IMG/VR virus record: IMGVR_UViG_3300023179_000026
Span: 64,001 to 128,000 of that record
Direction: 5' to 3' (one strand)
Origin: a virus
DNA length: 64,000 nt
Shown here: positions 1 through 64,000 of the stretch, piece by piece
Layout: every line of letters starts with the position of its first letter
Position numbering within the stretch: the stretch's first letter is position 1
Made by a program: the position numbers and the translations under genes
The notes under the pieces: generated by a model
Told to the model about the DNA's origin: nothing
The model's input: the letters and a program-made list of their open reading frames with translations, nothing else
Database searches by the model: none

Positions 1-547
1 GTTTACCATATTCATCATAGTAACCATCTATGGTAATTAACTGATTTGCTAAACTATTATATCGTTGTACATTGTGAGCAAGTAATTGATCAAAATCAGT
101 ATCACTGCTAATAATGACATGTTGATTATGTGGATGTAGTTGAACAAAACGTGCAATTACATCGTCCGCTTCAGCGATATCGCAGCGTATAACTGATACA
201 TTAGTTTTTTCACGTAGATACTTAATAAAATCATTGTAAGTATCATTAAACAATGTGTCTAATTGTAGGTCATGCTCTGTCTTAGCTAATTCTTTTACTG
301 CACGATTACGTTTGTATGGTTCATAGAATTGTTTACGCCAACTACGACCTTCTAGCGCAAAAACAACGTGCACAGGATTGTTTGCGCTGAATTTGCGAAC
401 CATAGTATTAGCACTTTGTAGAGTAAGGTGTAATGCCATACCTACACGTTCACTATCTGTTTCGCTACGACTAGCAATATATTTTGATTTGAAGAATAAA
501 TTAGCAGTATCAATAATAATATACTTAACTGATTTCGGATCTTCCAT
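1..547 (-). CDS. rnh: 5'-3' exonuclease / T4 RNase H-like flap nuclease (partial, runs off window start)
   Basis: Not in ORF track. Manual translation from ATG at 547 gives MEDPKSVKYIIIDTANLFF...FALEGRSWRK...RCDIAEADDVIARF...IISSDTDFDQL, carrying the FEN/5'-nuclease motifs (IID, EADD, SxDxD). Confidence 0.88.
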   Translation of the reverse strand, partial: MEDPKSVKYIIIDTANLFFKSKYIASRSETDSERVGMALHLTLQSANTMVRKFSANNPVHVVFALEGRSWRKQFYEPYKRNRAVKELAKTEHDLQLDTLFNDTYNDFIKYLREKTNVSVIRCDIAEADDVIARFVQLHPHNQHVIISSDTDFDQLLAHNVQRYNSLANQLITIDGYYDEYGK

Positions 548-974
548 TGCCTATATCCTTAGATTTTACAACACGTAAATCGGTTTCACGGTTAAAGGGG
601 TCTGCATTTTGTTGTTCATAAACTTCTAGAGCAATATTACGACATACTGTTTGAAACCAACGATCAACAATGTCTGCTTCAGTATCATCAGGACGTATTT
701 TGTAACCTGCTTTTATCAAGTTTATCACAAACTTATCATTGAAATCAAGCTCAAAACTACCTGCATTAATATTGTTTGGGTCAATATCTACCTTAGTGAT
801 GGTTATGTATGGTTCGTTATTTTTAGTAGCAAGTTCTTTATCTGATAATTTTTCTTCAGGTTTTTTCTTTGCTTCTTTAGTTTTTTTAGGTGGTTCAGGT
901 TGTTCAGGTGGTTCGGAAGGGTCAGGTGGAATAGGTATAGGTTTATTCCACAATGCTTTTAATTTGTCAAACAT
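525..974 (-). CDS. hypothetical protein with Pro-rich N-terminus
   Basis: ORF track; start refined to ATG 974 (MFDKLK) behind GAGGA Shine-Dalgarno. Confidence 0.7.
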   Translation of the reverse strand: MFDKLKALWNKPIPIPPDPSEPPEQPEPPKKTKEAKKKPEEKLSDKELATKNNEPYITITKVDIDPNNINAGSFELDFNDKFVINLIKAGYKIRPDDTEADIVDRWFQTVCRNIALEVYEQQNADPFNRETDLRVVKSKDIGNGRSEIS

Positions 975-2013
975 ACGTATCCTCAACAATCATTGTCATA
1001 TCTTTCTTATATTCTTCATACAATTGCATACTAGCTAGGTTTTTAGCTTTGCTTTCACACATTATGTCACCCCATACCCAATGTGACATTGCCCAACGAT
1101 TAACAGATTTGTTCCAATAAAAATCGCTGTGTGCACGTAGCTCTTGTTTTTTATGTCCACTTTCTGCAAGCAGTTGATAATTTGGTTTGGTATGAACATC
1201 ATGTTTAACTAATACATCCTCACGACTGACAGAATAATGGATGACAGGGCGCACACCACGCCAACTATCAATAACCCTGTCGATACGGGCATCATCCATT
1301 TCAATGTATTGTCCTGTTTTACACCAATGGTGATGAATATCAAGCACAATAGGAGCAACATCACTAAGTTGAAGGCAATCATCGAGTCCATAAGTTATTT
1401 CTTCGTTTTCAATGGTAATACAGTTTCTTGCTTCTTGAGACAATCTTGCATATGCATGTCGAAAACCTGCGGCACCTTGTTTACCCGCAAGGTGGATGTT
1501 AATTTTAAAGTCTTGAAATTGTTTACCGTACCCCATGTAACGGGCCATATCCGCATGATACTCAAACTCCTTTAATGAATTCTCAACAATGTTCTCATTA
1601 TCACTAGCGAGCACACAAAACTGACCAGGATGAAAAGACAAACGTACACCGTTTTCTCTAGCACTATCACCAATAGTTGCAAAATGCCGCTCAAGATATC
1701 GAACAACATCAGGGTGTTGATAGAAATAACTCCATGATGGCTCAGTGTATACAGGAAGGATATCACTACTAAGACGCACCATCCTAAGTTCTTCATGCAA
1801 TTCTCCTACACGTTTAACTAACAGTCTTGTTGATTCAATATTACCCTTCATTAAATCCCATAGTTTATCTTCAGCAACACTGCGTACTTGTTTATTTAAC
1901 CAAGTACGTGTAGTAGTACCTGTATTGTATTTTTTGCAGTCATCCGTAGGTTTAATACCATCTACTTGATCTGCACGATCAATCCACTTACAGGCGAATC
2001 CTAGTTTGCGCAT
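967..2013 (-). CDS. uvsE: UV damage endonuclease (UvsE/UvdE family)
   Basis: Motifs LGFACK, RLSSDILP, RLSFHPGQF.VLAS, INIH, TIENEE, LDIHHHW typical of UvsE TIM-barrel endonucleases. Confidence 0.92.
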   Translation of the reverse strand: MRKLGFACKWIDRADQVDGIKPTDDCKKYNTGTTTRTWLNKQVRSVAEDKLWDLMKGNIESTRLLVKRVGELHEELRMVRLSSDILPVYTEPSWSYFYQHPDVVRYLERHFATIGDSARENGVRLSFHPGQFCVLASDNENIVENSLKEFEYHADMARYMGYGKQFQDFKINIHLAGKQGAAGFRHAYARLSQEARNCITIENEEITYGLDDCLQLSDVAPIVLDIHHHWCKTGQYIEMDDARIDRVIDSWRGVRPVIHYSVSREDVLVKHDVHTKPNYQLLAESGHKKQELRAHSDFYWNKSVNRWAMSHWVWGDIMCESKAKNLASMQLYEEYKKDMTMIVEDTYV

Positions 2014-2015
2014 GA

Positions 2016-2225
2016 TTAGGCACTTTCAATAAGTTGAGCTGCAAATACATTTAACTGTGAACGTGGCATGAATAATTCAAAAGTACTAGTCATGATACAC
2101 GTATTTTTCTCTACATCCCACAATTCTCGTGTAAAAGTTACAGCTCGCATGTCAGTAGGTAAAGTACATGTGGTGACTTTCATATATAGTTTAAAATCAG
2201 GGCGGTCAACAAGATATTCCATCAT
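2016..2225 (-). CDS. hypothetical protein
   Basis: ORF with GGAG SD; first gene after a sigma70-like promoter. Confidence 0.6.
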   Translation of the reverse strand: MMEYLVDRPDFKLYMKVTTCTLPTDMRAVTFTRELWDVEKNTCIMTSTFELFMPRSQLNVFAAQLIESA

Positions 2226-2245
2226 AGTTTCTCCAAAGAAATTAG

Positions 2246-2274
2246 ATTATAACGTATAACAAACTTTTAGACAA
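2246..2274 (-). promoter_or_regulatory. sigma70-type promoter TTGTCT-N17-TATAAT
   Basis: Read on minus strand: -35 at 2269-2274, -10 at 2246-2251, exact 17-bp spacer. Confidence 0.7.
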
Positions 2275-2285
2275 GTGTTGTTTAT

Positions 2286-2765
2286 TTACCACTTTTCTGA
2301 TTTGCTTACTCTTTGCATTTCAGCTTCCATGACACGTTTACGCAACGAACTTGAACTAAAGCTATGGTCACGTCCATTGTATATCAATTCTATACCACGG
2401 TCAAGGCATATCTGTTTACCCGTAAAATCTTTATCCTTATATTCTATGCCAAGAATACGCATGTCAATGGGTAGGATAAGAAACAAATCTTCTAAATCTT
2501 TTTCTGTATTATATATAACTATTTCATCAACAAAGCGTGTTGCGCTAAGTTGTATTTGACGCTCTACAATACTTTGTACAGGATTGTTTTTACTTGGTCT
2601 GTCTATACTAGCATCATTTTGTAAAGCAGCAATGAGGTAATCACAATGTTGTTTAGCCTCAGAAAGCATGGCGACATGCCCTGCATGTAATAAATCAAAT
2701 TGACTGCAGGTTATGCCTATTTTTAGATCACTATTTTTTAGTTCTTTGATACGATTGAATATCAT
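2286..2765 (-). CDS. cytidylyltransferase (TagD/glycerol-3-phosphate cytidylyltransferase-like)
   Basis: IGITCSQFDLLHAGHV (HxGH motif) and RDHSFSSS tail. Confidence 0.88.
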   Translation of the reverse strand: MIFNRIKELKNSDLKIGITCSQFDLLHAGHVAMLSEAKQHCDYLIAALQNDASIDRPSKNNPVQSIVERQIQLSATRFVDEIVIYNTEKDLEDLFLILPIDMRILGIEYKDKDFTGKQICLDRGIELIYNGRDHSFSSSSLRKRVMEAEMQRVSKSEKW

Positions 2766-2770
2766 AAAAT

Positions 2771-2797
2771 ACCCCTATCTGTTATTTAGATAGGGGT
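2771..2797 (-). terminator. intrinsic terminator-like hairpin
   Basis: 10-bp perfect stem ACCCCTATCT/AGATAGGGGT with 7-nt loop, followed by ATTTT on minus strand. Confidence 0.65.
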
Positions 2798-2810
2798 GTT
2801 GGTTGAGAAA

Positions 2811-3038
2811 TTAAAAATCAGATTCCATTTTTTTCAAATCTTCTTCCCACATGTTTTTTGCATTCTTACCTTTTAAAAATTTTTGATATTGTTGGTAAGC
2901 ATAGCTACGCATGTTGTTAAGATCACGCTCATCATAACGATAACCGTACTCCCTACAAAACTGTAAATAATTTTCTAAATCCTCATAAATAAGGCTAGAA
3001 GTAGAAAAGTAGGAACGACCTTTGGTTGCTTTATTCAT
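2811..3038 (-). CDS. hypothetical protein
   Basis: ORF track, fits gene packing. Confidence 0.6.
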   Translation of the reverse strand: MNKATKGRSYFSTSSLIYEDLENYLQFCREYGYRYDERDLNNMRSYAYQQYQKFLKGKNAKNMWEEDLKKMESDF

Positions 3039-3052
3039 AAAACTGTAAATCC

Positions 3053-3430
3053 TTAAATTTTGATTGTTAAACTAGGTTTAGTACTACGATAATGTGTAAT
3101 GACTGCTGAGCCACTACTTTCTGCAACAGTAATTTTAATATCACTATCTGCAAAATGGTTTGATAACCTTAAGAAAAGTTCATCAGAAATTCTTTGGCAA
3201 TATTGTAAATCATCGTCAGCCTTGGGTTTACCAATGTCAGATGCTTCAATATCTTTTATTGCTTGGTTAATAGGTTTGGCATCAAGAATGCCATCTAGTG
3301 ATTCAACTTGTATGTTAGCAGTAAAAAAGTTTTTAATTCTAGTTTTTTTCCTAATGTAAATTAAACTTTCTCGCATAACACGATCATTGCGTTCTTTCAA
3401 TGCTAAGTTACGTTGTGCACTATATTCCAT
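3053..3430 (-). CDS. hypothetical protein
   Basis: ORF track, TAATG-coupled to upstream gene. Confidence 0.6.
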   Translation of the reverse strand: MEYSAQRNLALKERNDRVMRESLIYIRKKTRIKNFFTANIQVESLDGILDAKPINQAIKDIEASDIGKPKADDDLQYCQRISDELFLRLSNHFADSDIKITVAESSGSAVITHYRSTKPSLTIKI

Positions 3431-3645
3431 TATCTATCATCCCATGTATCGGTTTCACGACCACTTGTAGCTTCAAATTGAAGTTTACTCAATCTTGCGA
3501 TTTCATCCTTCAATTGTAGCTTACGCTTCTTTAAATTGGTCACTTGTTCAGGAATATAATGTGTTTGTCCTTCCATGTCAAGTATTTGTTTGTCTACAAA
3601 TCGATGTAATTCTTCAAGATGTTTAATACGCTCACGATAAGGCAT
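3430..3645 (-). CDS. YdcH/DUF465-like small coiled-coil protein
   Basis: RIKHLEELHRFVDKQI...LKKRKLQLKDEI pattern. Confidence 0.65.
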   Translation of the reverse strand: MPYRERIKHLEELHRFVDKQILDMEGQTHYIPEQVTNLKKRKLQLKDEIARLSKLQFEATSGRETDTWDDR

Positions 3646-3646
3646 T

Positions 3647-3994
3647 TTAACCTCCTTTATGATCCTTAACTAATTGTATAACTAAATCCATTTTTTCTTG
3701 CAAGTCTGCAATCATAGGATATTCTTTTGATAATTCTTCAATCTCTTTTTCACGCTGCATGGCTGATTTTGCCCATTCTAAAACGTTTATAGTTTCTTGG
3801 TCTAAACTTATTGTTGGTGTAGACTTAGGTATTGGCAACCAAGCATATCCATCATAAATTTCTAAATTTTGTGAATTAGTGTTATATTTTACAGATCCAA
3901 TTAATGGATTATTAGTTTGTTGACTAATGTAAGGCATTGACGGTCCGTTATTAATTACCGTAATGCCTTTACCTGATGTAAGATACACTATCAT
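3647..3994 (-). CDS. hypothetical protein
   Basis: ORF track, ATGA overlap with upstream gene. Confidence 0.6.
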   Translation of the reverse strand: MIVYLTSGKGITVINNGPSMPYISQQTNNPLIGSVKYNTNSQNLEIYDGYAWLPIPKSTPTISLDQETINVLEWAKSAMQREKEIEELSKEYPMIADLQEKMDLVIQLVKDHKGG

Positions 3995-4707
3995 GTTTGT
4001 GCAGGAATTAAATATTCATAATCAGCAATACCACTATCTACTGTAATTTTCATAACAGGAGAGTCACTAATGTGAATTACTTTGTCGCCTGGTAAGTCCA
4101 TGATGCTTATAAATTGTTTAACAGGCCATGACCATGATTGCGTAATTTTTCCACTAACCATTGATTCAAAGACAAAATTACCGCTGTGTGTAGAAGCATT
4201 TCCCATATAAATTTTCAAATCACGATTGTCTTGTTTTAAGATAAAGTTAGTTTCATCATTGTTTGCTTGTAATTGCTTCTTCAAACGTTGAATACTGTTA
4301 ACTCTAGGCTCAAACTGTATGTTCCATGTTGCACCTGCAAACTTCATTGGTCTAATCTTTTCTTCAACTAATGCTTGTGACATTAAACGATAATCATTTA
4401 CAAAATCACCTGTTGATGTTTCAAAATGTATGACTGTTGGAATGTTACCTGTTTTTACTATATTAATAGATGCAGTTTCATCATATTCATCAAATCGTAG
4501 AATAGTTCGCAGCTTATTTAAGTTAGGCATTCCAAACACACCTTCAAAATCAGGATGTGGTGTTTTTAATACACCTGATAGTATCACAGTGCGGTCTTCT
4601 GATATTGCATTAATTTTAGTCTCTGTTTCAGTACCTGTTACTTTGATTAGGTCAATAAACCCTAATGCACAAGTATGTTGTATTAAATCTAATAAATTAT
4701 CTCTCAT
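3991..4707 (-). CDS. putative sliding clamp (gp45-like processivity factor)
   Basis: 238 aa, size and beta-rich pattern of a clamp, directly downstream of the PolB gene; clamp loader also in window. Confidence 0.65.
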   Translation of the reverse strand: MRDNLLDLIQHTCALGFIDLIKVTGTETETKINAISEDRTVILSGVLKTPHPDFEGVFGMPNLNKLRTILRFDEYDETASINIVKTGNIPTVIHFETSTGDFVNDYRLMSQALVEEKIRPMKFAGATWNIQFEPRVNSIQRLKKQLQANNDETNFILKQDNRDLKIYMGNASTHSGNFVFESMVSGKITQSWSWPVKQFISIMDLPGDKVIHISDSPVMKITVDSGIADYEYLIPAQT

Positions 4708-4767
4708 ATTATTTCCTTAAATTCTATATTATATTACTCTTTATTATTTTTCAATTACTTTGGATAA

Positions 4768-7488
4768 TCACTCAAAAGAAAACAATGAGTCAAATGTATT
4801 GTTGATATTGGTATTACGTTCTAAATCCCAACCTAAGACACCAAGTAAATTGTCAATCTTTTTATCCACCAATGTATATTCCATGTCACGATCATCAAAT
4901 GGCAAATCTATAAACCATTGTGGTAATCGTAGTTCATCTGTTGGATACGCCACACTTGTAAAACCTAATGCATTATTTCGTAATTTACATACAATAATTT
5001 TAGCACCGTTTGTTATTTTAGTACTATAATTATCATGATTAAGTTGTCTTAAAAAATTCCAATTGATTGAGGCACGAACATGACCTGGCATGTTTACTTT
5101 GTTATCTTTACTGCGATTTAATTTTTCTTCATACAATGTAAGCTTGTTTACTGCTTTAGGACTACCTTTGTTCCAACTTGGCATTGCACGTAGCTTATGT
5201 TTGAATGCTACAATCTTTTCAATAATATTTTCACGTGTAGAACCACTAAGTACATCTTCTAATACACTAAACAAAAATTCTTGTACAAATTTTGGTGTAT
5301 CAGCACGTTTCAAATCTAATCCCATGGCTTTAATTTTACCAAGCTTGCCATCCTTATCTAATCGTTTTCCTTCTTTATCATAGATATTCACCGCATAACG
5401 TTTCTTAGTAATAAACAACCCACGATCAGCAACCAACTCTCGCCCCGCTTTAATAATAGCACCATTGTTTTTTGGACAATGAAATGTATTGTACATAAAC
5501 TGTGGGAAACTATTATTCACTGTATTGCCAAGTTCGTCATAAATCATAATTGCGTGTTCTTTGCTCCAACTTTTGGCAAGTTCTACATCCTTTGACCATA
5601 TAGGCCATCCACTGAAATAGCATGAGTCAGTATCACCATATACAATGGCTTCACCTGTATGATCATAATTTCCTGTAATCAATTCATTTAAATAAGCACT
5701 CATATGTTTAACAATTTGTCTACCTGTTAAAGTAACACTTTGTCCAATACGAATGTCATAAAAACGACAATGTACATTTAACAATGCACCATATGCTGAA
5801 TTCAACAGAATTTTGCGTACTAATTGTCGTTTATCATAAAACTCAGCTTCTTCAGGGGTTTTAGCTTCTTTTAATTGTTTTTGAATTTGTTTACGTTCAT
5901 TATACCATCTCGTCAACAACCCAGGTATCACCCCCTCAGACTCATAGGTAAATATTGTACCATTAGCACTGAGCATCCATGGTTTACCACTATTAAAAAT
6001 TAATTCATGAATTTCAGCAGCACTTCCAACATCATGCCCACCTTTTTCCCAATCAATAGTTATAGTGGTTTCACGTTCTTTATTCATTACTGCGTTATAT
6101 TCTAATGAACCAAATAATCCTTCCCATAGGATAGGACCCATTTCACCTTCTACTTCTTCGTTTTCACTAACATTGCGATTCTTTTTCTTATCACGTGCTA
6201 ACTTTTGACTTTTATCATATAAGTATTTTTCAGTAGCTGTTTGACGTAATTGACCAATAATTGTTTCAGGTGCCATGTTTAATGCACGAATAACAGATGG
6301 ATAAAGCGAGTTCAAATCAACTGCAGCTATCCACTCGTGTATACCTTTTTTAGGAAAGGCAACATATGCACCTGCTGCCTTAGTTTCATCATCAGTTTCA
6401 CGTTTGATTTTGTCAGGTATGATTAACCCACGTGAATGTGCTTCATTAATCACAGCTTGTTCAATCATAGCAACACTGCCCATTACAGTAGGTAACAATA
6501 CTGTATTTTGATGTGCAATACTATTTGCTAAATCTAAAAATTTAAGCTTGTCGTGTATCTTAAATAACAACATTGTATCTTGTCTATTGTATTCAATAAA
6601 CGTTTTCCAATCATTGTTATACAGTTGGTCAAGCGTACCTTCATAGGGTGTTTTCTTTTCACCCACTTCCATTTCACCAATATAGTCTAATTTATAACTA
6701 TGTCGTTGTTCATAATTATACTTTTTGTATAATTCAAGATAATCCATATGAATACGACCAACTAAATCATATGTAACTTGTTTTTGGTCAAACTGTACGA
6801 ATTCACGTTGTCTAGGGTATTGGTTTAACAAACAAAAACGCATGGTATCTTCTTTAGACAAAACTTTAGTAACACGATTGACTAAGTATGGTATATCGTA
6901 ACCACTACTGTTCCATCCTGTCAAAACGTCTGCGTCTTGAATCAGTTCTAAAAATGCATCCAACATATCTGCTTCGTTATCAAATACCATAATATTTTCA
7001 AACGATTGTGTAATATTATTGATTTCTTCTTTTGATAATCCTTTTGGTGGAACACATAATGTGATTAGTGAGGTAATCCAATCAAGATACAGCGAAATTG
7101 AATTTACTGCGTTAAATGGATCATTAGGTGGAGCAAATCCATATTCAGGATCAAAGTTTACCTCAATATCAAAAAAACATGTATGTAGTTTAGGTGGAGG
7201 TATATCCAAATAATGATCAGCTAAACAACGAAAAACAGGATTAATGTCACTTTCGTATGTTTTCTTTTTGTTTATGAGGCGTAATTCTTTTTGAAATTCT
7301 GCACGTTTTGATGTAGTAAATTTAGTAAGTGGTTCACCGTCTACCCCACGATACTTACCTTTAGGGTCAGGATAATAAACTACATATTTTGCTTTATGTT
7401 CTTGGTAAACACGGTTAGCTTTTTCATCACGTTCAACGATGAATATAATATCTTTATCACGATCTAGTATTGCGTCAACATAACTCAT
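4768..7488 (-). CDS. polB: DNA polymerase family B with 3'-5' exonuclease
   Basis: Exo motifs FFDIEV, GWNSSGYDIPY, YNRQD; polymerase motifs DLNSLYPS, KILLNSAYG, YGDTDS, KKRYA. Confidence 0.97.
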   Translation of the reverse strand: MSYVDAILDRDKDIIFIVERDEKANRVYQEHKAKYVVYYPDPKGKYRGVDGEPLTKFTTSKRAEFQKELRLINKKKTYESDINPVFRCLADHYLDIPPPKLHTCFFDIEVNFDPEYGFAPPNDPFNAVNSISLYLDWITSLITLCVPPKGLSKEEINNITQSFENIMVFDNEADMLDAFLELIQDADVLTGWNSSGYDIPYLVNRVTKVLSKEDTMRFCLLNQYPRQREFVQFDQKQVTYDLVGRIHMDYLELYKKYNYEQRHSYKLDYIGEMEVGEKKTPYEGTLDQLYNNDWKTFIEYNRQDTMLLFKIHDKLKFLDLANSIAHQNTVLLPTVMGSVAMIEQAVINEAHSRGLIIPDKIKRETDDETKAAGAYVAFPKKGIHEWIAAVDLNSLYPSVIRALNMAPETIIGQLRQTATEKYLYDKSQKLARDKKKNRNVSENEEVEGEMGPILWEGLFGSLEYNAVMNKERETTITIDWEKGGHDVGSAAEIHELIFNSGKPWMLSANGTIFTYESEGVIPGLLTRWYNERKQIQKQLKEAKTPEEAEFYDKRQLVRKILLNSAYGALLNVHCRFYDIRIGQSVTLTGRQIVKHMSAYLNELITGNYDHTGEAIVYGDTDSCYFSGWPIWSKDVELAKSWSKEHAIMIYDELGNTVNNSFPQFMYNTFHCPKNNGAIIKAGRELVADRGLFITKKRYAVNIYDKEGKRLDKDGKLGKIKAMGLDLKRADTPKFVQEFLFSVLEDVLSGSTRENIIEKIVAFKHKLRAMPSWNKGSPKAVNKLTLYEEKLNRSKDNKVNMPGHVRASINWNFLRQLNHDNYSTKITNGAKIIVCKLRNNALGFTSVAYPTDELRLPQWFIDLPFDDRDMEYTLVDKKIDNLLGVLGWDLERNTNINNTFDSLFSFE

Positions 7489-7491
7489 AAA

Positions 7492-8123
7492 TTAAGCATT
7501 ATAAAGGAAATTACCTGATACACTTATTCTAGTACCATTAGAACTATAAAATGGATGAACAGAGTGGTTAAGACAAGAAGGAAAGATTAAACATTTATAT
7601 ATCATATTTTTATCAATTTGAATTTGGAACATTCCTAGACTGCCAAGTGGATCTGCATAATTAAAAATAAATGAGCCACCTAAGTTCCTTTTTGCAAAAC
7701 GCCCTGGGTTTAATTGTAGTTCTTCTTCTATATTATATGGCACTTCTAAATATATTACAAATGAAACTAGTCCTGAATGATTATGTATAGGATTAACCTC
7801 ATATTTTTTTTGAAAATTTACCCAACTATTACCAAGTTGTAATTCGTGATTATTCATATTTACAGTATGATAAGAATATAAATTTGTATAATCTACATAA
7901 CTATAAACGTATGGCAATAATAGATTGTTTAAATAATTATGACTTTTTTTAATTTATATTCACATTCAATTTGTCCTGCTAATGCGTGATTAGCAGGGTC
8001 ATATTTGGATGGATATATTTTAATTTCATTGATTTCTTCAATGATTGGAATAAGATCATTTTGTGTTAATTCTATTTCATAATAACCAAGAGTAAATATT
8101 GTTTTAAATTTTATAGAATTCAT
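7492..8123 (-). pseudogene. 2OG-Fe(II) oxygenase split by a -1 frameshift (or homopolymer error) at A7 run 7944-7950
   Basis: ORFs 7929-8123 and 7492-7917 join into one frame if one A is added (TTA AAA AAA AGT CAT). C-terminal part has HxH-S-G-x-x-S-x-V-x-Y, H-x-V-x-P and R-I-S-V-S-G-N motifs. Confidence 0.7.
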
Positions 8124-8381
8124 TTACATTGTTTTACCAACTGTAATTAAAATATTTTCCAATAGCTCGTGATCTTGACGTGCTTTACCTAATTCAGCCT
8201 TGTGTGCAATACGAATAGCTTTTTTAAGTACTGCTGCTTTAATATTCATTTCTTCTGCAATAGCTTTAACAGTATCACCCAAACCACTTTGTAGTGTATC
8301 GACCTCATGTAGCACTTGGCAACCTTCAGTAATTAAATGGGTAAGTTTTGCTTTTTGTTCTGCGGAAAATGTAACACTCAT
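8124..8381 (-). CDS. small DNA-binding protein, DsbA/GapR-like (tentative)
   Basis: 85 aa helical protein; start refined to ATG 8381 behind AAAGGAG; pattern resembles T4 DsbA/GapR (KAIAEEM...LKKAIRIAHK). Confidence 0.5.
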   Translation of the reverse strand: MSVTFSAEQKAKLTHLITEGCQVLHEVDTLQSGLGDTVKAIAEEMNIKAAVLKKAIRIAHKAELGKARQDHELLENILITVGKTM

Positions 8382-8453
8382 GTATAACTCCTTTGAGAAA
8401 GTACTTAGTGTACACGGTAATTGCAATAAATCAATCTTTTTTGGATAATCAAC

Positions 8454-8977
8454 CTATGCAAACAACTCTTTCAATCTTGGCATGACTGAATTTAAATTAG
8501 TATATAACAATCCAATACCACCTGCTTGGTTAAATGCATCAATTTTTTTAGGTGTGTCATCAATAAGGACAGCAGGTTGATGACCATAGTTAGCATATTT
8601 CCATTTGTTAGGTTCAAAAATGGCTTTTTAGCTACTTCCCATCCTAAATTACTAGCTAACCAATCACGTTTACCTATTTCACTTGCTTTACGACTGTTTT
8701 TAGGATCTACGCCATCGCTGCGTAGCGGTGCACTTAATATGCGCCAATCAATTCGTTTATTGTCCAACCATTCTATCAATCGCATACCATCAACCATAGG
8801 TGGTAAAGAAGCAAAAAAATCTTTAACAGCATTAGGTCCCAACTTTCGTAGGTTATTTACCCTGCTTTCTGTATCAGCACCATCATAATTTAAGATAGCC
8901 TTATTAAAATCAGCTAACACACCATCCATATCAACAAAAACAAATGGTTTGGCTTTCGACACTTCAAAAATTTTCAT
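8454..8977 (-). pseudogene. HAD-family 5'(3')-deoxyribonucleotidase, frameshifted at A5 run 8625-8629
   Basis: Motif I VFVDMDGVLADF in frame 0. The expected C-terminus (AIFEPNKWKYA...VLIDDTPKKIDAFNQAGGIG, TAG at 8454) lies in the -1 frame. Confidence 0.75.
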
Positions 8978-9402
8978 ACTCTACAATTCCCTATAACCTT
9001 AGTAATGGTTGTAAATTCACGTGCAATACGCTCATAAAACATTTCAGGTGGGCGTTCACTATAAGTACGATAACCCAAAGCAAGTTGACCCATGTCAACA
9101 TAATAGGATAAACTAGGCCAACGTTTTCTGTTGAGTTTTAACCCATCAATAAGTATACATTCTTCTGCTAGTCTTGTCAATGTAGCTTTTTTTGTTTCAC
9201 CCTCAGTGTTCATTGCTTCCATCAATTTTATGGCAATAGGTTCGTTATTCAGGTGTGGATTTTCCATATGTCTTGCAAACATGTGTACAGTAAATGCTTC
9301 AATTTCAGGGTCTAAATTGACACATGCAGCAGCTTCGGCGGCAATAATTACCTCGTAGCTATGCTTGACATAGGTCATCCAATGTTGCATATTAGTGTTC
9401 AA
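8974..9402 (-). CDS. hypothetical protein
   Basis: ORF track, overlapped with both neighbours. Confidence 0.6.
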   Translation of the reverse strand: MNTNMQHWMTYVKHSYEVIIAAEAAACVNLDPEIEAFTVHMFARHMENPHLNNEPIAIKLMEAMNTEGETKKATLTRLAEECILIDGLKLNRKRWPSLSYYVDMGQLALGYRTYSERPPEMFYERIAREFTTITKVIGNCRV

Positions 9403-10636
9403 GTAATAGAGTTATAATTACATCATTACGGTTAGCACTATCGTCTCCATCGCCTGGGACTACGACAACGTTCCAATATGGTTCGCCATTTGATTTTACA
9501 CCATCTTTAAATGTCATCATTTGGTCATAGGTAATAATCGTATTTGGTTTAATACCATATTTTTGGGCAGCACGTTGTTTAAATGTTTCCCACGCTTCAG
9601 CATTTTTCCAACGCAATTTATTATTTGCATCACGTCCCATCAAATCAGTAAACATTTCACGGTCTACAATTTCACTACGTTTGACTTCTTGACCTGTTTG
9701 TTTTTTATAGATATCAACTTTTTTGTATTCACCTGATTTAGCACCCATAGAAAAATTAATTCTAAAGTTTTGTGGACGCTGACTTGTTGCTACATCGCCC
9801 ATTTTAGTATAGGCGTAAAATTGTACGTCAGGAAACTTTCTAGCTACATCATACGCCAAGTTTAAATATTCAGGGCTAAAGAAATCACCCGCATCATGCC
9901 AACGAATAATAACTTGTGTACCCTTTTTCTGATATTTTTCCCTAGCTGATTCAATTTCACTTTCAAGCATTGCTTTCCATCCATCAGGATCATTTAATAG
10001 AAAGTTTAATGACCTAGATCCTGCTTCAGATGGTGGGGCATATTGCACATAACCACCCTTCATAGCATAACATACTTGGACGCATTTACCTGCGCCTGGG
10101 CAGGTGTTGACTACTACAAATTTTTGTCTATCTTCATCAACTGCTAAACCAACTAATGCAGGTAATCCAATGTTAAAAAATATACTACTGCTTCCATCAC
10201 TATGTTGCATTTTTTCATTTTGTTTAAGCAACTTTTTAGGACGTTGCATAACAGATGCCATTAGTTTTGGTAAATCATATAATTGATTATTTCCATCAAC
10301 AATAGGTACTGTTCCACTATGAATATATGGGCGTATTAACTTATCTTGTTTAAATCGTTTGTAAATGTCATATTCCTCACCTGACATTTTTCCAAGCTGT
10401 TTTTTACTTGGTCTACGATACTTTTTTTGTAATTCAGGACTAAGTTTTCTACGAAGATAATCAGTTAACTCATCTTCAGGATAATCACGGCGTGGCGCAC
10501 CCAAAAATTTTTCAGCTTCATCTAATTCTTGTTCATCTTGAACAAACTGTTGCAACGACATAATTTGTACTCCTGAGGCTGCGCCTGGGAAATCAGACTT
10601 TAATGCATTTTCAAATAATAGTTCGCTAATTTTCAT
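9392..10636 (-). CDS. Gp88-like protein (Cys-triad, radical-SAM-like) with N-terminal leader
   Basis: TCPGAGKCVQVCYAMKG, IRWHDAGDF and FYAYTK motifs; leader MKISELLFE...ELDE. Confidence 0.7.
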   Translation of the reverse strand: MKISELLFENALKSDFPGAASGVQIMSLQQFVQDEQELDEAEKFLGAPRRDYPEDELTDYLRRKLSPELQKKYRRPSKKQLGKMSGEEYDIYKRFKQDKLIRPYIHSGTVPIVDGNNQLYDLPKLMASVMQRPKKLLKQNEKMQHSDGSSSIFFNIGLPALVGLAVDEDRQKFVVVNTCPGAGKCVQVCYAMKGGYVQYAPPSEAGSRSLNFLLNDPDGWKAMLESEIESAREKYQKKGTQVIIRWHDAGDFFSPEYLNLAYDVARKFPDVQFYAYTKMGDVATSQRPQNFRINFSMGAKSGEYKKVDIYKKQTGQEVKRSEIVDREMFTDLMGRDANNKLRWKNAEAWETFKQRAAQKYGIKPNTIITYDQMMTFKDGVKSNGEPYWNVVVVPGDGDDSANRNDVIITLLLEH

Positions 10637-10655
10637 AGTAAAAATACCTTTACAG

Positions 10656-10661
10656 TATTTA
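10656..10661 (-). promoter_or_regulatory. late promoter motif TAAATA
   Basis: About 20 nt upstream of start 10636; motif recurs before many structural genes. Confidence 0.6.
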
Positions 10662-10668
10662 TTATAAA

Positions 10669-11370
10669 TTAACCAAATCCAAACATACCATAATGTTTGG
10701 ACATAGCATATGGAGCAATGAATACTTTACCCCCAATTTTTCTCCATTCAGTACAAAAATGATAATCTTCAGATAACAAATTTACATCAATACTTGTTTG
10801 AAAAAATGCATATATAGTTCTTCCTGTATATTCATTCCAATTTCCAATATAGGTAGGCGTATGTGAGGCAAGTTTTTGAAAAACTTTTCGTTTAATTAAC
10901 ATATAACCTGTACCTGCATGAAGTACTTCTTTAAGCTTATTAGATTCAATGTCAATTTTTGGACTTTCATGATCTACGGGATTAAAGATATACCATGTAC
11001 TACAAAGAGATAATTTGTCAGTTGGGCAACCATTTTTAACTGCATTTTCTACCCATTCCCAATTAATCATTTTAGACGGGTAAATTCCACATATTAAGTC
11101 AACATTCTCTTGTAACATACGAATAACATCAGGTGGATTAATAATTATATCAGCGTCAAGGAATAATAAATGAGTACAATCGGATACCATAAAATCATTG
11201 ACAAAATTATCTCTTGCACGTGTAATTAACGATTGGTCATACATAAAATGGTATTCAAAATGCCATTTTTTCTTTCTAAATTCTTCAACTAATTTTATAA
11301 CGGAGTCAGCGAATAACCCGTGACATTGACCACCATACATCGGTGTGGCTAGAAAAACTCTTGGTTTCAT
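10669..11370 (-). CDS. GT-A-like glycosyltransferase-family protein (paralog 1)
   Basis: LATPMYGG, SLITRARD, HLLFLDAD (DxD), GTGYMLIKR, LSEDYHFC. Confidence 0.65.
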   Translation of the reverse strand: MKPRVFLATPMYGGQCHGLFADSVIKLVEEFRKKKWHFEYHFMYDQSLITRARDNFVNDFMVSDCTHLLFLDADIIINPPDVIRMLQENVDLICGIYPSKMINWEWVENAVKNGCPTDKLSLCSTWYIFNPVDHESPKIDIESNKLKEVLHAGTGYMLIKRKVFQKLASHTPTYIGNWNEYTGRTIYAFFQTSIDVNLLSEDYHFCTEWRKIGGKVFIAPYAMSKHYGMFGFG

Positions 11371-11426
11371 TATTACTCCACGTAAGTATGCTTATTTACG
11401 TGATTCAAAATTATAATTAAATTTTG

Positions 11427-13730
11427 TTAGGATGAGCCAAAAAACTTATTCATCAAAGCTTTTTGTTTTTTAGGTTTTGCTCCAAGTACAGGACTAATAT
11501 TAGCTACCTTGTCAGTGCCACTTAAATATTTTGGGTTACGTTTGTCCTCTTTAGTATAACGTGGGTCTTTAGGATCATACTCAGTACCAAACGCACTCTT
11601 AACTTGTGACGAATTGAATATGATATAAGACATATCTATATAGTCAGCTTGTTTTTGCAAATACTGATGCGCTTCTTGCTCAGCTTCTTCAGGTGTATCA
11701 CCTTCACCAATAGGTAAAGTAGGCATAACATTATCAGGTAAATATGCTACGTACTTTGATCCTTCTTTTTTAATCGTAAAATTAATGCGCTCATCAGGTC
11801 GCAATGTTCGCTTACCTTCATTAGTATTACGATATTGTATACCATCATATCCCGCATCAAACAATGAACGTGCTAATTCAGCATAGATTGTTGCTTTACA
11901 ATCATCCCAATCCATGTCACGATCTCTACGAATTGCATCAAGTTCGTTATATTCTTTTTGGTTAATAATCTTTTTCTTAAATAAAAAATTCATAACTTGA
12001 CGTAAATGTTCTTCATCAGGACCAAATATGTCAGGCATCGTAAATGGGTTAGTAATCTTTAAATAAACAGGAATTACACGTGCTCCACTATATTTGGCAA
12101 ACTCATTAGCTGCTTCACGATTGCCAAAATGTATACCAAAATCACGATATAAATTTTTAAACGTTGAAAAATCATTAGATGTACCATGATATACAATCAT
12201 AGGAGCACCATTGGTATCAACTACTTTACTATTGCCAAACCACGCTCTTAAATTTTCCTCACGACCTTCTTCTAGTTCTTTTAGAAAACTCATTGACTCT
12301 TTGTTAATATTAGGATTAGTTGGGTTAAATTCACCTGTATTAAATACTGATTTAATTTGTGTATTATCAAATGCAACAATCTCTCTAATATCACCTATCT
12401 TAGCCCTACCCTGAAATATTATGCCATCATATCCTTCACTTTGTAATTGTTTCTTATATTGTATTGCTTTACTCATAGGCCATTTGTTCTCAATTTCATC
12501 AATCAATGATAACGGTTCAACTTTTGGCTTTTGTATGGACAAATATACAGGCATGATAACAGCATCGTCTTTGTCAAAACCACGTCCTGCATAACGTTCA
12601 GCATAAGATGGGTCATCCGTAAAAAAATGCCCTAGATGTTTTTGTGCCGTGTTAAATTTGGGATAGTTTTTTAATTTTCTGCCTTTCTGAAACACACTGA
12701 AGTCTCTATCAGTACCATGATAAACTCGTAATGGCTTACCACTTGCATCTACAATTTTACTATTTTTAAACCAATTTTTAAAATTTTCTTCAGATTTTAT
12801 ATCAATATTTGTTGCACTTTTAAGTTTAAGTTTAGGTTTTTTCTCTGCAGGTCTAGGTGTGTCAAAATCCACATCAATAACGTCAACTTTTTCTTCTTTA
12901 GTAATATCAGGTTCATCCCTACCAAATGTACCAACATTATATATAGACTTGATTTGATATTGTTCAAATGGGCGATAAGTTAAAATAATGGGTGTACCCT
13001 CAGCACCAAGTTCTAACTCTTTTCCATCACGTGGTTCATATTTCTGTGCACCTGCTTCAAAAACATCTTTTAAAATGACCCCATCATATCCCATACCTTG
13101 TAGGTAACTTACAATATCTTCACTATCTGCAATAGTATATGTATCTATAACCGTATTGTCTAGTGCATCCTCAATCGAACTAATATCGTCTGCTTCACCC
13201 CATGTGTCAATTTGATCGGAAAGGTCACGAAATCCTTTTATTCTAAAACCATCATCATCATAAGCATTAATTTCAAATCTTGCGCCTGTTTTGTATATGA
13301 TTTCATCTAAATCATATATCATATAGGACACATCTCTCCAACCTAGTTTTTTACGTCCACCATCAGGTACATTTAGATCGCTAGGCACCGTATTAATAAA
13401 ATCTATTAATGATATTGTTTCGTTATAACGGGTAAGGTCTAATGGTTTAACAATACGTAAATATGCTGCGATTACAGTAGAACCACTACCATATTGTCTT
13501 GTATCTAAATGTCTAGCATATACACTAGCTGCTGCAGGGTCATTCGTAAATGATGGTACTGCACGACCTTGTGTTAATTTAAATTCTGTGGCAGTAGGTC
13601 GCTTACGTGTACCACGATATACAACAAGTGGGTTGCCATTACTATCAACCACTTTACTATTACCAAACCAACTACGAAATGCTTTTGTCTCTCTAGCCTT
13701 TTGGTACTCTAATAACTGCCCAATTTTCAT
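11427..13730 (-). CDS. protein with three tandem ADP-ribosyltransferase-like (ART-PolyVal-type) domains
   Basis: Three repeats of WF(G/K)NSK(V/I)VD..G.P..VY(R/H)GT ... V.(A/P).YL.I.. ... GYDG(V/I).. ... Q(I/V)KS. Confidence 0.82.
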   Translation of the reverse strand: MKIGQLLEYQKARETKAFRSWFGNSKVVDSNGNPLVVYRGTRKRPTATEFKLTQGRAVPSFTNDPAAASVYARHLDTRQYGSGSTVIAAYLRIVKPLDLTRYNETISLIDFINTVPSDLNVPDGGRKKLGWRDVSYMIYDLDEIIYKTGARFEINAYDDDGFRIKGFRDLSDQIDTWGEADDISSIEDALDNTVIDTYTIADSEDIVSYLQGMGYDGVILKDVFEAGAQKYEPRDGKELELGAEGTPIILTYRPFEQYQIKSIYNVGTFGRDEPDITKEEKVDVIDVDFDTPRPAEKKPKLKLKSATNIDIKSEENFKNWFKNSKIVDASGKPLRVYHGTDRDFSVFQKGRKLKNYPKFNTAQKHLGHFFTDDPSYAERYAGRGFDKDDAVIMPVYLSIQKPKVEPLSLIDEIENKWPMSKAIQYKKQLQSEGYDGIIFQGRAKIGDIREIVAFDNTQIKSVFNTGEFNPTNPNINKESMSFLKELEEGREENLRAWFGNSKVVDTNGAPMIVYHGTSNDFSTFKNLYRDFGIHFGNREAANEFAKYSGARVIPVYLKITNPFTMPDIFGPDEEHLRQVMNFLFKKKIINQKEYNELDAIRRDRDMDWDDCKATIYAELARSLFDAGYDGIQYRNTNEGKRTLRPDERINFTIKKEGSKYVAYLPDNVMPTLPIGEGDTPEEAEQEAHQYLQKQADYIDMSYIIFNSSQVKSAFGTEYDPKDPRYTKEDKRNPKYLSGTDKVANISPVLGAKPKKQKALMNKFFGSS

Positions 13731-14167
13731 CCACGGTCTTTTTTCAATATGCTACGTAGCATCCATGAATGTTTTGCGTGACTATCAATACGTCCTGCTA
13801 TAAAATCAGCAATACCTTGCTCATCTTCTGCTTCACATTGATGGAATGTTTCTTTTAATAATACAATAATTTTTTGATTATCTTCGTACAATTCTGCCAT
13901 CATTAACTCAGCACGTGGGATTTGTTGTTGCTCATCAATAATACTTAACTCTTGATACCTTGTCATTGAGCCAGGCGCATATGAGTCTAACTGACGAATT
14001 ATTTCAGCTAATTGATCAATACTACCATATACTTCATTATATAAGTCACCTAAAAATGCGTGATACTGTGGAAAGTTTGGTCCTTCTACGTTCCAATGAA
14101 ACCCTGCTGCCTTAATATAAAAAGCAAATGATGTTCCTAACACTTGCTTTAACTTATCTTTTAACAT
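13727..14167 (-). CDS. dps: Dps / ferritin-like DNA protection protein
   Basis: FHWNVEGPNF.QYH.FL.DLY...IDQLAE and ...KHSWML ferroxidase-family motifs. Confidence 0.92.
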   Translation of the reverse strand: MLKDKLKQVLGTSFAFYIKAAGFHWNVEGPNFPQYHAFLGDLYNEVYGSIDQLAEIIRQLDSYAPGSMTRYQELSIIDEQQQIPRAELMMAELYEDNQKIIVLLKETFHQCEAEDEQGIADFIAGRIDSHAKHSWMLRSILKKDRG

Positions 14168-16217
14168 TATTTTTACCTTCTAGCATATTTTTTTGTGCTT
14201 CATGACCTTCCATATACTCTGCTACATCTTTAATAAGTTCATCAGCACGTGTGATATGGTCTGAGACCCAACCTGGCAAGCCTTGTCCTTCACTTCTACC
14301 TTTAATTATCTTAGCAAGTGACATTGCATTTTTAATGGTAGATAATAAACTATTTACTGCCATTGATACTTCATGGTCAGGTTCCATGCGCTTAGCTTTA
14401 ACTACATCACCACGCATACGCATCTTACCAGGCATTACTATGAGGTCTTGTTCATTTAATCCTTCTTCATCAGAATATTGTGCATCACGTAATGCATCTT
14501 CAAAAATTTCATCTAATCCATAAATTGCACTTTCTAATTCATGCTTAGCTTCATAAACACGGCTATTATGATAATTAAAATCATCCATGTCTAAGTTATA
14601 AGTTTTTATTAGTTCTTCAATTTCTACCATAATTTCATTTACGGTATTATCGTATGCAATTCCTTTAGTAATTTTTCTAGCTTGCATTAAGGCACGTTCT
14701 AAATCATCTGCACGACCTTCGTTAATACTTTCGTTCTTAGATTTGTTACCCCAATTTTTTGCACCTGCTTTACGACATTTAACTAAAGCACCACTAGCAT
14801 ATGCACTAGGCCAAATTTTATAACGACTTTTTACCTTATGGTAGCATGCATCTTTTTTACCTTCAGTAAATAATGCTTCACTGACCATTTCACCATTACA
14901 TTGTGGGCAAATACCTTCTTTGACATAATATTCAAGACTTTCATTCTTAGTCTTGTTGCTTACCATATCAGCTTTACCTTGACGTTGCGGGTTTGGATCT
15001 TCACGGCGTTTTTTACGTACTGCTGCTGCAATAGCTTTTTTACCACCACTAGCACGTAATGATGCTGCCTTTTCTTTACTTAAGCATTTTGGTTTACCTT
15101 CACCTGCTTTACGTTCGCCACACTTACCAATACGCTCACCTTTAGTATTGTAACGATCCCATCCACCGCCACCTGCGCCACCTTCACCACCTTTGCCAAA
15201 CCATGCACGTAAATCTTCGCTTAATTGTTCAGCAATTTCACCTTCACTAAATTCTTTGCCAACAAGTTTATTACCTGTAACACCTTGAATAAGTGCCCAT
15301 GCACGTTGGAATTCTTTTTCTTTAATTAATTGGTTTAGTATTTCTTTTTGACGTGGATCTGCCATTTTAAAGAATTTAACCATTTCCATTGCACCGATAT
15401 TACCTTCATAACCTAGTTCCATCAATGCTTCTTCATTAGTATGAGATTGGTATTCATCATAATCCATATACATATCGGTATCACGATCATAATACTTACC
15501 TTCTTTAGGATCGTAATAAACAATCTTACCTGATTTTAAACGAAATGGTCCTTCTAACCCTTGGTCTGACATATCTGTATAACGTTCTTTATCAATTGGA
15601 GTTGATATTTTCCAACTTTCCTCTACATTTTGCTCTTTGTTGAAAAATGATACTTTTGGCAAACGGTTAAGTGCCCTAGAGAACCCGACAACAGATTGGT
15701 TGCGTTTTTCTGCAGGGCGTTTAGTTGGGTTCATGTCGTGCTTTTGTGCGTCTGCGGCAACTGCTTTGGCGTAACGTAAAACAGTAGCAGGTGACAGTTC
15801 ATTTATTTGGTTATCGCCTTCCCCCACACCTTCTTTCCTAATACCAAGTGTACCCGCAGGATTACCTCCACCAAACATACTAGCAAATGCATCGCTTGCT
15901 TGTTGTTTAGTATCTGCTTTTTGTTGTTTTTTTACTTCTTTCTTACTCGTAACCTTTTTAAGCATTGTTTTAAACTTATCATCATCTGTTGTTGGAGTAG
16001 TAGCTTCTGCCACAGTCTTTTTCTTTTTGCTACCTGCCCAATTACCCCACTCTGAAACACCACGCTCTACACTATTCATGTATTTTTTACCACTATCTGC
16101 AGTCTCATCCGTTTTTTCACGTTTGACTGTTTCTTTGAATAATGGTGTGGCAACAGTAGCAACTGAACCTGCTGTCATTTCATTAATTTTATCTAAGGTT
16201 TTACGAATATCTGACAT
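14154..16217 (-). CDS. modular 687-aa polyprotein, putative internal head/cargo protein
   Basis: Short unrelated modules separated by (I/L/V/F)-x-E sites; late TAAATA motif at 16240-16245. Confidence 0.65.
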   Translation of the reverse strand: MSDIRKTLDKINEMTAGSVATVATPLFKETVKREKTDETADSGKKYMNSVERGVSEWGNWAGSKKKKTVAEATTPTTDDDKFKTMLKKVTSKKEVKKQQKADTKQQASDAFASMFGGGNPAGTLGIRKEGVGEGDNQINELSPATVLRYAKAVAADAQKHDMNPTKRPAEKRNQSVVGFSRALNRLPKVSFFNKEQNVEESWKISTPIDKERYTDMSDQGLEGPFRLKSGKIVYYDPKEGKYYDRDTDMYMDYDEYQSHTNEEALMELGYEGNIGAMEMVKFFKMADPRQKEILNQLIKEKEFQRAWALIQGVTGNKLVGKEFSEGEIAEQLSEDLRAWFGKGGEGGAGGGGWDRYNTKGERIGKCGERKAGEGKPKCLSKEKAASLRASGGKKAIAAAVRKKRREDPNPQRQGKADMVSNKTKNESLEYYVKEGICPQCNGEMVSEALFTEGKKDACYHKVKSRYKIWPSAYASGALVKCRKAGAKNWGNKSKNESINEGRADDLERALMQARKITKGIAYDNTVNEIMVEIEELIKTYNLDMDDFNYHNSRVYEAKHELESAIYGLDEIFEDALRDAQYSDEEGLNEQDLIVMPGKMRMRGDVVKAKRMEPDHEVSMAVNSLLSTIKNAMSLAKIIKGRSEGQGLPGWVSDHITRADELIKDVAEYMEGHEAQKNMLEGKNNVKR

Positions 16218-16261
16218 GATGGAATTCCATAATATCTAGTATTTATTCGCTATGAATTAAT

Positions 16262-17671
16262 TTAGAACTTACCTGATGGCTTTGCTATAGGTGGTATACC
16301 ACTACGTTTAATCTTACCTAAACCTAATTTTATAGCATTTTGTCTAATACTATCAGGTTTTATATCAACGGTTAATGCTGTTTTAAAACGTGGGTCATCT
16401 TTTTCTGTTTCACTAGGGATATATCCTGAAGCCTCATTAACATTAAATGTAGGATCCACTTTTTGACGTTTCATTCCTTTAGGTTGGTTAGGATCAATCG
16501 GGTCAATATCAGTAGTGGTTAAACCTGTTGCCTCTAAATCTTTTATATACTTGTGCTCCGTATCTTCATCACCAAATGACAATATGGTGCTAGGTGGTCC
16601 TTTTCCAAAATCATGCTTACCTAAACCTTTCATATTACTAATATGTTGTCCTAACTTATACCAATCATATACATCACTTACATCTACCCTAACCGTACCT
16701 TTTGGCATTGTGGGTTTAAACTCAGGACCAGGTGGCACTCCATTAGGGTCATAATCATCACGTAATTTACTATAATGTTTTCTATTTTTAGCCAAGTTTT
16801 TATATGCCATTTCAGTAGCTAAACTACGCACACTAGTATTTGCCATTTCAAACTTAATACCACGCTTTAGTTCACTAATGATATCATTTCTACTACAACC
16901 ATGCATCTTTGCTAATTCACTAATGCTATATATAGGTTGTTCAACATTTTTACCAACCTTTTGCTCCATACTCATTTTTTCACTATGTATTTCATTATAA
17001 GTATCACGCAAACGATGCAATAAACCACTTGTACGGAATGCTTTAAATGCTATATTTTCAGGTGAAAACTCACCTTGCAAATCCAACCCTGCTTTTCTAT
17101 ATTTTCTAATTGTATCTAGTAAGTCTTGAATTTTGTCCATATCTCTAGCTTGTAATGCTAGTTCAGCTACTTGTGCTAATTTTTCAAACTTTAACTTACT
17201 TGCAGGTTCATTAATATCAGCAACTCGTTTAGTTGGAAATTTTATCCAACGATCTTTTAATACGCTGTATTCACCACGACTGACAACAGGGTCAGCAGTA
17301 TCTTGTACGTAAAGTTCTACTTCATACCCACCAATAGTAATATCATGCTGCATGTTCCACAATATTTTCTTAGCATGAAAAAGTTCAGAATAAATCTCAA
17401 TGTTTTTTAACTTATCTATATCAACAAGTATATGTAAATCTATATCGCTATGTGATGTATAGGTATATGAAGCATTACTACCACTTAGTGTAATATCTTT
17501 TACATCTATATTATTCACACCGAGATGTTCCATAAAATCATCTGCAATTTCTAATAATCGGTCACGCACAGCAGGAATCATGTGTTCATCCCTAAAAATA
17601 GCAGGATTTAATTCATCATGAAATTGCACTGCATTTGTTAATTTGAAATTTTCAAGTTCTTTTAAGTTCAT
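16262..17671 (-). CDS. Pol-beta-superfamily nucleotidyltransferase fused to a DUF5661-like module and further C-terminal modules
   Basis: ITLSGSNASYTYTSHSDIDLHILVD (GS...DxD) and third acid in EVELYVQD; ELKRGIKFEM...HYSKL module; start refined to ATG 17671. Confidence 0.75.
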   Translation of the reverse strand: MNLKELENFKLTNAVQFHDELNPAIFRDEHMIPAVRDRLLEIADDFMEHLGVNNIDVKDITLSGSNASYTYTSHSDIDLHILVDIDKLKNIEIYSELFHAKKILWNMQHDITIGGYEVELYVQDTADPVVSRGEYSVLKDRWIKFPTKRVADINEPASKLKFEKLAQVAELALQARDMDKIQDLLDTIRKYRKAGLDLQGEFSPENIAFKAFRTSGLLHRLRDTYNEIHSEKMSMEQKVGKNVEQPIYSISELAKMHGCSRNDIISELKRGIKFEMANTSVRSLATEMAYKNLAKNRKHYSKLRDDYDPNGVPPGPEFKPTMPKGTVRVDVSDVYDWYKLGQHISNMKGLGKHDFGKGPPSTILSFGDEDTEHKYIKDLEATGLTTTDIDPIDPNQPKGMKRQKVDPTFNVNEASGYIPSETEKDDPRFKTALTVDIKPDSIRQNAIKLGLGKIKRSGIPPIAKPSGKF

Positions 17672-17684
17672 AGATATATTTAGC

Positions 17685-17718
17685 AAAAAAACCGTGAGGA
17701 ATTTCTTCCATCACGGTT
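17685..17718 (-). terminator. intrinsic terminator
   Basis: AACCGTGA...TCACGGTT stem followed by a T-run on minus strand, downstream of gene 17739-18728. Confidence 0.75.
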
Positions 17719-17738
17719 ATAAGTACAACAATTAAAAA

Positions 17739-18728
17739 TTAAGCTTTTTCGGGTTCTTTGCTGCTAGGATCAATAGCTGCATGTGTATCTAATGCAGGGT
17801 TGACCGTAGTTGGTTTATAGGGAACTTCTTTTACTGAAGAATCTATAATAGTTACTTTACCATTTTGTTCCATAGCACCAACAAAAGCAGGTCCGATATG
17901 ATTAAACAAGTATTCTTGATTTTCCATGCAAAACACATATGAACCACTATGACGTAGCAATACTCGTTTATCAACCCAAATACGTCCACCTAAGTCACGC
18001 CAATTTTCACACATTGTCCAATCTTCACTATAATAACGATTTTGACGAACCGCAGTATCAAAAAATGTAGCTAAATGTTGGTCATAAACAGGATCTAAAC
18101 CAATATCATTTTTGTAAGGTTTTACAGCAGGATGCTTTTTAAGTTTTTCAAACACATGACGTTTTGTTAATAGAAAACCTGTACCTGCTTTACTTACTTC
18201 TTGTAGCCCATCAGCACCTTCTTCCGCACCTTCAAAACCATTAACCACCCATTTAATGGGCATAGTTTTCATAGGGTATAAACCACCAATCACGTCTACA
18301 TTACGATTTAACAATACTAGTAAGTGCCATGGTTCCCAACCAATATCAGCATCAACAAAAAACAAATGTGTAGAATCTTTTTGATGTAAAAATTTAGCAG
18401 TTAATGTGTTACGTGCTCTGCTGATAAGTGATTCATTAACCATGGTTTCTAATGTCCAATCCACCCCAAGCTGACGTGCGGTATTGGCAAACTTGATAAA
18501 TGACATAAAGGTAGATTCAGTCAACATACCGCCATAGCATGGCATTGCCACGTGCGCTTTTGTAGTACGCAAGAAATCTACGTTTACTTGTACTTGTCCT
18601 TGTTGTGGGGCTGCGGCTTTTTTAGCCTCTTCTTCGGAAACTGTACCACCAATGCTTGCAGCTTGTGATGCTTTATCAGCAAGCTCTTGTACAGCTTCTA
18701 CGGGAATTTTTGCTTGTTCTGTTGTCAT
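17739..18728 (-). CDS. GT-A-like glycosyltransferase-family protein (paralog 2)
   Basis: VAMPCYGG, NESLISRARN, HLFFVDAD, GTGFLL, YSEDW; start refined to 18728 behind GAGGA; TAAATA at 18754-18759. Confidence 0.65.
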   Translation of the reverse strand: MTTEQAKIPVEAVQELADKASQAASIGGTVSEEEAKKAAAPQQGQVQVNVDFLRTTKAHVAMPCYGGMLTESTFMSFIKFANTARQLGVDWTLETMVNESLISRARNTLTAKFLHQKDSTHLFFVDADIGWEPWHLLVLLNRNVDVIGGLYPMKTMPIKWVVNGFEGAEEGADGLQEVSKAGTGFLLTKRHVFEKLKKHPAVKPYKNDIGLDPVYDQHLATFFDTAVRQNRYYSEDWTMCENWRDLGGRIWVDKRVLLRHSGSYVFCMENQEYLFNHIGPAFVGAMEQNGKVTIIDSSVKEVPYKPTTVNPALDTHAAIDPSSKEPEKA

Positions 18729-18780
18729 ATTGATCCTCAAAAATATGTAAGGATATTTACACAGAAAAAATGAGGTGAAA

Positions 18781-18954
18781 TTATTTTTCTTCTAGATAGT
18801 CAGTGTTTTGTTTATTTTCTTGAACTAACATTCTTTTGTTTTGACGTAAAGCTTCACGAATTAAATGCATAAGACGTAACTTTTGCTCAGGTGTTGCACT
18901 GCTCAAAAGTGGTTTAGTTTCATGGATTAATTTTGCTAAAGCTTCTTTTTTCAT
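18781..18954 (-). CDS. small hypothetical protein (57 aa)
   Basis: Below ORF-track cutoff; MKKEALAKLIHETKPLL...DYLEEK fills the gap exactly. Confidence 0.5.
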   Translation of the reverse strand: MKKEALAKLIHETKPLLSSATPEQKLRLMHLIREALRQNKRMLVQENKQNTDYLEEK

Positions 18955-18955
18955 A

Positions 18956-19294
18956 TTAGTACACTATAGAAATATTTATGATTCCGCTTGTAAAAGTGGT
19001 TGCTTTGCCTCGCATCCAAATCCAATTACCTGTTATACTTTGTGGAGCAGCATTTGAAAAATCAATGGTGATAAGATCAACCCAATCTTTTTCCGCACTT
19101 GGCAATGGTACTAAAGAACCTTGTATGACAACATTACCTGTTACCGCACCTGTATTAGAATAATTTACAGTAGTAACATAGGTAGGACGTAAGAAATAAG
19201 ATACGCCCTGAACTTTGTCACCTGTCCATGTTCCACTGATGTTAGCCCCGTTTACTGCATTGGCTATGGTTTCAGTTGTTGATACCAATGCCAT
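18956..19294 (-). CDS. hypothetical beta-rich protein, possibly virion-associated
   Basis: ORF track; T/N/G-rich beta-sandwich-like composition. Confidence 0.55.
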   Translation of the reverse strand: MALVSTTETIANAVNGANISGTWTGDKVQGVSYFLRPTYVTTVNYSNTGAVTGNVVIQGSLVPLPSAEKDWVDLITIDFSNAAPQSITGNWIWMRGKATTFTSGIINISIVY

Positions 19295-19461
19295 TATTGT
19301 GTTTCCACTTCAACAATAACACTATCACCTAATAGTTCTTGAACAATGTCTTCTAAGTTATTAGTAAAATCACTATTAGTTAAAGGTGGTGCTGATTTAT
19401 CACTTTCCTTTACCAATCTACTTAAACGTATAAGTACGACTTCTTCATGAATCTTAGCCAT
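19294..19461 (-). CDS. small hypothetical protein (55 aa)
   Basis: Below cutoff; MAKIHEEVVLIRLSRLVKE...VEVETQ, GGAGG SD, TAATG coupling to next gene. Confidence 0.55.
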   Translation of the reverse strand: MAKIHEEVVLIRLSRLVKESDKSAPPLTNSDFTNNLEDIVQELLGDSVIVEVETQ

Positions 19462-19481
19462 AAAAGCCTCCTGTTATATAT

Positions 19482-20165
19482 TTATGCTGCTACAGGAGGT
19501 TTTTGTATTGCATATTCCTTTTTAATATGTTGGTAAAAGTGCATGTAATAAATTGACTGATATGCTTCATTATCATAATCAAAAAACAAATTACCATCAT
19601 TCCATCTTCCTGCTTTACCTCTAGTATCCCAATGTAAGAAAAAATTTAGATTTGCTGATGGGAAAAAAAGATTTTGGTGTTTGAGAAAAAAGTCACGTAA
19701 TTCAATTATCTCATCCGAACTGTATACCTTACTTTTAAAATACACCCTAAATTGATGTTTTGGGTTTTTATGATATATAACTTCTTTTGGTCTAGAGTAT
19801 GTATGTAATACTTCTTGAACCGTTGTAGGTTGATTTAAAATCTTAGCAAGTTCTTCTACAATATCATATCTTGTTGAATATACAGTAATAGAATTACGAT
19901 GTGTTAAGATTTTAAAGTTTCCAATATTTTCACCTTTCCACACAAGAACTTTTCTAAGTTCTATTAAATTATTAGCATATTTGATACGGATATTAGAACG
20001 TTCTAATTCACGATCAACATGACTGATATCGTACCATCGATGTAATCCAACTTGTTCTAAATTAAATTCAACCTTATATTTGTACTTGTCATACCAAAGC
20101 CAATTTTGCTTAGTATTTTGAACAAGCGTTGTATAACTAAACCCTGATAATACCATCTGTTCCAA
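19482..20165 (-). CDS. hypothetical protein
   Basis: ORF track. Confidence 0.6.
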   Translation of the reverse strand: MEQMVLSGFSYTTLVQNTKQNWLWYDKYKYKVEFNLEQVGLHRWYDISHVDRELERSNIRIKYANNLIELRKVLVWKGENIGNFKILTHRNSITVYSTRYDIVEELAKILNQPTTVQEVLHTYSRPKEVIYHKNPKHQFRVYFKSKVYSSDEIIELRDFFLKHQNLFFPSANLNFFLHWDTRGKAGRWNDGNLFFDYDNEAYQSIYYMHFYQHIKKEYAIQKPPVAA

Positions 20166-22413
20166 TTATGTCATACTTTTCTATTCTATTTTCTACATTA
20201 AACTCAATTTCTGAACCATTATAATGTACCTGAATGATTGCATCTTTTACACGTTCAAACAGTATCTTCTTACTAATTGGTACTCTAATTAATTCATCAA
20301 TTTTTCTAGCTAATGGTCTAGCACCCATCTTGTCATCATAACCAACCTTAGCAATATGTTCAACTGCTTGCTCACTCAAATTCAGTGTAATCTTATGCTG
20401 ATTAAACAATTGTGTTTTAAGCTCATTAACAAACTTGATAACAATTTTCTTAATTGCTAGTGTGTCTAGTTTCTTAAATTTGCAAATTAAGTCAATACGA
20501 TTACGTAACTCAGGCTTGAAGAATTCTTTCATTGCTTTATCATCTTCACCTGTTTTTACATTTGACCCAAAACCAATGTTATTACGCTCACTATCACGTG
20601 CTCCTAAATTACTTGTCATGATAATAATTGTATTTTTAGCATCAACTGTTTTACCATTAGTGCTAGATATTCTTCCTTCATCTAACAATTGTAAAAATAA
20701 GTTATAAACATCAGGGTGTGCTTTTTCAACCTCATCAAACAGTAAGATAGAATATGGGTTTTTACTTAAATCATTGATAATCTTTCCACCACCTAAATTA
20801 CCTTCACCATACCCAACATACCCAGGAGGTGCCCCAATCAACGCAGCTACACTGTGCTTTTCTTGATATTCACTCATATCATAACGTAATAGTGGCATGT
20901 TAAGATGTTCGCTTAATAGTCTTGCTGTTTCTGTTTTACCACTTCCTGTTGGTCCTAAAAACAAGAAGCTTGCCATAGGTTTCTTTTCATTAGAAATACC
21001 TGCAAAACTAACGTAAATACGTTCTAAAATTTGTTCAATTGTATTGTCTTGTCCATACAATTTTTCTTTAATATTTGCATCTAGGTTAATCATTCGTTCT
21101 GAAGAATCATTGGTTAGTTTATCAGCAGATACATTACACATTCTAGTAACTTGTTCTTTAATATTATCTTCACCAATAATAGCACCAACGTTGTTTAATG
21201 TACGTTGTTTAGCACAAGCAGCATCAAGTAAATCAATAGATTTATCAGGATTTTTACGATCATGAATATACCTTGCACTCATGGTTACTGACTCTTTAAT
21301 AGCTTTGTCAGTAATAACTACTTGGTGAAACTTTTGTAAACGATCACTCAAGCCTGTTAAAATCTTGATAGTTGTTTCCGTAGTAGGTTCATCAATGCTA
21401 ACACGATAAAAACGGCGCATCAGAGCACGATCTTTTTCAAATGATTCGTAATATTCTTCCCATGTTGTACTAGCAATTACTTTTAAGTTACCTTTAGTAA
21501 TAGCAGGTTTAAGCATGTTAGCAAAATCAACCGTAGTACCACTGCTATTACCACTACCTCGCATGGTATGTGCTTCATCAATAAACAGTATAGCCTTTGG
21601 TTTGCTAGCAAGTGCTTCCAATACTTGTTTAACTTTTTCTTCAAAATCACCACGATATTTACTACCTGCTAATAGTGAACCAATTTCAAGTGAATATACT
21701 TGATGATCATATAAAAATAATGGTACTTGCTTGTCTAATATTTTTTGTGCTAATCCTTCAGCTAGGATAGTTTTTCCAACACCTGGGTCGCCAACAAGTA
21801 GTACATTAGACTTGAATCGTTTAGCTAATACATTAACAATGTCATCAACTTCTTTCTCTCGTCCAATAAGTGGTTCAAGCTTGTTACGTTCAGCAAGGTC
21901 ACTAAGATTAGTTGTATATTCTTCTAATACTTCATTAGCTTGTTGTTCAGTCATTTTTCCGTTTTTACCACCACGATGCGCTTTATTCCAATAAGCAAGG
22001 AATTCTGCCCTGCTTACACCCCATTTTAATAAGAAATAGTGAGCATGACTATTGGTTTCTTGTAAAATTGACACGTAAATATCAATCAATTCAATTTGTC
22101 TGCGTCCTTGAAATAATACTTGTGTTACTGCTCGATTAAAAACACGGTCTAAACTATGTGTTTTTTTAGGTGAAATAGGTGAACCATCTTCATTAGGTTC
22201 AACTTTAATGTTTGTCATAGAATCTAAGTAAGTATCAACTTCTTGAATAAGGTTTTCAGTATCCACACCGAATTCATCTAAGTGAGTACGAAATGAATCG
22301 TAAGTAATTAAACTAAGTAAAGCATGCTCTAAGGTAACATAAGCATGATTTTTACTTTTGGCTATTTCAATAGCATGTTCGATTAATTTTTCGATTTCAG
22401 GGTTATTCTGCAT
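20137..22413 (-). CDS. clpA: ClpA-like Hsp100 AAA+ ATPase
   Basis: Clp N-domain, two Walker A motifs (GDPGVGKT, GPTGSGKT), FIDEAH, LFDEVEKAH, IGF loop (NNIGFG); no ClpB-type middle domain; start refined to 22413. Confidence 0.92.
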   Translation of the reverse strand: MQNNPEIEKLIEHAIEIAKSKNHAYVTLEHALLSLITYDSFRTHLDEFGVDTENLIQEVDTYLDSMTNIKVEPNEDGSPISPKKTHSLDRVFNRAVTQVLFQGRRQIELIDIYVSILQETNSHAHYFLLKWGVSRAEFLAYWNKAHRGGKNGKMTEQQANEVLEEYTTNLSDLAERNKLEPLIGREKEVDDIVNVLAKRFKSNVLLVGDPGVGKTILAEGLAQKILDKQVPLFLYDHQVYSLEIGSLLAGSKYRGDFEEKVKQVLEALASKPKAILFIDEAHTMRGSGNSSGTTVDFANMLKPAITKGNLKVIASTTWEEYYESFEKDRALMRRFYRVSIDEPTTETTIKILTGLSDRLQKFHQVVITDKAIKESVTMSARYIHDRKNPDKSIDLLDAACAKQRTLNNVGAIIGEDNIKEQVTRMCNVSADKLTNDSSERMINLDANIKEKLYGQDNTIEQILERIYVSFAGISNEKKPMASFLFLGPTGSGKTETARLLSEHLNMPLLRYDMSEYQEKHSVAALIGAPPGYVGYGEGNLGGGKIINDLSKNPYSILLFDEVEKAHPDVYNLFLQLLDEGRISSTNGKTVDAKNTIIIMTSNLGARDSERNNIGFGSNVKTGEDDKAMKEFFKPELRNRIDLICKFKKLDTLAIKKIVIKFVNELKTQLFNQHKITLNLSEQAVEHIAKVGYDDKMGARPLARKIDELIRVPISKKILFERVKDAIIQVHYNGSEIEFNVENRIEKYDIIGTDGIIRV

Positions 22414-22846
22414 TATTATTTTCCTTTTTTCTATCATGCATTGTCATACCATCTAAATGGTCTACTTCATGTTGAACTACTCTTGCTTCAAGATTCATAA
22501 ATTCTTCCGTTAAAAAATTACCATATGCGTCTTGGTACGATAGCACAACCTTTTCAGGTCTGTCAAGTTCAACCGATTCATTAGGATAACTTAAACATCC
22601 CTCCAAATATGGCACCTTATTTTCACTATATGACATAATGGTTGGATTAAAAAATACCTTTGGGTTATGGTCAACATCCATTACAAACATACGGTAGCGT
22701 AAACCTACTTGATTAGCAGCAAGTCCAACACCTCCACTAACATGCATAAACTGTAGCATTTCTTTAGCTAGTTGTTCATTTTGTAGTGGATATTTAAAAT
22801 CTATTGGTTTTGTTTTTAAATGTAGTACACGTTTAGTTAACTTCAT
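22403..22846 (-). CDS. def: peptide deformylase
   Basis: [17 protein letters not shown] and QHEVDHLDG motifs. Confidence 0.96.
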
Positions 22847-23634
22847 GTCGTATTTAATTTTTGTTCCTGTTCTAAAACTCTGATTAAATTGTCACTTATT
22901 TGTTCAGGTAAAACAGGTCGAAGTATAACATATTGATCCCCTGTGCCAACATTATTAGATAGACCATGCCCATTCAATCTTAATGTAGTATTTGGTTTAG
23001 TACGTGGTTGCACATTAATTTCCAATTCTTTACCGTAAATGGTAGGTATAATCATAGTTCTACCTATCACCAAATCAAATATACTAATATCTTGATGGTA
23101 GTATAAATCTAACATTCTACGTTCAAACAATGGGTGTCTATGTTGTCTAAAATTAACTTGGAGCGGTCCATCAGGCAGTAAGTTGTCATATCGCACTACT
23201 CCACCATCATCTATGCCTTTAGGAATTACAATTTCATATAATTTAGAACCTTGTGGTGTATTCAAATGTATTGGATGTTTATCACCATGAGCAATTTGCT
23301 CTAAGGTAACAAATACGGTGGCAGTATATATTCGCTGTTGTGGGGCACTTTGTTGTCTAAAAAATTGTCCAAAAATATCAGGAAACCCTGACCCAAAATG
23401 AAAATCAAAACCATTTTGTTGTGGATTAAAACCATTAAATTGTGGTGGTGGGTTATCATATTGAGCACGTTTTTGCGGGTCACTTAATGTATCATAAGCA
23501 GCTTGAATGGTTTGAAAACGTGCAGTATCACCACCACGATCAGGATGGTGTTGACTAGCTAATTTACGATATGCTTTTTTAATTTCATCAGGTGTGGCAT
23601 TTTTTGCCACACCCAATGTTTGATAATGGTCCAT
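22843..23634 (-). CDS. dnaJ: DnaJ/CbpA-like co-chaperone (J domain plus C-terminal domain, no Zn finger)
   Basis: HYQTLGV...[17 protein letters not shown] (HPD motif), G/F-rich linker, C-terminal GDQYV. Confidence 0.9.
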
Positions 23635-23648
23635 CAGGATATTTAATA

Positions 23649-24149
23649 CTAGGCTTTACCTGCGATTTTTTCTTGACTTCTGCCATATGCAGTTACCCCT
23701 AAAACTGCACCCATTGCAATATGGTACAACCCTGCACCTTGTAGCGTAATTGGCATCCATTGACTATTGACTTGACCATGGCTTAGTGCTTGCAAAACAC
23801 TCCATAATATTGGAAATAATACAAAGTCTGCAAAACATGTTACCATATAGATAACACTCATCATGGGTCGCCAACGTTTGTTGATCCAATCTCCAAACTT
23901 ATCATCAGGTTTAATTAAAACTTCAGCAGGTCCGCTTTGCATTGCGCCACCTGGGTTTTTGAGAATTTCTGCTTGATTTGCTTGAGGTGGTGCTCCCCAT
24001 TGTTGTGCTGCTTTAAGATCATTTGGATCACTCCAACCATCTGTTTTTACACTTCTATCTTTTACTAAACGATCATGTGCTTCATCATTTAGAGCAAACC
24101 CCCTTTCATCATCACTACGTTGCGCTAATGTTAGTGTTGTTATAGGCAT
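23649..24149 (-). CDS. putative holin (3TM holin-like membrane protein)
   Basis: WRPMM start of transmembrane region, hydrophobic segments, [12 protein letters not shown] tail. Confidence 0.6.
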
Positions 24150-24159
24150 TGTAAATTCC

Positions 24160-24702
24160 TTAGATTATTCCTGCTTGACGTTGCATTGCTATAATATCAG
24201 GATCTTCTGTTTTTTGTGTGCTTGCACTGATTCCCGCAATTGAACGCCACTCATTTAATTCTTCATCATGCTCTGCTGCATATTCTTTTGGACTAAGAGC
24301 TAGTTGTGATGTAATAAATTCTTCCGATGCATCACCTTTTTCATGGTTAATTTTTACTTTCCATTGATCCATTTTTAGTCCTGTTAATGTTTCTAAATCA
24401 GATATAAGTTCTACAATATGTTTGGGTGCTACCTTATTTCTTTCAATTTCAACAAATACTAAGAATTTTCCTTTAGCAACTTCGCCTGGGCTGCGGTCAG
24501 AATCTAATACCCAATTATATCCACGTTCAAACCATTCTACTAAATCACTAGCTGCATACTCATCCTTTACTGTAAAACTCAATGTAATAACATTTTTGTC
24601 TTTACCTACAGAAGATTTGTATACATCAACCCCAACTAATGGTAAAATTAAATTTTCCATGTCGAGGTATCCCAAACTTTCATTGATTATTTCTTTTTTC
24701 AT
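24160..24702 (-). CDS. hypothetical protein, possible head-associated protein
   Basis: Leader MKKEIINE-S; C-terminal ..IAGI / ..QAGII motifs. Confidence 0.6.
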   Translation of the reverse strand: MKKEIINESLGYLDMENLILPLVGVDVYKSSVGKDKNVITLSFTVKDEYAASDLVEWFERGYNWVLDSDRSPGEVAKGKFLVFVEIERNKVAPKHIVELISDLETLTGLKMDQWKVKINHEKGDASEEFITSQLALSPKEYAAEHDEELNEWRSIAGISASTQKTEDPDIIAMQRQAGII

Positions 24703-25301
24703 AGTGCAGGTGGGGCTAAAGGTGGTGGCGCAGGTGCAGCTAATGATGGTGCACCCATAGCATTTGGTTCTTGATTATTTGACTTAAGTTCTTTCTTGTC
24801 ATAGTCTTTTTGATATGCATCATCTAAATCTTCTAAATCAATAGTTTGTTCAGCAATATCAACGCTTCCTTCTCTAATATCATTCATTAAAGATTTTGGC
24901 ATGGTAATATTGACCAACCATACGTGTTTTTTGGTTTTTTTAGGGTAATGGGTGCCTGGCTTATAGTCCATAGGTTCTTTAATTTCAATAGGTACTTCAA
25001 CCGTAGTTCTTTTAAATTTAACTTTGCATCCAAGTGTTAACAAACGTCTTCCACCACGTGGATCAGGCATCATTGAATCAGGCCACATAAAAGTACAATC
25101 AACCAAGTATTTGCTAATGACAGGCCCATCGACTAATTCACCCATTTTCCAATTTTTAAATGCATAAAGGTCTGCTTCATCAAGCACACGTTCAAAATCT
25201 AATAATGTAGCCATAGTACCATCACTAATCATGATACCTTTTACATTATTAACAATATCAACCCATTCTAACGAATCTAAGAATGTATGTTTCTTAGGCA
25301 T
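24699..25301 (-). CDS. hypothetical late protein
   Basis: ORF track; TAAATA at 25322-25327; Pro-rich tail. Confidence 0.65.
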   Translation of the reverse strand: MPKKHTFLDSLEWVDIVNNVKGIMISDGTMATLLDFERVLDEADLYAFKNWKMGELVDGPVISKYLVDCTFMWPDSMMPDPRGGRRLLTLGCKVKFKRTTVEVPIEIKEPMDYKPGTHYPKKTKKHVWLVNITMPKSLMNDIREGSVDIAEQTIDLEDLDDAYQKDYDKKELKSNNQEPNAMGAPSLAAPAPPPLAPPAL

Positions 25302-25479
25302 AATAGTTTTCCATGATACAGTATTTATCCTAGTTTAAATTTACGCTAGGATATAGGAATTTTGGGCACAGTTTATTATTTATAATAATAACTCATGAAA
25401 AACAAGAGCACATATGGTTACATAAAATATCTTAAATAGTTTTGAGCATAGGTTGCTCATTACTAAAAGGAGTGTAACT

Positions 25480-26250
25480 TTGAGTCGTAGAAAAAATTCG
25501 GCTATCCGAAAAGAGCAAGAAAGATATATGAAAAAAACAGGCAAAAATGAACTTCAAACCTTCTACCAAAAATATGAAAATACAATAGAGTTCAATCCAC
25601 AGCGTCAACGTAAACCAATCAACTTACTTCCTAAAACTCCAAATCAAGAAACATACATTCATGCATTACTTGATGATGGTATTGATATTGTTGTTGGAAC
25701 AGGTCCTGCGGGAACGGGTAAAACTTATCTAGCAACATTAGCAGCTATACAAGCTTTGCGCCATCGTTATTGTGACCGTATTATTTTGACAAGACCTGCT
25801 GTTACTGTAGATGATGAGAAACACGGATTTTTACCAGGCGATCTTAACGCAAAAATGGAACCATGGACTAAGCCTCTTATTGATGTTTTCCGTGAATTCT
25901 ATCACGTAAAAGAAATTGAAAACATGTTAGCTGAACAAATAATTGAAATTTCACCACTTGCTTATATGCGTGGCAGAACATTTAAAAATGCTTGGGTCAT
26001 TCTAGATGAGGCACAAAATGCAACACCTAGTCAATTTAAGATGTTACTAACTCGTATTGGGGACAATAGTAAAATTGTAATAACAGGTGATATTGAACAA
26101 TCAGATCGCAAAAAAGTTGATAATGGATTAATTGATTTGCAATATAGGTTGGAAAAGTATCCTATAGGAAACTTAGAATTGTGTAAGTTTGGTGTACAGG
26201 ATGTACAACGACACCCCATCATAGAACATATTTTAAAGCTTTATGAGTAA
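25480..26250 (+). CDS. phoH: PhoH-family ATPase
   Basis: GPAGTGKTYLA, RIILTRPAV, GFLPGDL, LAYMRGRTF, LDEAQN, GDIEQSD; TTG start at 25480 behind AAGGAG. Confidence 0.95.
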   Translation: MSRRKNSAIRKEQERYMKKTGKNELQTFYQKYENTIEFNPQRQRKPINLLPKTPNQETYIHALLDDGIDIVVGTGPAGTGKTYLATLAAIQALRHRYCDRIILTRPAVTVDDEKHGFLPGDLNAKMEPWTKPLIDVFREFYHVKEIENMLAEQIIEISPLAYMRGRTFKNAWVILDEAQNATPSQFKMLLTRIGDNSKIVITGDIEQSDRKKVDNGLIDLQYRLEKYPIGNLELCKFGVQDVQRHPIIEHILKLYE

Positions 26251-26252
26251 AA

Positions 26253-26275
26253 AATAAGGCTCAATGAGCCTTATT
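26253..26275. terminator. hairpin terminator between convergent genes
   Basis: AATAAGGCTC-AAT-GAGCCTTATT perfect stem between phoH stop and HAD stop. Confidence 0.7.
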
Positions 26276-26863
26276 AATAATAATATCAAAAATGTCTTTC
26301 CAATTTTTTACTCTTGGAATGAGTGGGTTATCATACCCCATGTTATGTCCGTGTTCCATCAATAATGGTTTTAGACCAACTTTTAATCCTGCTTCACAAT
26401 TAGCGTACTTATCTTCAATCCAAAAATATCCACTGTTTGCATACTTAATCAGTTCATCATCTTTATCAGCACCTGTGTCTAGGCAGATGATTTCTTCAAA
26501 AACTGTTTGACCAAACAATTTTTCAAGGTTCATTTTTCGTAATTTTTGTGCATTTTTATCTAAACTTAGTGAAGTAATTGCATGGAATACGTATCCATGT
26601 TCTTCGTGAAGTTTTTTGACATAGTGAATTGCGTCACGTAATGGTGGCAAAAAACCAATAGCAGCAGACTCATTGAATATTTTGATTAGTCTTTTACCAT
26701 CTTCTTTAGCAATACCATATCGTTTTCCGATGTTATATTCAAATTGTGAACCATCTAGTTTATGGTGACCATGTTCTTGCATCCAACAGTCAAAAGCATA
26801 TTCCCAATTACAAAGCACACCATCAACATCTACAAGAATCAAATTATTGTCTCTCAAGATCAT
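26261..26863 (-). CDS. HAD-family 5'-nucleotidase-like protein
   Basis: LVDVDGVL motif I, AITSLS, WIEDK motif IV. Confidence 0.82.
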   Translation of the reverse strand: MILRDNNLILVDVDGVLCNWEYAFDCWMQEHGHHKLDGSQFEYNIGKRYGIAKEDGKRLIKIFNESAAIGFLPPLRDAIHYVKKLHEEHGYVFHAITSLSLDKNAQKLRKMNLEKLFGQTVFEEIICLDTGADKDDELIKYANSGYFWIEDKYANCEAGLKVGLKPLLMEHGHNMGYDNPLIPRVKNWKDIFDIIINKAH

Positions 26864-26879
26864 TCCTCACTAAAAACCT

Positions 26880-26908
26880 ATTATAACATAAGGAAAAATG
26901 GTTGTCAA
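26880..26908 (-). promoter_or_regulatory. consensus sigma70 promoter TTGACA-N17-TATAAT with extended TGn
   Basis: Perfect consensus: -35 at 26903-26908, -10 at 26880-26885. Confidence 0.88.
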
Positions 26909-26911
26909 ATT

Positions 26912-27169
26912 TTAGGGTTGATTTTCAGCAGCAGCAGATAATTGAGTAATTAATTCAGGATAAATTTTTTTGTAGTAGGTATTCAAAGCATCAAAATCAG
27001 TGTCAACTTTTTTTCCTTCGATAAGACATTTTATCACTTTTTTATCTTTATAGTCAACAATTACGTTGCAAGTGTCTAAATCTTTGTCACGAACTCGTTT
27101 AGAAAAACCAACTTGTTCGTCAATTTGCCCCGCAGGTTTGCGGATATAAGTAATCAACAAATATCTCAT
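26912..27169 (-). CDS. hypothetical protein
   Basis: ORF track, ATGA overlap. Confidence 0.6.
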   Translation of the reverse strand: MRYLLITYIRKPAGQIDEQVGFSKRVRDKDLDTCNVIVDYKDKKVIKCLIEGKKVDTDFDALNTYYKKIYPELITQLSAAAENQP

Positions 27170-27435
27170 GCCTTTTTCTTTCTAGTTGCTTTTTTAGGTT
27201 TTTCTTGAGTAATAACTGCCCCCTCATACCCAGGGTGATACGGTGCTTCCTCCACTAATTTAGTACGATGAAATTCTTCAATTGCTTCATTTACATGTTG
27301 ACGTAAATGATCCCAATCAATAACAAATTCTACTCGTCCATCACCATGTATGGTTCTTGTAGAATAATGCCCTGAGGTAATACTTTCAAGTTCTTTTTTA
27401 GGTTCAGTTTTTTTGCTTTTTGCTTTGGTTGCCAT
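27166..27435 (-). CDS. hypothetical basic protein
   Basis: Start refined to MATKAK at 27435 behind GGAG. Confidence 0.6.
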   Translation of the reverse strand: MATKAKSKKTEPKKELESITSGHYSTRTIHGDGRVEFVIDWDHLRQHVNEAIEEFHRTKLVEEAPYHPGYEGAVITQEKPKKATRKKKA

Positions 27436-27457
27436 AATGTTCTCCAAGTTTGACTAT

Positions 27458-28399
27458 TTACTTTCCATGTGAAGTTAATTCAATTAAAGTTGCAGCTAAG
27501 TTAATTTCAGGTATACCAACAAGCGAAAGATTAGCCATGCCATTACGTATAATAACAACAGCAGTATCTTTTTCTGTTTGATTTTTACCCCATAATTCTA
27601 GATTATTATACATCCATTGATAGATAGATTCTATCCTAGATGGATGTAAGCTAAGATATTGAAGTAAATATTTTCTACCTTCAAGCACCTCACCACGTTT
27701 AAATGAGTCAGCCACTTCTAATAACGCTGCATTTTGATCAGAATTTTCTTTTTTGGCAACGACTAGTTCACCACTTGTGCTATTTGTTTGTAACTGATTT
27801 AAACACTTACGCAAATCAGGATATGTATTTTTTACATAATAATCAAGTGTATCAATAGTAAAATCAACTTTTTCTTCAATTAATACGGTAGCAGCACGTG
27901 CAGTAAATTCAGTATAATCAGGTTTACTAATGTGCATTTTAACGCAACGTGACTCACGTAATGCAGGAATCACACGGTACTCATAATTACAAGTAAGTAT
28001 AAATCTAACCGTAGAAGCATATGTTTCCATATCATTACGTAAGCTAGCTTGTGCATCACGTGACAAATAATCTGCCTCATCAAGTAAAACAATTTTAAAC
28101 TTACCAAAAGGAATAGTTTGTACAAAGTTATGTATTTTAGTTCTTACATTGTCTACACTGTTTTCACGTGATGCATTGATTTCTAGTACATCGTAATCTT
28201 CTATGTGTAATTCGTGAATAAGAATTTTTGCAAGCGTGGTTTTACCTGTGCCTGGTTCGCCGCTAAGTAACAAGTGTGGAATAATACCTTCTCTAATCCA
28301 ATGTTCAACTTGAGTTTGCTGAGAAGCATCAACAAAAACATAGTCAGTAATAGTGATAGGACGATACTTTTCAGTCCATAATTTATTTTGTAAAATCAT
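27458..28399 (-). CDS. clamp loader ATPase subunit (gp44/RFC-like)
   Basis: LWTEKYRP, GEPGTGKTT, LEINAS, LLDEAD, FILTCNY. Confidence 0.93.
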   Translation of the reverse strand: MILQNKLWTEKYRPITITDYVFVDASQQTQVEHWIREGIIPHLLLSGEPGTGKTTLAKILIHELHIEDYDVLEINASRENSVDNVRTKIHNFVQTIPFGKFKIVLLDEADYLSRDAQASLRNDMETYASTVRFILTCNYEYRVIPALRESRCVKMHISKPDYTEFTARAATVLIEEKVDFTIDTLDYYVKNTYPDLRKCLNQLQTNSTSGELVVAKKENSDQNAALLEVADSFKRGEVLEGRKYLLQYLSLHPSRIESIYQWMYNNLELWGKNQTEKDTAVVIIRNGMANLSLVGIPEINLAATLIELTSHGK

Positions 28400-28683
28400 C
28401 GTGTAAGCATTTGAACAGTTATTATTCTAGATAGCATTTCTGACAAATCATCCTTTTCAGTAACAATATGCAATTGATTTTCCCATTCATCTTTTTTGGG
28501 ATTAAAAATACGTGTTTCAATAATCATACCACCACTTGCATAATAGACATAAAAATTTAGACTATTTCTTGGATTATGGAAGCTCTCTCTGCCTAATTTT
28601 GATTCACTTATCATAGCAACAGGTTGATCTTCCCTGTCTACTTGTCTTAGTTTTTCTCTTAACCATTTGTATATAAATTTCAT
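28396..28683 (-). CDS. hypothetical protein
   Basis: ORF track. Confidence 0.6.
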   Translation of the reverse strand: MKFIYKWLREKLRQVDREDQPVAMISESKLGRESFHNPRNSLNFYVYYASGGMIIETRIFNPKKDEWENQLHIVTEKDDLSEMLSRIITVQMLTR

Positions 28684-28692
28684 TTATAACCT

Positions 28693-29841
28693 TTATTTGA
28701 ATAAATTAGTTGGGCAATTAAAACCTTTCAAATTTTGGTACCAAGAATAAACACCCCACGTTGCATAATCTCTTACTTCACCTTGAAAATTAGCATTATC
28801 AACATGCTTTAGCATGTCTTGAAATTCAGTAGAATGTTTTAAATAAGTAATTGCTTTCTTACCTTTTTTCTTAGCTTCTTTCCAAAATTTTGTATTAAAA
28901 ATTGACCCATGATAGTAATGATACCCTATCATAGCTTCAATGTCCAATAATTTAGATAGATAAGTCTCATTTGCAAATGGTACACTTATATTATCAAACA
29001 TGATATCCCATGACATTCGATTAATAAGGTCAATAGTAGCTAATGACGTAGCTTCCATAGGTTCTAAAAAGAAGGATGAATTACCGTTATAAAACACTCT
29101 GTCAGTAAAATTTTGCTTTTTGTAATAATTGTGGAAGGAAAAAGAATTAGTGGTATCGCTTGGTGTTAGGCTATATTCTGAAAACACTTCTTTTACATCT
29201 TCTTTAATTTCATCAAGTGTATTCAATGTATTATTGTAAAGATATCCTACTGAACATCTATTCTGAAGTGGTATACAAAATACCCATCCGTATTTTCTTG
29301 CTACCGTTCCTGTATATTGAAAAGTAGGTTTATCCCACCAACATTGAGTGACGTAAACTGAATTAACAGGAATAATAGCACTTTCATAAAAGTTTTCATA
29401 GGTTTCGGGTTTGCCACCACAATCTATAATATAATCCGCATCAATATCATCATGTGATCTAACATTAGTATTAATTAATTTGACACGTGAATTTTTTTTA
29501 ACTGTTTCTATGATATAATCTTGCAATTTTAATGCATTAAAATGAATTGATATAAGCGGTGGTTGGAAATAATGTGTATATTCGCTACCCTTCCCCCAAT
29601 TTTGTTTTCTAATTCCATACTTTAATGTACCATCAATTTTATTAAACAAGTCATTATAGTTGTAATCATTAAATTTATATAATAAACGTACAAGTTGTAA
29701 GGTAGTTCCTTCACCAACTGCTTGAACTTTAATATTTTCATCATAATACCAATCTATTTCAAAATCAGTATATGTTAAAAAATGTGCGGCGGTAATACTT
29801 CCTGCAGTACCTTTACCAATAATAGCTATTTTTTTATTCAC
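28693..29841 (-). CDS. tryptophan-halogenase-like flavoprotein (paralog B)
   Basis: IAIIGKGTAG, VGEGT, KYGIRKQNW, DYIIDCGG, GWVFCIPL.NR.SVGY, FLEPMEATS. Confidence 0.8.
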   Translation of the reverse strand: MNKKIAIIGKGTAGSITAAHFLTYTDFEIDWYYDENIKVQAVGEGTTLQLVRLLYKFNDYNYNDLFNKIDGTLKYGIRKQNWGKGSEYTHYFQPPLISIHFNALKLQDYIIETVKKNSRVKLINTNVRSHDDIDADYIIDCGGKPETYENFYESAIIPVNSVYVTQCWWDKPTFQYTGTVARKYGWVFCIPLQNRCSVGYLYNNTLNTLDEIKEDVKEVFSEYSLTPSDTTNSFSFHNYYKKQNFTDRVFYNGNSSFFLEPMEATSLATIDLINRMSWDIMFDNISVPFANETYLSKLLDIEAMIGYHYYHGSIFNTKFWKEAKKKGKKAITYLKHSTEFQDMLKHVDNANFQGEVRDYATWGVYSWYQNLKGFNCPTNLFK

Positions 29842-30985
29842 TATCTAATCCTTTAATTTCATAACCTAAACCGATTAAATTTTCATACCATGACCTTTCA
29901 TTCCAAGACCCAAATGGATTTTTATCCGTAAAAAAATGATGACTTGTAATGGAATTTACACATTTTAAAAAGTTTTCATCTGAATATAATTTAGGCATAA
30001 CGTCTTTTGTTTTTTCATAAGCAAAATCCCAAAATTTTGTATTAAATTTAGATTTTTTCGTGTAATGAAAAGCTATCATTAACTCAATATCTTTTAAAAA
30101 ATTAGTAAAAAAGTTATTACAGTCATCTAGTTTACGATTAAAAAACAAATAATCATATAATGTTCTATTAACATAATCAGCACACACAAAAGAAGTTGCT
30201 TCCATTGGTTCAAGAAAAAACGATGCGTTACCATTATAACTTACACGTTCAGTAAAATTAACTTTTCTTATATAATTACTAAATGAAAAAGCATTTGTCA
30301 TATCACTTGGAGTTAACTTATATTCTGAAAATACTTCTTGTACATCTTTTTTAACATCGTTTAAATCATTAATTGTATTGTTATACAAATAGCCAACTGA
30401 GCATCTATTTTGTAACGGTATACAAAATACCCATCCATGTTTCCTTGCAATTGCCGCTGTATAATCAAAATCAGGTTTATCCCAATAACATTGTGTAACA
30501 TAAACTGAGTTAAGTGGCATATATTGTGCCATATAAAAATTATCAAAATTATCAGGTTTTCCTGAACAATCTATAATATGGTCTGCGTCAATATCATCAT
30601 ATGATTTAATATTTTGTGAAACAATTTTAACATGATTATAACCTTTTAAATGATTGAATATATATTCTTGTAGTTTGTATGAATCAATGTGCATAGCAAC
30701 ATTTGGAGAGTAAAAATGATGAAAAAAATCGTGATTAGTTTTGCCCCAATTTTGCTTTCTTATACCATACTTATAATTACCATTTAGGTTTTTCATATCA
30801 GTGTAACTAAAACCAAAATAGTTTTTTAAATTACGTGGTAAAATAAGTGTAGTGCCTTCTCCTACTGCTTGTGTTTTAATATTTTCATCATAATACCAAT
30901 CAATTGTACAATCTTTTGTCCATGTTGCAAAATGTGCTGCAGTAATAGCACCTACAGTGCCCCTGCCTATAATAGCTAATTTCAT
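29834..30985 (-). CDS. tryptophan-halogenase-like flavoprotein (paralog A)
   Basis: Same motifs as neighbour; start refined to MKLAIIGRG at 30985 (TAATG coupling). Confidence 0.8.
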   Translation of the reverse strand: MKLAIIGRGTVGAITAAHFATWTKDCTIDWYYDENIKTQAVGEGTTLILPRNLKNYFGFSYTDMKNLNGNYKYGIRKQNWGKTNHDFFHHFYSPNVAMHIDSYKLQEYIFNHLKGYNHVKIVSQNIKSYDDIDADHIIDCSGKPDNFDNFYMAQYMPLNSVYVTQCYWDKPDFDYTAAIARKHGWVFCIPLQNRCSVGYLYNNTINDLNDVKKDVQEVFSEYKLTPSDMTNAFSFSNYIRKVNFTERVSYNGNASFFLEPMEATSFVCADYVNRTLYDYLFFNRKLDDCNNFFTNFLKDIELMIAFHYTKKSKFNTKFWDFAYEKTKDVMPKLYSDENFLKCVNSITSHHFFTDKNPFGSWNERSWYENLIGLGYEIKGLDSE

Positions 30986-31413
30986 TAATTTAACAGCCTT
31001 GTACACTCCAACTCGCTGTCAGTCCAACATTCTGTTTCAGTTTGTACCCATCCTTCATTTTCCCAACTTGAATAAGAATCTTCATCCCATATTTCGGACA
31101 TACGTTCTTGTTCTTCTTCATCCATATCATCAGGATACATTATATCTAAATACCAACCATCATCTAACACTTCTAATTCAACATCTTCAATATTATTGAT
31201 ACAAGTATTATTCATGTCAATACTATCTTCTACTTCATTACCTAGCGGGTTACGAACACGCTCAAATTGTGGTTCTTCATCATTATCCGTAGTTACAATC
31301 CAACTACCCCAACGAAAACCTGTTACACGTATAATAGTTACACCATCTTTAACCCAATACTCGTGTTCTTCAACTGATTTTTTATTTAATGTTGATACAT
31401 GCCACTTAGCCAT
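30985..31413 (-). CDS. hypothetical acidic protein
   Basis: ORF track. Confidence 0.6.
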   Translation of the reverse strand: MAKWHVSTLNKKSVEEHEYWVKDGVTIIRVTGFRWGSWIVTTDNDEEPQFERVRNPLGNEVEDSIDMNNTCINNIEDVELEVLDDGWYLDIMYPDDMDEEEQERMSEIWDEDSYSSWENEGWVQTETECWTDSELECTRLLN

Positions 31414-31415
31414 AA

Positions 31416-31628
31416 TTACTCTCTATCCATTTCTGATGCTTCTTTAATCAGTACAGTTAATTCTTCAATTGAATTTACCAATATTTTAACTTGCGACCAA
31501 TTATCATCATGATCACGACCACCTACTTCAATCATAAAACCATTGTCGTACATATTAATACTAAAACTATCATTAACAGTTTTCATTTTGTCGCTAATCT
31601 TTTTTACACCACTCTTTACTTTAGCCAT
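31416..31628 (-). CDS. hypothetical protein
   Basis: ORF track. Confidence 0.6.
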   Translation of the reverse strand: MAKVKSGVKKISDKMKTVNDSFSINMYDNGFMIEVGGRDHDDNWSQVKILVNSIEELTVLIKEASEMDRE

Positions 31629-31637
31629 TTTATACCC

Positions 31638-32003
31638 CTAAATTGTTTTATCGCCCATGGTTTCATCCATGACAGGTTCGTCACTAACTAATAAAATATC
31701 ATCATTGTCAACTTTACGAATGATGTGTTCTCCACTATCGTCCATAATTTTAATACCTCTAGTCCATCGTCCATGAGTTACTAAAATATATTGACCTACT
31801 TTAATCTCTTGTTGTTCAGGACCGATTGCATACACCTTGCCCCAACGTGGTCTAATACCACTATTTTTTCCATCATCACTAACCACCACAATACCTGATG
31901 AAGTTTTACGTTCTTCAAAATTCATTTCTGATACAATAATTGCATCATGTAATGGTGTAACTTTATGTACTCGATGTGCTTCAAATAAATGTTTTGTATC
32001 CAT
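31638..32003 (-). CDS. groES: GroES/Cpn10-like co-chaperonin
   Basis: PLHDAIIV, EERKTSSGIVV mobile loop, GKVYAIGP, IKVGQ, DILLV; start refined to 32003. Confidence 0.8.
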   Translation of the reverse strand: MDTKHLFEAHRVHKVTPLHDAIIVSEMNFEERKTSSGIVVVSDDGKNSGIRPRWGKVYAIGPEQQEIKVGQYILVTHGRWTRGIKIMDDSGEHIIRKVDNDDILLVSDEPVMDETMGDKTI

Positions 32004-32011
32004 GATATCCT

Positions 32012-32326
32012 TTATTTCTTTAATTTTGGATCCCAATCGTCATCAAAACTTTCAAACTCTTTTTCAAGCTCAGTTTTTGGAACGTTGGGTTTTACAACTT
32101 CTTCAGTGGGTTGTGGCACTCTATTTAATGCCTTGCTTGCTTGCATTGTTTTATTATACATTGTACTGACACGCTTGGTATGGTCATTGATAATACGATT
32201 ATGCGAATCAATGATATCTCCACGTGCATTTACATTCATGTTGCCTACAGCACGTACTCGCTCATTTTTAGCAATTAATGAATTCATATCTAACATTTTG
32301 CCATTTGCTGTTCTTCGTTGAGCCAT
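32012..32326 (-). CDS. hypothetical protein
   Basis: ORF track. Confidence 0.6.
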   Translation of the reverse strand: MAQRRTANGKMLDMNSLIAKNERVRAVGNMNVNARGDIIDSHNRIINDHTKRVSTMYNKTMQASKALNRVPQPTEEVVKPNVPKTELEKEFESFDDDWDPKLKK

Positions 32327-32335
32327 AATTTTTTC

Positions 32336-32842
32336 CTATCTTAAAAATTCAGTGTAGTCTAAGTCATAGTACATACTATCAATTTTATGTACCCCAATCT
32401 TGTATAGCACGTAACTGCTTACGCTGCTTCCACGACCAACTCCCCACACTATATTATTTAAGCGCATTGTATCAACTATATATTTTAAGTATTGTAGTAA
32501 TGAAAATAAGTTAAGTTCTTGATAACGAATTAACTCAGCAGCACATCGCTGTATTTGTGGCTGATTATCACATGCTAACAACACCCACTCCGCAATATCT
32601 AATTCATAATATGATTGTGGCATATACCACATAGACTGATTTTTCTTATCAAAATCATTTACACTAAGGTTTGACTCAATATATGTTTTACAATGTGGTA
32701 TATTATTCAACTCTAATGCAGAGTTAAATTCAATAGGTTGTTCAATTAAAGCGTTTTTAATTTGAATGCCCGTATTTTGCATATACAACTTGCACAAATC
32801 AAGCTCATTCAAAATAATTTGCCCATACTTATCTATTTTCAT
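32336..32842 (-). CDS. stand-alone fragment homologous to DNA polymerase III alpha (DnaE), lacking catalytic PDxD
   Basis: WGVGRGSSVSSYVLYKIGVHKID...YDLDYTEFLR matches the DnaE GPGRGS...IDP...FERFL segment, then stops. Confidence 0.75.
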   Translation of the reverse strand: MKIDKYGQIILNELDLCKLYMQNTGIQIKNALIEQPIEFNSALELNNIPHCKTYIESNLSVNDFDKKNQSMWYMPQSYYELDIAEWVLLACDNQPQIQRCAAELIRYQELNLFSLLQYLKYIVDTMRLNNIVWGVGRGSSVSSYVLYKIGVHKIDSMYYDLDYTEFLR

Positions 32843-32880
32843 AGAGTAAGTATATCATATGGCATTGAAATTACTTGAAA

Positions 32881-33111
32881 TTAGGATATGTCGATTTTGG
32901 GAGAAGAATTACCACGCTTTGCCCACATTTCATTTTGTTGTTTAGCGTATTCTGCCTTGTATGATTCTAGCACCATTTGCATTTGACGAACCATATCATG
33001 CTTGCCCATCTTAAAAGCCCATTGCATACGTGTGTTTAATGTGGCAATTTTTTCACCTAACTGCTCCATATTTTCACCACTTAAATCACTTACGAATGGA
33101 TGATTAAACAT
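32881..33111 (-). CDS. hypothetical coiled-coil protein
   Basis: Start refined to ATG 33111 (TAATG coupling). Confidence 0.55.
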   Translation of the reverse strand: MFNHPFVSDLSGENMEQLGEKIATLNTRMQWAFKMGKHDMVRQMQMVLESYKAEYAKQQNEMWAKRGNSSPKIDIS

Positions 33112-33863
33112 TACCAAGCTGTTAAAGTTATACGCTTCCAAATAGCAGTTGCACCATCATAATTTGCTGTACAAACATAAAAATATGTGGCATCTGATGC
33201 TACAGTACCCGCTTTATCACCTAAAACACCAACATTACTAACAGGTACACTTGTAACTACTTGTGTAGCTTTACGTGGTCTGTCAATTGGTGTTACTGTA
33301 ATATTCGTACCGCAATCCACGGTGGAAAACTCATGATGCACTTTGGTAACATTTGCTGCCATTGTAAAATTACCACCTGCAACACCATTACCTGCATAAT
33401 TTTCTAAAGTAAGCATACCATCTGTTACACTAGATGGCATTGTAATTACTGCATTTGCATTAGCTACAGTAAATATCGTCTGTATGTTTTGCTGAGTTCC
33501 CGCAGGTGCCCATGCTGCAAAAGCTAACGTAACATTACCTGTTATAGTACCATATTGTACATCACCATTGGTAACATTGATGGTGACTGTTCCACTTAAA
33601 TTGTTACCTAAGTTATAAGTAGTTGCCCTGAAACCTTGTGTCAATGCATTGCTTATTAATGTGTTAGCCATGTCATTGTTTAAGGTTGTACCTGTTAATG
33701 CACTTTTAACAACAACTTTATTTTGTAAATCAGTGATTTCAGTTGATGCAGTATCTAAACCACTTTTAATAGCAGTAAAATTAGTTCTAAATCCTTGTGA
33801 ACTATTGTTTATCCCAGGAATAGGATACGTTGTATCAATCTGACTTGTATCAATTGCGCTCAT
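33111..33863 (-). CDS. virion structural protein (baseplate/fibre-associated)
   Basis: T/N/A-rich; N-terminal ID..YP..G..N.SQGFR.NF..IK motif; late promoter 5 nt upstream. Confidence 0.6.
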   Translation of the reverse strand: MSAIDTSQIDTTYPIPGINNSSQGFRTNFTAIKSGLDTASTEITDLQNKVVVKSALTGTTLNNDMANTLISNALTQGFRATTYNLGNNLSGTVTINVTNGDVQYGTITGNVTLAFAAWAPAGTQQNIQTIFTVANANAVITMPSSVTDGMLTLENYAGNGVAGGNFTMAANVTKVHHEFSTVDCGTNITVTPIDRPRKATQVVTSVPVSNVGVLGDKAGTVASDATYFYVCTANYDGATAIWKRITLTAW

Positions 33864-33871
33864 AGTTATAT

Positions 33872-36800
33872 TTATCCGCTTTGTAAGGTGCGTGGAAGAA
33901 TTGTCTTTTGTGTAATGTAAACATATTGGTCAGCAGAATTATTAGTTACAGGTGGCTGTGCACTAGGTAATGTGCTTACCCACTCTACTCCATTCCAATC
34001 AAATGTTAATGATTTATCAACTTCAAAACGGTCTATCGTAAATTGAACTTGATTAACTTTTATACCACTTGCAGATGTTTGCCATGCATTAATGTTGTTT
34101 TTAACAGTGGTACTATAATTTGGTTTTGTATAACATATGACCCACGCAGGTGTATATCCCAATGTGCTTCCATTAATTTGTTGACTTGTCATCCATAATG
34201 GTAAAATAGTGTCATTGTTTACATATCCTAACACATCTTCTAATTGTTGACGCATATTGTCTAAACTGTTAGGATACAATGTCCTTACATACCCAGGCGT
34301 TAACGCTGTAAAATAACTTGGTGTATAAAATGTAAGCGTATCACCTGCGCTGTAACTTCCTGCAGGTGCTTGATTTAAAACAATTGTGTAGGTATTAGGT
34401 GTTATGCTTGTAATATATGGCACTGCGTTGGTATTACCTAATACCATATTCAATGACAAACCCTCTACACTGTTGACAACATAGGTTGTAACATTTACAA
34501 CACTAGAAATGGTAACAGATATTGGTGATGTTGAATAAACATAACTTGTATAAGTTGAACTATTGCTGTCATACCATTGTCCTAAATTAAGGTTTATGTT
34601 TCGAGGCCATCCTATTTCTTTTGGTATACTTACACCTGCATTATTAACTAAGTTATCAATAATTTCACAATAAACAACCTCGTATACAATTTCATTATTT
34701 GTATCTCTTGCAACAGCAGTCTTTACTTCGCCTAGCGTAATATCACGCCAATAAAAGTTTTTACTCAATGCTGTGATGTATTCTTGCACAGTATTAGCGG
34801 GTATACCATATGCATGATTGTAAATTATATTTTTTGCACGACCATAATATGGGTCATTAATACGATACACAGCAGCATCAGGTATAATTAAATTAGGATT
34901 CCCAGGTGTGCTATTTCTTATTAAATCATTAATTTTTGCTCTTGTAGTTAAGTTTGGATAGCATTGCATATATACTGTTTCCCATGGTGTTGGGAACTCT
35001 TGCACAGCAGTAAAGTAAAACTCTTTTGTTTCACTAATTTCCTCTTGCCCTACAATATATGCTTGTACAGTAAAATAGTATACTCTTGAACTATAAGGGT
35101 ATACACCATTTTGATCGTCAGTAGCTTCAAACGCTAAACGTCCACTTATTTCTCCACTTGATAACATTACTAAGTTAGGGGGCAACTGACCTAAGGTTGG
35201 GCTAGTCCATTCTATTACATACTTTGCATTTTGGTCATAGAAAGTTAAATCATAATTAAACTCATCATATTCGTCAGTAATTGCTTCAGGATTGTAAATC
35301 AATATATAACGGCTATTTACAACTGTTCCATATTGACCAACTGCTACAAAATTATACTCAACCTTTTGTGCACTACCACCACTAATATAATTACTATAAG
35401 ATAATGTACTAAATGGTGTGGTTAATGATACATCAGTGTATAACTCAAAAGTATTAATAGTTAAAACTTTTACATAAAATTGTTGATCGTTTATTTCTGT
35501 CATACCTAATACATCAACAATACACACACGATCAGCATCTGTAAATTGGTGAGCATTAACTACGGTGACCACAGCAGTACCTGTTTGTGTAATATTTGTA
35601 ATTAATACTCCTGCATTTGGTCTAGTCAGTCCAAGTGTAATACTATATAAATCATTACCTGTATTACCTGACAAATAACTCCAAGAATTATTATCACCAT
35701 TTTCGCTATATGCAGTAAATCCATCATCACCAACTACAAAAAATTGGTTTGATTCATATATAATATCATTCAAACGTTCTGTGGTAAATGCTTTTTGTAA
35801 TGACCAAGTTGTGCCATTACTACTTTCTAATACATATCCTTCTTCACCAACTGCAATCCATTTTGAACCATTTGTTGCAATTGATCGTAGTGCAGGTATA
35901 GTTAATGTTATAGTTCCTCCACTTACATATGCACTATATGCACTAGAATTAACAGGTGTAGTTAATGTAACGTTAGTATACAATGCAAAGGTATTAGTAT
36001 GATACCCTGTTGCTTTTACATAATAATTATTACCATTTAAAGCTGTCATACCAACAACACCTGATATAGTGATGCGTTGACCATCACTCATATTATGAGC
36101 AGTTGATGTAGTTACTACTGCAATAGTTGCTTGAGTAACATTAGACATAGCAATGGTATTAACTGTTGCTGCGCTCCATGTTCCACCTACAGGAAAACCA
36201 ACAGCATTAGAATAATATATTGCTCCTGTATTATCTGATTTGTTACCTACTACAGTATATGTATAAGGTGAGGTTGAACCTGTTCGTATTAATTTTCTAA
36301 AGACATAATTTACGTCAGTTGAAGTTGAACCTGTGACAGTGATTGTTCCTTGTGTCCAAACAAAGCCTGATTGACTACTAGTTAATATGGTTGCATCATC
36401 GCCTACTGCAATAAATCGTTCACCACCTGAACGATTATCAAACATGACACTATATAAAGCACTATTTCCTGCGGTTGATGCAGGACTCCAATTAATACCA
36501 TCATTTGAACCGTATATACTAGGTTGAGAAGATTGTGTATAGCCTACAGTAACTAATGTACCTGTAGAAACAGTTGGGTAATATCCTGCTGCAATTGATG
36601 TTAAGTTATCAAAAGTGAATTGATTAAGATAGTTCCATGTTCGACCATAATTATCACTATAAGCAATTTCACCTAAATCACCCACTGCGTAATATGATGG
36701 TACCGAAGTAGCACTTACGCCACCAACTACTGAATTTACCACTGAGTTTAAATTCTTTCTATTCTCATTAACGATACGATAATTCACTGTTTCACCAACT

Positions 36801-38188
36801 AGATTGGTTTCAGCCTCTATCGTAAAATTAGAAATGCAACCATTGTTGATAATACCAAGATTTGTTGGCGTAACCCATGTAAAATCATTGTCCAAGTCAC
36901 CAACCAAAGTCAAAGTAAAACGATATACTTGACTTGTTCTATCATACTGATTTGCCCAACATACACCACGTGTGGTTACTGTGATAGGTGGATTAGGCCA
37001 TGGTGAAGTTAATGCTTGATTTTGGTACATCTCAAAAGTTGTGGAATTAATAACTTTTGCATAAATTGTTGTACTATTAATTGTTGTTGGTATACAGCTA
37101 TCCAACGTAATTTGCTGTCCATTAAAAAAGTTATGTGGTGTAATGGTTGTTACTCTAGTAATTGAGCCTATTATAGTAAAACTTGCAATACCTATAATAT
37201 TTCCCGTGACATATCCTGATGGAACAGTTTTAATTACAGTTGCACTTAAATAAAAATCTAATACACGATTGCCAATATTAGGAAATTTTCCTGTAATCCA
37301 TCCCGTATCATGGTCAATCGCTAACGTGCCAGGTGTAACCATATTTGATTGGTTAATAGCTTGTAAATTAGTTATATTGTAAGATAATGAACCTGCATTT
37401 TCAAAATCATATCCTGCTAATTTAAAAACCCATTCATTATCATGTCGAACTCGTCCAATATTTCCATCATAGGGCGTATAATATCCATAATATGGATTAG
37501 TAGGTGGAATAACTGTGCTTAATGGTTGGCTGTTTAATAACACAGGCAATCTTGCATTATCAGATGGGATAGGGTTTTGAACGTAATAGTTAATAACAGT
37601 AATGTTATAGTTTATAATTGCTATACCACTACCTGATGACAACTGTAAAGTAAATGGATAGTTGGTTGATGTAGGTTGACCATATATGTTTAATGGTGGT
37701 TCCGCATAGCCTGTTATCAAACCTGTTATTGACATCTCTAGACCAAGCGGTAATTCACCTGAAATTATTGTTACTTCAGCTACACTTTGTGGGTCAGTAT
37801 TTTCATATTGCACTTGATAATGTACATACGTGCTGTCTACCGTGGTTATAATGGTACCAGGATACGTCAAAAACCTAGGAGGACTTGCCCCCACTACAGT
37901 TAACGTAAATGCTCTATCCCTAATATTTCCAAAACTATCAGTGGCACGTATTGTAATACCATAAGTTGTATCAGTAGCTACTTCAGCAGGAGTACCATAC
38001 AAGTATCCATCAGGACGTAGCGTAATTGGTGCTTCAGGTAAACTCGATGGAAATCTTCCACTTTGTAAAGTATAAACAACGTTGCTTAAACCGTCTGCAC
38101 TAATTGCGTTAAATTGAAATGCGATTGGTCTAAGTTCTTTAAATTGTCCTATACTTCCTGCAGGAGTATTCCAAATTGGTTGTGACAT
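33872..38188 (-). CDS. large baseplate wedge-like structural protein with Ig-like, beta-propeller-like and repeated beta-barrel modules
   Basis: 1438 aa; SGxLP.GL Ig-like repeats; VG..G.I..S.DG..W propeller repeats; three AH...G..I.I..V.GM modules. Confidence 0.6.
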   Translation of the reverse strand: MSQPIWNTPAGSIGQFKELRPIAFQFNAISADGLSNVVYTLQSGRFPSSLPEAPITLRPDGYLYGTPAEVATDTTYGITIRATDSFGNIRDRAFTLTVVGASPPRFLTYPGTIITTVDSTYVHYQVQYENTDPQSVAEVTIISGELPLGLEMSITGLITGYAEPPLNIYGQPTSTNYPFTLQLSSGSGIAIINYNITVINYYVQNPIPSDNARLPVLLNSQPLSTVIPPTNPYYGYYTPYDGNIGRVRHDNEWVFKLAGYDFENAGSLSYNITNLQAINQSNMVTPGTLAIDHDTGWITGKFPNIGNRVLDFYLSATVIKTVPSGYVTGNIIGIASFTIIGSITRVTTITPHNFFNGQQITLDSCIPTTINSTTIYAKVINSTTFEMYQNQALTSPWPNPPITVTTRGVCWANQYDRTSQVYRFTLTLVGDLDNDFTWVTPTNLGIINNGCISNFTIEAETNLVGETVNYRIVNENRKNLNSVVNSVVGGVSATSVPSYYAVGDLGEIAYSDNYGRTWNYLNQFTFDNLTSIAAGYYPTVSTGTLVTVGYTQSSQPSIYGSNDGINWSPASTAGNSALYSVMFDNRSGGERFIAVGDDATILTSSQSGFVWTQGTITVTGSTSTDVNYVFRKLIRTGSTSPYTYTVVGNKSDNTGAIYYSNAVGFPVGGTWSAATVNTIAMSNVTQATIAVVTTSTAHNMSDGQRITISGVVGMTALNGNNYYVKATGYHTNTFALYTNVTLTTPVNSSAYSAYVSGGTITLTIPALRSIATNGSKWIAVGEEGYVLESSNGTTWSLQKAFTTERLNDIIYESNQFFVVGDDGFTAYSENGDNNSWSYLSGNTGNDLYSITLGLTRPNAGVLITNITQTGTAVVTVVNAHQFTDADRVCIVDVLGMTEINDQQFYVKVLTINTFELYTDVSLTTPFSTLSYSNYISGGSAQKVEYNFVAVGQYGTVVNSRYILIYNPEAITDEYDEFNYDLTFYDQNAKYVIEWTSPTLGQLPPNLVMLSSGEISGRLAFEATDDQNGVYPYSSRVYYFTVQAYIVGQEEISETKEFYFTAVQEFPTPWETVYMQCYPNLTTRAKINDLIRNSTPGNPNLIIPDAAVYRINDPYYGRAKNIIYNHAYGIPANTVQEYITALSKNFYWRDITLGEVKTAVARDTNNEIVYEVVYCEIIDNLVNNAGVSIPKEIGWPRNINLNLGQWYDSNSSTYTSYVYSTSPISVTISSVVNVTTYVVNSVEGLSLNMVLGNTNAVPYITSITPNTYTIVLNQAPAGSYSAGDTLTFYTPSYFTALTPGYVRTLYPNSLDNMRQQLEDVLGYVNNDTILPLWMTSQQINGSTLGYTPAWVICYTKPNYSTTVKNNINAWQTSASGIKVNQVQFTIDRFEVDKSLTFDWNGVEWVSTLPSAQPPVTNNSADQYVYITQKTILPRTLQSG

Positions 38189-38189
38189 A

Positions 38190-38807
38190 TTACCTCTGTA
38201 AAATCTTTAAGGCAGCTTCGTAATGTTTTTTTCTATCTTCAATTCCAATAGTGCCGCCATTTATTCTTTTTGTTAACATAATAAAATCATTTTTATCACA
38301 ATATTGATTTAACTTGTTACTGTCCCAAAACCATCCTGCACTAGCCACAGCACCTGCATGAGTTTCCATATATGCAACTACTTCATCTATTTCAATTCCT
38401 AGTGATTTTGCAAATTTAGTGTAGTTTACTTTACCTGTTAATTGAATCAATCCACGTCCACAAAATTTCCACCCATCACCACTTGCTTCATCTCCATTGC
38501 CCATACGATTTGCATAAACACGATTGGCAATTTTTTCAGGTTTGCGCTCATAAGGTTTTGCAGCAGCTTCATTTGGAAAATATTTCTTAAAAATTTTTGT
38601 TAAACCTTGTGAGCTATAATTCAAGTTTTCTTTAAGATATTGATACCCACCACTTTCATGTCCTGTTTGCGCTAAAAAACCTGCAATACGTTGTGGCGTA
38701 TTAATTTCATAATGTTCACATGTTTGGTTTAATGGTTCAATAAATGGTTCTAATTTTGCAGCAGGAGTTTTGTCGCACACTGCTCGTAAAATTTCTAATG
38801 TTATCAT
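38190..38807 (-). CDS. glycoside hydrolase family 19 endolysin/lysozyme
   Basis: FLAQTGHESGG, ENLNYS, GDGWKFCGRGLIQLTGK.NY, AGWFW, RINGG. Confidence 0.92.
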   Translation of the reverse strand: MITLEILRAVCDKTPAAKLEPFIEPLNQTCEHYEINTPQRIAGFLAQTGHESGGYQYLKENLNYSSQGLTKIFKKYFPNEAAAKPYERKPEKIANRVYANRMGNGDEASGDGWKFCGRGLIQLTGKVNYTKFAKSLGIEIDEVVAYMETHAGAVASAGWFWDSNKLNQYCDKNDFIMLTKRINGGTIGIEDRKKHYEAALKILQR

Positions 38808-41800
38808 TACATTTTTCCTATAACTATTTCAATGACACCTTTGTCACCGTCAAAATTTTGTAAAGCTTTTCCTATAATTGTTCCTGCCCTAGCTTGGTTG
38901 TTTGCAGCGGCAAATCCATTAGGTGCACTAACCATAAGATCACCCTTCTTAACAGGACCACGTACTTTGGTTGGTACTCTACCTTGTAGTGCTAACATGA
39001 CTGTATGTGGTGCTTCTAAAGTTGCATTCATAACATATGCAGGATTAGTTGATACAACTCCTGCTACTTTTGTTGAATCATACTCGTACGATAATGTAAC
39101 TTCCTTATCACCATCAAATAATAATACAGTGCCACTTGGATACTCATCATCAGATTCATAATATTCTGCCAAGTCAGCGTAAGTAGCATTAAGTTTTGAG
39201 CCACCACTTAATGACCAATTACCTGTAATTGTTCCTGCTGTACCGCTACCACCTGTTGTTAATGTCGTGCCATATAGTGTAGCAGATGCGCCACCTAGTT
39301 GACCATTTGAATTAACATTACCTGCATTAACATTAGCTGTTACATTTGCATTAGCAGTAACATTTAAGTTACCTGTTACGTTTGCATTTGCACTGAATGT
39401 TGCCAATTGTGTAACATTAAGATTACCAGGCATATTTACCGTTGCATTACGGATATTTGCAGTTCCTGATGTTGATCCTAATACTAGTGTAGTTGCTGCA
39501 CCAAATGCATTTACTGTAGTTGCATTAGTATTAATAACGTTAAAGGACGTTTGATTTGTTGTAATGTCACCACCAACCACATCTAAGTCAGCACCCAATA
39601 CTAAATTATTATTTACTGTGGTATTACCTGTGGATGCACCAATAAACACATTCGTCGCTTGCCCACCAAAGTATATGGTAGTTGCTGTAGTGTTTGCAAT
39701 ATTAAAGTTAGCAGTTGATACCGTTAATGAACCACCATCAATGTTAACATTTCCATCAACATCTAAGTTATGATTAATATTTGTATTTCCTGTAGCAGCA
39801 CCAATTTCAATCGTAGTTGCTGCACCAAATGCATTAACTGTTGTTGATGTTGTATTCCACAAATTAATACCTGTTTCTGTTCCTACAACGGTTGGATTAG
39901 AAATGGTTACTGTGCCTGTATTAGCACCAACATTAATTGCTGTAGCTGCATTACCAAAGTTAATTGTAGTAGCTACAGTATTAAACAAGTTTTGTGTAAT
40001 TTGTGAACCAACAATTATTGGATTGCGTAACGTCATAGTACCACTAACATTACCTAAATTGATAGATGTTGATTCACCACCAATATTAAGAGTAACTGCT
40101 GTAGTATTGTATAAATTTTGAGTGGTTTGTGTACCAATCAATGTTGGGTTTTGTATTGTTGCTGTGCCACTTGTAGCACCCATCGTAAGTGTCGATGCTG
40201 ACCTTGCAAAAAACATTGTAGTAGCAACATTATCATATAACTGCTGTAATGTGTTAGCACCATAGACAGCAGGATTTCTAATTAACATCTTAGATCCTGC
40301 ACTGTTTTGACCAATGTTTAATGTTGTTGCTTGTCCACCAAGATTAACTATACCTGCTGTGTCATTGACAATATTAAAAGTAGCAGCAGTTGTTTCAATA
40401 TTACTTTGAGTACTATCACCAAAAAGTGCTATAGATTCACCACTACCTACACCACCTGCATTACTACCAACACCTAAATAGTTTGCTCTGACATTAGAAC
40501 CAACATTTAATGATTTAGCAATACTTACACCACCTGCTGTGCTAAATGAAGCACTTGTATCTACTGAATTAGCAGAATCTGATGTATTGGTTATGGTAAT
40601 AATTGTATTACTTATTGTACCATTACTGCTATTACCCACCAAGTATAAATTACCACCAATAAACACATCTTTAGCAAAACCGCCACCACCTGCTACTTGT
40701 AACGCACCACTTAAATATGAATTGTTAGTTGCATTTTGTGTGCCACGAATTAGTACAACCCCTGTGCCACCACCATTACCAATAGTAACGTTAGGATCAA
40801 CTGAAGCACCAAGATTAATTGATGTTGCATTACCTGCAAAATTCATCGTTGCTGTTACAGTATCATATAAGTTTTGGGTTGTTTGCCCTGCTGCACCAAC
40901 AACTGTATTACTACGTAAAGTTAATGTACTATTAGCTGCACCTATATTTAAAGTATTAGCTTGTCCAAATGCGTTGACTGTATTAGCTATTGTATTGAAT
41001 AAACTTAATGATGTTTGTCCTGAATCACCAACAATTGTATTACTTCTTAACATGAGTGTACTATTTGCTGCGCCCATGTTAATACTAGATGCTGCACCAA
41101 ATGCGTTAACCGTAGTAGCCACTGAGTCAAATAGTAGTTGAGTTGTTTGTCCTGCACTACCAACAACATTGCTTGCAGATAATATCATAGTTGCATTAGA
41201 TGCACCCATGTTAATCAATGATGCTGCACCAAATGCATTTACAAAAGTTGTTACAGTGTTAAAAACATTTTGCGTCGAACTTGTTCCAACAATGGTTGGA
41301 TTTTGCAACGTTAATGTTCCTGAATTTGCACCTATTCTTATGGTTGATGAATTACCTGCAAAATTCATTGTAGAAGTGGTTGCGCTATCAAACAATGATT
41401 GTGTTGAATTAAGTGGGTATCCTATAATGTTTGGTGTTCTTATTTGTGTATTGCCTGTAGTAGCACCAATAGTTAATGAACTTGACCCAAGTGCAAAATT
41501 TAATGTACTTGCATTATTAGGAAATAGTGATGTTGAATTACTCGTTGTTTCAATAACACCTGTAGGCGAAATTGAAACTACAGCATTAGCAAAACCATTA
41601 CCACCTGCATTATTACCAATGTATAACGAATTAGCTGCAACACTTGAACCTACATGCAGTCTCTCACCTATACCTGCACCACCTGCTACGGTAAATGCAC
41701 CATTAGCAGAGTTTGCGCTACCCTGAATGCTATTAATAGCAAATGTGCCTGTTATTGAAGTATATACGGTATTACCACCAACATACAAATTACCGCCAAT

Positions 41801-43405
41801 ACCTGCACCACCTGCTGTTATAAACGAACCTGTTGTTGTTGAATTAGCTTGATCAATAGCTGATATTCTTACGTTACCGTTAGCTAAAATACCACCATCA
41901 GTGCGTATGCTATAATTACTTGTATTAATATTACCACTAAAGTTATTAGTTATTGTAATAACACCTGTGGTTGAAACTGCCACACATGGTGAACCACCAT
42001 TTGGAGCATTTGCACCGATAGTGACTTGTGCCACACCTAACATATCACCAACGTAAAGGTTAGCACCTATACCAACACCACCTGCAATTCTTACATCACC
42101 TGTATTTGTGTTTGATGAATTGTTTGCTGAGCCTACATACAAATTATTGCCAACACTTATACCACCAACTGTTCTGAATGAACCTGTGCTAGACTCAAAA
42201 CCAATAAGGACAGCAGAGTTGCTGCTTGTAGCCATTTCACCATTTGATGCTACCGTAAATGAAGCAAGACCACCGTTACCTGCTGAGTTACCAATTCCTA
42301 AACTATTTCCAAAAATGCCTGTACCAACATTTAACGACCCACCAATACCAACTCCACCTGTTACAACAATTGCTCCTGTAGTAGAATCAAATGAAGATGT
42401 TGTATTAAGTACTTGGAAATTGTTTGCTGTACTAGTTATAATAATTTGTGAACTATTTGCAACAGTGATTGCTGCATTTGTAAAATCTGTTGGTGTATTT
42501 AAAATTGAAAATAAACCATTTGCTGCATAAGTTAATGCGCCTGAGTTTGCGTTAGCTGTTGTTGCTCCTGCATTGGATTTGATTACTAAACCACGATCAA
42601 TACCACTGACTGTAATATTTCCTGTAATATTTCCAACAAATGTGCCACTAATATTTCCATTTGCAGTAATGTTGTTTGCTACAAGATTAGGAGTTAACAA
42701 ACTAAAATTTGCTGCGTCATATCGTAAGAAATCAGGGTCAGTAGTTAATACTTGAATACCTTGTGATGCCAAGTAAGGAACAGGACTTAAAGCATTGTAA
42801 ACAATACCACCTACATTACTATATGGTGTATCACGCAATGACACATTACCAACAACACGACCTGTTGGTGTAGTTTTAAAATGGTCTGCAACAATGTTAC
42901 CTGATGGAATACTATTTACAGTATTTGCCCCAATTACTACCAATGGTGGATTTAAATTAGAATAAAGTGAAGAACTGTTTCCAATCGTTGCTCTATTACT
43001 AACGGTCAAATTAGCTACATTAAAGTTTGCTAAGAAATTAGAATTAATATCAAGAATTACATCAGGAATCGACCCAGGATTACTCGCATTAATCGTAGCC
43101 ATAGTATTGCCATTAAACGTAAGTAATTGTGCACCCAAACTGCTTGGATTGGATGGATCACCTGCCTGAAAGGTAATCTTATAAATATTTGCGCTTACAT
43201 TAACATTACCTGATAGTTGTGTTGCAATCGTACCACTTGGGTTGGTAAGTGTAATACCCGCACCACCAACAAGTTGTGATACACCTGCTTGAGGTATATT
43301 GAATAGTTCGGTAAAATTTTCTTGGGTTGCAATAAATGCATCACGAATACTATTCGCATTACCATCATCAGGATAGGCACCGTAGTCAATATTTCGTTGA
43401 GCCAT
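38807..43405 (-). CDS. long tail fibre / adhesin-like protein with conserved C-terminal chaperone-like domain
   Basis: 1532 aa G/N/T/A-rich; GG.GIGG.L.VG and roughly 40-aa T.N.FG.A..I.IG repeats; C-terminal ADLAEYY...GVVST.PAY...GRVP.KV...GKAL. Confidence 0.75.
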   Translation of the reverse strand: MAQRNIDYGAYPDDGNANSIRDAFIATQENFTELFNIPQAGVSQLVGGAGITLTNPSGTIATQLSGNVNVSANIYKITFQAGDPSNPSSLGAQLLTFNGNTMATINASNPGSIPDVILDINSNFLANFNVANLTVSNRATIGNSSSLYSNLNPPLVVIGANTVNSIPSGNIVADHFKTTPTGRVVGNVSLRDTPYSNVGGIVYNALSPVPYLASQGIQVLTTDPDFLRYDAANFSLLTPNLVANNITANGNISGTFVGNITGNITVSGIDRGLVIKSNAGATTANANSGALTYAANGLFSILNTPTDFTNAAITVANSSQIIITSTANNFQVLNTTSSFDSTTGAIVVTGGVGIGGSLNVGTGIFGNSLGIGNSAGNGGLASFTVASNGEMATSSNSAVLIGFESSTGSFRTVGGISVGNNLYVGSANNSSNTNTGDVRIAGGVGIGANLYVGDMLGVAQVTIGANAPNGGSPCVAVSTTGVITITNNFSGNINTSNYSIRTDGGILANGNVRISAIDQANSTTTGSFITAGGAGIGGNLYVGGNTVYTSITGTFAINSIQGSANSANGAFTVAGGAGIGERLHVGSSVAANSLYIGNNAGGNGFANAVVSISPTGVIETTSNSTSLFPNNASTLNFALGSSSLTIGATTGNTQIRTPNIIGYPLNSTQSLFDSATTSTMNFAGNSSTIRIGANSGTLTLQNPTIVGTSSTQNVFNTVTTFVNAFGAASLINMGASNATMILSASNVVGSAGQTTQLLFDSVATTVNAFGAASSINMGAANSTLMLRSNTIVGDSGQTSLSLFNTIANTVNAFGQANTLNIGAANSTLTLRSNTVVGAAGQTTQNLYDTVTATMNFAGNATSINLGASVDPNVTIGNGGGTGVVLIRGTQNATNNSYLSGALQVAGGGGFAKDVFIGGNLYLVGNSSNGTISNTIITITNTSDSANSVDTSASFSTAGGVSIAKSLNVGSNVRANYLGVGSNAGGVGSGESIALFGDSTQSNIETTAATFNIVNDTAGIVNLGGQATTLNIGQNSAGSKMLIRNPAVYGANTLQQLYDNVATTMFFARSASTLTMGATSGTATIQNPTLIGTQTTQNLYNTTAVTLNIGGESTSINLGNVSGTMTLRNPIIVGSQITQNLFNTVATTINFGNAATAINVGANTGTVTISNPTVVGTETGINLWNTTSTTVNAFGAATTIEIGAATGNTNINHNLDVDGNVNIDGGSLTVSTANFNIANTTATTIYFGGQATNVFIGASTGNTTVNNNLVLGADLDVVGGDITTNQTSFNVINTNATTVNAFGAATTLVLGSTSGTANIRNATVNMPGNLNVTQLATFSANANVTGNLNVTANANVTANVNAGNVNSNGQLGGASATLYGTTLTTGGSGTAGTITGNWSLSGGSKLNATYADLAEYYESDDEYPSGTVLLFDGDKEVTLSYEYDSTKVAGVVSTNPAYVMNATLEAPHTVMLALQGRVPTKVRGPVKKGDLMVSAPNGFAAANNQARAGTIIGKALQNFDGDKGVIEIVIGKM

Positions 43406-43451
43406 TTGTATAGAATTCCATTAATATTTGTATTTATCAGAACATAAGTAT

Positions 43452-43483
43452 AAAAAAATCCCAACAGGGTTAGTGTTGGGATT
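43452..43483 (-). terminator. intrinsic terminator
   Basis: AATCCCAACA/TGTTGGGATT 10-bp stem, 7-nt loop, T-run on minus strand. Confidence 0.8.
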
Positions 43484-43509
43484 ATAAGTTGCAGTCTTAT
43501 TGAAGCTGC

Positions 43510-46500
43510 TTACTTAATACCTGCTAATTTTAACCAACCATCAAGACTTTCACTTTCTACCACAGGACGTACTTGTGTTTTAGGAAGTGTAGTGTTATCA
43601 ACTTTAGGACCATTTAATCCACCACTTAAAGCTTGTAACATATAATTCATTTCTGTTTGGAATTCTTCATCACTTAATTTATTCTGTGGTGAATTTGCCC
43701 ATTCATCAACTTTTTTCTTATCTTTTTTATCATCGTACTCAATATCTTTGGTTACTTTTTTACCTGCTTTTTCAGCTTTGGCATCATCTTTACCTTTATG
43801 ACCTTCATCATACTCGATATCTTTAGTTACTTTTTTACCTGCCTTTTCTGCATGTTCATCTTTTTCAGCAGTAGATTCTTCAGCAATCATTGCTAATTTT
43901 TTGAACAATCCCTCAAAAGTGTAACCTTCTTCATCTAACTTATCATGTTGAGCACGAATTTTAGCCATTTCTTCTTTGCTCGCACCATCACGACCTGCTT
44001 GTTGAAGTGCTTTCATACCTTCTTCACCATATTTCTTTTTACCAAGATATGCTTGTAGCGCACTTTCTTCAACTTCATCTTCGTGCATGGCTTCCATGTA
44101 ACCGCATTCATTGCACTCATGTGCTGATTCTTCCATAGGTGAACCACACTCCATACAAGACTTTTCTTCAAATGTTGCAGGTTGATCTAATGCTTCTTCG
44201 GGTACATATGATGCTGCTAAACCTGCATCACGCATCGCTTCAGATCTTTCATCTTTTTCACCTGCTACATCTGTAGGATCATCTGCATCATAAGAATCTT
44301 CTTTGATATCTTCGTCATCGTCATCTTTATCTTCAGATCCACCATAATGCTTACCTGCATGATGTTTTGTTACACCATCTTTGCGCTCAATACGACCACC
44401 TGTTGATGATTTTTCTGAATGATCTTTATGATCCTCATCATCAGCTTCTTCAACTTGTTTTTTATAACCCATTGCTTCATATTTTTTAATTACATCAGGC
44501 TCATCTCGTACTACAATTTCTTTACCTGATGTTTTATGAACCATCATACATCTACCACCTGTATCGGGTTTAGCTCCCATATCGTCAGATTCTTTTTGAA
44601 CCTTTTCCATATCACCGTCACCATCTAGATCTGCTTCTTCTTTGCCTTGTTCTCTAGCTTTAAGCAAATTATATGTAAAACGATTACCTTCTTCTACTTC
44701 AGCTTCATCCATTTTGTTAGCCATTGGACTCATACGAGCATCTCCTGGGCTAGCGGTTTGTGTTTGACCTTCGTCACAACTAGCTGCCTCAACAGGTGTA
44801 CCAATCATTTTTTTCAAGAATGATAGATCTGTATCACCGCTATCATCATGCTCATGACCACCTAATTGACCTAATACTTCATCTTGCCCTGTTACTTCAG
44901 GCTCATCACTATGTATTTCACTTGCACCACCATGACCAATACCTGCATTGCGTAGTAATTCCATCATAGATTTAGCGTCCTCTCCTGATGCACTTACGCT
45001 AACGCTATCTTCTGCACCCATTGGACCACCTGTAGAAGTGGTAACAGTTAATCCTTCATTCAAAAGTGAATCTAATTGTGACTGCCAACTTTCTTCTACT
45101 TTACCAAATTTTTTACCTTTATGTTTTGAACGAATTGCAAACTCAATTTGGTTTTGTTTTTTATACTCAGGTGACCCTTCTTTATGTGGTCCTGATTTCT
45201 TTAACTTTGATAACATGCTTTCTAACTCATCAATAGTTTTATCAGCATATTCACCTGTTTTTTCAATCTTTGCATCACCTGCCCATTTTTCATCAAGGCG
45301 ATCACCCTTATTAAAGTAGCTTACTACATCATCTAATTCATTGAATGCTTTATCGCCTTTAACGCCTGGGATTTTGAACCAAAAAGAATTTGATGGAAAA
45401 TGATACATACCTTTAGCAACTACTTCGCCATCTACTTTGACCACATAATCTGCAGGATGACCATCAATAAAACCTTGATGTATCTCTACATTTCCAATCT
45501 TTTTAAGAGGTTTATACATATGATCCTCTTTCAATGATTTAACTTCGTAGCCCATTTCTTTATATTTTTTTCTATTTTCAGGTGTATCTTTTATAACAAG
45601 TTCTTTACCTGAGGTTTTATGAGTTACTGTTACAGTTTTTTCTTTTTTAGTGATTGGTCCCATATCATCTGATTCATTAACTGCTTTATGTTCCACATCG
45701 GCTAAATGAGCATCAATTCCTGCAGTATTTTTCATACCCCAATATGCTGCTGCTTTTTTAGCTGCTTCATAACTTGAAGATGCTTTGCATTCATGCTTAC
45801 CTTTTTTAGCATTTACACATATATAAGAGCGTTCTTTACTATCACTTTCATACGTCATTGGACGTTGGGTTGTTTCAAAGGGAGTTTTTCTCATACTTGG
45901 TTCCAATTCTAATTGTTTGTTTAATTCACGATTTGCTTGTTGCTGTGGCACCAAGTCTACTGTACGTGATGCCCCTACAGTATCTAATGTAGCAGGTTGA
46001 CGCATACTTGGGGGAAGATCGTATTCCTTTTTTTCTTCACTAACATATCCTGTATCCTCCATATAACATTCTTCAACATACTTTCGTAATTCTTCGAGCG
46101 GACCATGCCATATTTTACGTGGAATACGACCTTCTTTATAATAATGGTCACATAGAGCCTCATAAAATCCTTCATCCATTGCCCAACCTTCTTGACACAT
46201 TTTGTGCTCATGTGGATAAGCTTCTAAAATTTCTTGTAACTTACCTTCCATGATAGGTTGTTTATCAGCATCAGCACTTTCATACATACTTTCATCTTTC
46301 TTATGCTTTTTGTTATATTCATCCCATGCAGTAGCATAAAGAACACCTTCCCAACGATTACCATATTGTTTTTTGAATGCTTCTTTTCTACCTTTAATCC
46401 AATCTTCCATGCCTGGAGGGGCAACTTCTTCTAAGTTTTCCTCACCTAATGCAGTAACTTCTTTATTCTTTACTGCTTTATCTAATGCAGCTTTTAATGG

Positions 46501-46890
46501 ATCATTGGGATCCTTAAAATCTATTACTTTCATGCCAATAGCAGCATTACCCGCAGGACGTGATGTTGCTGATGGTTGTGCTGCTGCACCAATTGAAGGC
46601 ACTGCTACTTGACTTTGATCAAGTGCAACTTCATCAAGTTGTTTTTTAGTAGCTTCAATTTGTTCCATATATTCTTTAAGCTTATGTGATACACTTGTTT
46701 TACCAACTTCTTTAGCAGGTTTTTTACCAATCATATCTTGAATATCTGCACCACCACTTGTGTCTAACTCTTTAGATGGTTTATCATCTTTGTCATCATC
46801 TTTTTGTGCAGTACCACCATAGGCTTTACCCGCAACTTTGCGATTTTCTTCCAACTGTTCAAGTTGTGCAATAATTGTTTTTAAATCCAT
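43510..46890 (-). CDS. very large acidic modular polyprotein, putative prohead core/internal protein
   Basis: About 25 hydrophobic-x-E(E/S/G/A/D) junctions, duplicated modules; start refined to MDLKTII at 46890. Confidence 0.7.
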   Translation of the reverse strand: MDLKTIIAQLEQLEENRKVAGKAYGGTAQKDDDKDDKPSKELDTSGGADIQDMIGKKPAKEVGKTSVSHKLKEYMEQIEATKKQLDEVALDQSQVAVPSIGAAAQPSATSRPAGNAAIGMKVIDFKDPNDPLKAALDKAVKNKEVTALGEENLEEVAPPGMEDWIKGRKEAFKKQYGNRWEGVLYATAWDEYNKKHKKDESMYESADADKQPIMEGKLQEILEAYPHEHKMCQEGWAMDEGFYEALCDHYYKEGRIPRKIWHGPLEELRKYVEECYMEDTGYVSEEKKEYDLPPSMRQPATLDTVGASRTVDLVPQQQANRELNKQLELEPSMRKTPFETTQRPMTYESDSKERSYICVNAKKGKHECKASSSYEAAKKAAAYWGMKNTAGIDAHLADVEHKAVNESDDMGPITKKEKTVTVTHKTSGKELVIKDTPENRKKYKEMGYEVKSLKEDHMYKPLKKIGNVEIHQGFIDGHPADYVVKVDGEVVAKGMYHFPSNSFWFKIPGVKGDKAFNELDDVVSYFNKGDRLDEKWAGDAKIEKTGEYADKTIDELESMLSKLKKSGPHKEGSPEYKKQNQIEFAIRSKHKGKKFGKVEESWQSQLDSLLNEGLTVTTSTGGPMGAEDSVSVSASGEDAKSMMELLRNAGIGHGGASEIHSDEPEVTGQDEVLGQLGGHEHDDSGDTDLSFLKKMIGTPVEAASCDEGQTQTASPGDARMSPMANKMDEAEVEEGNRFTYNLLKAREQGKEEADLDGDGDMEKVQKESDDMGAKPDTGGRCMMVHKTSGKEIVVRDEPDVIKKYEAMGYKKQVEEADDEDHKDHSEKSSTGGRIERKDGVTKHHAGKHYGGSEDKDDDDEDIKEDSYDADDPTDVAGEKDERSEAMRDAGLAASYVPEEALDQPATFEEKSCMECGSPMEESAHECNECGYMEAMHEDEVEESALQAYLGKKKYGEEGMKALQQAGRDGASKEEMAKIRAQHDKLDEEGYTFEGLFKKLAMIAEESTAEKDEHAEKAGKKVTKDIEYDEGHKGKDDAKAEKAGKKVTKDIEYDDKKDKKKVDEWANSPQNKLSDEEFQTEMNYMLQALSGGLNGPKVDNTTLPKTQVRPVVESESLDGWLKLAGIK
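43730..43851 (-). repeat. in-frame direct repeat, 75-bp period (AEKAGKKVTKDIEYD x2)
   Basis: Near-identical DNA copies starting at 43730 and 43805. Confidence 0.85.
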
Positions 46891-46900
46891 AATACTTTCC

Positions 46901-47518
46901 TTATTTTCTCGCACCTGTTTCGGGTCTTGGTGGTCTTGTAATTGTAGTCATTGGACTCTTGTTACCCATAGTTGACATAAACTTTTTCTGATCAAACGGG
47001 TCAAAAGCAGGTTTAGTTTTATCACCTGCATATGGCATCTCTATTTTGTCTTTTTGTTCAGCAGCACGAATACGTGACATATATTGTTCTCCATACTCCT
47101 TACTAGCTTCTTTACCATCATCTTCTAATTCAGTATGATCTAATACAGGACTATGCTCCATTTGATTAGCATATTGCTCAGCTTCATGTGTTACACTGTC
47201 ATCGTATCCTGCTTGTATCATACGAACCATGTTTTCATCATAATTTAACAAACGTGCAACTTGCTTGACCATTGGCTCAGTGCATGGATATCTAAATTCA
47301 ACATCAATAATCCATACTGATTGATTCTTTAATTGTGGAAATCCATAGGGATCTTTTTGTATAGGTGTACTTTTTGGTTCGCTCATTTTTACAGGATCAA
47401 ATTTCTGCAAATTGTACATAAAAAGGTCTAACCAATTTCTGTCACAATCCCCTGCAACTTTGATCTTGTAATTATAAGTGCGTACACTTTCAGCTAAATA
47501 TTGACGAAAAGTTTTCAT
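46901..47518 (-). CDS. late protein with T4 capsid-targeting-sequence-like N-terminus
   Basis: MKTFRQYLAE-S versus T4 IPII/IPIII MKTYQEFIAE; TAAATA at 47539-47544. Confidence 0.65.
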   Translation of the reverse strand: MKTFRQYLAESVRTYNYKIKVAGDCDRNWLDLFMYNLQKFDPVKMSEPKSTPIQKDPYGFPQLKNQSVWIIDVEFRYPCTEPMVKQVARLLNYDENMVRMIQAGYDDSVTHEAEQYANQMEHSPVLDHTELEDDGKEASKEYGEQYMSRIRAAEQKDKIEMPYAGDKTKPAFDPFDQKKFMSTMGNKSPMTTITRPPRPETGARK

Positions 47519-47546
47519 AAACTATATTCCTGTTAAATTATTTATC

Positions 47547-48062
47547 TTAATTACTTTTTTTATCTTGTTGATTTTTCTCTATCAACGTTTTCAGTAATTC
47601 ATTACGATCTAATATTCTACCCTCACCTAGATCTTCTTTTTTGCTTTCTTCTTTTGCAGTTGTAACGCTTAGTTTACGATCAAGTTCAGCTTTTTTAAGT
47701 TGTAAATCAATCATTTTTAGTTTTTTATTAAGCTTAGCAGTCTTTGCTGTGATAGCATGCCCTAACATAGAACTAGCAACAGCAAAAATTTCAGCACTAA
47801 ATCTACTGTCAACTTGCATACCTAAGTTGCTTAAATCATGAAAACTTTCTACTGCTAATTTTGATATTTCATCTAGTTCACCATCACTTGATTCTAATCC
47901 ACGTACTTGAGGCAATGCTGCTTCTACCTTTTCAATGGTGTTTAACGTATCTTCAGAAATTAATTCAGTAGGCACAATTTTAGTATGTTTAATATCAGGT
48001 TCAGACTCAGATGGTTTTTCCTCTAAATCTAATTCAAATAAATCAATAAGGCTTTTAGTAAT
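47547..48062 (-). CDS. hypothetical late protein (coiled coil), probable ATT start
   Basis: GGAG-N7-ATT at 48062, in frame with track ORF 47547-47975; in-frame TAG at 48078-48080 with no ATG between; TAAATA at 48085-48090. Confidence 0.6.
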   Translation of the reverse strand: MTKSLIDLFELDLEEKPSESEPDIKHTKIVPTELISEDTLNTIEKVEAALPQVRGLESSDGELDEISKLAVESFHDLSNLGMQVDSRFSAEIFAVASSMLGHAITAKTAKLNKKLKMIDLQLKKAELDRKLSVTTAKEESKKEDLGEGRILDRNELLKTLIEKNQQDKKSN

Positions 48063-48097
48063 TTTAATTCTCCAAATCTAAAAATATTTAGTTATAA

Positions 48098-48529
48098 TTA
48101 CTTTGAACCGTTATGAAATATTTCAGATTCAGTGACTACTCTAAATTTTAGACCTTTGCTTTTACACCAAGCATTTGCTGCTTGCCACTTAGCATGATTT
48201 AATGCTACTGCTAATTTGTCTTTTCTTGTTTTTGCTTCTGTTAAATAAGCTTGTTTTTTCGGCTTAATTTCAACAACTTCGCCAATCGTTTTACCATGTT
48301 TATTCTTATAAACAATAAAAACATCAGGTACATAAATGGTTTGTTTACCTGTTAATGGGTTACGGTATGGTATATGTATGGCTTCACTTGCCCATTGTAT
48401 TACTGCGGGGTTATTATCACAAAACATAAAGAAAGTCATTTCCCATCCACTTCTATATTTTGGTTTACCATTACCAACATACTTTTGTGGATTTCTTACT
48501 TCATAAATGCCTTGTGCATATCTTGACAT
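48098..48529 (-). CDS. head completion nuclease (T4 gp4-like, TnsA-like fold)
   Basis: NPQKYVG, YRSGWE, WASE.I.IPY.NP, YVPD, EIKP, N.AKW.AA..W, FRVVTE. Confidence 0.9.
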   Translation of the reverse strand: MSRYAQGIYEVRNPQKYVGNGKPKYRSGWEMTFFMFCDNNPAVIQWASEAIHIPYRNPLTGKQTIYVPDVFIVYKNKHGKTIGEVVEIKPKKQAYLTEAKTRKDKLAVALNHAKWQAANAWCKSKGLKFRVVTESEIFHNGSK

Positions 48530-48532
48530 ACT

Positions 48533-48901
48533 CTACTGAACAACATTGCGTTGTACTGATTCTACAGGTGCTAATACATTATTATACCCAAACATAACTG
48601 ACTTATGTTCACTAATACTGTTTAAATAATATGCCATAGTCAAATTAATTTGCATCGTATTCGTGGCATTTTTAAAACTATCAAGTAATGTTAAAACATT
48701 TACACCTGTTAAAGTTGCTACTCTGAATAAGTTTACAGTAAATGCTTCAGATGTTTGCTGATTATCAGTATATTGATTAAAAAAAGAATTTACAATTTCA
48801 TATTGACCTGCAGGTGGTTCAATTTGAATATCATAAAAAGCATCATAGATTGCGGTTGTTGGATCTTGATTTTTTTGTTGTGAAGTAACGGTAATAGCCA
48901 T
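48533..48901 (-). CDS. hypothetical late protein
   Basis: ORF track; TAAATA 7 nt upstream. Confidence 0.65.
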   Translation of the reverse strand: MAITVTSQQKNQDPTTAIYDAFYDIQIEPPAGQYEIVNSFFNQYTDNQQTSEAFTVNLFRVATLTGVNVLTLLDSFKNATNTMQINLTMAYYLNSISEHKSVMFGYNNVLAPVESVQRNVVQ

Positions 48902-48911
48902 AATTTACTAT

Positions 48912-50021
48912 TTATGCACCAGGCGGTATCCCAGGAGGACTTGTCGGTGTTGTTACATTATTTGAACCCGATATAACTTGATTATTACTTGGTTTAAATG
49001 TTGGGAACTTAAAGTTTGCTGCTGTTGCTACTGCTAATTGACCAACACCTTCAGTTAATTCTGCTTTTGCTGCTGCCTTCAATCCTGATTTTGTTAGATT
49101 CTTTGAAGCTGTAATGCCTTTTATAGCTGCACCTATAAAATTACCTGCGCTTAAATCTTGTTGTATACCTAATGCTGCATCAATTAAACCACCTTGACCC
49201 ATAATAGTATTACGTGTACCTGCTTTAGTAATTGGGCTTTTCTCCAAATCATAATGTGATGCCTGTCCAAAACCTTGTACAATTTGATCAGGTGTATTAC
49301 CATTTAATGCACCATCATAATACTTTACATACTCATATCGAATTGACATACGATTTTCCATTGTAGAACTAGTTTGATAATAATCATATGTATCATGTTG
49401 CCATGAATCAATAATTGGATTGACTAATTGATACAATGCAAAATTGTGTTGGTTAAAACCGTAAATATTTATATTTCTAAAAAATGGAACTTTACCTGTT
49501 GCTAAAGATACAGTTTGTGGAGTAGGATTAAGTTCTACGCCTGTATATCCCCACTGATCAGGTGGCAATTCAGGTAGATATTGATTAGCTGTACTAGCTG
49601 CACTATTGTTTTCGTTGTTAGGATCACCAATATTGTAGCTATAGTAAGCATACCATAATTTACGAATTAAGTTTGTGTTATCATCATGGAATGTTATTTG
49701 TACGGGATCATATTTGATTTTTGTTTGCACAAAACGATGATGGTTATACTGATTTAAATCATGTAAATCAAATGAATATTTTGGCAAGTCTACACTTTTT
49801 ACCGCTAATCCAAAGTTTTTATCAGTAGGGAACAGTTGAGATTGATTAACAAATTGTTCGTTAATATCAAAGTATACATGAAATAGCCACTTAAACTTTG
49901 GTGAATAACCAAACCCATTTGTAATAAATGTTTTTGAAGCGTGTTGGTAATCTTTTAAAAATTTGCGACCGAAGAGTTCTTCAGTCGCACCTGCCAACAC
50001 TTGTTGGAAAAAACCTGCCAT
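48912..50021 (-). CDS. tail tube-related baseplate/tube initiator protein (gp19/gp54 fold)
   Basis: VKSVDLPKY...LNQYN...KIKYDPVQITFHDD; adjacent to tail tube gene. Confidence 0.7.
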   Translation of the reverse strand: MAGFFQQVLAGATEELFGRKFLKDYQHASKTFITNGFGYSPKFKWLFHVYFDINEQFVNQSQLFPTDKNFGLAVKSVDLPKYSFDLHDLNQYNHHRFVQTKIKYDPVQITFHDDNTNLIRKLWYAYYSYNIGDPNNENNSAASTANQYLPELPPDQWGYTGVELNPTPQTVSLATGKVPFFRNINIYGFNQHNFALYQLVNPIIDSWQHDTYDYYQTSSTMENRMSIRYEYVKYYDGALNGNTPDQIVQGFGQASHYDLEKSPITKAGTRNTIMGQGGLIDAALGIQQDLSAGNFIGAAIKGITASKNLTKSGLKAAAKAELTEGVGQLAVATAANFKFPTFKPSNNQVISGSNNVTTPTSPPGIPPGA

Positions 50022-50034
50022 AAAATTATACTAA

Positions 50035-50673
50035 TTAGCCACCAACACCACTTACATTGGTAAGAACTTGACGTGCTACTGCTGCACCAACACCCTGTTG
50101 AATACCACTTTCTGTAGGTGTTTGTACTGCATTATCATAACGAATTGTCAATGAAATTGTTACAGGTTCATTTGTACCATAATTTAATGTATTATAGTTT
50201 GCATTTTGAATAAAGCAACCATAAAGTTCCCATGTTTCTAGCACTGTTGGAACATGAATACCGCCACCACCATCAAGAATTTGAATTGTAGTTTGGAACT
50301 TATAGCTGCTACCTGCTGCCGCACTTGCTTGCTCTTCAAAATCAAATTGCTTTTGAATTTGTTCGCCAACACGCATAGCAACTGCACCCGTAGCATCATC
50401 ACGTAAGTTTACAGTAATTGCTTGCCACTCAGGTTTACCTGCCAAATATACACGACTGTTGTAAATTTCTAAAGGAATCTCAGGAAAACTTACTTGTGGA
50501 CGTGATACATCAATGACCTGTTTGGTTAATTCAGTAGTTACTTTATCAACACCAATGTTTTGAAACAATACACGAAAACGGTATTGTAACTTTGGCATCA
50601 ACAAACCTTGGCTATCACCCCCTACATCACTACCAACAGGTACTGTCATTTTTGAGATTGAACTGAAACTCAT
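50035..50673 (-). CDS. tail tube protein (gp19-like)
   Basis: MPKLQYRFRV, VSRPQVSF, YLAGKPEW..ITV.LRDD, TWELYGCF, LTIRYDNA. Confidence 0.85.
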   Translation of the reverse strand: MSFSSISKMTVPVGSDVGGDSQGLLMPKLQYRFRVLFQNIGVDKVTTELTKQVIDVSRPQVSFPEIPLEIYNSRVYLAGKPEWQAITVNLRDDATGAVAMRVGEQIQKQFDFEEQASAAAGSSYKFQTTIQILDGGGGIHVPTVLETWELYGCFIQNANYNTLNYGTNEPVTISLTIRYDNAVQTPTESGIQQGVGAAVARQVLTNVSGVGG

Positions 50674-50763
50674 TTTAAATTTCTCCTTATCTGTATTTAT
50701 ATTAGTTTAAACAACAGCATGCATAAATACTTTATACTACTTTGATGGGGATATCGAGCCAAC

Positions 50764-52377
50764 ATGTCAATAACTTGTAAAATTTGCAATAAGATATTTG
50801 AGAAACAAATTACCAACAGTCATTTAAAAACACACAATGTAAGCACTCAAGACTACAAAATTAAATATGGTGAATTATCATCATCATTATACAAAAAAGA
50901 ATTAAGTGTAAGCAGAAAAGGTGAAAACAACAGTAATTATGGAAATAAATGGAATGATGAGCAAAAATTAAATGTATCAGAAAAAAATAAAAACAAAATT
51001 CCGTGGAATAAGGATAAAAAAATTGAGCCAAGTAGTAAATTGCTTGATAGCATTGTAGAAAGAGAAGAAAAATATAAAAAAGGTATTTTAGTACGTTCTT
51101 ATGGCAGAACAGTTTCTGATGAAACTAAACAACGTATAAGCACAAAAGTAAAAAACTATGCGGATAGTAACAAAGAAAAATTAAGAGAAAGGGCAATAAA
51201 AGCTACTCAAACCAAAAGAATAAATGGGTACGATTTTGGTTCGGTCATGCGTAATAAAAAACATAATGAAGAAACAAAAAAACTTATATCTGAAAAATCA
51301 AAAATAGCAAACAAAATTAAAGTTGAAGATTCTTTTTTAAAACGATTGGAATATATTAAAGAAGCTAATTTAACCTTGCTTAATGAAGAAAATAAGTTAT
51401 TAACTTTAAATTGCAAAGTATGTAATTCAGTTTTTTCATTAACACGACAGTGTTTTACTGAATCAAAATTCAGAAAAAATTGGTGTCAAGTATGTTATCC
51501 CATTGAAACAAATTTTAGAAGTAAACATGAAATTGAATTATTTGAATTCGTAAAATCATTATCTGCAGACAGTGTAAACTCAAATCGACAACTATTATCA
51601 AAAAAAGAGGTAGACATTTATGTACCTAAAACAAAAATTGCGATAGAGTTTAATGGTTTATATTGGCATAGTGAGGATGTTTTGCAAAAACAAGGCAAAT
51701 CTAAACTATCTGATTATGAAAAGATGAAACAGTTAAATTCAATGAACATAAAATATATTGGTGTATTTGAAGACGAATGGATATACAAGCAAGAAATCGT
51801 AAAGAGCAGAATAAAAAATATATTGGGTTGCACAAGTAATATTGTTTATGGTAGAAAATGCAAGGTGAAAGAAATTTCATCTAAAGAAGCTTCTACTTTT
51901 TGTGACAATAATCACATACAAGGACGTGGCAGAAGTAATGCTCGTTATGGATTATTTTATAATGACGAACTTATCTCTGTTATGACATTTAGCAAAACAA
52001 ATTTATCACGTAAAATTATTAATTGGGAAATTAATAGATTTTGTCATAAAATTAATACTTCAGTAATTGGTGGAGCAAGCAAATTATTTGCAGCTTTTAT
52101 TAAAGATTACAATCCTGATTGTGTAATATCATATGCTGATAGTCGATGGAGTGAAGGTAATGTATATAAAGCTTTAGAGTTTTCATATATGTCATCAACA
52201 AAACCTAGTTATTGGTATTTCCTTCCCAACGAACTTAAAAGAATACATAGATTTTCCTTGAGAAAAAATGAAAATGATGATAAAAATTTAACAGAACAAG
52301 AAATAAGACAAGCAGAAGGTTTTATGAAAATATGGGATTGTGGAAATACTAAATGGATATGGAAAAAGGGGCATTAA
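50764..52377 (+). mobile_element. free-standing Hef-like homing endonuclease (NUMOD-like repeats, PD-(D/E)xK nuclease, GNAT-like C-terminus)
   Basis: EVDIYVP..KIAIEFNGLYWHS, EDEW, NHIQG, EINRF, GGASKLF, SYAD.RWS.G, IWDCG; inverted between sheath and tube genes. Confidence 0.75.
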
Positions 52378-52388
52378 GCCCCTTTTTT
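52363..52388. terminator. bidirectional intrinsic terminator
   Basis: AAAAA-GGGGC-ATTAA-GCCCC-TTTTTT between the convergent endonuclease and sheath genes. Confidence 0.85.
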
Positions 52389-52406
52389 AGTACGATATAA
52401 TTACTA

Positions 52407-55400
52407 TTATACCCCTGCTGCGATCTCACCCGTATTCAAAATACGAACAGGGATATAAATAAATTCAACCGCTTTAACAGGTTCAATTGCTATATCGATC
52501 CATAATTGATTAGCATCAATTCTAGCAGGAGTGTTATTACTTTCATCACACACTACGAGATAATCGTAAAGACCACGCTTTGATTGAACATCAGCTAACA
52601 ATGTTTGAACCACTGCTCTTGCTTGTGAACGTGTAATTACATCATTAGGTTCAAATATGAACGGACGTACTGCTTGTTGTAAACGCTCACGTAAGTAGCA
52701 AATTAAACGTGCTACATTTGTACGATCAAGTGCACTTTGACTATCAAAGCTATTCTTATTACCAAAGTTGAGTAAACCAATATTAGTAAAGAATGCTACA
52801 GGATTGATAAAGTTTGTGTACTCAATATTACGCAATGCTAAACGATTCTTTGTTACAACAAATTCGCCCGTTGCTGCATCTATGTAACCAATGTTTGTTG
52901 CATTGTCTACAATACCTCTACGCTGACCTGCAGGAGCAAACCATGGGTAAGCAATTGTATCGTTACGTAAAATAGTACGTAAGATCATATAGCTTGGTGG
53001 TAATGCCACTGCTGCACCTGATAAATCACTACCAAGACAACTTGGATAATAGATACCCATGTATGTATCACGTGTGACTAATCCTTCTTCCCCTGTTGAT
53101 GAAGCACCTGCTGCATTGGTTGCCCATGCTGAAATTGCATTAGCATCATCTGCTAAACGCATTGGTGTATCACCTACAATGTATGCAGTTTGTCCACGAT
53201 CATTGTTTAAAACAACCATGTTGGGCTGCAATTCAGGATAGTTTGGTGTAGCCATTAAGTTAAAGTATGTGTCTTCTTCACGAACCTGTTGATTTGTATC
53301 GATAGAAGCTTTCATTGCTGATACAACCATTGCACGTTGTGCTTTACGACCCATATATGGTGCACCATTTGTCATATTACCGCTTGTAGTTACCCATGTA
53401 TATGTAAACTCAGGCAAGCTTCCAGGCGTTGACGTTGGACTTACATAAGCACCTGCATCAGGATAGTTAGCTTGTGTAAAATAATTTGTTCTAAATTGTT
53501 TTACATTGTAACCACTACGACGAGTGTTAAACAATAATGTACCACGTGGGTATAATGTGTAGCTTGGTGCATCTAAATCAATGTAATTGCTTGATAATAA
53601 ACTTACAATAGTTGGAATTGCATCATTGATAGGATCCACACCACTGTTTGGTCCCCAACGTCCATCAGCAAATACAACACCATTTTCTGTAACTTGATCG
53701 GTATTGTCAATTAATACCCACTGATTTAAACCATCAACTTGTTGCCAACGATTAATAACAGGATAGTTTTCTAAATCACTTGTATCAATCCAAATATCAC
53801 CATAAACAAGAGCTGTACCATCACTTTGTGTTGTTGGCTCACTTGCACTAACGATTGGACCGTTTGGATCAGTAGTACCTGTTGCTGTAGCACTCCATAA
53901 ACCATTTGAACCATATTGTGCATTACGGTATCCAACCCATTGTGTACCTGTGTTTACCATAATATCTACTTCATCAACTACACTGTAATACCAATTTGTA
54001 TTGTTAGTTGGTGCTGTGCTTGGGCGAACATCATTTGATGTATAATTAAACTCATCCCAATTACTCAATGCTGTCATATAAACAGGACTCATTTGTCCAC
54101 TATATGGTAACAATGAAACTACTGCTCCACCTGCTGCTACAACATAACATGTAATTGTGCTAGATACATAGGGTGACAATGCTGTACCACCTAATGTTAC
54201 AATATCACCTGTTACATAACCTGTACCACCTGAGACAGAAATAGTATTAATTGTATAACCTGTATAGATAATACCTGTCACAGCAGCACCTGTTCCTGTA
54301 CCACCTGTTACAGTAAATGTACCTGCGGTTGGTCCTGTGGTTTGTAGTGTAACTTGAGAAACGTCACCTGGCTTGCTGCCTGTTGGGGCACCTGTACCTG
54401 AAGTTAATGCTAAACCTGCTGTATCAATTGCAGTATTAGTATAACCATTTGAATCAAGTAAGATTTGTCCACCTTCAGTATGAGTAAGAACAACTGCTCC
54501 TGTTGTAGATACTGATGCTGTTGTATAAGGAATATTTGCTGCTGACCATGCATCAACAAAATCCTGTGCACCTTTAGCTGCTACTGTTACAGGTAATGAA
54601 ACTACATAACGACTTGACAACGATGTGCTACCAGGTGTACTCACATACACACCAAAACTTGATGCTCCTGTACCAAAGTTTGGACTAGTATTTGTTCCTG
54701 TGAAAATTGAAGCACCTGTTGCACTTCTACGGAATAATTGCAATGGTGCAGCATTATCTGAACCACTAAAACCATATTGTGCATAAATTGTGTTTACAGC
54801 AATATTCTTTCCACCTGCGCTGTCTAATGCTGCACTTGCGCTTTGATCATTGCTATACAATGGGCATGATAAAGAAACAAATGTATCAGTAGCTGCTGTG
54901 TAACGACTTGTTACTAAGTTTGTACCTTGGTTAGCACTATTTGTCTTAACCCATACACTACCTGTTGGACGTGCAGTTGCTGCTGAACGCCAATTAGGTT
55001 GTTGTGCATTGTTACCATAGAATACTGTAGGAGCATTATAGGTACCTGTTGTAAAACCAAATTGTGCCCAACTTGCACCACTTGCACCATCTGATAATGT
55101 AATTGTTGAATCATACAATGATGTTTGGAAAATATTAACACGTGAATTTACACAAACTGCTTTTAATATTGGCACATCAGGAATAGCATTAATTGCTGCT
55201 GCTAAACTTGCTGCACTTGTGCCTGAAGCAAATGTTTCAGTAAATGTTTGGGCACCACGTGTTACAGAAATTGTTAAATTAACTGATCCACCTACTGTTA
55301 TCGCACCACCTTGTAAAATGGGGACTGAACTTAACCAATCTTGGCTACCTACTGCAACCCATGTGTTATAATAGTTGTCACCTGAATCAAGATATTCACC

Positions 55401-56030
55401 TGCTTTATACCAATAAGTATGAAACGCATCAGGATCACCATAATCAGTCACGCCCGTTACCACTGCATAATCGCCAATGTTACCAACATAACCTTCAGGT
55501 TCTTGTGTTGAACCTACTACATCATCGCTACTATCAACAACGATAGGTGTTTGTACATTAAACAAACCTGTGGTTGCATTAAACTCAAACATACCCCATG
55601 TACTATTTGTTGTATCTAACCAATAAGTACCATCAGCAGGATCACCTAATGGGCGACTAACCTGTCCAACTAAACTTGCTAAATCAATGTCAGCACGTAA
55701 AACGTAACAAAGATTTGTTGCACCTAATACACTGTATGCGGTCATTAAACCATATTCATTAAGCTCATAACCTTGAATAGGTGTACCATTTGTGGTTTTA
55801 TAGAAAAATGGATTACCGTATAGTGTAACTAAATCACGCTGACTTGTTACACGATATAATTTATTCGCATTTGCTGCGGTAGTTGCTACAGCGACTCCTG
55901 TGCCCGAAGCATTTGCCTTATTTTGTGCTGTTGCTACCAACACCATTGGAACTGAATTTGAACCTGCGGGTAAGTACTGACTTTGGTCGATGATAGTAAC
56001 TTCCACGCCTGGCGAAACTAATGTAGCCAT
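52407..56030 (-). CDS. tail sheath protein (gp18-like) with large insertion
   Basis: LVSPGVEVTIIDQS N-terminus; C-terminal PWFAPAG.RRG, LDRTNVARL, FIFEPND, VCDESNNTP, IEPVKAVEFIYIP. Confidence 0.95.
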   Translation of the reverse strand: MATLVSPGVEVTIIDQSQYLPAGSNSVPMVLVATAQNKANASGTGVAVATTAANANKLYRVTSQRDLVTLYGNPFFYKTTNGTPIQGYELNEYGLMTAYSVLGATNLCYVLRADIDLASLVGQVSRPLGDPADGTYWLDTTNSTWGMFEFNATTGLFNVQTPIVVDSSDDVVGSTQEPEGYVGNIGDYAVVTGVTDYGDPDAFHTYWYKAGEYLDSGDNYYNTWVAVGSQDWLSSVPILQGGAITVGGSVNLTISVTRGAQTFTETFASGTSAASLAAAINAIPDVPILKAVCVNSRVNIFQTSLYDSTITLSDGASGASWAQFGFTTGTYNAPTVFYGNNAQQPNWRSAATARPTGSVWVKTNSANQGTNLVTSRYTAATDTFVSLSCPLYSNDQSASAALDSAGGKNIAVNTIYAQYGFSGSDNAAPLQLFRRSATGASIFTGTNTSPNFGTGASSFGVYVSTPGSTSLSSRYVVSLPVTVAAKGAQDFVDAWSAANIPYTTASVSTTGAVVLTHTEGGQILLDSNGYTNTAIDTAGLALTSGTGAPTGSKPGDVSQVTLQTTGPTAGTFTVTGGTGTGAAVTGIIYTGYTINTISVSGGTGYVTGDIVTLGGTALSPYVSSTITCYVVAAGGAVVSLLPYSGQMSPVYMTALSNWDEFNYTSNDVRPSTAPTNNTNWYYSVVDEVDIMVNTGTQWVGYRNAQYGSNGLWSATATGTTDPNGPIVSASEPTTQSDGTALVYGDIWIDTSDLENYPVINRWQQVDGLNQWVLIDNTDQVTENGVVFADGRWGPNSGVDPINDAIPTIVSLLSSNYIDLDAPSYTLYPRGTLLFNTRRSGYNVKQFRTNYFTQANYPDAGAYVSPTSTPGSLPEFTYTWVTTSGNMTNGAPYMGRKAQRAMVVSAMKASIDTNQQVREEDTYFNLMATPNYPELQPNMVVLNNDRGQTAYIVGDTPMRLADDANAISAWATNAAGASSTGEEGLVTRDTYMGIYYPSCLGSDLSGAAVALPPSYMILRTILRNDTIAYPWFAPAGQRRGIVDNATNIGYIDAATGEFVVTKNRLALRNIEYTNFINPVAFFTNIGLLNFGNKNSFDSQSALDRTNVARLICYLRERLQQAVRPFIFEPNDVITRSQARAVVQTLLADVQSKRGLYDYLVVCDESNNTPARIDANQLWIDIAIEPVKAVEFIYIPVRILNTGEIAAGV

Positions 56031-56738
56031 TTATAATTCTCCTAAAATTTTATAAAGTTTTCTTTTTGTTATGTTTAGTGTTTCTAAACATTCTTTACGG
56101 GTTCGGTATGTAACACCGTCAACTGTTATTGGTTTAGCATTTGCGTTTTTACCACCTTTTCTACTATCACCAATTGTTTCCCTCATTTTTTGTAATGACT
56201 CACTATTATGAGTTTTTCCATAAAAAGGATTTGATTGACCAGGAAAACCAAATTTTGATTTACGTTCTTCTGGGGTAAACTCATTCCATTTTTTTTGTAC
56301 ACTATGAGAAATTCTTTTTTTCACATCATTCGTTGGATTATACGGATTTAATGTTTTACTCTTACTAATTGCTTCTTTATGCGTTTCAGTTTTTGCTTTA
56401 CCAAGCAACGCTTTTGAGGTATTTTTACTAATTTTTTGATTTACTAAATTACCAAGATTTCCACCCTGACCACCGAGAGCTATATTGTAAGACTGCTTAT
56501 TATGAATTAAGTTTTCATTTACTAGCTCTCTTTCTTTTATTTCCATATCTATTTGATTTTCAAAAATAAAGAGTATTTCACGAGTAAAATTTTCAATACC
56601 ATATTTCTTGATAGCTTTAGTTAAACTTAATCCACTTCCAAAATAACCATCATCAATCACATCAGTAGAATGCTTACCAATGTAAAATTTGCCATTCAAC
56701 TTGTTAGTTGTTTTGTATATGACGTGACATTTTTTCAT
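56031..56738 (-). mobile_element. GIY-YIG homing endonuclease (Seg-like, NUMOD3 motifs)
   Basis: VIYKTTNKLNGKFYIGKHST, YFGSG, KYGIENF, E..L, YN...GG.GG; NPFYGKTH; start refined to ATG 56738. Confidence 0.9.
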
Positions 56739-56814
56739 AAAAGTATTTAGTGTAAAAGTCTTAAAAATGACCTTTAACACCTCTACTAGTAGAGTTGCGC
56801 ATATAAATAGCAAA

Positions 56815-57159
56815 ATGAGACCATTTTGCAAAGTTTGTAACAAAAATCCACGTGCTCCTGCTTACTACAGAAATGGTAAGCGTTATTTTAGAGCAAGATG
56901 TAATGCTTGCATCACAGCAAATAAACAACTTAAAAAACTCAAACCAAGGTGGGAGTTAAAAAACTACAAAAAGAAAACTACATGTGACATGTGTAATTTT
57001 CGTGCTCAATTTCCATCACAAATTACAGTATGGCATATTGATGGTAACCTAAACAATTGTGAGTTAATTAATTTACGTAGTATATGTTTAAATTGTGTAG
57101 AAGTTGTCAAGCGTAAACAGACTGTATGGAAAGTTGGCGATCTTGAAGTAGACTATTAA
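56815..57159 (+). CDS. small Zn-binding HNH-like protein
   Basis: CxxC pairs and VWHIDGNLNNC...NLRSICLNC (first His of the HH pair replaced by W); start refined to ATG 56815. Confidence 0.7.
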   Translation: MRPFCKVCNKNPRAPAYYRNGKRYFRARCNACITANKQLKKLKPRWELKNYKKKTTCDMCNFRAQFPSQITVWHIDGNLNNCELINLRSICLNCVEVVKRKQTVWKVGDLEVDY

Positions 57160-57769
57160 TTTTTTTATGTAAATCATCAATAGTAGAATCATTTTCAATA
57201 ACAGCATCAAATTGTAATCCACAATGGCTATATTCACTTGCATGAATTTTTGCATGTTCTAATTCATTTCTTGCTAGTGCCCATCCCATATTTTTTGGTC
57301 CTGAGTTGTATGATACTGCTGCTTCATACCAAGACGGTTCAGCACCACGCTTGACACGAACAACAATACCACCTGAACGATGTATAGCATCAACTTCATT
57401 TTTAAAACGACAATCTGTTATAACAATGTTATCTTCAGTTTTAATCAACTTACGTTCTACGCTAGCTACCCATATTTCATCATGAAAGTGATTACGAAAT
57501 AATTCTGTGCCCCAATGTTGTAGTATCATACGTGGAGTAAGATTGGGTATACCTAAACGTTCAGCCCACCATGTATCTACTTGTTCTCGCCATAGTCTAC
57601 TCGATTTTGTTACTCCATCAAGCATTTCACGATCCCATCCAAACACAGCAGCTACTGTGTCTTTTAACGACTCAGCAAATGAAATACGCCTAAATCCATG
57701 CTCATCAATTAAGTAACTTGCTATAGTGTCTTTACCACTGCCAATTAATCCGCAAATTCCAACAATCAT
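57107..57769 (-). CDS. deoxynucleoside monophosphate kinase (T4 gp1-like)
   Basis: IVGICGLIGSGKDT, SFAESLK, TPRMILQHWGTE, VITDCRF.NE, HASE. Confidence 0.92.
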   Translation of the reverse strand: MIVGICGLIGSGKDTIASYLIDEHGFRRISFAESLKDTVAAVFGWDREMLDGVTKSSRLWREQVDTWWAERLGIPNLTPRMILQHWGTELFRNHFHDEIWVASVERKLIKTEDNIVITDCRFKNEVDAIHRSGGIVVRVKRGAEPSWYEAAVSYNSGPKNMGWALARNELEHAKIHASEYSHCGLQFDAVIENDSTIDDLHKKINSLLQDRQLSIQSVYA

Positions 57770-57789
57770 AATGCCCTCCACATAGGCGT

Positions 57790-57817
57790 ATTATGTCATA
57801 CTTATTACAGATTTCAA
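57790..57817 (-). promoter_or_regulatory. sigma70-type promoter TTGAAA-N16-CATAAT with extended TGn
   Basis: Read on minus strand upstream of dNMP kinase. Confidence 0.55.
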
Positions 57818-57821
57818 GTAA

Positions 57822-58451
57822 TTACGATTTTTGTATGTTCCAAGTTGCAATTTTAGATGGTACGATAACTCCTCTTGGTGCACTAAATTTACCTATATCT
57901 AATGTATCTTGCCACCATACACCATCATAGCCTAATTCTTCTGCATAAAGTGGTAATACATAATCAATCACTGAAGTTGGGGTCATTCTTGGATTTTTAG
58001 TCAATGTTTTTAGTTTATCAGTTGGTTTATACGACCCTGCTATTTTCTTAATATCGCTTTCATCATCAGCTTCAATTTTAGCTTGCTCATATGAATCATA
58101 ATCTGAATAAACTTCAGAATCTAGCTCATCATCATAATAACTAACACGGTATACAATACTTGGTTCTAACAAACCACTTTTAACTGCCCATTGTTGTATT
58201 TCACTTTTAGCAGTCTTATTTAAATTATTAGCACTTAAAAATTTGTTACCACTTTTTTGTAGTACATAGGTATCCCCTGTTACAAATCCTTTTGCAATTC
58301 TTCTCCATGCATCAGGATGTGTACTTACACTTAGCCCTGCACCTTCGTAACTGCCTTCACGCTTTTTAGATGCATCTAAGTTACCAACGTGATATAATTG
58401 CTTAAAACTTTTTGTTGGTATTTTAGATTCAAATAAGTCACTAATTCGCAC
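57822..58451 (-). CDS. single-domain ADP-ribosyltransferase-like protein with leader MRISDLFE
   Basis: LYHVG, GLSVS, LGYDGVWW motifs echo the ART repeats at 11427-13730. Confidence 0.55.
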   Translation of the reverse strand: MRISDLFESKIPTKSFKQLYHVGNLDASKKREGSYEGAGLSVSTHPDAWRRIAKGFVTGDTYVLQKSGNKFLSANNLNKTAKSEIQQWAVKSGLLEPSIVYRVSYYDDELDSEVYSDYDSYEQAKIEADDESDIKKIAGSYKPTDKLKTLTKNPRMTPTSVIDYVLPLYAEELGYDGVWWQDTLDIGKFSAPRGVIVPSKIATWNIQKS

Positions 58452-59225
58452 TTAACCTTGTACCCAAGTTAAAGGTTGTGACCAATCTACATAACGTTTT
58501 AGCTCATCAACAAGTTCCGCAAAGCCTTCTTTAGCCTCAGCTTTCATTTGTGCACCGTTTAATGATGTGCCACCCGTTGGTCCTGCAATCGATGTAAACT
58601 TTTCTCTAGCTTCACCAATAATCATCTTACACTGACATAATGTCCAACTTATTATCCAATTCGCAATCGATGGGTCACGTAATAGTGTAATTTCAGGTTT
58701 TTGGTTATATGTCCATAATAATAACTGTTCACCACTACCTTTAAAATTACGCACAAAACTAATTTCTTTAGTTACAGGATTAAATGTAAAAATAACATAA
58801 CCACCAAACATACGTGCAGCTAATTCTATATAACCTGCATAAAAGTCATAAGTTGCTAAACCACCTGCATAGTTATAGTTTAACAAGTATGTATTTAAAA
58901 TCGCACTAGAAAATGGATCAAATGATGAAGCAGCAGGTCCTGTCTCTAAACCAACTGTTCTACGAAATACTTCACGTACTGTAGTAACTTCTTGTGGAAG
59001 AATATAAGTATATTGATTACTTTCTACAGTGAGTAAACTATATGATTCTTCATAAGCATTTTGGGCACGTTGACGATATGTTGCGATTGCATATTGATAT
59101 GCTGCTTCATAGTGTTCAGGATCTAATTCAAGATCAATAATTCCTCCACCCAAACGCAAGCGAACATTGTTAAATAAAGCTTCTTTTTGGGTTTGTAACG
59201 GTGGTAGTACAGGTGTAACAGCCAT
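58452..59225 (-). CDS. neck protein (gp13-like)
   Basis: VRLRLGG.IIDLELD..HY..A, C-terminal K...GEAR.KF..I.GP.GG..LNG..MK.EA. Confidence 0.82.
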   Translation of the reverse strand: MAVTPVLPPLQTQKEALFNNVRLRLGGGIIDLELDPEHYEAAYQYAIATYRQRAQNAYEESYSLLTVESNQYTYILPQEVTTVREVFRRTVGLETGPAASSFDPFSSAILNTYLLNYNYAGGLATYDFYAGYIELAARMFGGYVIFTFNPVTKEISFVRNFKGSGEQLLLWTYNQKPEITLLRDPSIANWIISWTLCQCKMIIGEAREKFTSIAGPTGGTSLNGAQMKAEAKEGFAELVDELKRYVDWSQPLTWVQG

Positions 59226-59253
59226 AATATTACTCTCTAGTTGATAGGAGTAT

Positions 59254-59439
59254 TTATTCTGTTTTACCTTCTTCTACATCTTCCATGTACATATCACCAC
59301 ATTGTGGACACACAAAGCAGCATGCTTGCTGTACATAAACAAACCCATTGACATGTCCGCATTTACCTTGCAAGATATCAAAAGTTGATTTTTCTGTATA
59401 GGTATTTAAACGCTCAACTGCATTAAAAAATTGGTTCAC
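59254..59439 (-). CDS. small Cys-containing hypothetical protein
   Basis: CGH...CCFVCPQCG possible Zn ribbon. Confidence 0.45.
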   Translation of the reverse strand: MNQFFNAVERLNTYTEKSTFDILQGKCGHVNGFVYVQQACCFVCPQCGDMYMEDVEEGKTE

Positions 59440-59876
59440 AAATCGCCTTCTTTACGGTTTTCGCTATACCATGGATCAAACGAACCACTTGGATAACGAG
59501 ATTGTAGTTTATTGACATTCTCAGCAATTACATCATTTGGGTCTAAGTCTAAAGCACGACACATATTAGTCCAATACCATATAATATCACCAAGTTCACG
59601 CTTCATGTGAAATAAATTTTCTTCATTAAGGGGTTTACCTTGGAAACACATCTTTTTTACAATTTCCATTAGTTCACCTGATTCACTACATAATCCCATA
59701 GCTCCCGTCAGCATAAGTGGCACACTGACACTAGGTCCATGTTGATTATTTGCAAAATCAAAATTACCGTCAATAATATCCAACCTATTCATAAATGTTG
59801 TAAGATCATTACTTGCTTCGCTAGTAACTGCTTGTACAAATTCTGTATATTTGTTTAAATCAATTTGTTTATTCAT
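59436..59876 (-). CDS. mazG: MazG-like NTP pyrophosphohydrolase
   Basis: GLCSESGELMEIVKK and KRELGDIIWY, NVNKL..RYP. Confidence 0.88.
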   Translation of the reverse strand: MNKQIDLNKYTEFVQAVTSEASNDLTTFMNRLDIIDGNFDFANNQHGPSVSVPLMLTGAMGLCSESGELMEIVKKMCFQGKPLNEENLFHMKRELGDIIWYWTNMCRALDLDPNDVIAENVNKLQSRYPSGSFDPWYSENRKEGDL

Positions 59877-59887
59877 ATAATTTCGTC

Positions 59888-60490
59888 CTATCTTATTATT
59901 CCAAGAGAAGGTGAACCTAGTGTCTTTCTACCGTCAAACATAAATCGTGGATAAAAAATATTATTCTTGTCAATATAGTGTAAAAAGAACTGAACGTGCC
60001 TTACCCCTTGAAAATTGTCTCTCCAATGTTTTAAGTATGTACCTTGATATATTATTGCATCACCTTCGTCTAAAACAACAGGAATAACAGTTTTATTTTC
60101 AAGTTCAAGATATAAAGGCCATTCAACAAAATCTTTCTGGATACAAATAGAAACAGAATATTCACATGATTCTCTATCTACATGTGGTATTAATTTACAA
60201 TTATTATAATAAATTCTTTGATAACTATAAGATTCTACAAGATCTTTTTTGACAATTTTAGATACTTTGTTTTTAAACTTAATTAACAAAGATTCAGTAA
60301 CGAATCCTCCATACCAACTGAATGATTCAAAACAATCAAGATCATTATATGGATATGGGTTATCTAATGTTGGTGGTTTTACTCGATAACAATTAGTTTC
60401 ATGAAGCAAGCAAATATTTTTGATAATTTCAATTGTTTGTTTATTTAGAAACTTTTTTGTAACTTGGTATTTGTATTTTTTAAATGACAT
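59888..60490 (-). CDS. 2OG-Fe(II) oxygenase
   Basis: YSYQRIY, L.PHVDRESCEYSVSIC, GDAIIYQG, HWR, QFFLHY. Confidence 0.82.
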   Translation of the reverse strand: MSFKKYKYQVTKKFLNKQTIEIIKNICLLHETNCYRVKPPTLDNPYPYNDLDCFESFSWYGGFVTESLLIKFKNKVSKIVKKDLVESYSYQRIYYNNCKLIPHVDRESCEYSVSICIQKDFVEWPLYLELENKTVIPVVLDEGDAIIYQGTYLKHWRDNFQGVRHVQFFLHYIDKNNIFYPRFMFDGRKTLGSPSLGIIR

Positions 60491-61648
60491 TTAATGTACT
60501 TTCAATATTATAATACTGTTTCCCATTCTCCCACTTGGAATGGTTTGTAAAGTTTTGATATTCTTAAAAAACTTTTTAGCTTCAGATTTGCCAATGTTTA
60601 ATAAGTCTTTTAATTGTGTTTCAGGTTTTCTTAATGTTTTTGTTCCACTTAAATTAGTATCAAAACCAACAATCATGTTACCTTTAACAGACATTGTTTT
60701 TACATGTTGGTCTGCAATATAATAACTTAACTTACGTTTTGCTGTATCATACACCCAAATTTCTTCAGCATTAATCATTTTAGATGGAGCAATACTTCTC
60801 AAACCTAATGTTTCATCTTTAACTTGATACTTTACATTTTTAACTAACTGTTCAGGAGTAAGTGCCTTTTTCTTTCTAGCAGGTTGCTCTGTCTTTTTAA
60901 TAACAACATAACCATTTAAGTCATTGATAACCATTTCACAAAACTTAATAATGTTTTTAATTTGTGTTTTACTTAAATGTTTGTATGCTTCAACCAAGTC
61001 TGTATCATTACCTTGGATTACTGCTTGAAATTCAAACAATTTTTTAGTCCATGCTTCAGTCAATATATTTACATGTTGCGGCAATATGTTTTTTTCTGTA
61101 AGTAGAGCAATCGTATTAGGTACTATTTTGCTCTTTGTTTGTAAGCATTCATCAAATAACCCCTCTAGTTCACCACATATTTCATGCGCTCTAGATTTCA
61201 TAATTTCTTGTACGTTTGGTTTGTTTGATTCTTTTTTTATAACAACTTCAGGTTTTGCAGTGGTTTCTAATAATCGTGTAACTTCATTGGTTAAAATTTC
61301 TGATTCATGCTGTGTAAGCTCTAAACCACGCATATTCATTCTTGCTAACCAACATAAGGTTACCATAAACTCATTTTCACTAACACGACTCATTACTTTT
61401 GCATGATTGGTTTGTTGTAACCACTGTAAATATTGAACCATAATTTCTTTAGCATCTTTTTTATCATAAAACCTAGAGTACCAAGTAAACGCTTTTGCTA
61501 ATGCACCATCTCTAAGGTTTTCATCAGGTTGCATTACAAAATGTGGTTCATATCCATAATATTTCAAATCGGTGTCCTTTGGGGTTAAATCTGCTATCGG
61601 TGATTTCTCAGTTTGTTTTTTATTTCTCTTTGCCATATCCATATCCAA
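60491..61648 (-). CDS. hypothetical protein
   Basis: 385-aa ORF; exact start uncertain (61636, 61642 or 61648). Confidence 0.7.
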   Translation of the reverse strand: MDMDMAKRNKKQTEKSPIADLTPKDTDLKYYGYEPHFVMQPDENLRDGALAKAFTWYSRFYDKKDAKEIMVQYLQWLQQTNHAKVMSRVSENEFMVTLCWLARMNMRGLELTQHESEILTNEVTRLLETTAKPEVVIKKESNKPNVQEIMKSRAHEICGELEGLFDECLQTKSKIVPNTIALLTEKNILPQHVNILTEAWTKKLFEFQAVIQGNDTDLVEAYKHLSKTQIKNIIKFCEMVINDLNGYVVIKKTEQPARKKKALTPEQLVKNVKYQVKDETLGLRSIAPSKMINAEEIWVYDTAKRKLSYYIADQHVKTMSVKGNMIVGFDTNLSGTKTLRKPETQLKDLLNIGKSEAKKFFKNIKTLQTIPSGRMGNSIIILKVH

Positions 61649-61701
61649 TCGTACATTATTTACATTAGAAACACAAAATTATTCAGATAAATACATAAAT
61701 C

Positions 61702-63567
61702 ATGCCTAAATTAAGCCTGTGGAGACCACAAAAATCAAACGATTACCAATTCTTTGATAAAACAATCAGAGAAATGTACACCGTTGGTGGTACAGATATA
61801 TATGTTCACAAATACATTGGATCAAATAATCCACCTAACGATGACCTTACTACCCCTGCTTATGATCAACTAAACCCTACCAATATTCAAGATTTAATGT
61901 GGTTAGAAAACCGTGATAGAAAATACGATCCTAATATCTATCGCATCAGAATGCACTATAATGTTTCAAATATTGATTTTGATTTAAGTCAGTTTGGTTT
62001 ATTTTTAAGCAATGATACCATATTCTTGACTGTTCATTACAATGACATGATTGATATTCTTGGAAGAAAATTAATGGTTGGTGATGTATTGGAATTACCA
62101 CACTTACTAGACTATCACCCATTAAATGAAAGTATACCTACTGCTTTAAGAAGATTTTATCAAGTTACAGATGGAAATTTTGCTAGTGAAGGATTTAGTC
62201 AAACATGGTTTCCACACTTATGGCGATTAAAAGCAGAACCACTTGTTGATAGTCAAGAATTTGCAGATATTTTACGTCAACCAACTAATACTGATAATTA
62301 CTTGGGTGATTGGGATCCTACACAAAGCTACGAACCAGGCTACACTGTCCTCTACGGTGATAAAATTTATACACCAAAACAACCTGTTCCACCTAATGTT
62401 GCTCCTCCTGATCCAATCTATTGGGAATTAAGTACTCAACAACAGCTAAATGACATTTTGAGCACATATAACAAAAATATTGAAATTAATAACACTAATT
62501 TAGCTGAAGCAGCAAGATTAGTACCAAAAGGTGGCTACAATCATGATCAATTATACGTTGTTCCAACTACTACAGATGGACAACCTGCGCCACCAATTAA
62601 CGTAATTATTGGTTCGGAAGCACCTACACCTATTACAGGTACTATAAATTATTATAATACTTCACCATTTGTTGTAATTGGTGCATCTGCCCGTGAAGCA
62701 ATGAATAAATTAATACTAGATGCTAGTATGGATATTACTATTGATCAATTTATTAGTATGTCACTACAAGCAGTTGAGTTAGAGCCTGAACGTACTGACA
62801 ATAATAGCGGAGCTATGGTTGGTGACGTAATTCTTACCGCACAGTCTTTAGGACCTGTAAGCGGACCTTATGGCACAGCAGATAACACCTATGTTAACGC
62901 AGATCAGTATCTTTGGTTTAGAGTAAAAGCATTAGGTACAACTAATGTACGTGGTTCATATATACTTACTATTGAAAACACAACACAGGATTTAAATGAT
63001 TTACTATTGTTAGAAGCTGAGGGAGCATTAGTCAATCCTTTTGCACCAAATACTAGAATTATTAATGTAATAAGTCCGTCTATTGTAGAACTAAACAATC
63101 CACTAGAAAATGAAATTGCTGATGGGCAAATTATATTGGTTTCAAGCAATTTCGACAGAATAATTACACCTGAGATGGACTATCGTGCGGATTCTGATCC
63201 ACGTTTTCAGTTTATTCGTCGAACAAGCCCACAATCATTTGGTTATATTACAGGATATCTTGCAGGTGATGGTACTGCACCTAATGGCGAAGCAACAGGT
63301 TCAGGTATTATGTTCCCTGCTAGCCCCAAACAAGGAGATTACTTTTTACGTATAGACTATCTACCACAAAAATTATTCAGATATGATGGAAGTATTTGGG
63401 TAGAAATTAGTCAAAACGTTAGAACAGCAACAGGATTTACACTTGATGATCGTTCACAATTAAGTTCATTTATAAATAACGATGCAGTTGTACAAACAAC
63501 AGATGGAACTTTAATACCAAGTCGCCAATCATTAAGTAATGCATTACGCATTCAACCTGACGAATAG
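61702..63567 (+). CDS. neck/head-closure protein (gp14-like) with insertions
   Basis: MPKLSLWRP..SNDY.FFD..I.EM...GG, LENRDRKYD, LSQFGLFL, GDVLELPHL, WFPHLWR; late TAAATA at 61688-61693. Confidence 0.75.
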   Translation: MPKLSLWRPQKSNDYQFFDKTIREMYTVGGTDIYVHKYIGSNNPPNDDLTTPAYDQLNPTNIQDLMWLENRDRKYDPNIYRIRMHYNVSNIDFDLSQFGLFLSNDTIFLTVHYNDMIDILGRKLMVGDVLELPHLLDYHPLNESIPTALRRFYQVTDGNFASEGFSQTWFPHLWRLKAEPLVDSQEFADILRQPTNTDNYLGDWDPTQSYEPGYTVLYGDKIYTPKQPVPPNVAPPDPIYWELSTQQQLNDILSTYNKNIEINNTNLAEAARLVPKGGYNHDQLYVVPTTTDGQPAPPINVIIGSEAPTPITGTINYYNTSPFVVIGASAREAMNKLILDASMDITIDQFISMSLQAVELEPERTDNNSGAMVGDVILTAQSLGPVSGPYGTADNTYVNADQYLWFRVKALGTTNVRGSYILTIENTTQDLNDLLLLEAEGALVNPFAPNTRIINVISPSIVELNNPLENEIADGQIILVSSNFDRIITPEMDYRADSDPRFQFIRRTSPQSFGYITGYLAGDGTAPNGEATGSGIMFPASPKQGDYFLRIDYLPQKLFRYDGSIWVEISQNVRTATGFTLDDRSQLSSFINNDAVVQTTDGTLIPSRQSLSNALRIQPDE

Positions 63568-63578
63568 GACTAGAACAA

Positions 63579-64000
63579 GTGGCACAGTTTTTTTATGATA
63601 AACAAGTAAGAAGATTTTTAATACAGTTTGCAAAAATCTTATCAAATTGGTATGTGGAAGATGGATATGATCCTAATGGAAATATTATCCTTAAACGTGT
63701 TCCTGTTATGTATGGTGATCAAAGTAGAAACGTTGCGAACATCATTAGTAACAATAGCCCAAGCAATTTACCAACAGTTCCACAAATTACGTATTATGTT
63801 AATGGACTAACATACGAACAAAATCGTACACAAGACCCATACTTTGTAGATAATTTATCAATACGTCAACGTTCTTACAATAATGAAACACAAGAATTTG
63901 AAACTACACAAGGTAATGCGTTCAGTGTAAAAAGGTTGATGCCTGTACCTTATCGTTTAAGTGTAACCGTGGACTTTTGGACTAGTAATTATAACCAAAA
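63579..64000 (+). CDS. tail terminator / sheath stabilizer (gp15-like), partial
   Basis: Not in ORF track. GTG start: MAQFFYDKQVRRFLIQF...KRVPVMYGD...MPVPYRLSVTVDFWTSN, runs off window end. Confidence 0.82.
   Translation, partial: MAQFFYDKQVRRFLIQFAKILSNWYVEDGYDPNGNIILKRVPVMYGDQSRNVANIISNNSPSNLPTVPQITYYVNGLTYEQNRTQDPYFVDNLSIRQRSYNNETQEFETTQGNAFSVKRLMPVPYRLSVTVDFWTSNYNQ

Follow-up and report, generated by a model that had tools for sequence, protein, structure and literature searches.

Gene content of the block

The window, a stretch of 64,000 nucleotides, belongs to a jumbo-myovirus fragment of 137 kb that is ~39% complete. The closest annotated relatives of this fragment are Sinorhizobium phage Phosso, the nearest by DNA polymerase, and Agrobacterium phage Atu_ph07; the lineage is that of the group 2.2 jumbo phages, and a virion RNA polymerase was not seen. 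We focused on a block of genes at 8457-17671, on the minus strand throughout, that occupies a variable slot next to the DNA polymerase gene. The block gave no matches to phage records by megablast, and the only homologues found in Atu_ph07 and Phosso were those of a 205-aa protein encoded elsewhere in the window (described below) and a weak match to the nucleotidase (E up to 10).

The 767-aa product of 11427..13730 (minus strand) matched the ART-PolyVal family of ADP-ribosyltransferases (PF18760, 3.9e-58; 196.6 bits against a gathering cut-off of 31.2) in three stretches, at residues ~15-272, 313-468 and 490-718, which are followed by a basic tail. We observed that the second domain is a swapped cassette (~40% identity), and that domains 1 and 3 are >95% identical in the phage records L006 and L007. 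The strand-1 motif reads VYHGT, which carries the His of the H-Y-D active site, in domains 2 and 3, and VYRGT in domain 1 (in all three phages), and the Asp of GYDG is kept in all three domains. Proteins with several such domains have been described among the polyvalent proteins (PMC5512222). As these combine disparate activities in one polypeptide and the 767-aa protein has one domain type three times, it is not polyvalent in that sense.

The gene at 9392..10636 (minus strand) encodes a GP88-family protein (PF17338, 6e-37; 128.1 bits against a gathering cut-off of 24.4), laid out as a leader, a disordered spacer of ~40 aa and a conserved body in which three Cys are invariant. In its structural model (mean pLDDT 77.8), residues 1-40 had low pLDDT. 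Foldseek returned no match to this model at E <= 0.001, and VIA-align gave a best Z of 6.9 and no clear relative, the longest alignments being to radical-SAM enzymes. When compared with PDB sequences, the GP88-family protein, the NTase-like protein and the 687-aa protein had no significant match.

The NTase-like protein (16262..17671, minus strand; 469 aa from the ATG, starting MNLKELE) was called from phrog_36119 (1.2e-46), its Pfam scores (NTP_transf_2, 19.7 bits; Polbeta, 19.6 bits) being below the cut-offs of 21 and 26.9. It has a variable C-terminal cassette that is replaced in L007 and whose right joint falls directly after VNE. At the other end of the block lies a 5'-3' deoxyribonucleotidase-like gene (8457..8977, minus strand; phrog_2643, 5e-13), of which the open reading frame as read covers 8492-8977. 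The gene is frameshifted near 8627-8640, and the C-terminal 56 residues, in the other frame, are 89% identical to the L006 orthologue. Thus the enzyme calls of the first-pass annotation (three ART-PolyVal domains, GP88, NTase and 5'-nucleotidase) hold by Pfam or PHROG matches, with sub-cut-off Pfam scores for the NTase.

These genes are interleaved with leaderless ones. Three lie in the block on the minus strand: a 142-aa protein (orf142; 8974..9402) that had no Pfam or PHROG match and is kept in L006-L008, a glycosyltransferase-like protein (10669..11370; phrog_1574) and a Dps/ferritin-like protein (13727..14167; PF00210, 1.8e-23; phrog_3636). A second glycosyltransferase-like gene lies just outside. 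For the two glycosyltransferase-like proteins, the Dps-like protein and orf142, an ordinary cytoplasmic role late in infection is probable. What had been proposed as a dedicated cargo island is better described as a variable slot that holds a mixture of late genes, untagged ones included, and the dozens of packaged peptides proposed with it are unsupported. A ClpA-like ATPase is encoded at 20137-22413, and DnaJ-like proteins also adjoin the block.

A TAAATA motif upstream of the late genes

The motif TAAATA was found at -50 to -11 of 44 of the 195 called genes, against ~3% expected (p ~1e-24). Among the genes that it precedes are those for the tail tube, the head-tail adaptor and fibres, and also those for GP88, the 687-aa protein, the NTase and both glycosyltransferase-like proteins. 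Upstream of the tagged genes or their operons it stands at 11-31 nt, the same as for the structural genes. The block has a late-promoter-like copy at 10656..10661 (minus strand), 25 nt upstream of the GP88 start; one at 11393-11398, belonging to the glycosyltransferase-like gene; one at 16240..16245 (minus strand), 28 nt upstream of the 687-aa gene; and one at 17677-17682, ahead of the NTase-like gene. The earlier reading of TAAATA as a genuine late-type upstream motif is thus borne out at the sequence level, and the tagged genes are predicted to be expressed late along with the structural genes. Since the Dps-like gene overlaps its neighbour on each side, the 687-aa gene, the Dps-like gene and the triple ADP-ribosyltransferase gene form an operon, which the copy at 16240..16245 would drive.

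N-terminal leader classes

Similar short leaders had been noted on many of the products. When a leader was loosely defined as [LIVFM]-x-E within the first 16 residues, there was no enrichment (41/195 proteins, in comparison to 155/668 internal Met), so this definition is at chance level. Narrow classes, however, were enriched. Class A, MK(I/L)x(D/E/Q)L(L/F)(x)E, is present on the triple ADP-ribosyltransferase (MKIGQLLE, an exact match) and on GP88 (MKISELLFE), and also on proteins starting MRISDLFE and MKLTELNE; the search pattern ^M[KR].{2,3}[QDE][LI].{1,2}E was found in 5/195 proteins, the GTG-start MRISDLFE included, and at 1/726 internal Met (p = 0.002). The MRISDLFE protein (209 aa; 57822..58451, minus strand) lies outside the block, directly after the head-tail adaptor gene. 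Class B, MSDIRKxLxxINE, had the 687-aa protein (MSDIRKTLDKINE) as its sole match and was absent from the 726 internal Met.

Another class resembles the tag of the T4 internal proteins. Its MKTFRQYLAE leader is on the 205-aa protein mentioned above (46901..47518, minus strand), which is encoded in the tail/structural region outside the block. Its homology to Atu_ph07 gp113 (MKTLQDYLTE) begins at residue 1, and gp113 is in the virion proteome with an MS coverage of 61.7%; the Phosso orthologue of the 205-aa protein has Ser in place of the expected Glu. A short class C (MKIFE type) is represented by the nucleotidase start, MKIFEVSKAKP. For MNLKELE, MKKEIINE and MDLKTIIAQLEQLEE, no separate support as leaders was found. 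The nucleotidase may carry a head tag and the NTase does so less probably, both leaders being short and weak.

We also evaluated the leader classes in other phages. They were found at 19/824 true N-termini and 2/2556 internal Met in Atu_ph07, and at 7/493 and 6/1867 in phage G001, the only complete phage record with a leader-bearing GP88. In the AT-rich Rak2-like phage CBB, which served as a negative control, they were not enriched (4/611 and 5/2233). Where enriched, the narrow classes stand 4- to 30-fold above internal Met; Phosso has only three class A tags. The leaders fit the T4 type, a tag of ~6-20 residues that ends in (L/I/V)-x-Glu and is common to unrelated proteins.

The GP88 family gave a view of leaders on one conserved body. 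In the best 120 of 2155 homologues the same body follows a class B leader in 78 cases and one of class A in at least 23, and the two classes were interchangeable between orthologues at ~50% identity. The position of the Glu was fixed in the class B leaders (residue 12 in 68/78). One homologue (P0047) starts MKIFEITKPKK, which is near-identical to the nucleotidase start. These patterns support the leader classes being transferable N-terminal modules.

The 687-aa protein and its cassette joints

The class B protein (687 aa; 14154..16217, minus strand) is modular and low in recognisable enzyme domains, with joints at GVAEG, (I/L)NE and LSE. Cassette insertions and deletions were seen against its L006 (819 aa) and L007 (908 aa) counterparts, and all five cassette joints of the family fall 0-1 residue behind [LIVFM]-x-E, a placement that 6-7% of positions would satisfy. 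Such sites are twice as dense in the protein as in the genome on average. A gene adjacent to the S77 protease in G001 matches residues 200-265 at 50% identity. The proposal that domains are joined at hydrophobic-x-Glu sites was borne out at the cassette joints of this family. In the triple ADP-ribosyltransferase only linker 2, which reads MSFLKELEEGREE, has such sites (LKE and LEE), and linker 1 has none.

The head protease in related phages

Portal, protease and capsid genes were all absent from the 137-kb fragment, the whole head module being outside it. An S77 (T4 gp21-type) protease is encoded by Phosso, Atu_ph07, G001 and five further fragments that carry a leader-bearing GP88; none was found in the L006 and L007 records, whose completeness is only 21% and 8%. 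The distance between the GP88 gene and the S77 protease gene is ~10 kb in three other phage fragments. The tagged genes of G001 and Phosso are in the head module beside the protease, and in G001 the genes flanking it start MKLNDILVE, MKLNDILLE, MKLSDILTE and MKRTFIEFLTE.

Leader-bearing proteins in the Atu_ph07 virion proteome

The published virion proteome of Atu_ph07 (PMC6102473, Table S5) was mapped to its open reading frames by gene order and by molecular weight to two decimals. We observed that, of the 20 open reading frames with a leader of class A or B, 19 have their product in this proteome, against a base rate of 131/714 (Fisher p = 6e-14). With paralogues collapsed, 8 of 9 tagged families were in the proteome (p = 1e-5). 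The tagged virion protein gp53 has a Zeta_toxin domain (1.5e-14), and gp381 has a weak ART-PolyVal match directly after its leader. For the tagged paralogues gp54-63, an ADP-ribosyltransferase identity is no more than a motif-level lead: they share an invariant YRG, RSxS and E, and the searches gave little (hhalign against ART-PolyVal, 0.4% probability; no Pfam match; best PDB E = 0.48).

Several tagged proteins peaked in gel bands far below their predicted mass, as seen for gp53 (87 kDa, band 9), gp594 (23.9 kDa, band 13) and gp482 (31.7 kDa, band 12); as the published MS is without peptide-level information, these positions are a hint of cleavage. Since the virions were PEG-purified and the proteome also lists RecA-like, SSB, RNR and terminase proteins, association with the virion is not proof of encapsidation, and protein abundance could confound the association between tag and proteome. 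As Atu_ph07 is without homologues of the block proteins, what the proteome tells concerns the tags, not these proteins themselves. Nevertheless, 19 of 20 leader-bearing proteins are in the virion proteome of the nearest cultured relative, and by this analogy the tagged enzymes of the block are probably packaged in the head too. Among the papers searched we found none linking a capsid targeting sequence (CTS) to Rak2- or Atu_ph07-like phages.

Proposed route of the tagged proteins and alternatives

On balance, we favour with some reserve the view that this is a late, variable block in a T4-related jumbo myovirus, of which at least three products (the triple ADP-ribosyltransferase, GP88 and the 687-aa protein) carry T4-type tags and are loaded into the head, trimmed and ejected. 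These proteins would be made late from the TAAATA promoters. The tag would then dock them into the assembling prohead core, a step backed by the proteome of the relative, and a T4 gp21-type (S77) prohead protease would trim the tag after its Glu; the same protease may also cut the 687-aa protein at its hydrophobic-x-Glu cassette joints. By analogy with T4 Alt and the internal proteins, the matured proteins would remain in the head and be delivered into the cell along with the DNA.

It is unlikely, in our estimate, that the tags direct proteins into the virion as assembly or structural parts (core, scaffold, decoration), or uncleaved, and not as ejected effectors. The tagged genes of G001 and Phosso that adjoin the protease, like T4 gp67, gp68 and gp22, would suit such a role, as would the 687-aa protein with its few enzyme domains and a module common with a protease-adjacent gene; however, no structural role is obvious for the ART-PolyVal, GP88, Zeta-toxin (gp53) and nucleotidase bodies, which are enzymes, and T4 Alt sets a direct precedent for an ADP-ribosyltransferase that is tagged and ejected.

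Quite improbable is a block of ordinary cytoplasmic late enzymes in which the motif marks translation starts, acts as a regulatory peptide or targets proteins for degradation by the ClpA-like ATPase. This would leave unexplained the 19 tagged Atu_ph07 proteins in the virion proteome, the way tagged genes of G001 cluster next to its head protease and the lack of enrichment in the equally AT-rich CBB, although the ATPase and DnaJ-like proteins do lie beside the block, untagged metabolic-type genes are interleaved in it, and T4 ModA and ModB are ADP-ribosyltransferases that are not packaged (PMC5512222). Chance or compositional bias of AT-rich N-termini (MK..., Glu-rich) agrees with the counts for the loose definition and is largely refuted, and hence very improbable, by the controls, namely the enrichment of the narrow classes over internal Met, its absence in CBB and the swapping of these classes as discrete units on conserved GP88 bodies.

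Comparison with known systems

The basic principle of head loading by a tag is already known from T4. The T4 internal proteins carry the CTS MKTYQEFIAE (PMC8442874), which is close to MKTFRQYLAE here, and the ADP-ribosyltransferase Alt is cut at ITE-6 and LTE-619 (PMC5694885). The T4 cargo (IPI-III and Alt, with gp21) has in common with our block an N-terminal tag of 6-13 aa ending in (L/I)-x-Glu, late expression with a TATAAATA-like motif, an ADP-ribosyltransferase among the cargo and, in relatives of the fragment's phage, a gp21-family (S77) protease. In contrast to T4, several distinct tag classes are present here, internal cut sites in multi-domain or cassette proteins are possible, and packaging is predicted from sequence. 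The ART-PolyVal domains are of the H-Y-D clade and Alt is of the R-S-E clade, with GP88 and the modular 687-aa protein as other bodies, and the genes occupy a variable slot near the DNA polymerase gene and not beside head or baseplate genes.

The phiKZ-like phages (phiKZ, 201phi2-1, SPN3US), with their ejection and inner-body proteins, are likewise giant myoviruses that package many proteins, enzymes included, and their gp21-related protease cuts after Glu. Their propeptides are mostly >100 aa, with the motif (S/A/G)-x-E or A-x-E (PMC5694885), whereas the tags here span 8-13 aa and have, like those of T4, a hydrophobic residue at P3, and the lineage is another (group 2.2, virion RNA polymerase not seen). 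Iyer et al. (2017; PMC5512222) defined the ART-PolyVal domains in proteins for which injection was predicted, and the polyvalent proteins share with our block several copies per polypeptide, mosaic domain shuffling between relatives and predicted delivery with the DNA. Classical polyvalent proteins, however, have disparate domains and are tied to MuF/portal modules or zincin peptidases for processing, while in our block a T4-type tag would take care of targeting and the head protease of processing. The P1 Dar system (DarA, DarB, Hdf, Ddr) also packages anti-host enzymes in the head, some of them proteolytically processed; it has no sequence or organisational similarity to our block, and incorporation is hierarchical via Hdf and DarA, without a short N-terminal tag.

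If the tags work as in T4, a genome sequence would tell which proteins a giant phage brings into its host; here the carried-in set would be the triple ADP-ribosyltransferase, the widespread GP88-family enzyme and the modular protein. Such proteins would act ahead of phage gene expression and would be natural candidates for host takeover or counter-defence, an anti-defence role being speculation. More tentatively, there may be a widespread address-label system in uncultured aquatic and soil jumbo phages with a T4-type protease, in which interchangeable tags (A, B, MKIFE and IP-like) load rapidly shuffled enzymes into the head, and cassette polyproteins are diced at hydrophobic-x-Glu (GVAEG, (I/L)NE). 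The different tag classes could set different copy numbers or head positions. If this holds, the injected proteome of uncultured giant phages would be predictable from sequence alone. The re-read Atu_ph07 proteome offers a cultured, testable model for the tag, and the short tag itself suggests a handle for loading foreign proteins into jumbo-phage heads, as has already been done with T4.

Gene content and late promoters of the block

The IMG/VR record (136,878 bp, of which the window is bases 64001-128000; 39% complete by CheckV; G+C about 34%) carries nearly all of its genes on the minus strand. Its family B DNA polymerase was closest to that of Sinorhizobium phage Phosso (49% identity; genome 469 kb) and second to that of Agrobacterium phage Atu_ph07 (46%; 490 kb), with the Rak2-like phages next. 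Genes for the tail sheath, tail tube and head-tail adaptor also lie in the window, together with genes for large fibre-like proteins, DnaJ-like proteins and a ClpA-like ATPase.

The genes at 8454-17686 all lie on the minus strand. They encode a 5'-3' deoxyribonucleotidase-like protein (8492-8977, with a tail in another frame to about 8457; start MKIFEVSKAKP), a protein with no Pfam or PHROG match (8974-9402), a GP88 family protein (9392-10636; PF17338), a glycosyltransferase-like protein (10669-11370; phrog_1574), a protein with three ART-PolyVal domains, the triple ART (11427-13730; PF18760), an untagged Dps/ferritin-like protein (13727-14167), a 687-aa protein with PHROG matches to uncharacterised families only (14154-16217), and an NTase-like protein (16262-17671). 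The first-pass annotation had named three ARTs, a Gp88-like enzyme and a nucleotidase here, and all were found, the nucleotidase gene being frameshifted. Its NTase call agreed with a match to phrog_36119, but Pfam NTase models scored below their cut-offs. The frameshift lies near 8627-8640, at the A-run after ...GWEVAKK, and the C-terminal 56 residues, in the other frame, are 89% identical to the orthologue in L006, a related contig; misassembly, loss of gene function or programmed frameshifting could each account for it.

Gene overlaps indicated that the 687-aa, Dps-like and triple ART genes form a single operon, in which the untagged gene for the Dps/ferritin-like DNA-binding protein sits between two tagged genes and overlaps each. 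L006, L007 and L008, three IMG/VR contigs with 76-82% identity in the ART, share the gene order of the block. Atu_ph07 and Phosso are syntenic on either flank, towards the DNA polymerase and towards ClpA, yet have none of the block genes, which places the block in a variable slot.

The genes had been read as driven by late TAAATA promoters. Coding-strand TAAATA, a match to the T4 late-promoter core TATAAATA, was observed at -50 to -11 of 44 of the 195 called genes, where about 3% would be expected (p about 1e-24). The motif stands upstream of the tail tube, adaptor and fibre genes, and likewise of GP88, the 687-aa operon, NTase, the MKTFRQYLAE gene and the two GT-like genes; at sequence level, this sharing with structural genes supports the predicted late class. 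In 17 genes of the 137-kb record, TAAATA starts just 10-14 nt before the ATG (e.g. window 17677-17682, and upstream of 22843-23634 and of 33111-33863), leaving almost no 5' leader, while in a second group it lies 20-31 nt before the start. Such short distances may point to late mRNAs with a very short leader or none.

Two narrow leader classes

The products had also been said to share similar short leaders. When any hydrophobic-x-Glu (h-x-E, [LIVFM]-x-E) within the first ~16 residues was accepted, this similarity vanished, with no enrichment over internal Met (41/195 N-termini vs 155/668 internal positions). It held for narrower patterns. Class A (^M[KR].{2,3}[QDE][LI].{1,2}E) was found at 5/195 N-termini vs 1/726 internal Met (p = 0.002), including the triple ART (MKIGQLLE), GP88 (MKISELLFE), a GTG-started gene after the adaptor gene (MRISDLFE; 57822-58451) and a gene outside the window (MKLTELNE). 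Class B (M(S)D(I/L)RKx(L/I)xx(I/L)(N/T)E) had the 687-aa protein as its sole match in this genome, and none of the 726 internal positions. A further leader, MKTFRQYLAE (protein at 46901-47518), is similar to the T4 capsid-targeting sequence (CTS) MKTYQEFIAE (PMC8442874), whereas MNLKELE, MKKEIINE and MDLKTIIAQLEQLEE are without separate support as leaders.

The window GP88 has 2155 metagenomic homologues, and an identical protein is present on another, 143.8-kb contig; the relatives that we found in cultured phages, mycobacteriophage gp88 among them, are all distant and match the core only. The best 120 of the 2155 align over nearly their whole length at about 50% identity. Of these, 78 had a class B leader, e.g. 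MDIRKILDIVTE, and in 68 of the 78 residue 12 is the Glu of h-x-E; at least 23 had a class A leader, for example MKITDLLLVE, MRLHKLLE or MKLIDLLTE. The remainder were mostly incomplete gene calls starting at a conserved VMSLxQF. One homologue starts MKIFEITKPKK, near-identical to the nucleotidase start. That discrete, alternative leaders occur on one conserved body speaks for their being functional units. AlphaFold predicted a short helix and a low-confidence spacer for GP88 residues 1-40. Invariant in the family (window 9392-10636, minus strand) are the motif RWHDAGDFFS and three cysteines, C179, C185 and C189, spaced C-x5-C-x3-C. In structural comparisons of the predicted fold, radical-SAM enzymes aligned over the greatest length, but weakly (Z 5-6.5).

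Tagged proteins are found in the Atu_ph07 virion proteome

We called 824 ORFs in the Atu_ph07 genome and applied the leader patterns of our own genome. Strict class A was observed in 18/824 ORFs vs 2/2556 at internal Met, and class B in 2 ORFs; the tags include MRWxQLxE (tag Glu E8) and MSDLRKFINILNE (tag Glu E13). To assign gp numbers to the ORFs, we used annotation gene order and compared molecular weights, to two decimals, with Table S5 of the virion proteome, where 131/714 proteins were detected (PMC6102473). Nineteen of the 20 tagged ORFs were virion proteins (Fisher p = 6e-14): gp53-56, gp58-63, gp206, gp381, gp408, gp482, gp487, gp548, gp561, gp594 and gp672. Only 315248-315526 was missing from the table; gp57, which has the same leader when counted from its annotated start, is listed too. 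With paralogues collapsed, 8/9 tagged families were virion-associated (p = 1e-5). The preparation was PEG-purified, and the table, which gives detections at protein level, also lists RecA-like, SSB, RNR and terminase proteins.

The homologue of the MKTFRQYLAE protein, gp113, was likewise in the virion (61.7% coverage). Its ORF (84393-85148) reaches 29 codons further upstream, to MKTLQDYLTE, and the public annotation is likely wrong. Some of the tagged virion proteins have enzyme domains: there is a Zeta_toxin domain in gp53 (1.5e-14) and, directly after the tag of gp381, a weak ART-PolyVal match (3.8e-4, below cut-off). The abundance of gp53, gp482 and gp594 peaked in gel bands far under predicted size, consistent with processing, though it could be degradation.

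That such leaders are general to AT-rich jumbo-phage N-termini is not borne out by Pectobacterium phage CBB (36% G+C, S77 protease present), since class A was not enriched there (4/611 vs 5/2233); class B was absent.

Eleven paralogues, gp54-63 and gp408 (MF403008, 41844-50592 and 304780-305556), are all virion proteins with invariant tag residues M1, Q5, L6 and E8. Their invariant YRG, RSxS and late Glu recall R-S-E-type ARTs, with no profile or Pfam match in support. In gp54 there are two copies, and gp63 has an extra N-terminal, weakly GNAT-like region. Two further annotation problems are likely: in gp407 (303755-304783) an internal MKLINLLEH resembles the true start, and a 139-aa ORF at 22449-22868, starting MRIIDLEYAE, is missing.

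A T4-type head protease in relatives

The proposal called for a gp21-like protease. Portal, protease and major capsid genes were not found in the 136,878-bp fragment (39% complete), but Peptidase_S77 (PF03420, the T4 gp21 family) is encoded by Phosso and Atu_ph07, by G001, the sole complete phage record with a leader-bearing GP88 (316.8 kb, terminal repeats), and by 5/9 further leader-GP88 fragments, in three of which it and GP88 are encoded about 10 kb apart. The genes flanking the G001 protease start MKLNDILVE, MKLNDILLE, MKLSDILTE and MKRTFIEFLTE, and an adjoining 371-aa gene has a module 50% identical to residues 200-265 of the 687-aa protein. The gene following the Phosso protease starts MRASELFE, and the Atu_ph07 head proteins gp205, gp214 and gp215 (capsid protein) have LLE-G near their N-termini.

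In T4, internal proteins and Alt enter the prohead via a 10-20-aa tag that gp21 cuts after Glu, and Alt is cleaved at ITE-6 and LTE-619 (PMC5694885). Packaging of numerous processed ejection proteins is also known from the phiKZ-like giant phages, which, unlike T4, use long propeptides and small-residue-x-Glu sites (PMC5694885). ART-PolyVal was defined in 'polyvalent proteins', predicted to be injected, with up to 12 ART copies per protein (PMC5512222). We found no paper linking CTS to Atu_ph07- or Rak2-like phages. Tagged head cargo is no new principle here. The first-pass annotation was confirmed in part as observation, and its interpretation is partly supported: we lean slightly towards a reading in which T4-type tags load the triple ART, GP88 and 687-aa protein into the head, where an S77 protease from the missing part of the genome trims them. 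By analogy, we infer that these proteins may reach the host cell and may act against its defences.

Cassette joints at h-x-E sites

Domains had been described as joined at h-x-E. When the 687-aa protein was aligned to orthologues of 819 and 908 aa, we observed that cassettes had been gained, lost and replaced. All five joints (5/5) fell 0-1 residue after [LIVFM]-x-E (GVAEG|, GVAEG|, LDES|, (I/L)NE|, LSE|); only 6-7% of positions qualify, giving p about 2e-6 with a window chosen post hoc. GVAEG also occurs in the spacers of two GP88 homologues (P0060, P0063). An NTase cassette has VNE| at its end. Triple ART linker 2, MSFLKELEEGREE, resembles a relic leader and has two h-x-E sites; there are none in linker 1. 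The conserved joints could instead serve recombination, not proteolysis. Compared with the genome mean, h-x-E density was ~2x in the 687-aa protein and 1.7x to ~2x in a 1126-aa protein, with no such rise in the ART, GP88 or NTase.

Between close relatives, domain 2 of the triple ART (window 12327-12794, minus strand, vs L006:10865-11305) is an exchanged cassette with about 40% identity, whereas identity exceeds 95% in domains 1 and 3. In domain 1, Arg replaces the family active-site His in 3/3 phages. The Glu-rich 1126-aa protein (window 43510-46890, minus strand), downstream of the MKTFRQYLAE gene, holds the position of Atu_ph07 gp112, a virion protein annotated as 'autotransporter', and has a 37-aa module 62% identical to a G001 protein.

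Follow-up and report, generated by a model that had tools for sequence, protein, structure and literature searches.

Three ART-PolyVal modules joined end to end in a single phage protein

We found that one gene on the minus strand of a genome fragment from an uncultured jumbo phage encodes a tandem array of three complete ART-PolyVal modules. The window analysed here is a stretch of 64,000 nucleotides from the IMG/VR record IMGVR_UViG_3300023179_000026, and the ORF list of this window gave the gene as a single ORF of 767 aa (P0001) at positions 11427-13730. In a Pfam profile search, P0001 matched PF18760 (ART-PolyVal) in three stretches with an E value of 3.9e-58 and 196.6 bits (cut-off 31.2 bits), and this was the only Pfam family found in the protein at E<=0.01. 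In addition, the modules resembled one another far beyond chance, with pairwise BLASTP E values of 2e-13, 1e-14 and 3e-13. Both results bear out the initial annotation, made from the sequence alone, which had read three homologous ART domains in this gene. The motifs quoted there were all found in place: YRGT at residue 38, YHGT at 337 and 514, PSFT at 59, GHFFT at 367 and GIHFG at 532, and the module tails ITKEE at residues 276-280 (nt 12905-12891), INKES at 475-479 (nt 12308-12294) and YTKED at 725-729 (nt 11558-11544). A purpose-built family profile placed the module boundaries at residues 4-279, 310-478 and 486-727. The protein had 11,472 relatives at E<=0.001 in a representative library, and no further ART-PolyVal gene was present elsewhere on the 137-kb fragment. 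With three effector domains in one phage ORF, P0001 is a polyvalent protein in the sense of Iyer et al. 2017; because all three domains belong to one family, its architecture is one of multiple ART copies and not a mixed one. The features of the gene and its surroundings are as follows.

11427-13730, minus strand: three-module ART-PolyVal ORF, 767 aa (P0001), from the ORF list, Pfam and our own profile
13707-13730, minus strand: N-terminal leader MKIGQLLE, residues 1-8, ending in L-X-E and resembling a T4 capsid-targeting leader, from low pLDDT and the motif
12891-13694, minus strand: module 1, residues 13-280, with R39-S60-T251 and Asp216 of GYDG, ending in ITKEE
12789-12890, minus strand: linker, residues 281-314, variable, disordered and Lys/Pro-rich, from orthologue comparison and the model
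12294-12788, minus strand: module 2, residues 315-479, a minimal module with H338-F369-E450 and Asp435, ending in INKES
12255-12293, minus strand: putative relic start and leader MSFLKELEEGREE, residues 480-492, with L/I-X-E at E485 and E488, from BLASTP and low pLDDT
11544-12254, minus strand: module 3, residues 493-729, with H515-H534-S701 and Asp629, ending in YTKED
11430-11543, minus strand: basic C-terminal tail of 38 residues (730-767), ending in FFGSS
13727-14167, minus strand: ferritin/Dps-like gene, with a 4-nt overlap between its stop and the start codon of the ART gene
16239-16246, minus strand: late-promoter-like motif ATAAATAC, 29 nt upstream of the gene at 14154-16217

Module 1 carries a helical insert of roughly 110 aa (about residues 100-212) and module 3 carries two inserts (about residues 573-625 and 639-698), while the linker at residues 281-314 is short or missing in most orthologues.

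Sequence and profile searches of the PDB, queried with P0001 and two family alignments, returned nothing significant, and the fold was assessed on AF2 models, with a pLDDT of 70.5 for the whole protein and 84.7 for module 1 alone. In structure searches with the predicted models, module 2 matched PARP1 at Z 7.8 (rmsd 3.8, 123 aligned residues), and module 1 matched PARPs at Z 6.7, followed by diphtheria toxin, exotoxin A and AcrIF11. In a Foldseek search of the whole model against the PDB, AcrIF11 (6kyf) ranked first, with a probability of 0.96 and an E value of 0.015. The Z values are moderate, and the weight for an ART fold is carried by the homogeneity of the match list, which consisted almost exclusively of ARTs, together with the Pfam match. 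The predicted models show each module with an ART fold of the PARP/diphtheria-toxin (H-Y-E) type. The best superpositions on the modules were those of PARP1, tankyrase, PARP10 and PARP4, at an identity of only 10-15%. Residues 315-464 of module 2 superposed on residues 846-1002 of PARP1, and E450 faced E988, the catalytic Glu of that enzyme. On this superposition, the distal-strand residues LTY, REI and MSY noted in the initial annotation do lie at the canonical catalytic-Glu position. Of the three ARTs first put forward for structural comparison, AcrIF11 was recovered at the level of the fold, but DarT was not among the matches listed, and the Pfam search gave no match to the Alt/VIP2 family. 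AcrIF11 and P0001 share a minimal phage-encoded ART fold; however, the likeness is confined to the fold (VIA Z 4.7 for module 1), no sequence relation was found, and nothing pointed to an anti-CRISPR role. A chain of the cyanophage A4 pre-ejectosome (9k3a_B; Foldseek E 4.6e-3, VIA Z 5.9) was also considered as direct evidence of a packaged ART and was kept as a lead only; A-4L gp27 had no Pfam match, and the paper on the A4 pre-ejectosome makes no mention of ADP-ribosylation.

The explanation that we consider slightly more likely than not is that P0001 is a fused three-module ART which is made late, packaged into the head by means of its leader and injected with the DNA. In this scenario, formerly separate single-module genes would have fused into a three-module protein, whose modules would be NAD+-using transferases directed at different host targets (proteins, and possibly nucleic acids). 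The gene would be transcribed late as one unit with the two overlapping upstream genes, the short N-terminal leader would carry the protein into the phage head, and the packaged protein would then be injected together with the DNA, like T4 Alt. A prohead protease of the T4 type, if it acts on P0001, would cut C-terminally of LLE8 and of either LKE485 or LEE488 and release modules 1+2 and module 3, with no cut at the TKE/NKE motifs. The existence and the specificity of such a protease are assumed here because no protease or capsid gene was found on the fragment: profiles of the gp21 protease and the gp23 capsid protein (PF03420, PF07068) had no match in the genome of the record, which is a 39%-complete fragment (CheckV), and control genomes were equally unresponsive.

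Several lines of evidence bear on the leader. In T4, such leaders target proteins to the head and are cleaved off after L/I-X-E (PMC9026906). MKIGQLLE is a short N-terminal leader that ends in L/I-X-E, with LLE8 in a flexible segment, and is a weak match to the T4 type. Within flexible segments, L/I-X-E sites occur only at E8 (LLE8), E485 (LKE485) and E488 (LEE488), and the junction of modules 2 and 3 is the only module junction with a protease-type site. BLASTP aligned the module 1 leader LLEYQKARE with LKELEEGRE at this junction, and the alignment shows that the junction retains a Met as well as a homologue of the leader at the N terminus of module 1. Across the family, [LI]xE was present in 95 of 160 N-terminal leaders versus 43.5 +/- 5 in shuffles, and in 43% of N-terminal versus 13% of internal copies, for a pattern that was defined after the data had been seen and with many of the counted leaders coming from related proteins. 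Similar leaders are also carried by unrelated genes of the same genome, for example MKTFRQYLAE (46901-47518) and MKISELLFE (9392-10636). Head packaging and a virion-delivered role like that of T4 Alt are plausible.

The gene at 14154-16217, the Dps-like gene and the ART gene form a minus-strand string in which each gene overlaps the next; given the 4-nt overlap of stop and start, the Dps-like and ART genes are likely co-transcribed and translationally coupled. For the motif ATAAATAC, 14 of 20 copies were located <=60 nt upstream of a start on the same strand, versus about 4% expected, and its targets include tail genes, virion genes and the head of the ART gene string, where two relatives (L007 and L008) retain the site. 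The promoter reading is based on this one enriched motif: the exact T4 late promoter TATAAATA was not enriched (7 found versus 12.6 expected), and sigma-70 and terminator scans around the ART gene yielded no more than chance. The motif heads the string, yet the direct neighbours are not structural but comprise Dps-like, glycosyltransferase-like, GP88-family and DNA polymerase genes; the fragment as a whole carries a T4-type DNA polymerase, a tail sheath and a tail tube.

This neighbourhood would also suit an unpackaged and uncleaved cytoplasmic effector, a three-headed enzyme acting in the producing cell in the manner of T4 ModA and ModB, which act without being packaged. We consider this the strongest of the alternatives, although an unlikely one. 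The adjoining genes serve replication or are auxiliary and are not head genes, the leader match is weak, and the Pfam search found no MuF, portal or metallopeptidase fusion in P0001. However, three observations speak against it. First, the late-promoter-like motif is common to tail and virion genes. Second, the leader is enriched specifically at the N-termini of the family. Third, the 38-residue C-terminal tail is the best-conserved part among orthologues (92-100% identity), with no second copy on the 137-kb fragment, and this exceptional conservation suggests a fixed partner on the phage side.

To classify the active sites, 387 homologues were fetched, and the 844 complete domains that they contain were compared. 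The residues at the three canonical ART positions are R-S-T in module 1, H-F-E in module 2 and H-H-S in module 3, and these patterns were represented by 19, 34 and 83 of the 844 domains, respectively, with H-Y-E in 106. An Arg at the first position was accompanied by a Ser at the second. The comparison shows that each of the three modules belongs to a different recurrent subclass of ART-PolyVal. The module 1 type also occurs as conserved stand-alone proteins of 270-310 aa, in which R39, S60, D216 and R253 are invariant or nearly so. The active site of the family has been stated as His in strand 1, Tyr in strand 2 and an acidic residue in strand 5, or H-Y-D (Iyer et al. 2017, PMC5512222). The Asp of GYDG is present in all three modules and retained in 98% of the family domains, and this residue may be the "D" meant by these authors.

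Comparison of orthologues revealed a further difference between the modules. P0004 and P0001 are 97% identical in module 1 and 98% in module 3 versus 40% in module 2, and in near-identical relatives an H-F-W module of 40% identity takes the place of module 2. These alignments show that the middle module alone has been exchanged among close relatives. Proteins with several ART-PolyVal copies, as many as 12, have been described (Iyer et al. 2017, PMC5512222), and among the homologues we found up to 18 stretches in one protein. As a tentative and rather improbable elaboration of the head-packaging scenario, T4-related jumbo phages would carry single-module ART-PolyVal genes with capsid-targeting leaders, and P0001 would represent a cargo cassette formed by fusion. 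The prohead protease would still cut its relic internal leader and so load the head with two products (modules 1+2, and module 3), strains would exchange the middle module as host targets or defences change, and R-S-T would be an independent switch. If so, R-S-T would represent a His-to-Arg and Tyr-to-Ser switch within an H-Y-E-type family, mirroring the split between R-S-E and H-Y-E.

The differing motifs had been taken to imply different targets or one inactive copy. The active-site residues do differ, but the recurrence and conservation of each pattern as a subclass make an inactive copy the less favoured reading. The same consideration bears on the scenario in which only module 2 (H-F-E) is catalytic and modules 1 and 3 are pseudo-enzymes serving as binding, decoy or scaffold units, which we regard as improbable. 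The classical Glu is indeed replaced by T251 in module 1 and by S701 in module 3, and the His is missing from module 1 as well. However, R-S-T and H-H-S are tightly conserved and do not resemble decayed copies, and orthologues keep modules 1 and 3, whereas the Glu-bearing module 2 is swapped for H-F-W in most relatives. In addition, only 21% of the 844 domains have a Glu at the third position, versus 98% with the GYDG Asp, and PARP-family enzymes without the catalytic Glu are still active as mono-ARTs. H-Y-hydrophobic PARPs such as PARP10 and most ART-PolyVal domains have in common that the third position is not a Glu; PARPs are eukaryotic and stand in other domain contexts, and we only infer that their substrate-assisted mechanism would carry over to ART-PolyVal.

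The initial annotation had read ITKEE, INKES and YTKED as linkers ending in Glu cleavage sites, and this did not hold. Among 80 short homologues, 51 terminate 14-22 residues past QIKS, that is, at the ...TKE/NKE position, as does gp190 of Dickeya phage JA13. This comparison shows that the repeated ...I-T/N-K-E motif forms the normal C-terminal end of an ART-PolyVal module. Known prohead-protease sites are L/I-X-E in T4 and S/A-X-E in phiKZ (PMC9026906). That a Glu-specific prohead protease cuts a polyprotein after ITKE, INKE and YTKE to give three enzymes in head or cell is very improbable. In favour of such cuts, the motifs are conserved in orthologues and adjoin disordered segments, cuts there would recreate the C-termini of stand-alone homologues, and both ends of T4 Alt undergo processing by gp21 (PMC9026906). 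Against them, the P3 residues of the motifs (T, N and T) fit neither site, the identical tail ends stand-alone proteins, where cutting would serve nothing, and in giant ART arrays this position reads ...NPDIRFS and contains no Glu.

P0001 is a further example of a described family of phage effectors and not a new kind of system. It shares with the multi-copy ART-PolyVal proteins (PF18760; Tox-ART-HYD2-like, "N4-ART"; PMC5512222) the family, several copies per polypeptide, modular shuffling, a phage origin and a predicted role in host modification upon delivery with the DNA. Unlike the described polyvalent proteins, it is small (767 aa) and consists of ART modules only, lacking any peptidase, MuF, primase, RNAP or other effector domain; it has R-S-T, H-F-E and H-H-S instead of the stated H-Y-D, and has its own T4-like leader, a putative relic leader inside the protein and a basic C-terminal tail that is highly conserved. 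With T4 Alt, a head-packaged ART, it has in common a T4-related myovirus as its source, a short L/I-X-E leader, proposed injection and a probably late gene. However, Alt belongs to the R-S-E clade Alt/VIP2 and has one catalytic module, whereas P0001 belongs to a different clade and has three modules of catalytic type; it gave no match to the Alt/VIP2 family, and module 1 has the R and S with a Thr at the Glu position. The resemblance to Alt is functional only. The T4 internal proteins IPI-III likewise have a short N-terminal L/I-X-E leader, with mature parts that show no homology to P0001. Annotation around the homologues of Dickeya phage JA13 and a Dolichospermum phage gave no functional hint, and the names of the sources of the homologues carried no information on hosts.

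The finding leaves the current picture of phage effectors unchanged. ART-PolyVal ranks among the largest families of phage enzymes that are still uncharacterised, and we found no published experiment on any PF18760 member in the literature. Because the modules of P0001 are separable (165-270 residues) and represent three distinct, conserved subclasses of active site, and because natural swap variants and a simple, testable packaging hypothesis exist, this protein would be a convenient model for studying the targets and the injection of this family.

The gene at window positions 11427-13730 (minus strand) is a single unbroken ORF encoding 767 amino acids, and a Pfam search of this protein returned three matched stretches to PF18760, 'ADP-ribosyltransferase in polyvalent proteins' (E 3.9e-58). 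The modules were delimited with a custom profile built on single-module homologues, and they resembled one another in pairwise BLASTP (E 1e-13 to 1e-14). All of the motifs cited in the initial annotation were found where it placed them, and its reading of three homologous domains in one ORF was borne out by Pfam, the custom profile and the mutual similarity of the modules. We regard it as near certain that this is a triple ART-PolyVal protein.

Modules of the ART protein (custom-profile boundaries) and their canonical positions 1-3, all read off a PARP1 superposition
Residues 4-279, module 1: position 1 R39, position 2 S60, position 3 T251
Residues 310-478, module 2: position 1 H338, position 2 F369, position 3 E450
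Residues 486-727, module 3: position 1 H515, position 2 H534, position 3 S701

An ART fold, which the initial annotation had set as a check, was recovered in the predicted models, with AcrIF11 (6kyf) as the best Foldseek match of the whole model (probability 0.96). The AF2 model of the whole protein had a pLDDT of 70.5, with all three cores confident and disordered segments at residues 1-10, 279-310, 477-489 and 728-757; module 1 modelled alone with AF2 reached 84.7. Nearly all matches in structure searches with the predicted models were ADP-ribosyltransferases. Model comparison of module 2 with PARP1 gave Z 7.8 (rmsd 3.8, 123 residues; 315-464 on 846-1002), and module 1 matched PARPs (Z 6.7), followed by diphtheria-toxin relatives, exotoxin A, cholix toxin, AcrIF11, RES and ParT toxins. 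PDB sequence and profile searches revealed no solved structure with a sequence-level relation to the ART protein. Within the computed superposition ranges, E450 of module 2 lies, at the gap-free end, opposite what we take to be PARP1 E988, and GHFFT presumably lies opposite the PARP 'G-x-Y-F-A' strand.

The active-site positions do differ among the modules, as had been proposed, with R-S-T, H-F-E and H-H-S in modules 1, 2 and 3, respectively. For a census, 387 homologues that yielded 844 complete domains were aligned to the same custom profile: His occupied position 1 in 91% of the domains and Arg in 7%, position 2 held Tyr, Phe, Trp, His or Ser, and position 3 was Glu in just 21%. The most frequent combinations were H-Y-E (106), H-H-S (83), H-F-V (40) and H-F-E (34), and R-S-T (19) and R-S-E (9) formed a separate group in which Arg pairs with Ser. 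This recurrence indicates that modules 1-3 represent recurrent subclasses and not decayed copies, and the suggestion that one copy is inactive is therefore not favoured. The module-1 type also exists as stand-alone proteins of 270-310 aa with the same helical insert, in which R39, S60, D216 and R253 are invariant or nearly so. The Asp of GYDG is kept in modules 1, 2 and 3 and in 98% of the 844 domains; Iyer et al. (PMC5512222) gave the ART-PolyVal active site as H-Y-D, the 'D' of which may be this Asp.

The C-terminal motifs ITKEE, INKES and YTKED of modules 1, 2 and 3 had been read as linker ends that look like Glu cleavage sites. Alignments revealed that stand-alone single-module proteins terminate exactly at ...QIKSxxGNxGxFDPxNPxI-x-K/E; the chain ends 14-22 residues past QIKS in 51 of 80 homologues of at most 330 aa, mostly in Glu or Lys, and JA13, an isolated jumbo phage of Dickeya, encodes a 225-aa protein with the same ending. 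In giant arrays, the tail position reads ...NPDIRFS, and the next module follows directly. Both kinds of ending indicate that the three motifs are the native module tail. Their P3 residues (T, N and T) match neither the T4 (L/I-X-E) nor the phiKZ (S/A-X-E) prohead-protease rule (PMC9026906), and cleavage at them is very improbable.

After INKES, the residues M-S-F-L-K-E-L-E-E-G-R-E-E precede the WFGNSK start of module 3, and BLASTP aligned this junction to the true N-terminus (LKELEEGRE with LLEYQKARE). Module 3 thus appears to retain its own former start, and the segment looks, from these alignments, like a relic start and leader. Overall identity to the ART protein is 65-99% in ten orthologues; in one of them, P0004, modules 1 and 3 show 97% and 98% identity and module 2 only 40%, with an H-F-W module in its place. 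The linker between modules 1 and 2 is variable among orthologues, and conservation is highest in the basic 38-aa C-terminal tail, which is 92% identical even in an orthologue with modules 1 and 3 at 61-66%.

The window is part of a 136.9-kb linear IMG/VR virus record with a CheckV completeness of 39%. Its genes include one for a family-B DNA polymerase of T4 type, which shares 42-49% identity with the polymerases of jumbo phages of 350-490 kb, and others for a tail tube, virion proteins and a long tail sheath. Beyond the window, at G000 5385-22057 (loci L001 and L002), lies a cluster of 24 minus-strand tRNA genes. The polymerase, tail genes and tRNA genes mark the record as part of the genome of a T4-related jumbo myophage. 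Capsid and prohead-protease genes were not found on the 136.9-kb fragment, which is uninformative at 39% completeness. The gene order NTase-like, large protein, Dps-like, ART, glycosyltransferase-like, GP88-family and on to DNA polymerase is kept in two relatives. The Dps-like gene overlaps the preceding gene, and its stop overlaps the ART start. Translation of the Dps-like and ART genes is thus probably coupled, an arrangement that is kept in relatives.

Other genes of the window
13727-14167, minus strand, Dps-like gene: ferritin/Dps, Pfam PF00210, E 1.8e-23
14154-16217, large protein: 687 aa here; its counterparts in two relatives have 819 and 908 aa
20137-22437, 766-aa ATP-dependent protease-like AAA+ protein (phrog_4871)
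22843-23634, gene with a DnaJ J-domain-like N-terminus
50764-52377, plus strand, HNH/homing-endonuclease gene (phrog_3339, phrog_559), in opposite orientation, located between the gene for the tail sheath and the tail-tube gene region

A Pfam search of the large protein gave no match; its DLRAWFG stretch recalls the start of an ART module. The AAA+ and J-domain genes look like a phage-encoded chaperone/protease set.

The motif ATAAATAC, which resembles the T4 late promoter, occurs in 20 copies in 137 kb, 14 of which precede a start on their own strand by at most 60 nt (about 4% expected).

Copies of ATAAATAC in the window, 15-32 nt upstream of gene starts
16239-16246, minus strand
10655-10662, minus strand
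25321-25328, minus strand
43430-43437, minus strand
50693-50700, minus strand
59250-59257, minus strand
61687-61694, plus strand

Behind it lie, among others, genes for tail and virion proteins, the GP88-family gene and gene 14154-16217, the head of the overlapping gene string that ends in the ART gene. Two relatives have just two copies in 18 kb, exactly before the counterparts of the latter two genes. In this motif the phage probably has its own variant of the T4 late promoter TATAAATA, which suggests late expression.

In T4, internal proteins are targeted to the prohead by an N-terminal leader of about 10 aa that gp21 removes after L/I-X-E, and Alt, the ART that T4 packages, is shortened from both termini (PMC9026906). 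The only L/I-X-E sites within flexible segments of the ART protein are E8, E485 and E488. Among family members, [LI]xE is present in 95 of 160 N-terminal leaders, mostly 10-12 residues ahead of the conserved Trp; shuffles gave 43.5 +/- 5. Its presence in 43% of N-terminal versus 13% of internal copies marks it as a feature of the N-terminus and not of the fold. MKTFKQYLME opens one stand-alone protein of the module-1 type, and an unrelated ORF of the present phage genome begins with MKTFRQYLAE. With a strict leader pattern, chosen after data inspection and not fitted by the ART protein's own leader, there were 5 matches among 192 N-termini and none among 722 internal Met positions.

Unrelated ORFs with T4 capsid-targeting-like leaders
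Window 9392-10636, MKISELLFE (Pfam GP88-family protein)
Window 46901-47518, MKTFRQYLAE
Window 57822-58451, MRISDLFE
G000 13399-13956, MKCYEIIKE
G000 40411-40758, MRFREFIIE
G000 88160-88702, MKKEIINE

ORFs with such leaders may encode a set of cargo proteins that are packaged in the head. For the ART protein, we consider late expression together with head packaging an evenly balanced proposition, and cleavage at its leader sites rather doubtful.

The module 1 model also matched part of the cyanophage A4 pre-ejectosome protein gp27 (PDB 9k3a chain B; locus L006, 20119-25269; Foldseek E 4.6e-3; VIA Z 5.9 over 166 aligned residues). This protein has no Pfam match and its structure paper makes no mention of ART; the model comparison suggests that an ART-like domain may have been overlooked in a solved ejection protein.

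According to Iyer et al. 2017 (PMC5512222), no other macromolecule-modifying domain is as common in polyvalent proteins as this ART family; they described from one to as many as 12 copies in a protein and predicted that it is packaged and injected. We found no experimental work on the ART-PolyVal family in the literature. Matched stretches number up to 18 in single relatives from the representative library, and 205 of 387 proteins in our own homologue set have at least two. The multi-module architecture is thus already known, and the 767-aa protein is a further example, the interest of which lies in the presence of three subclasses in a protein this small, the exchange of the middle module, the apparent relic leader and the conserved tail.
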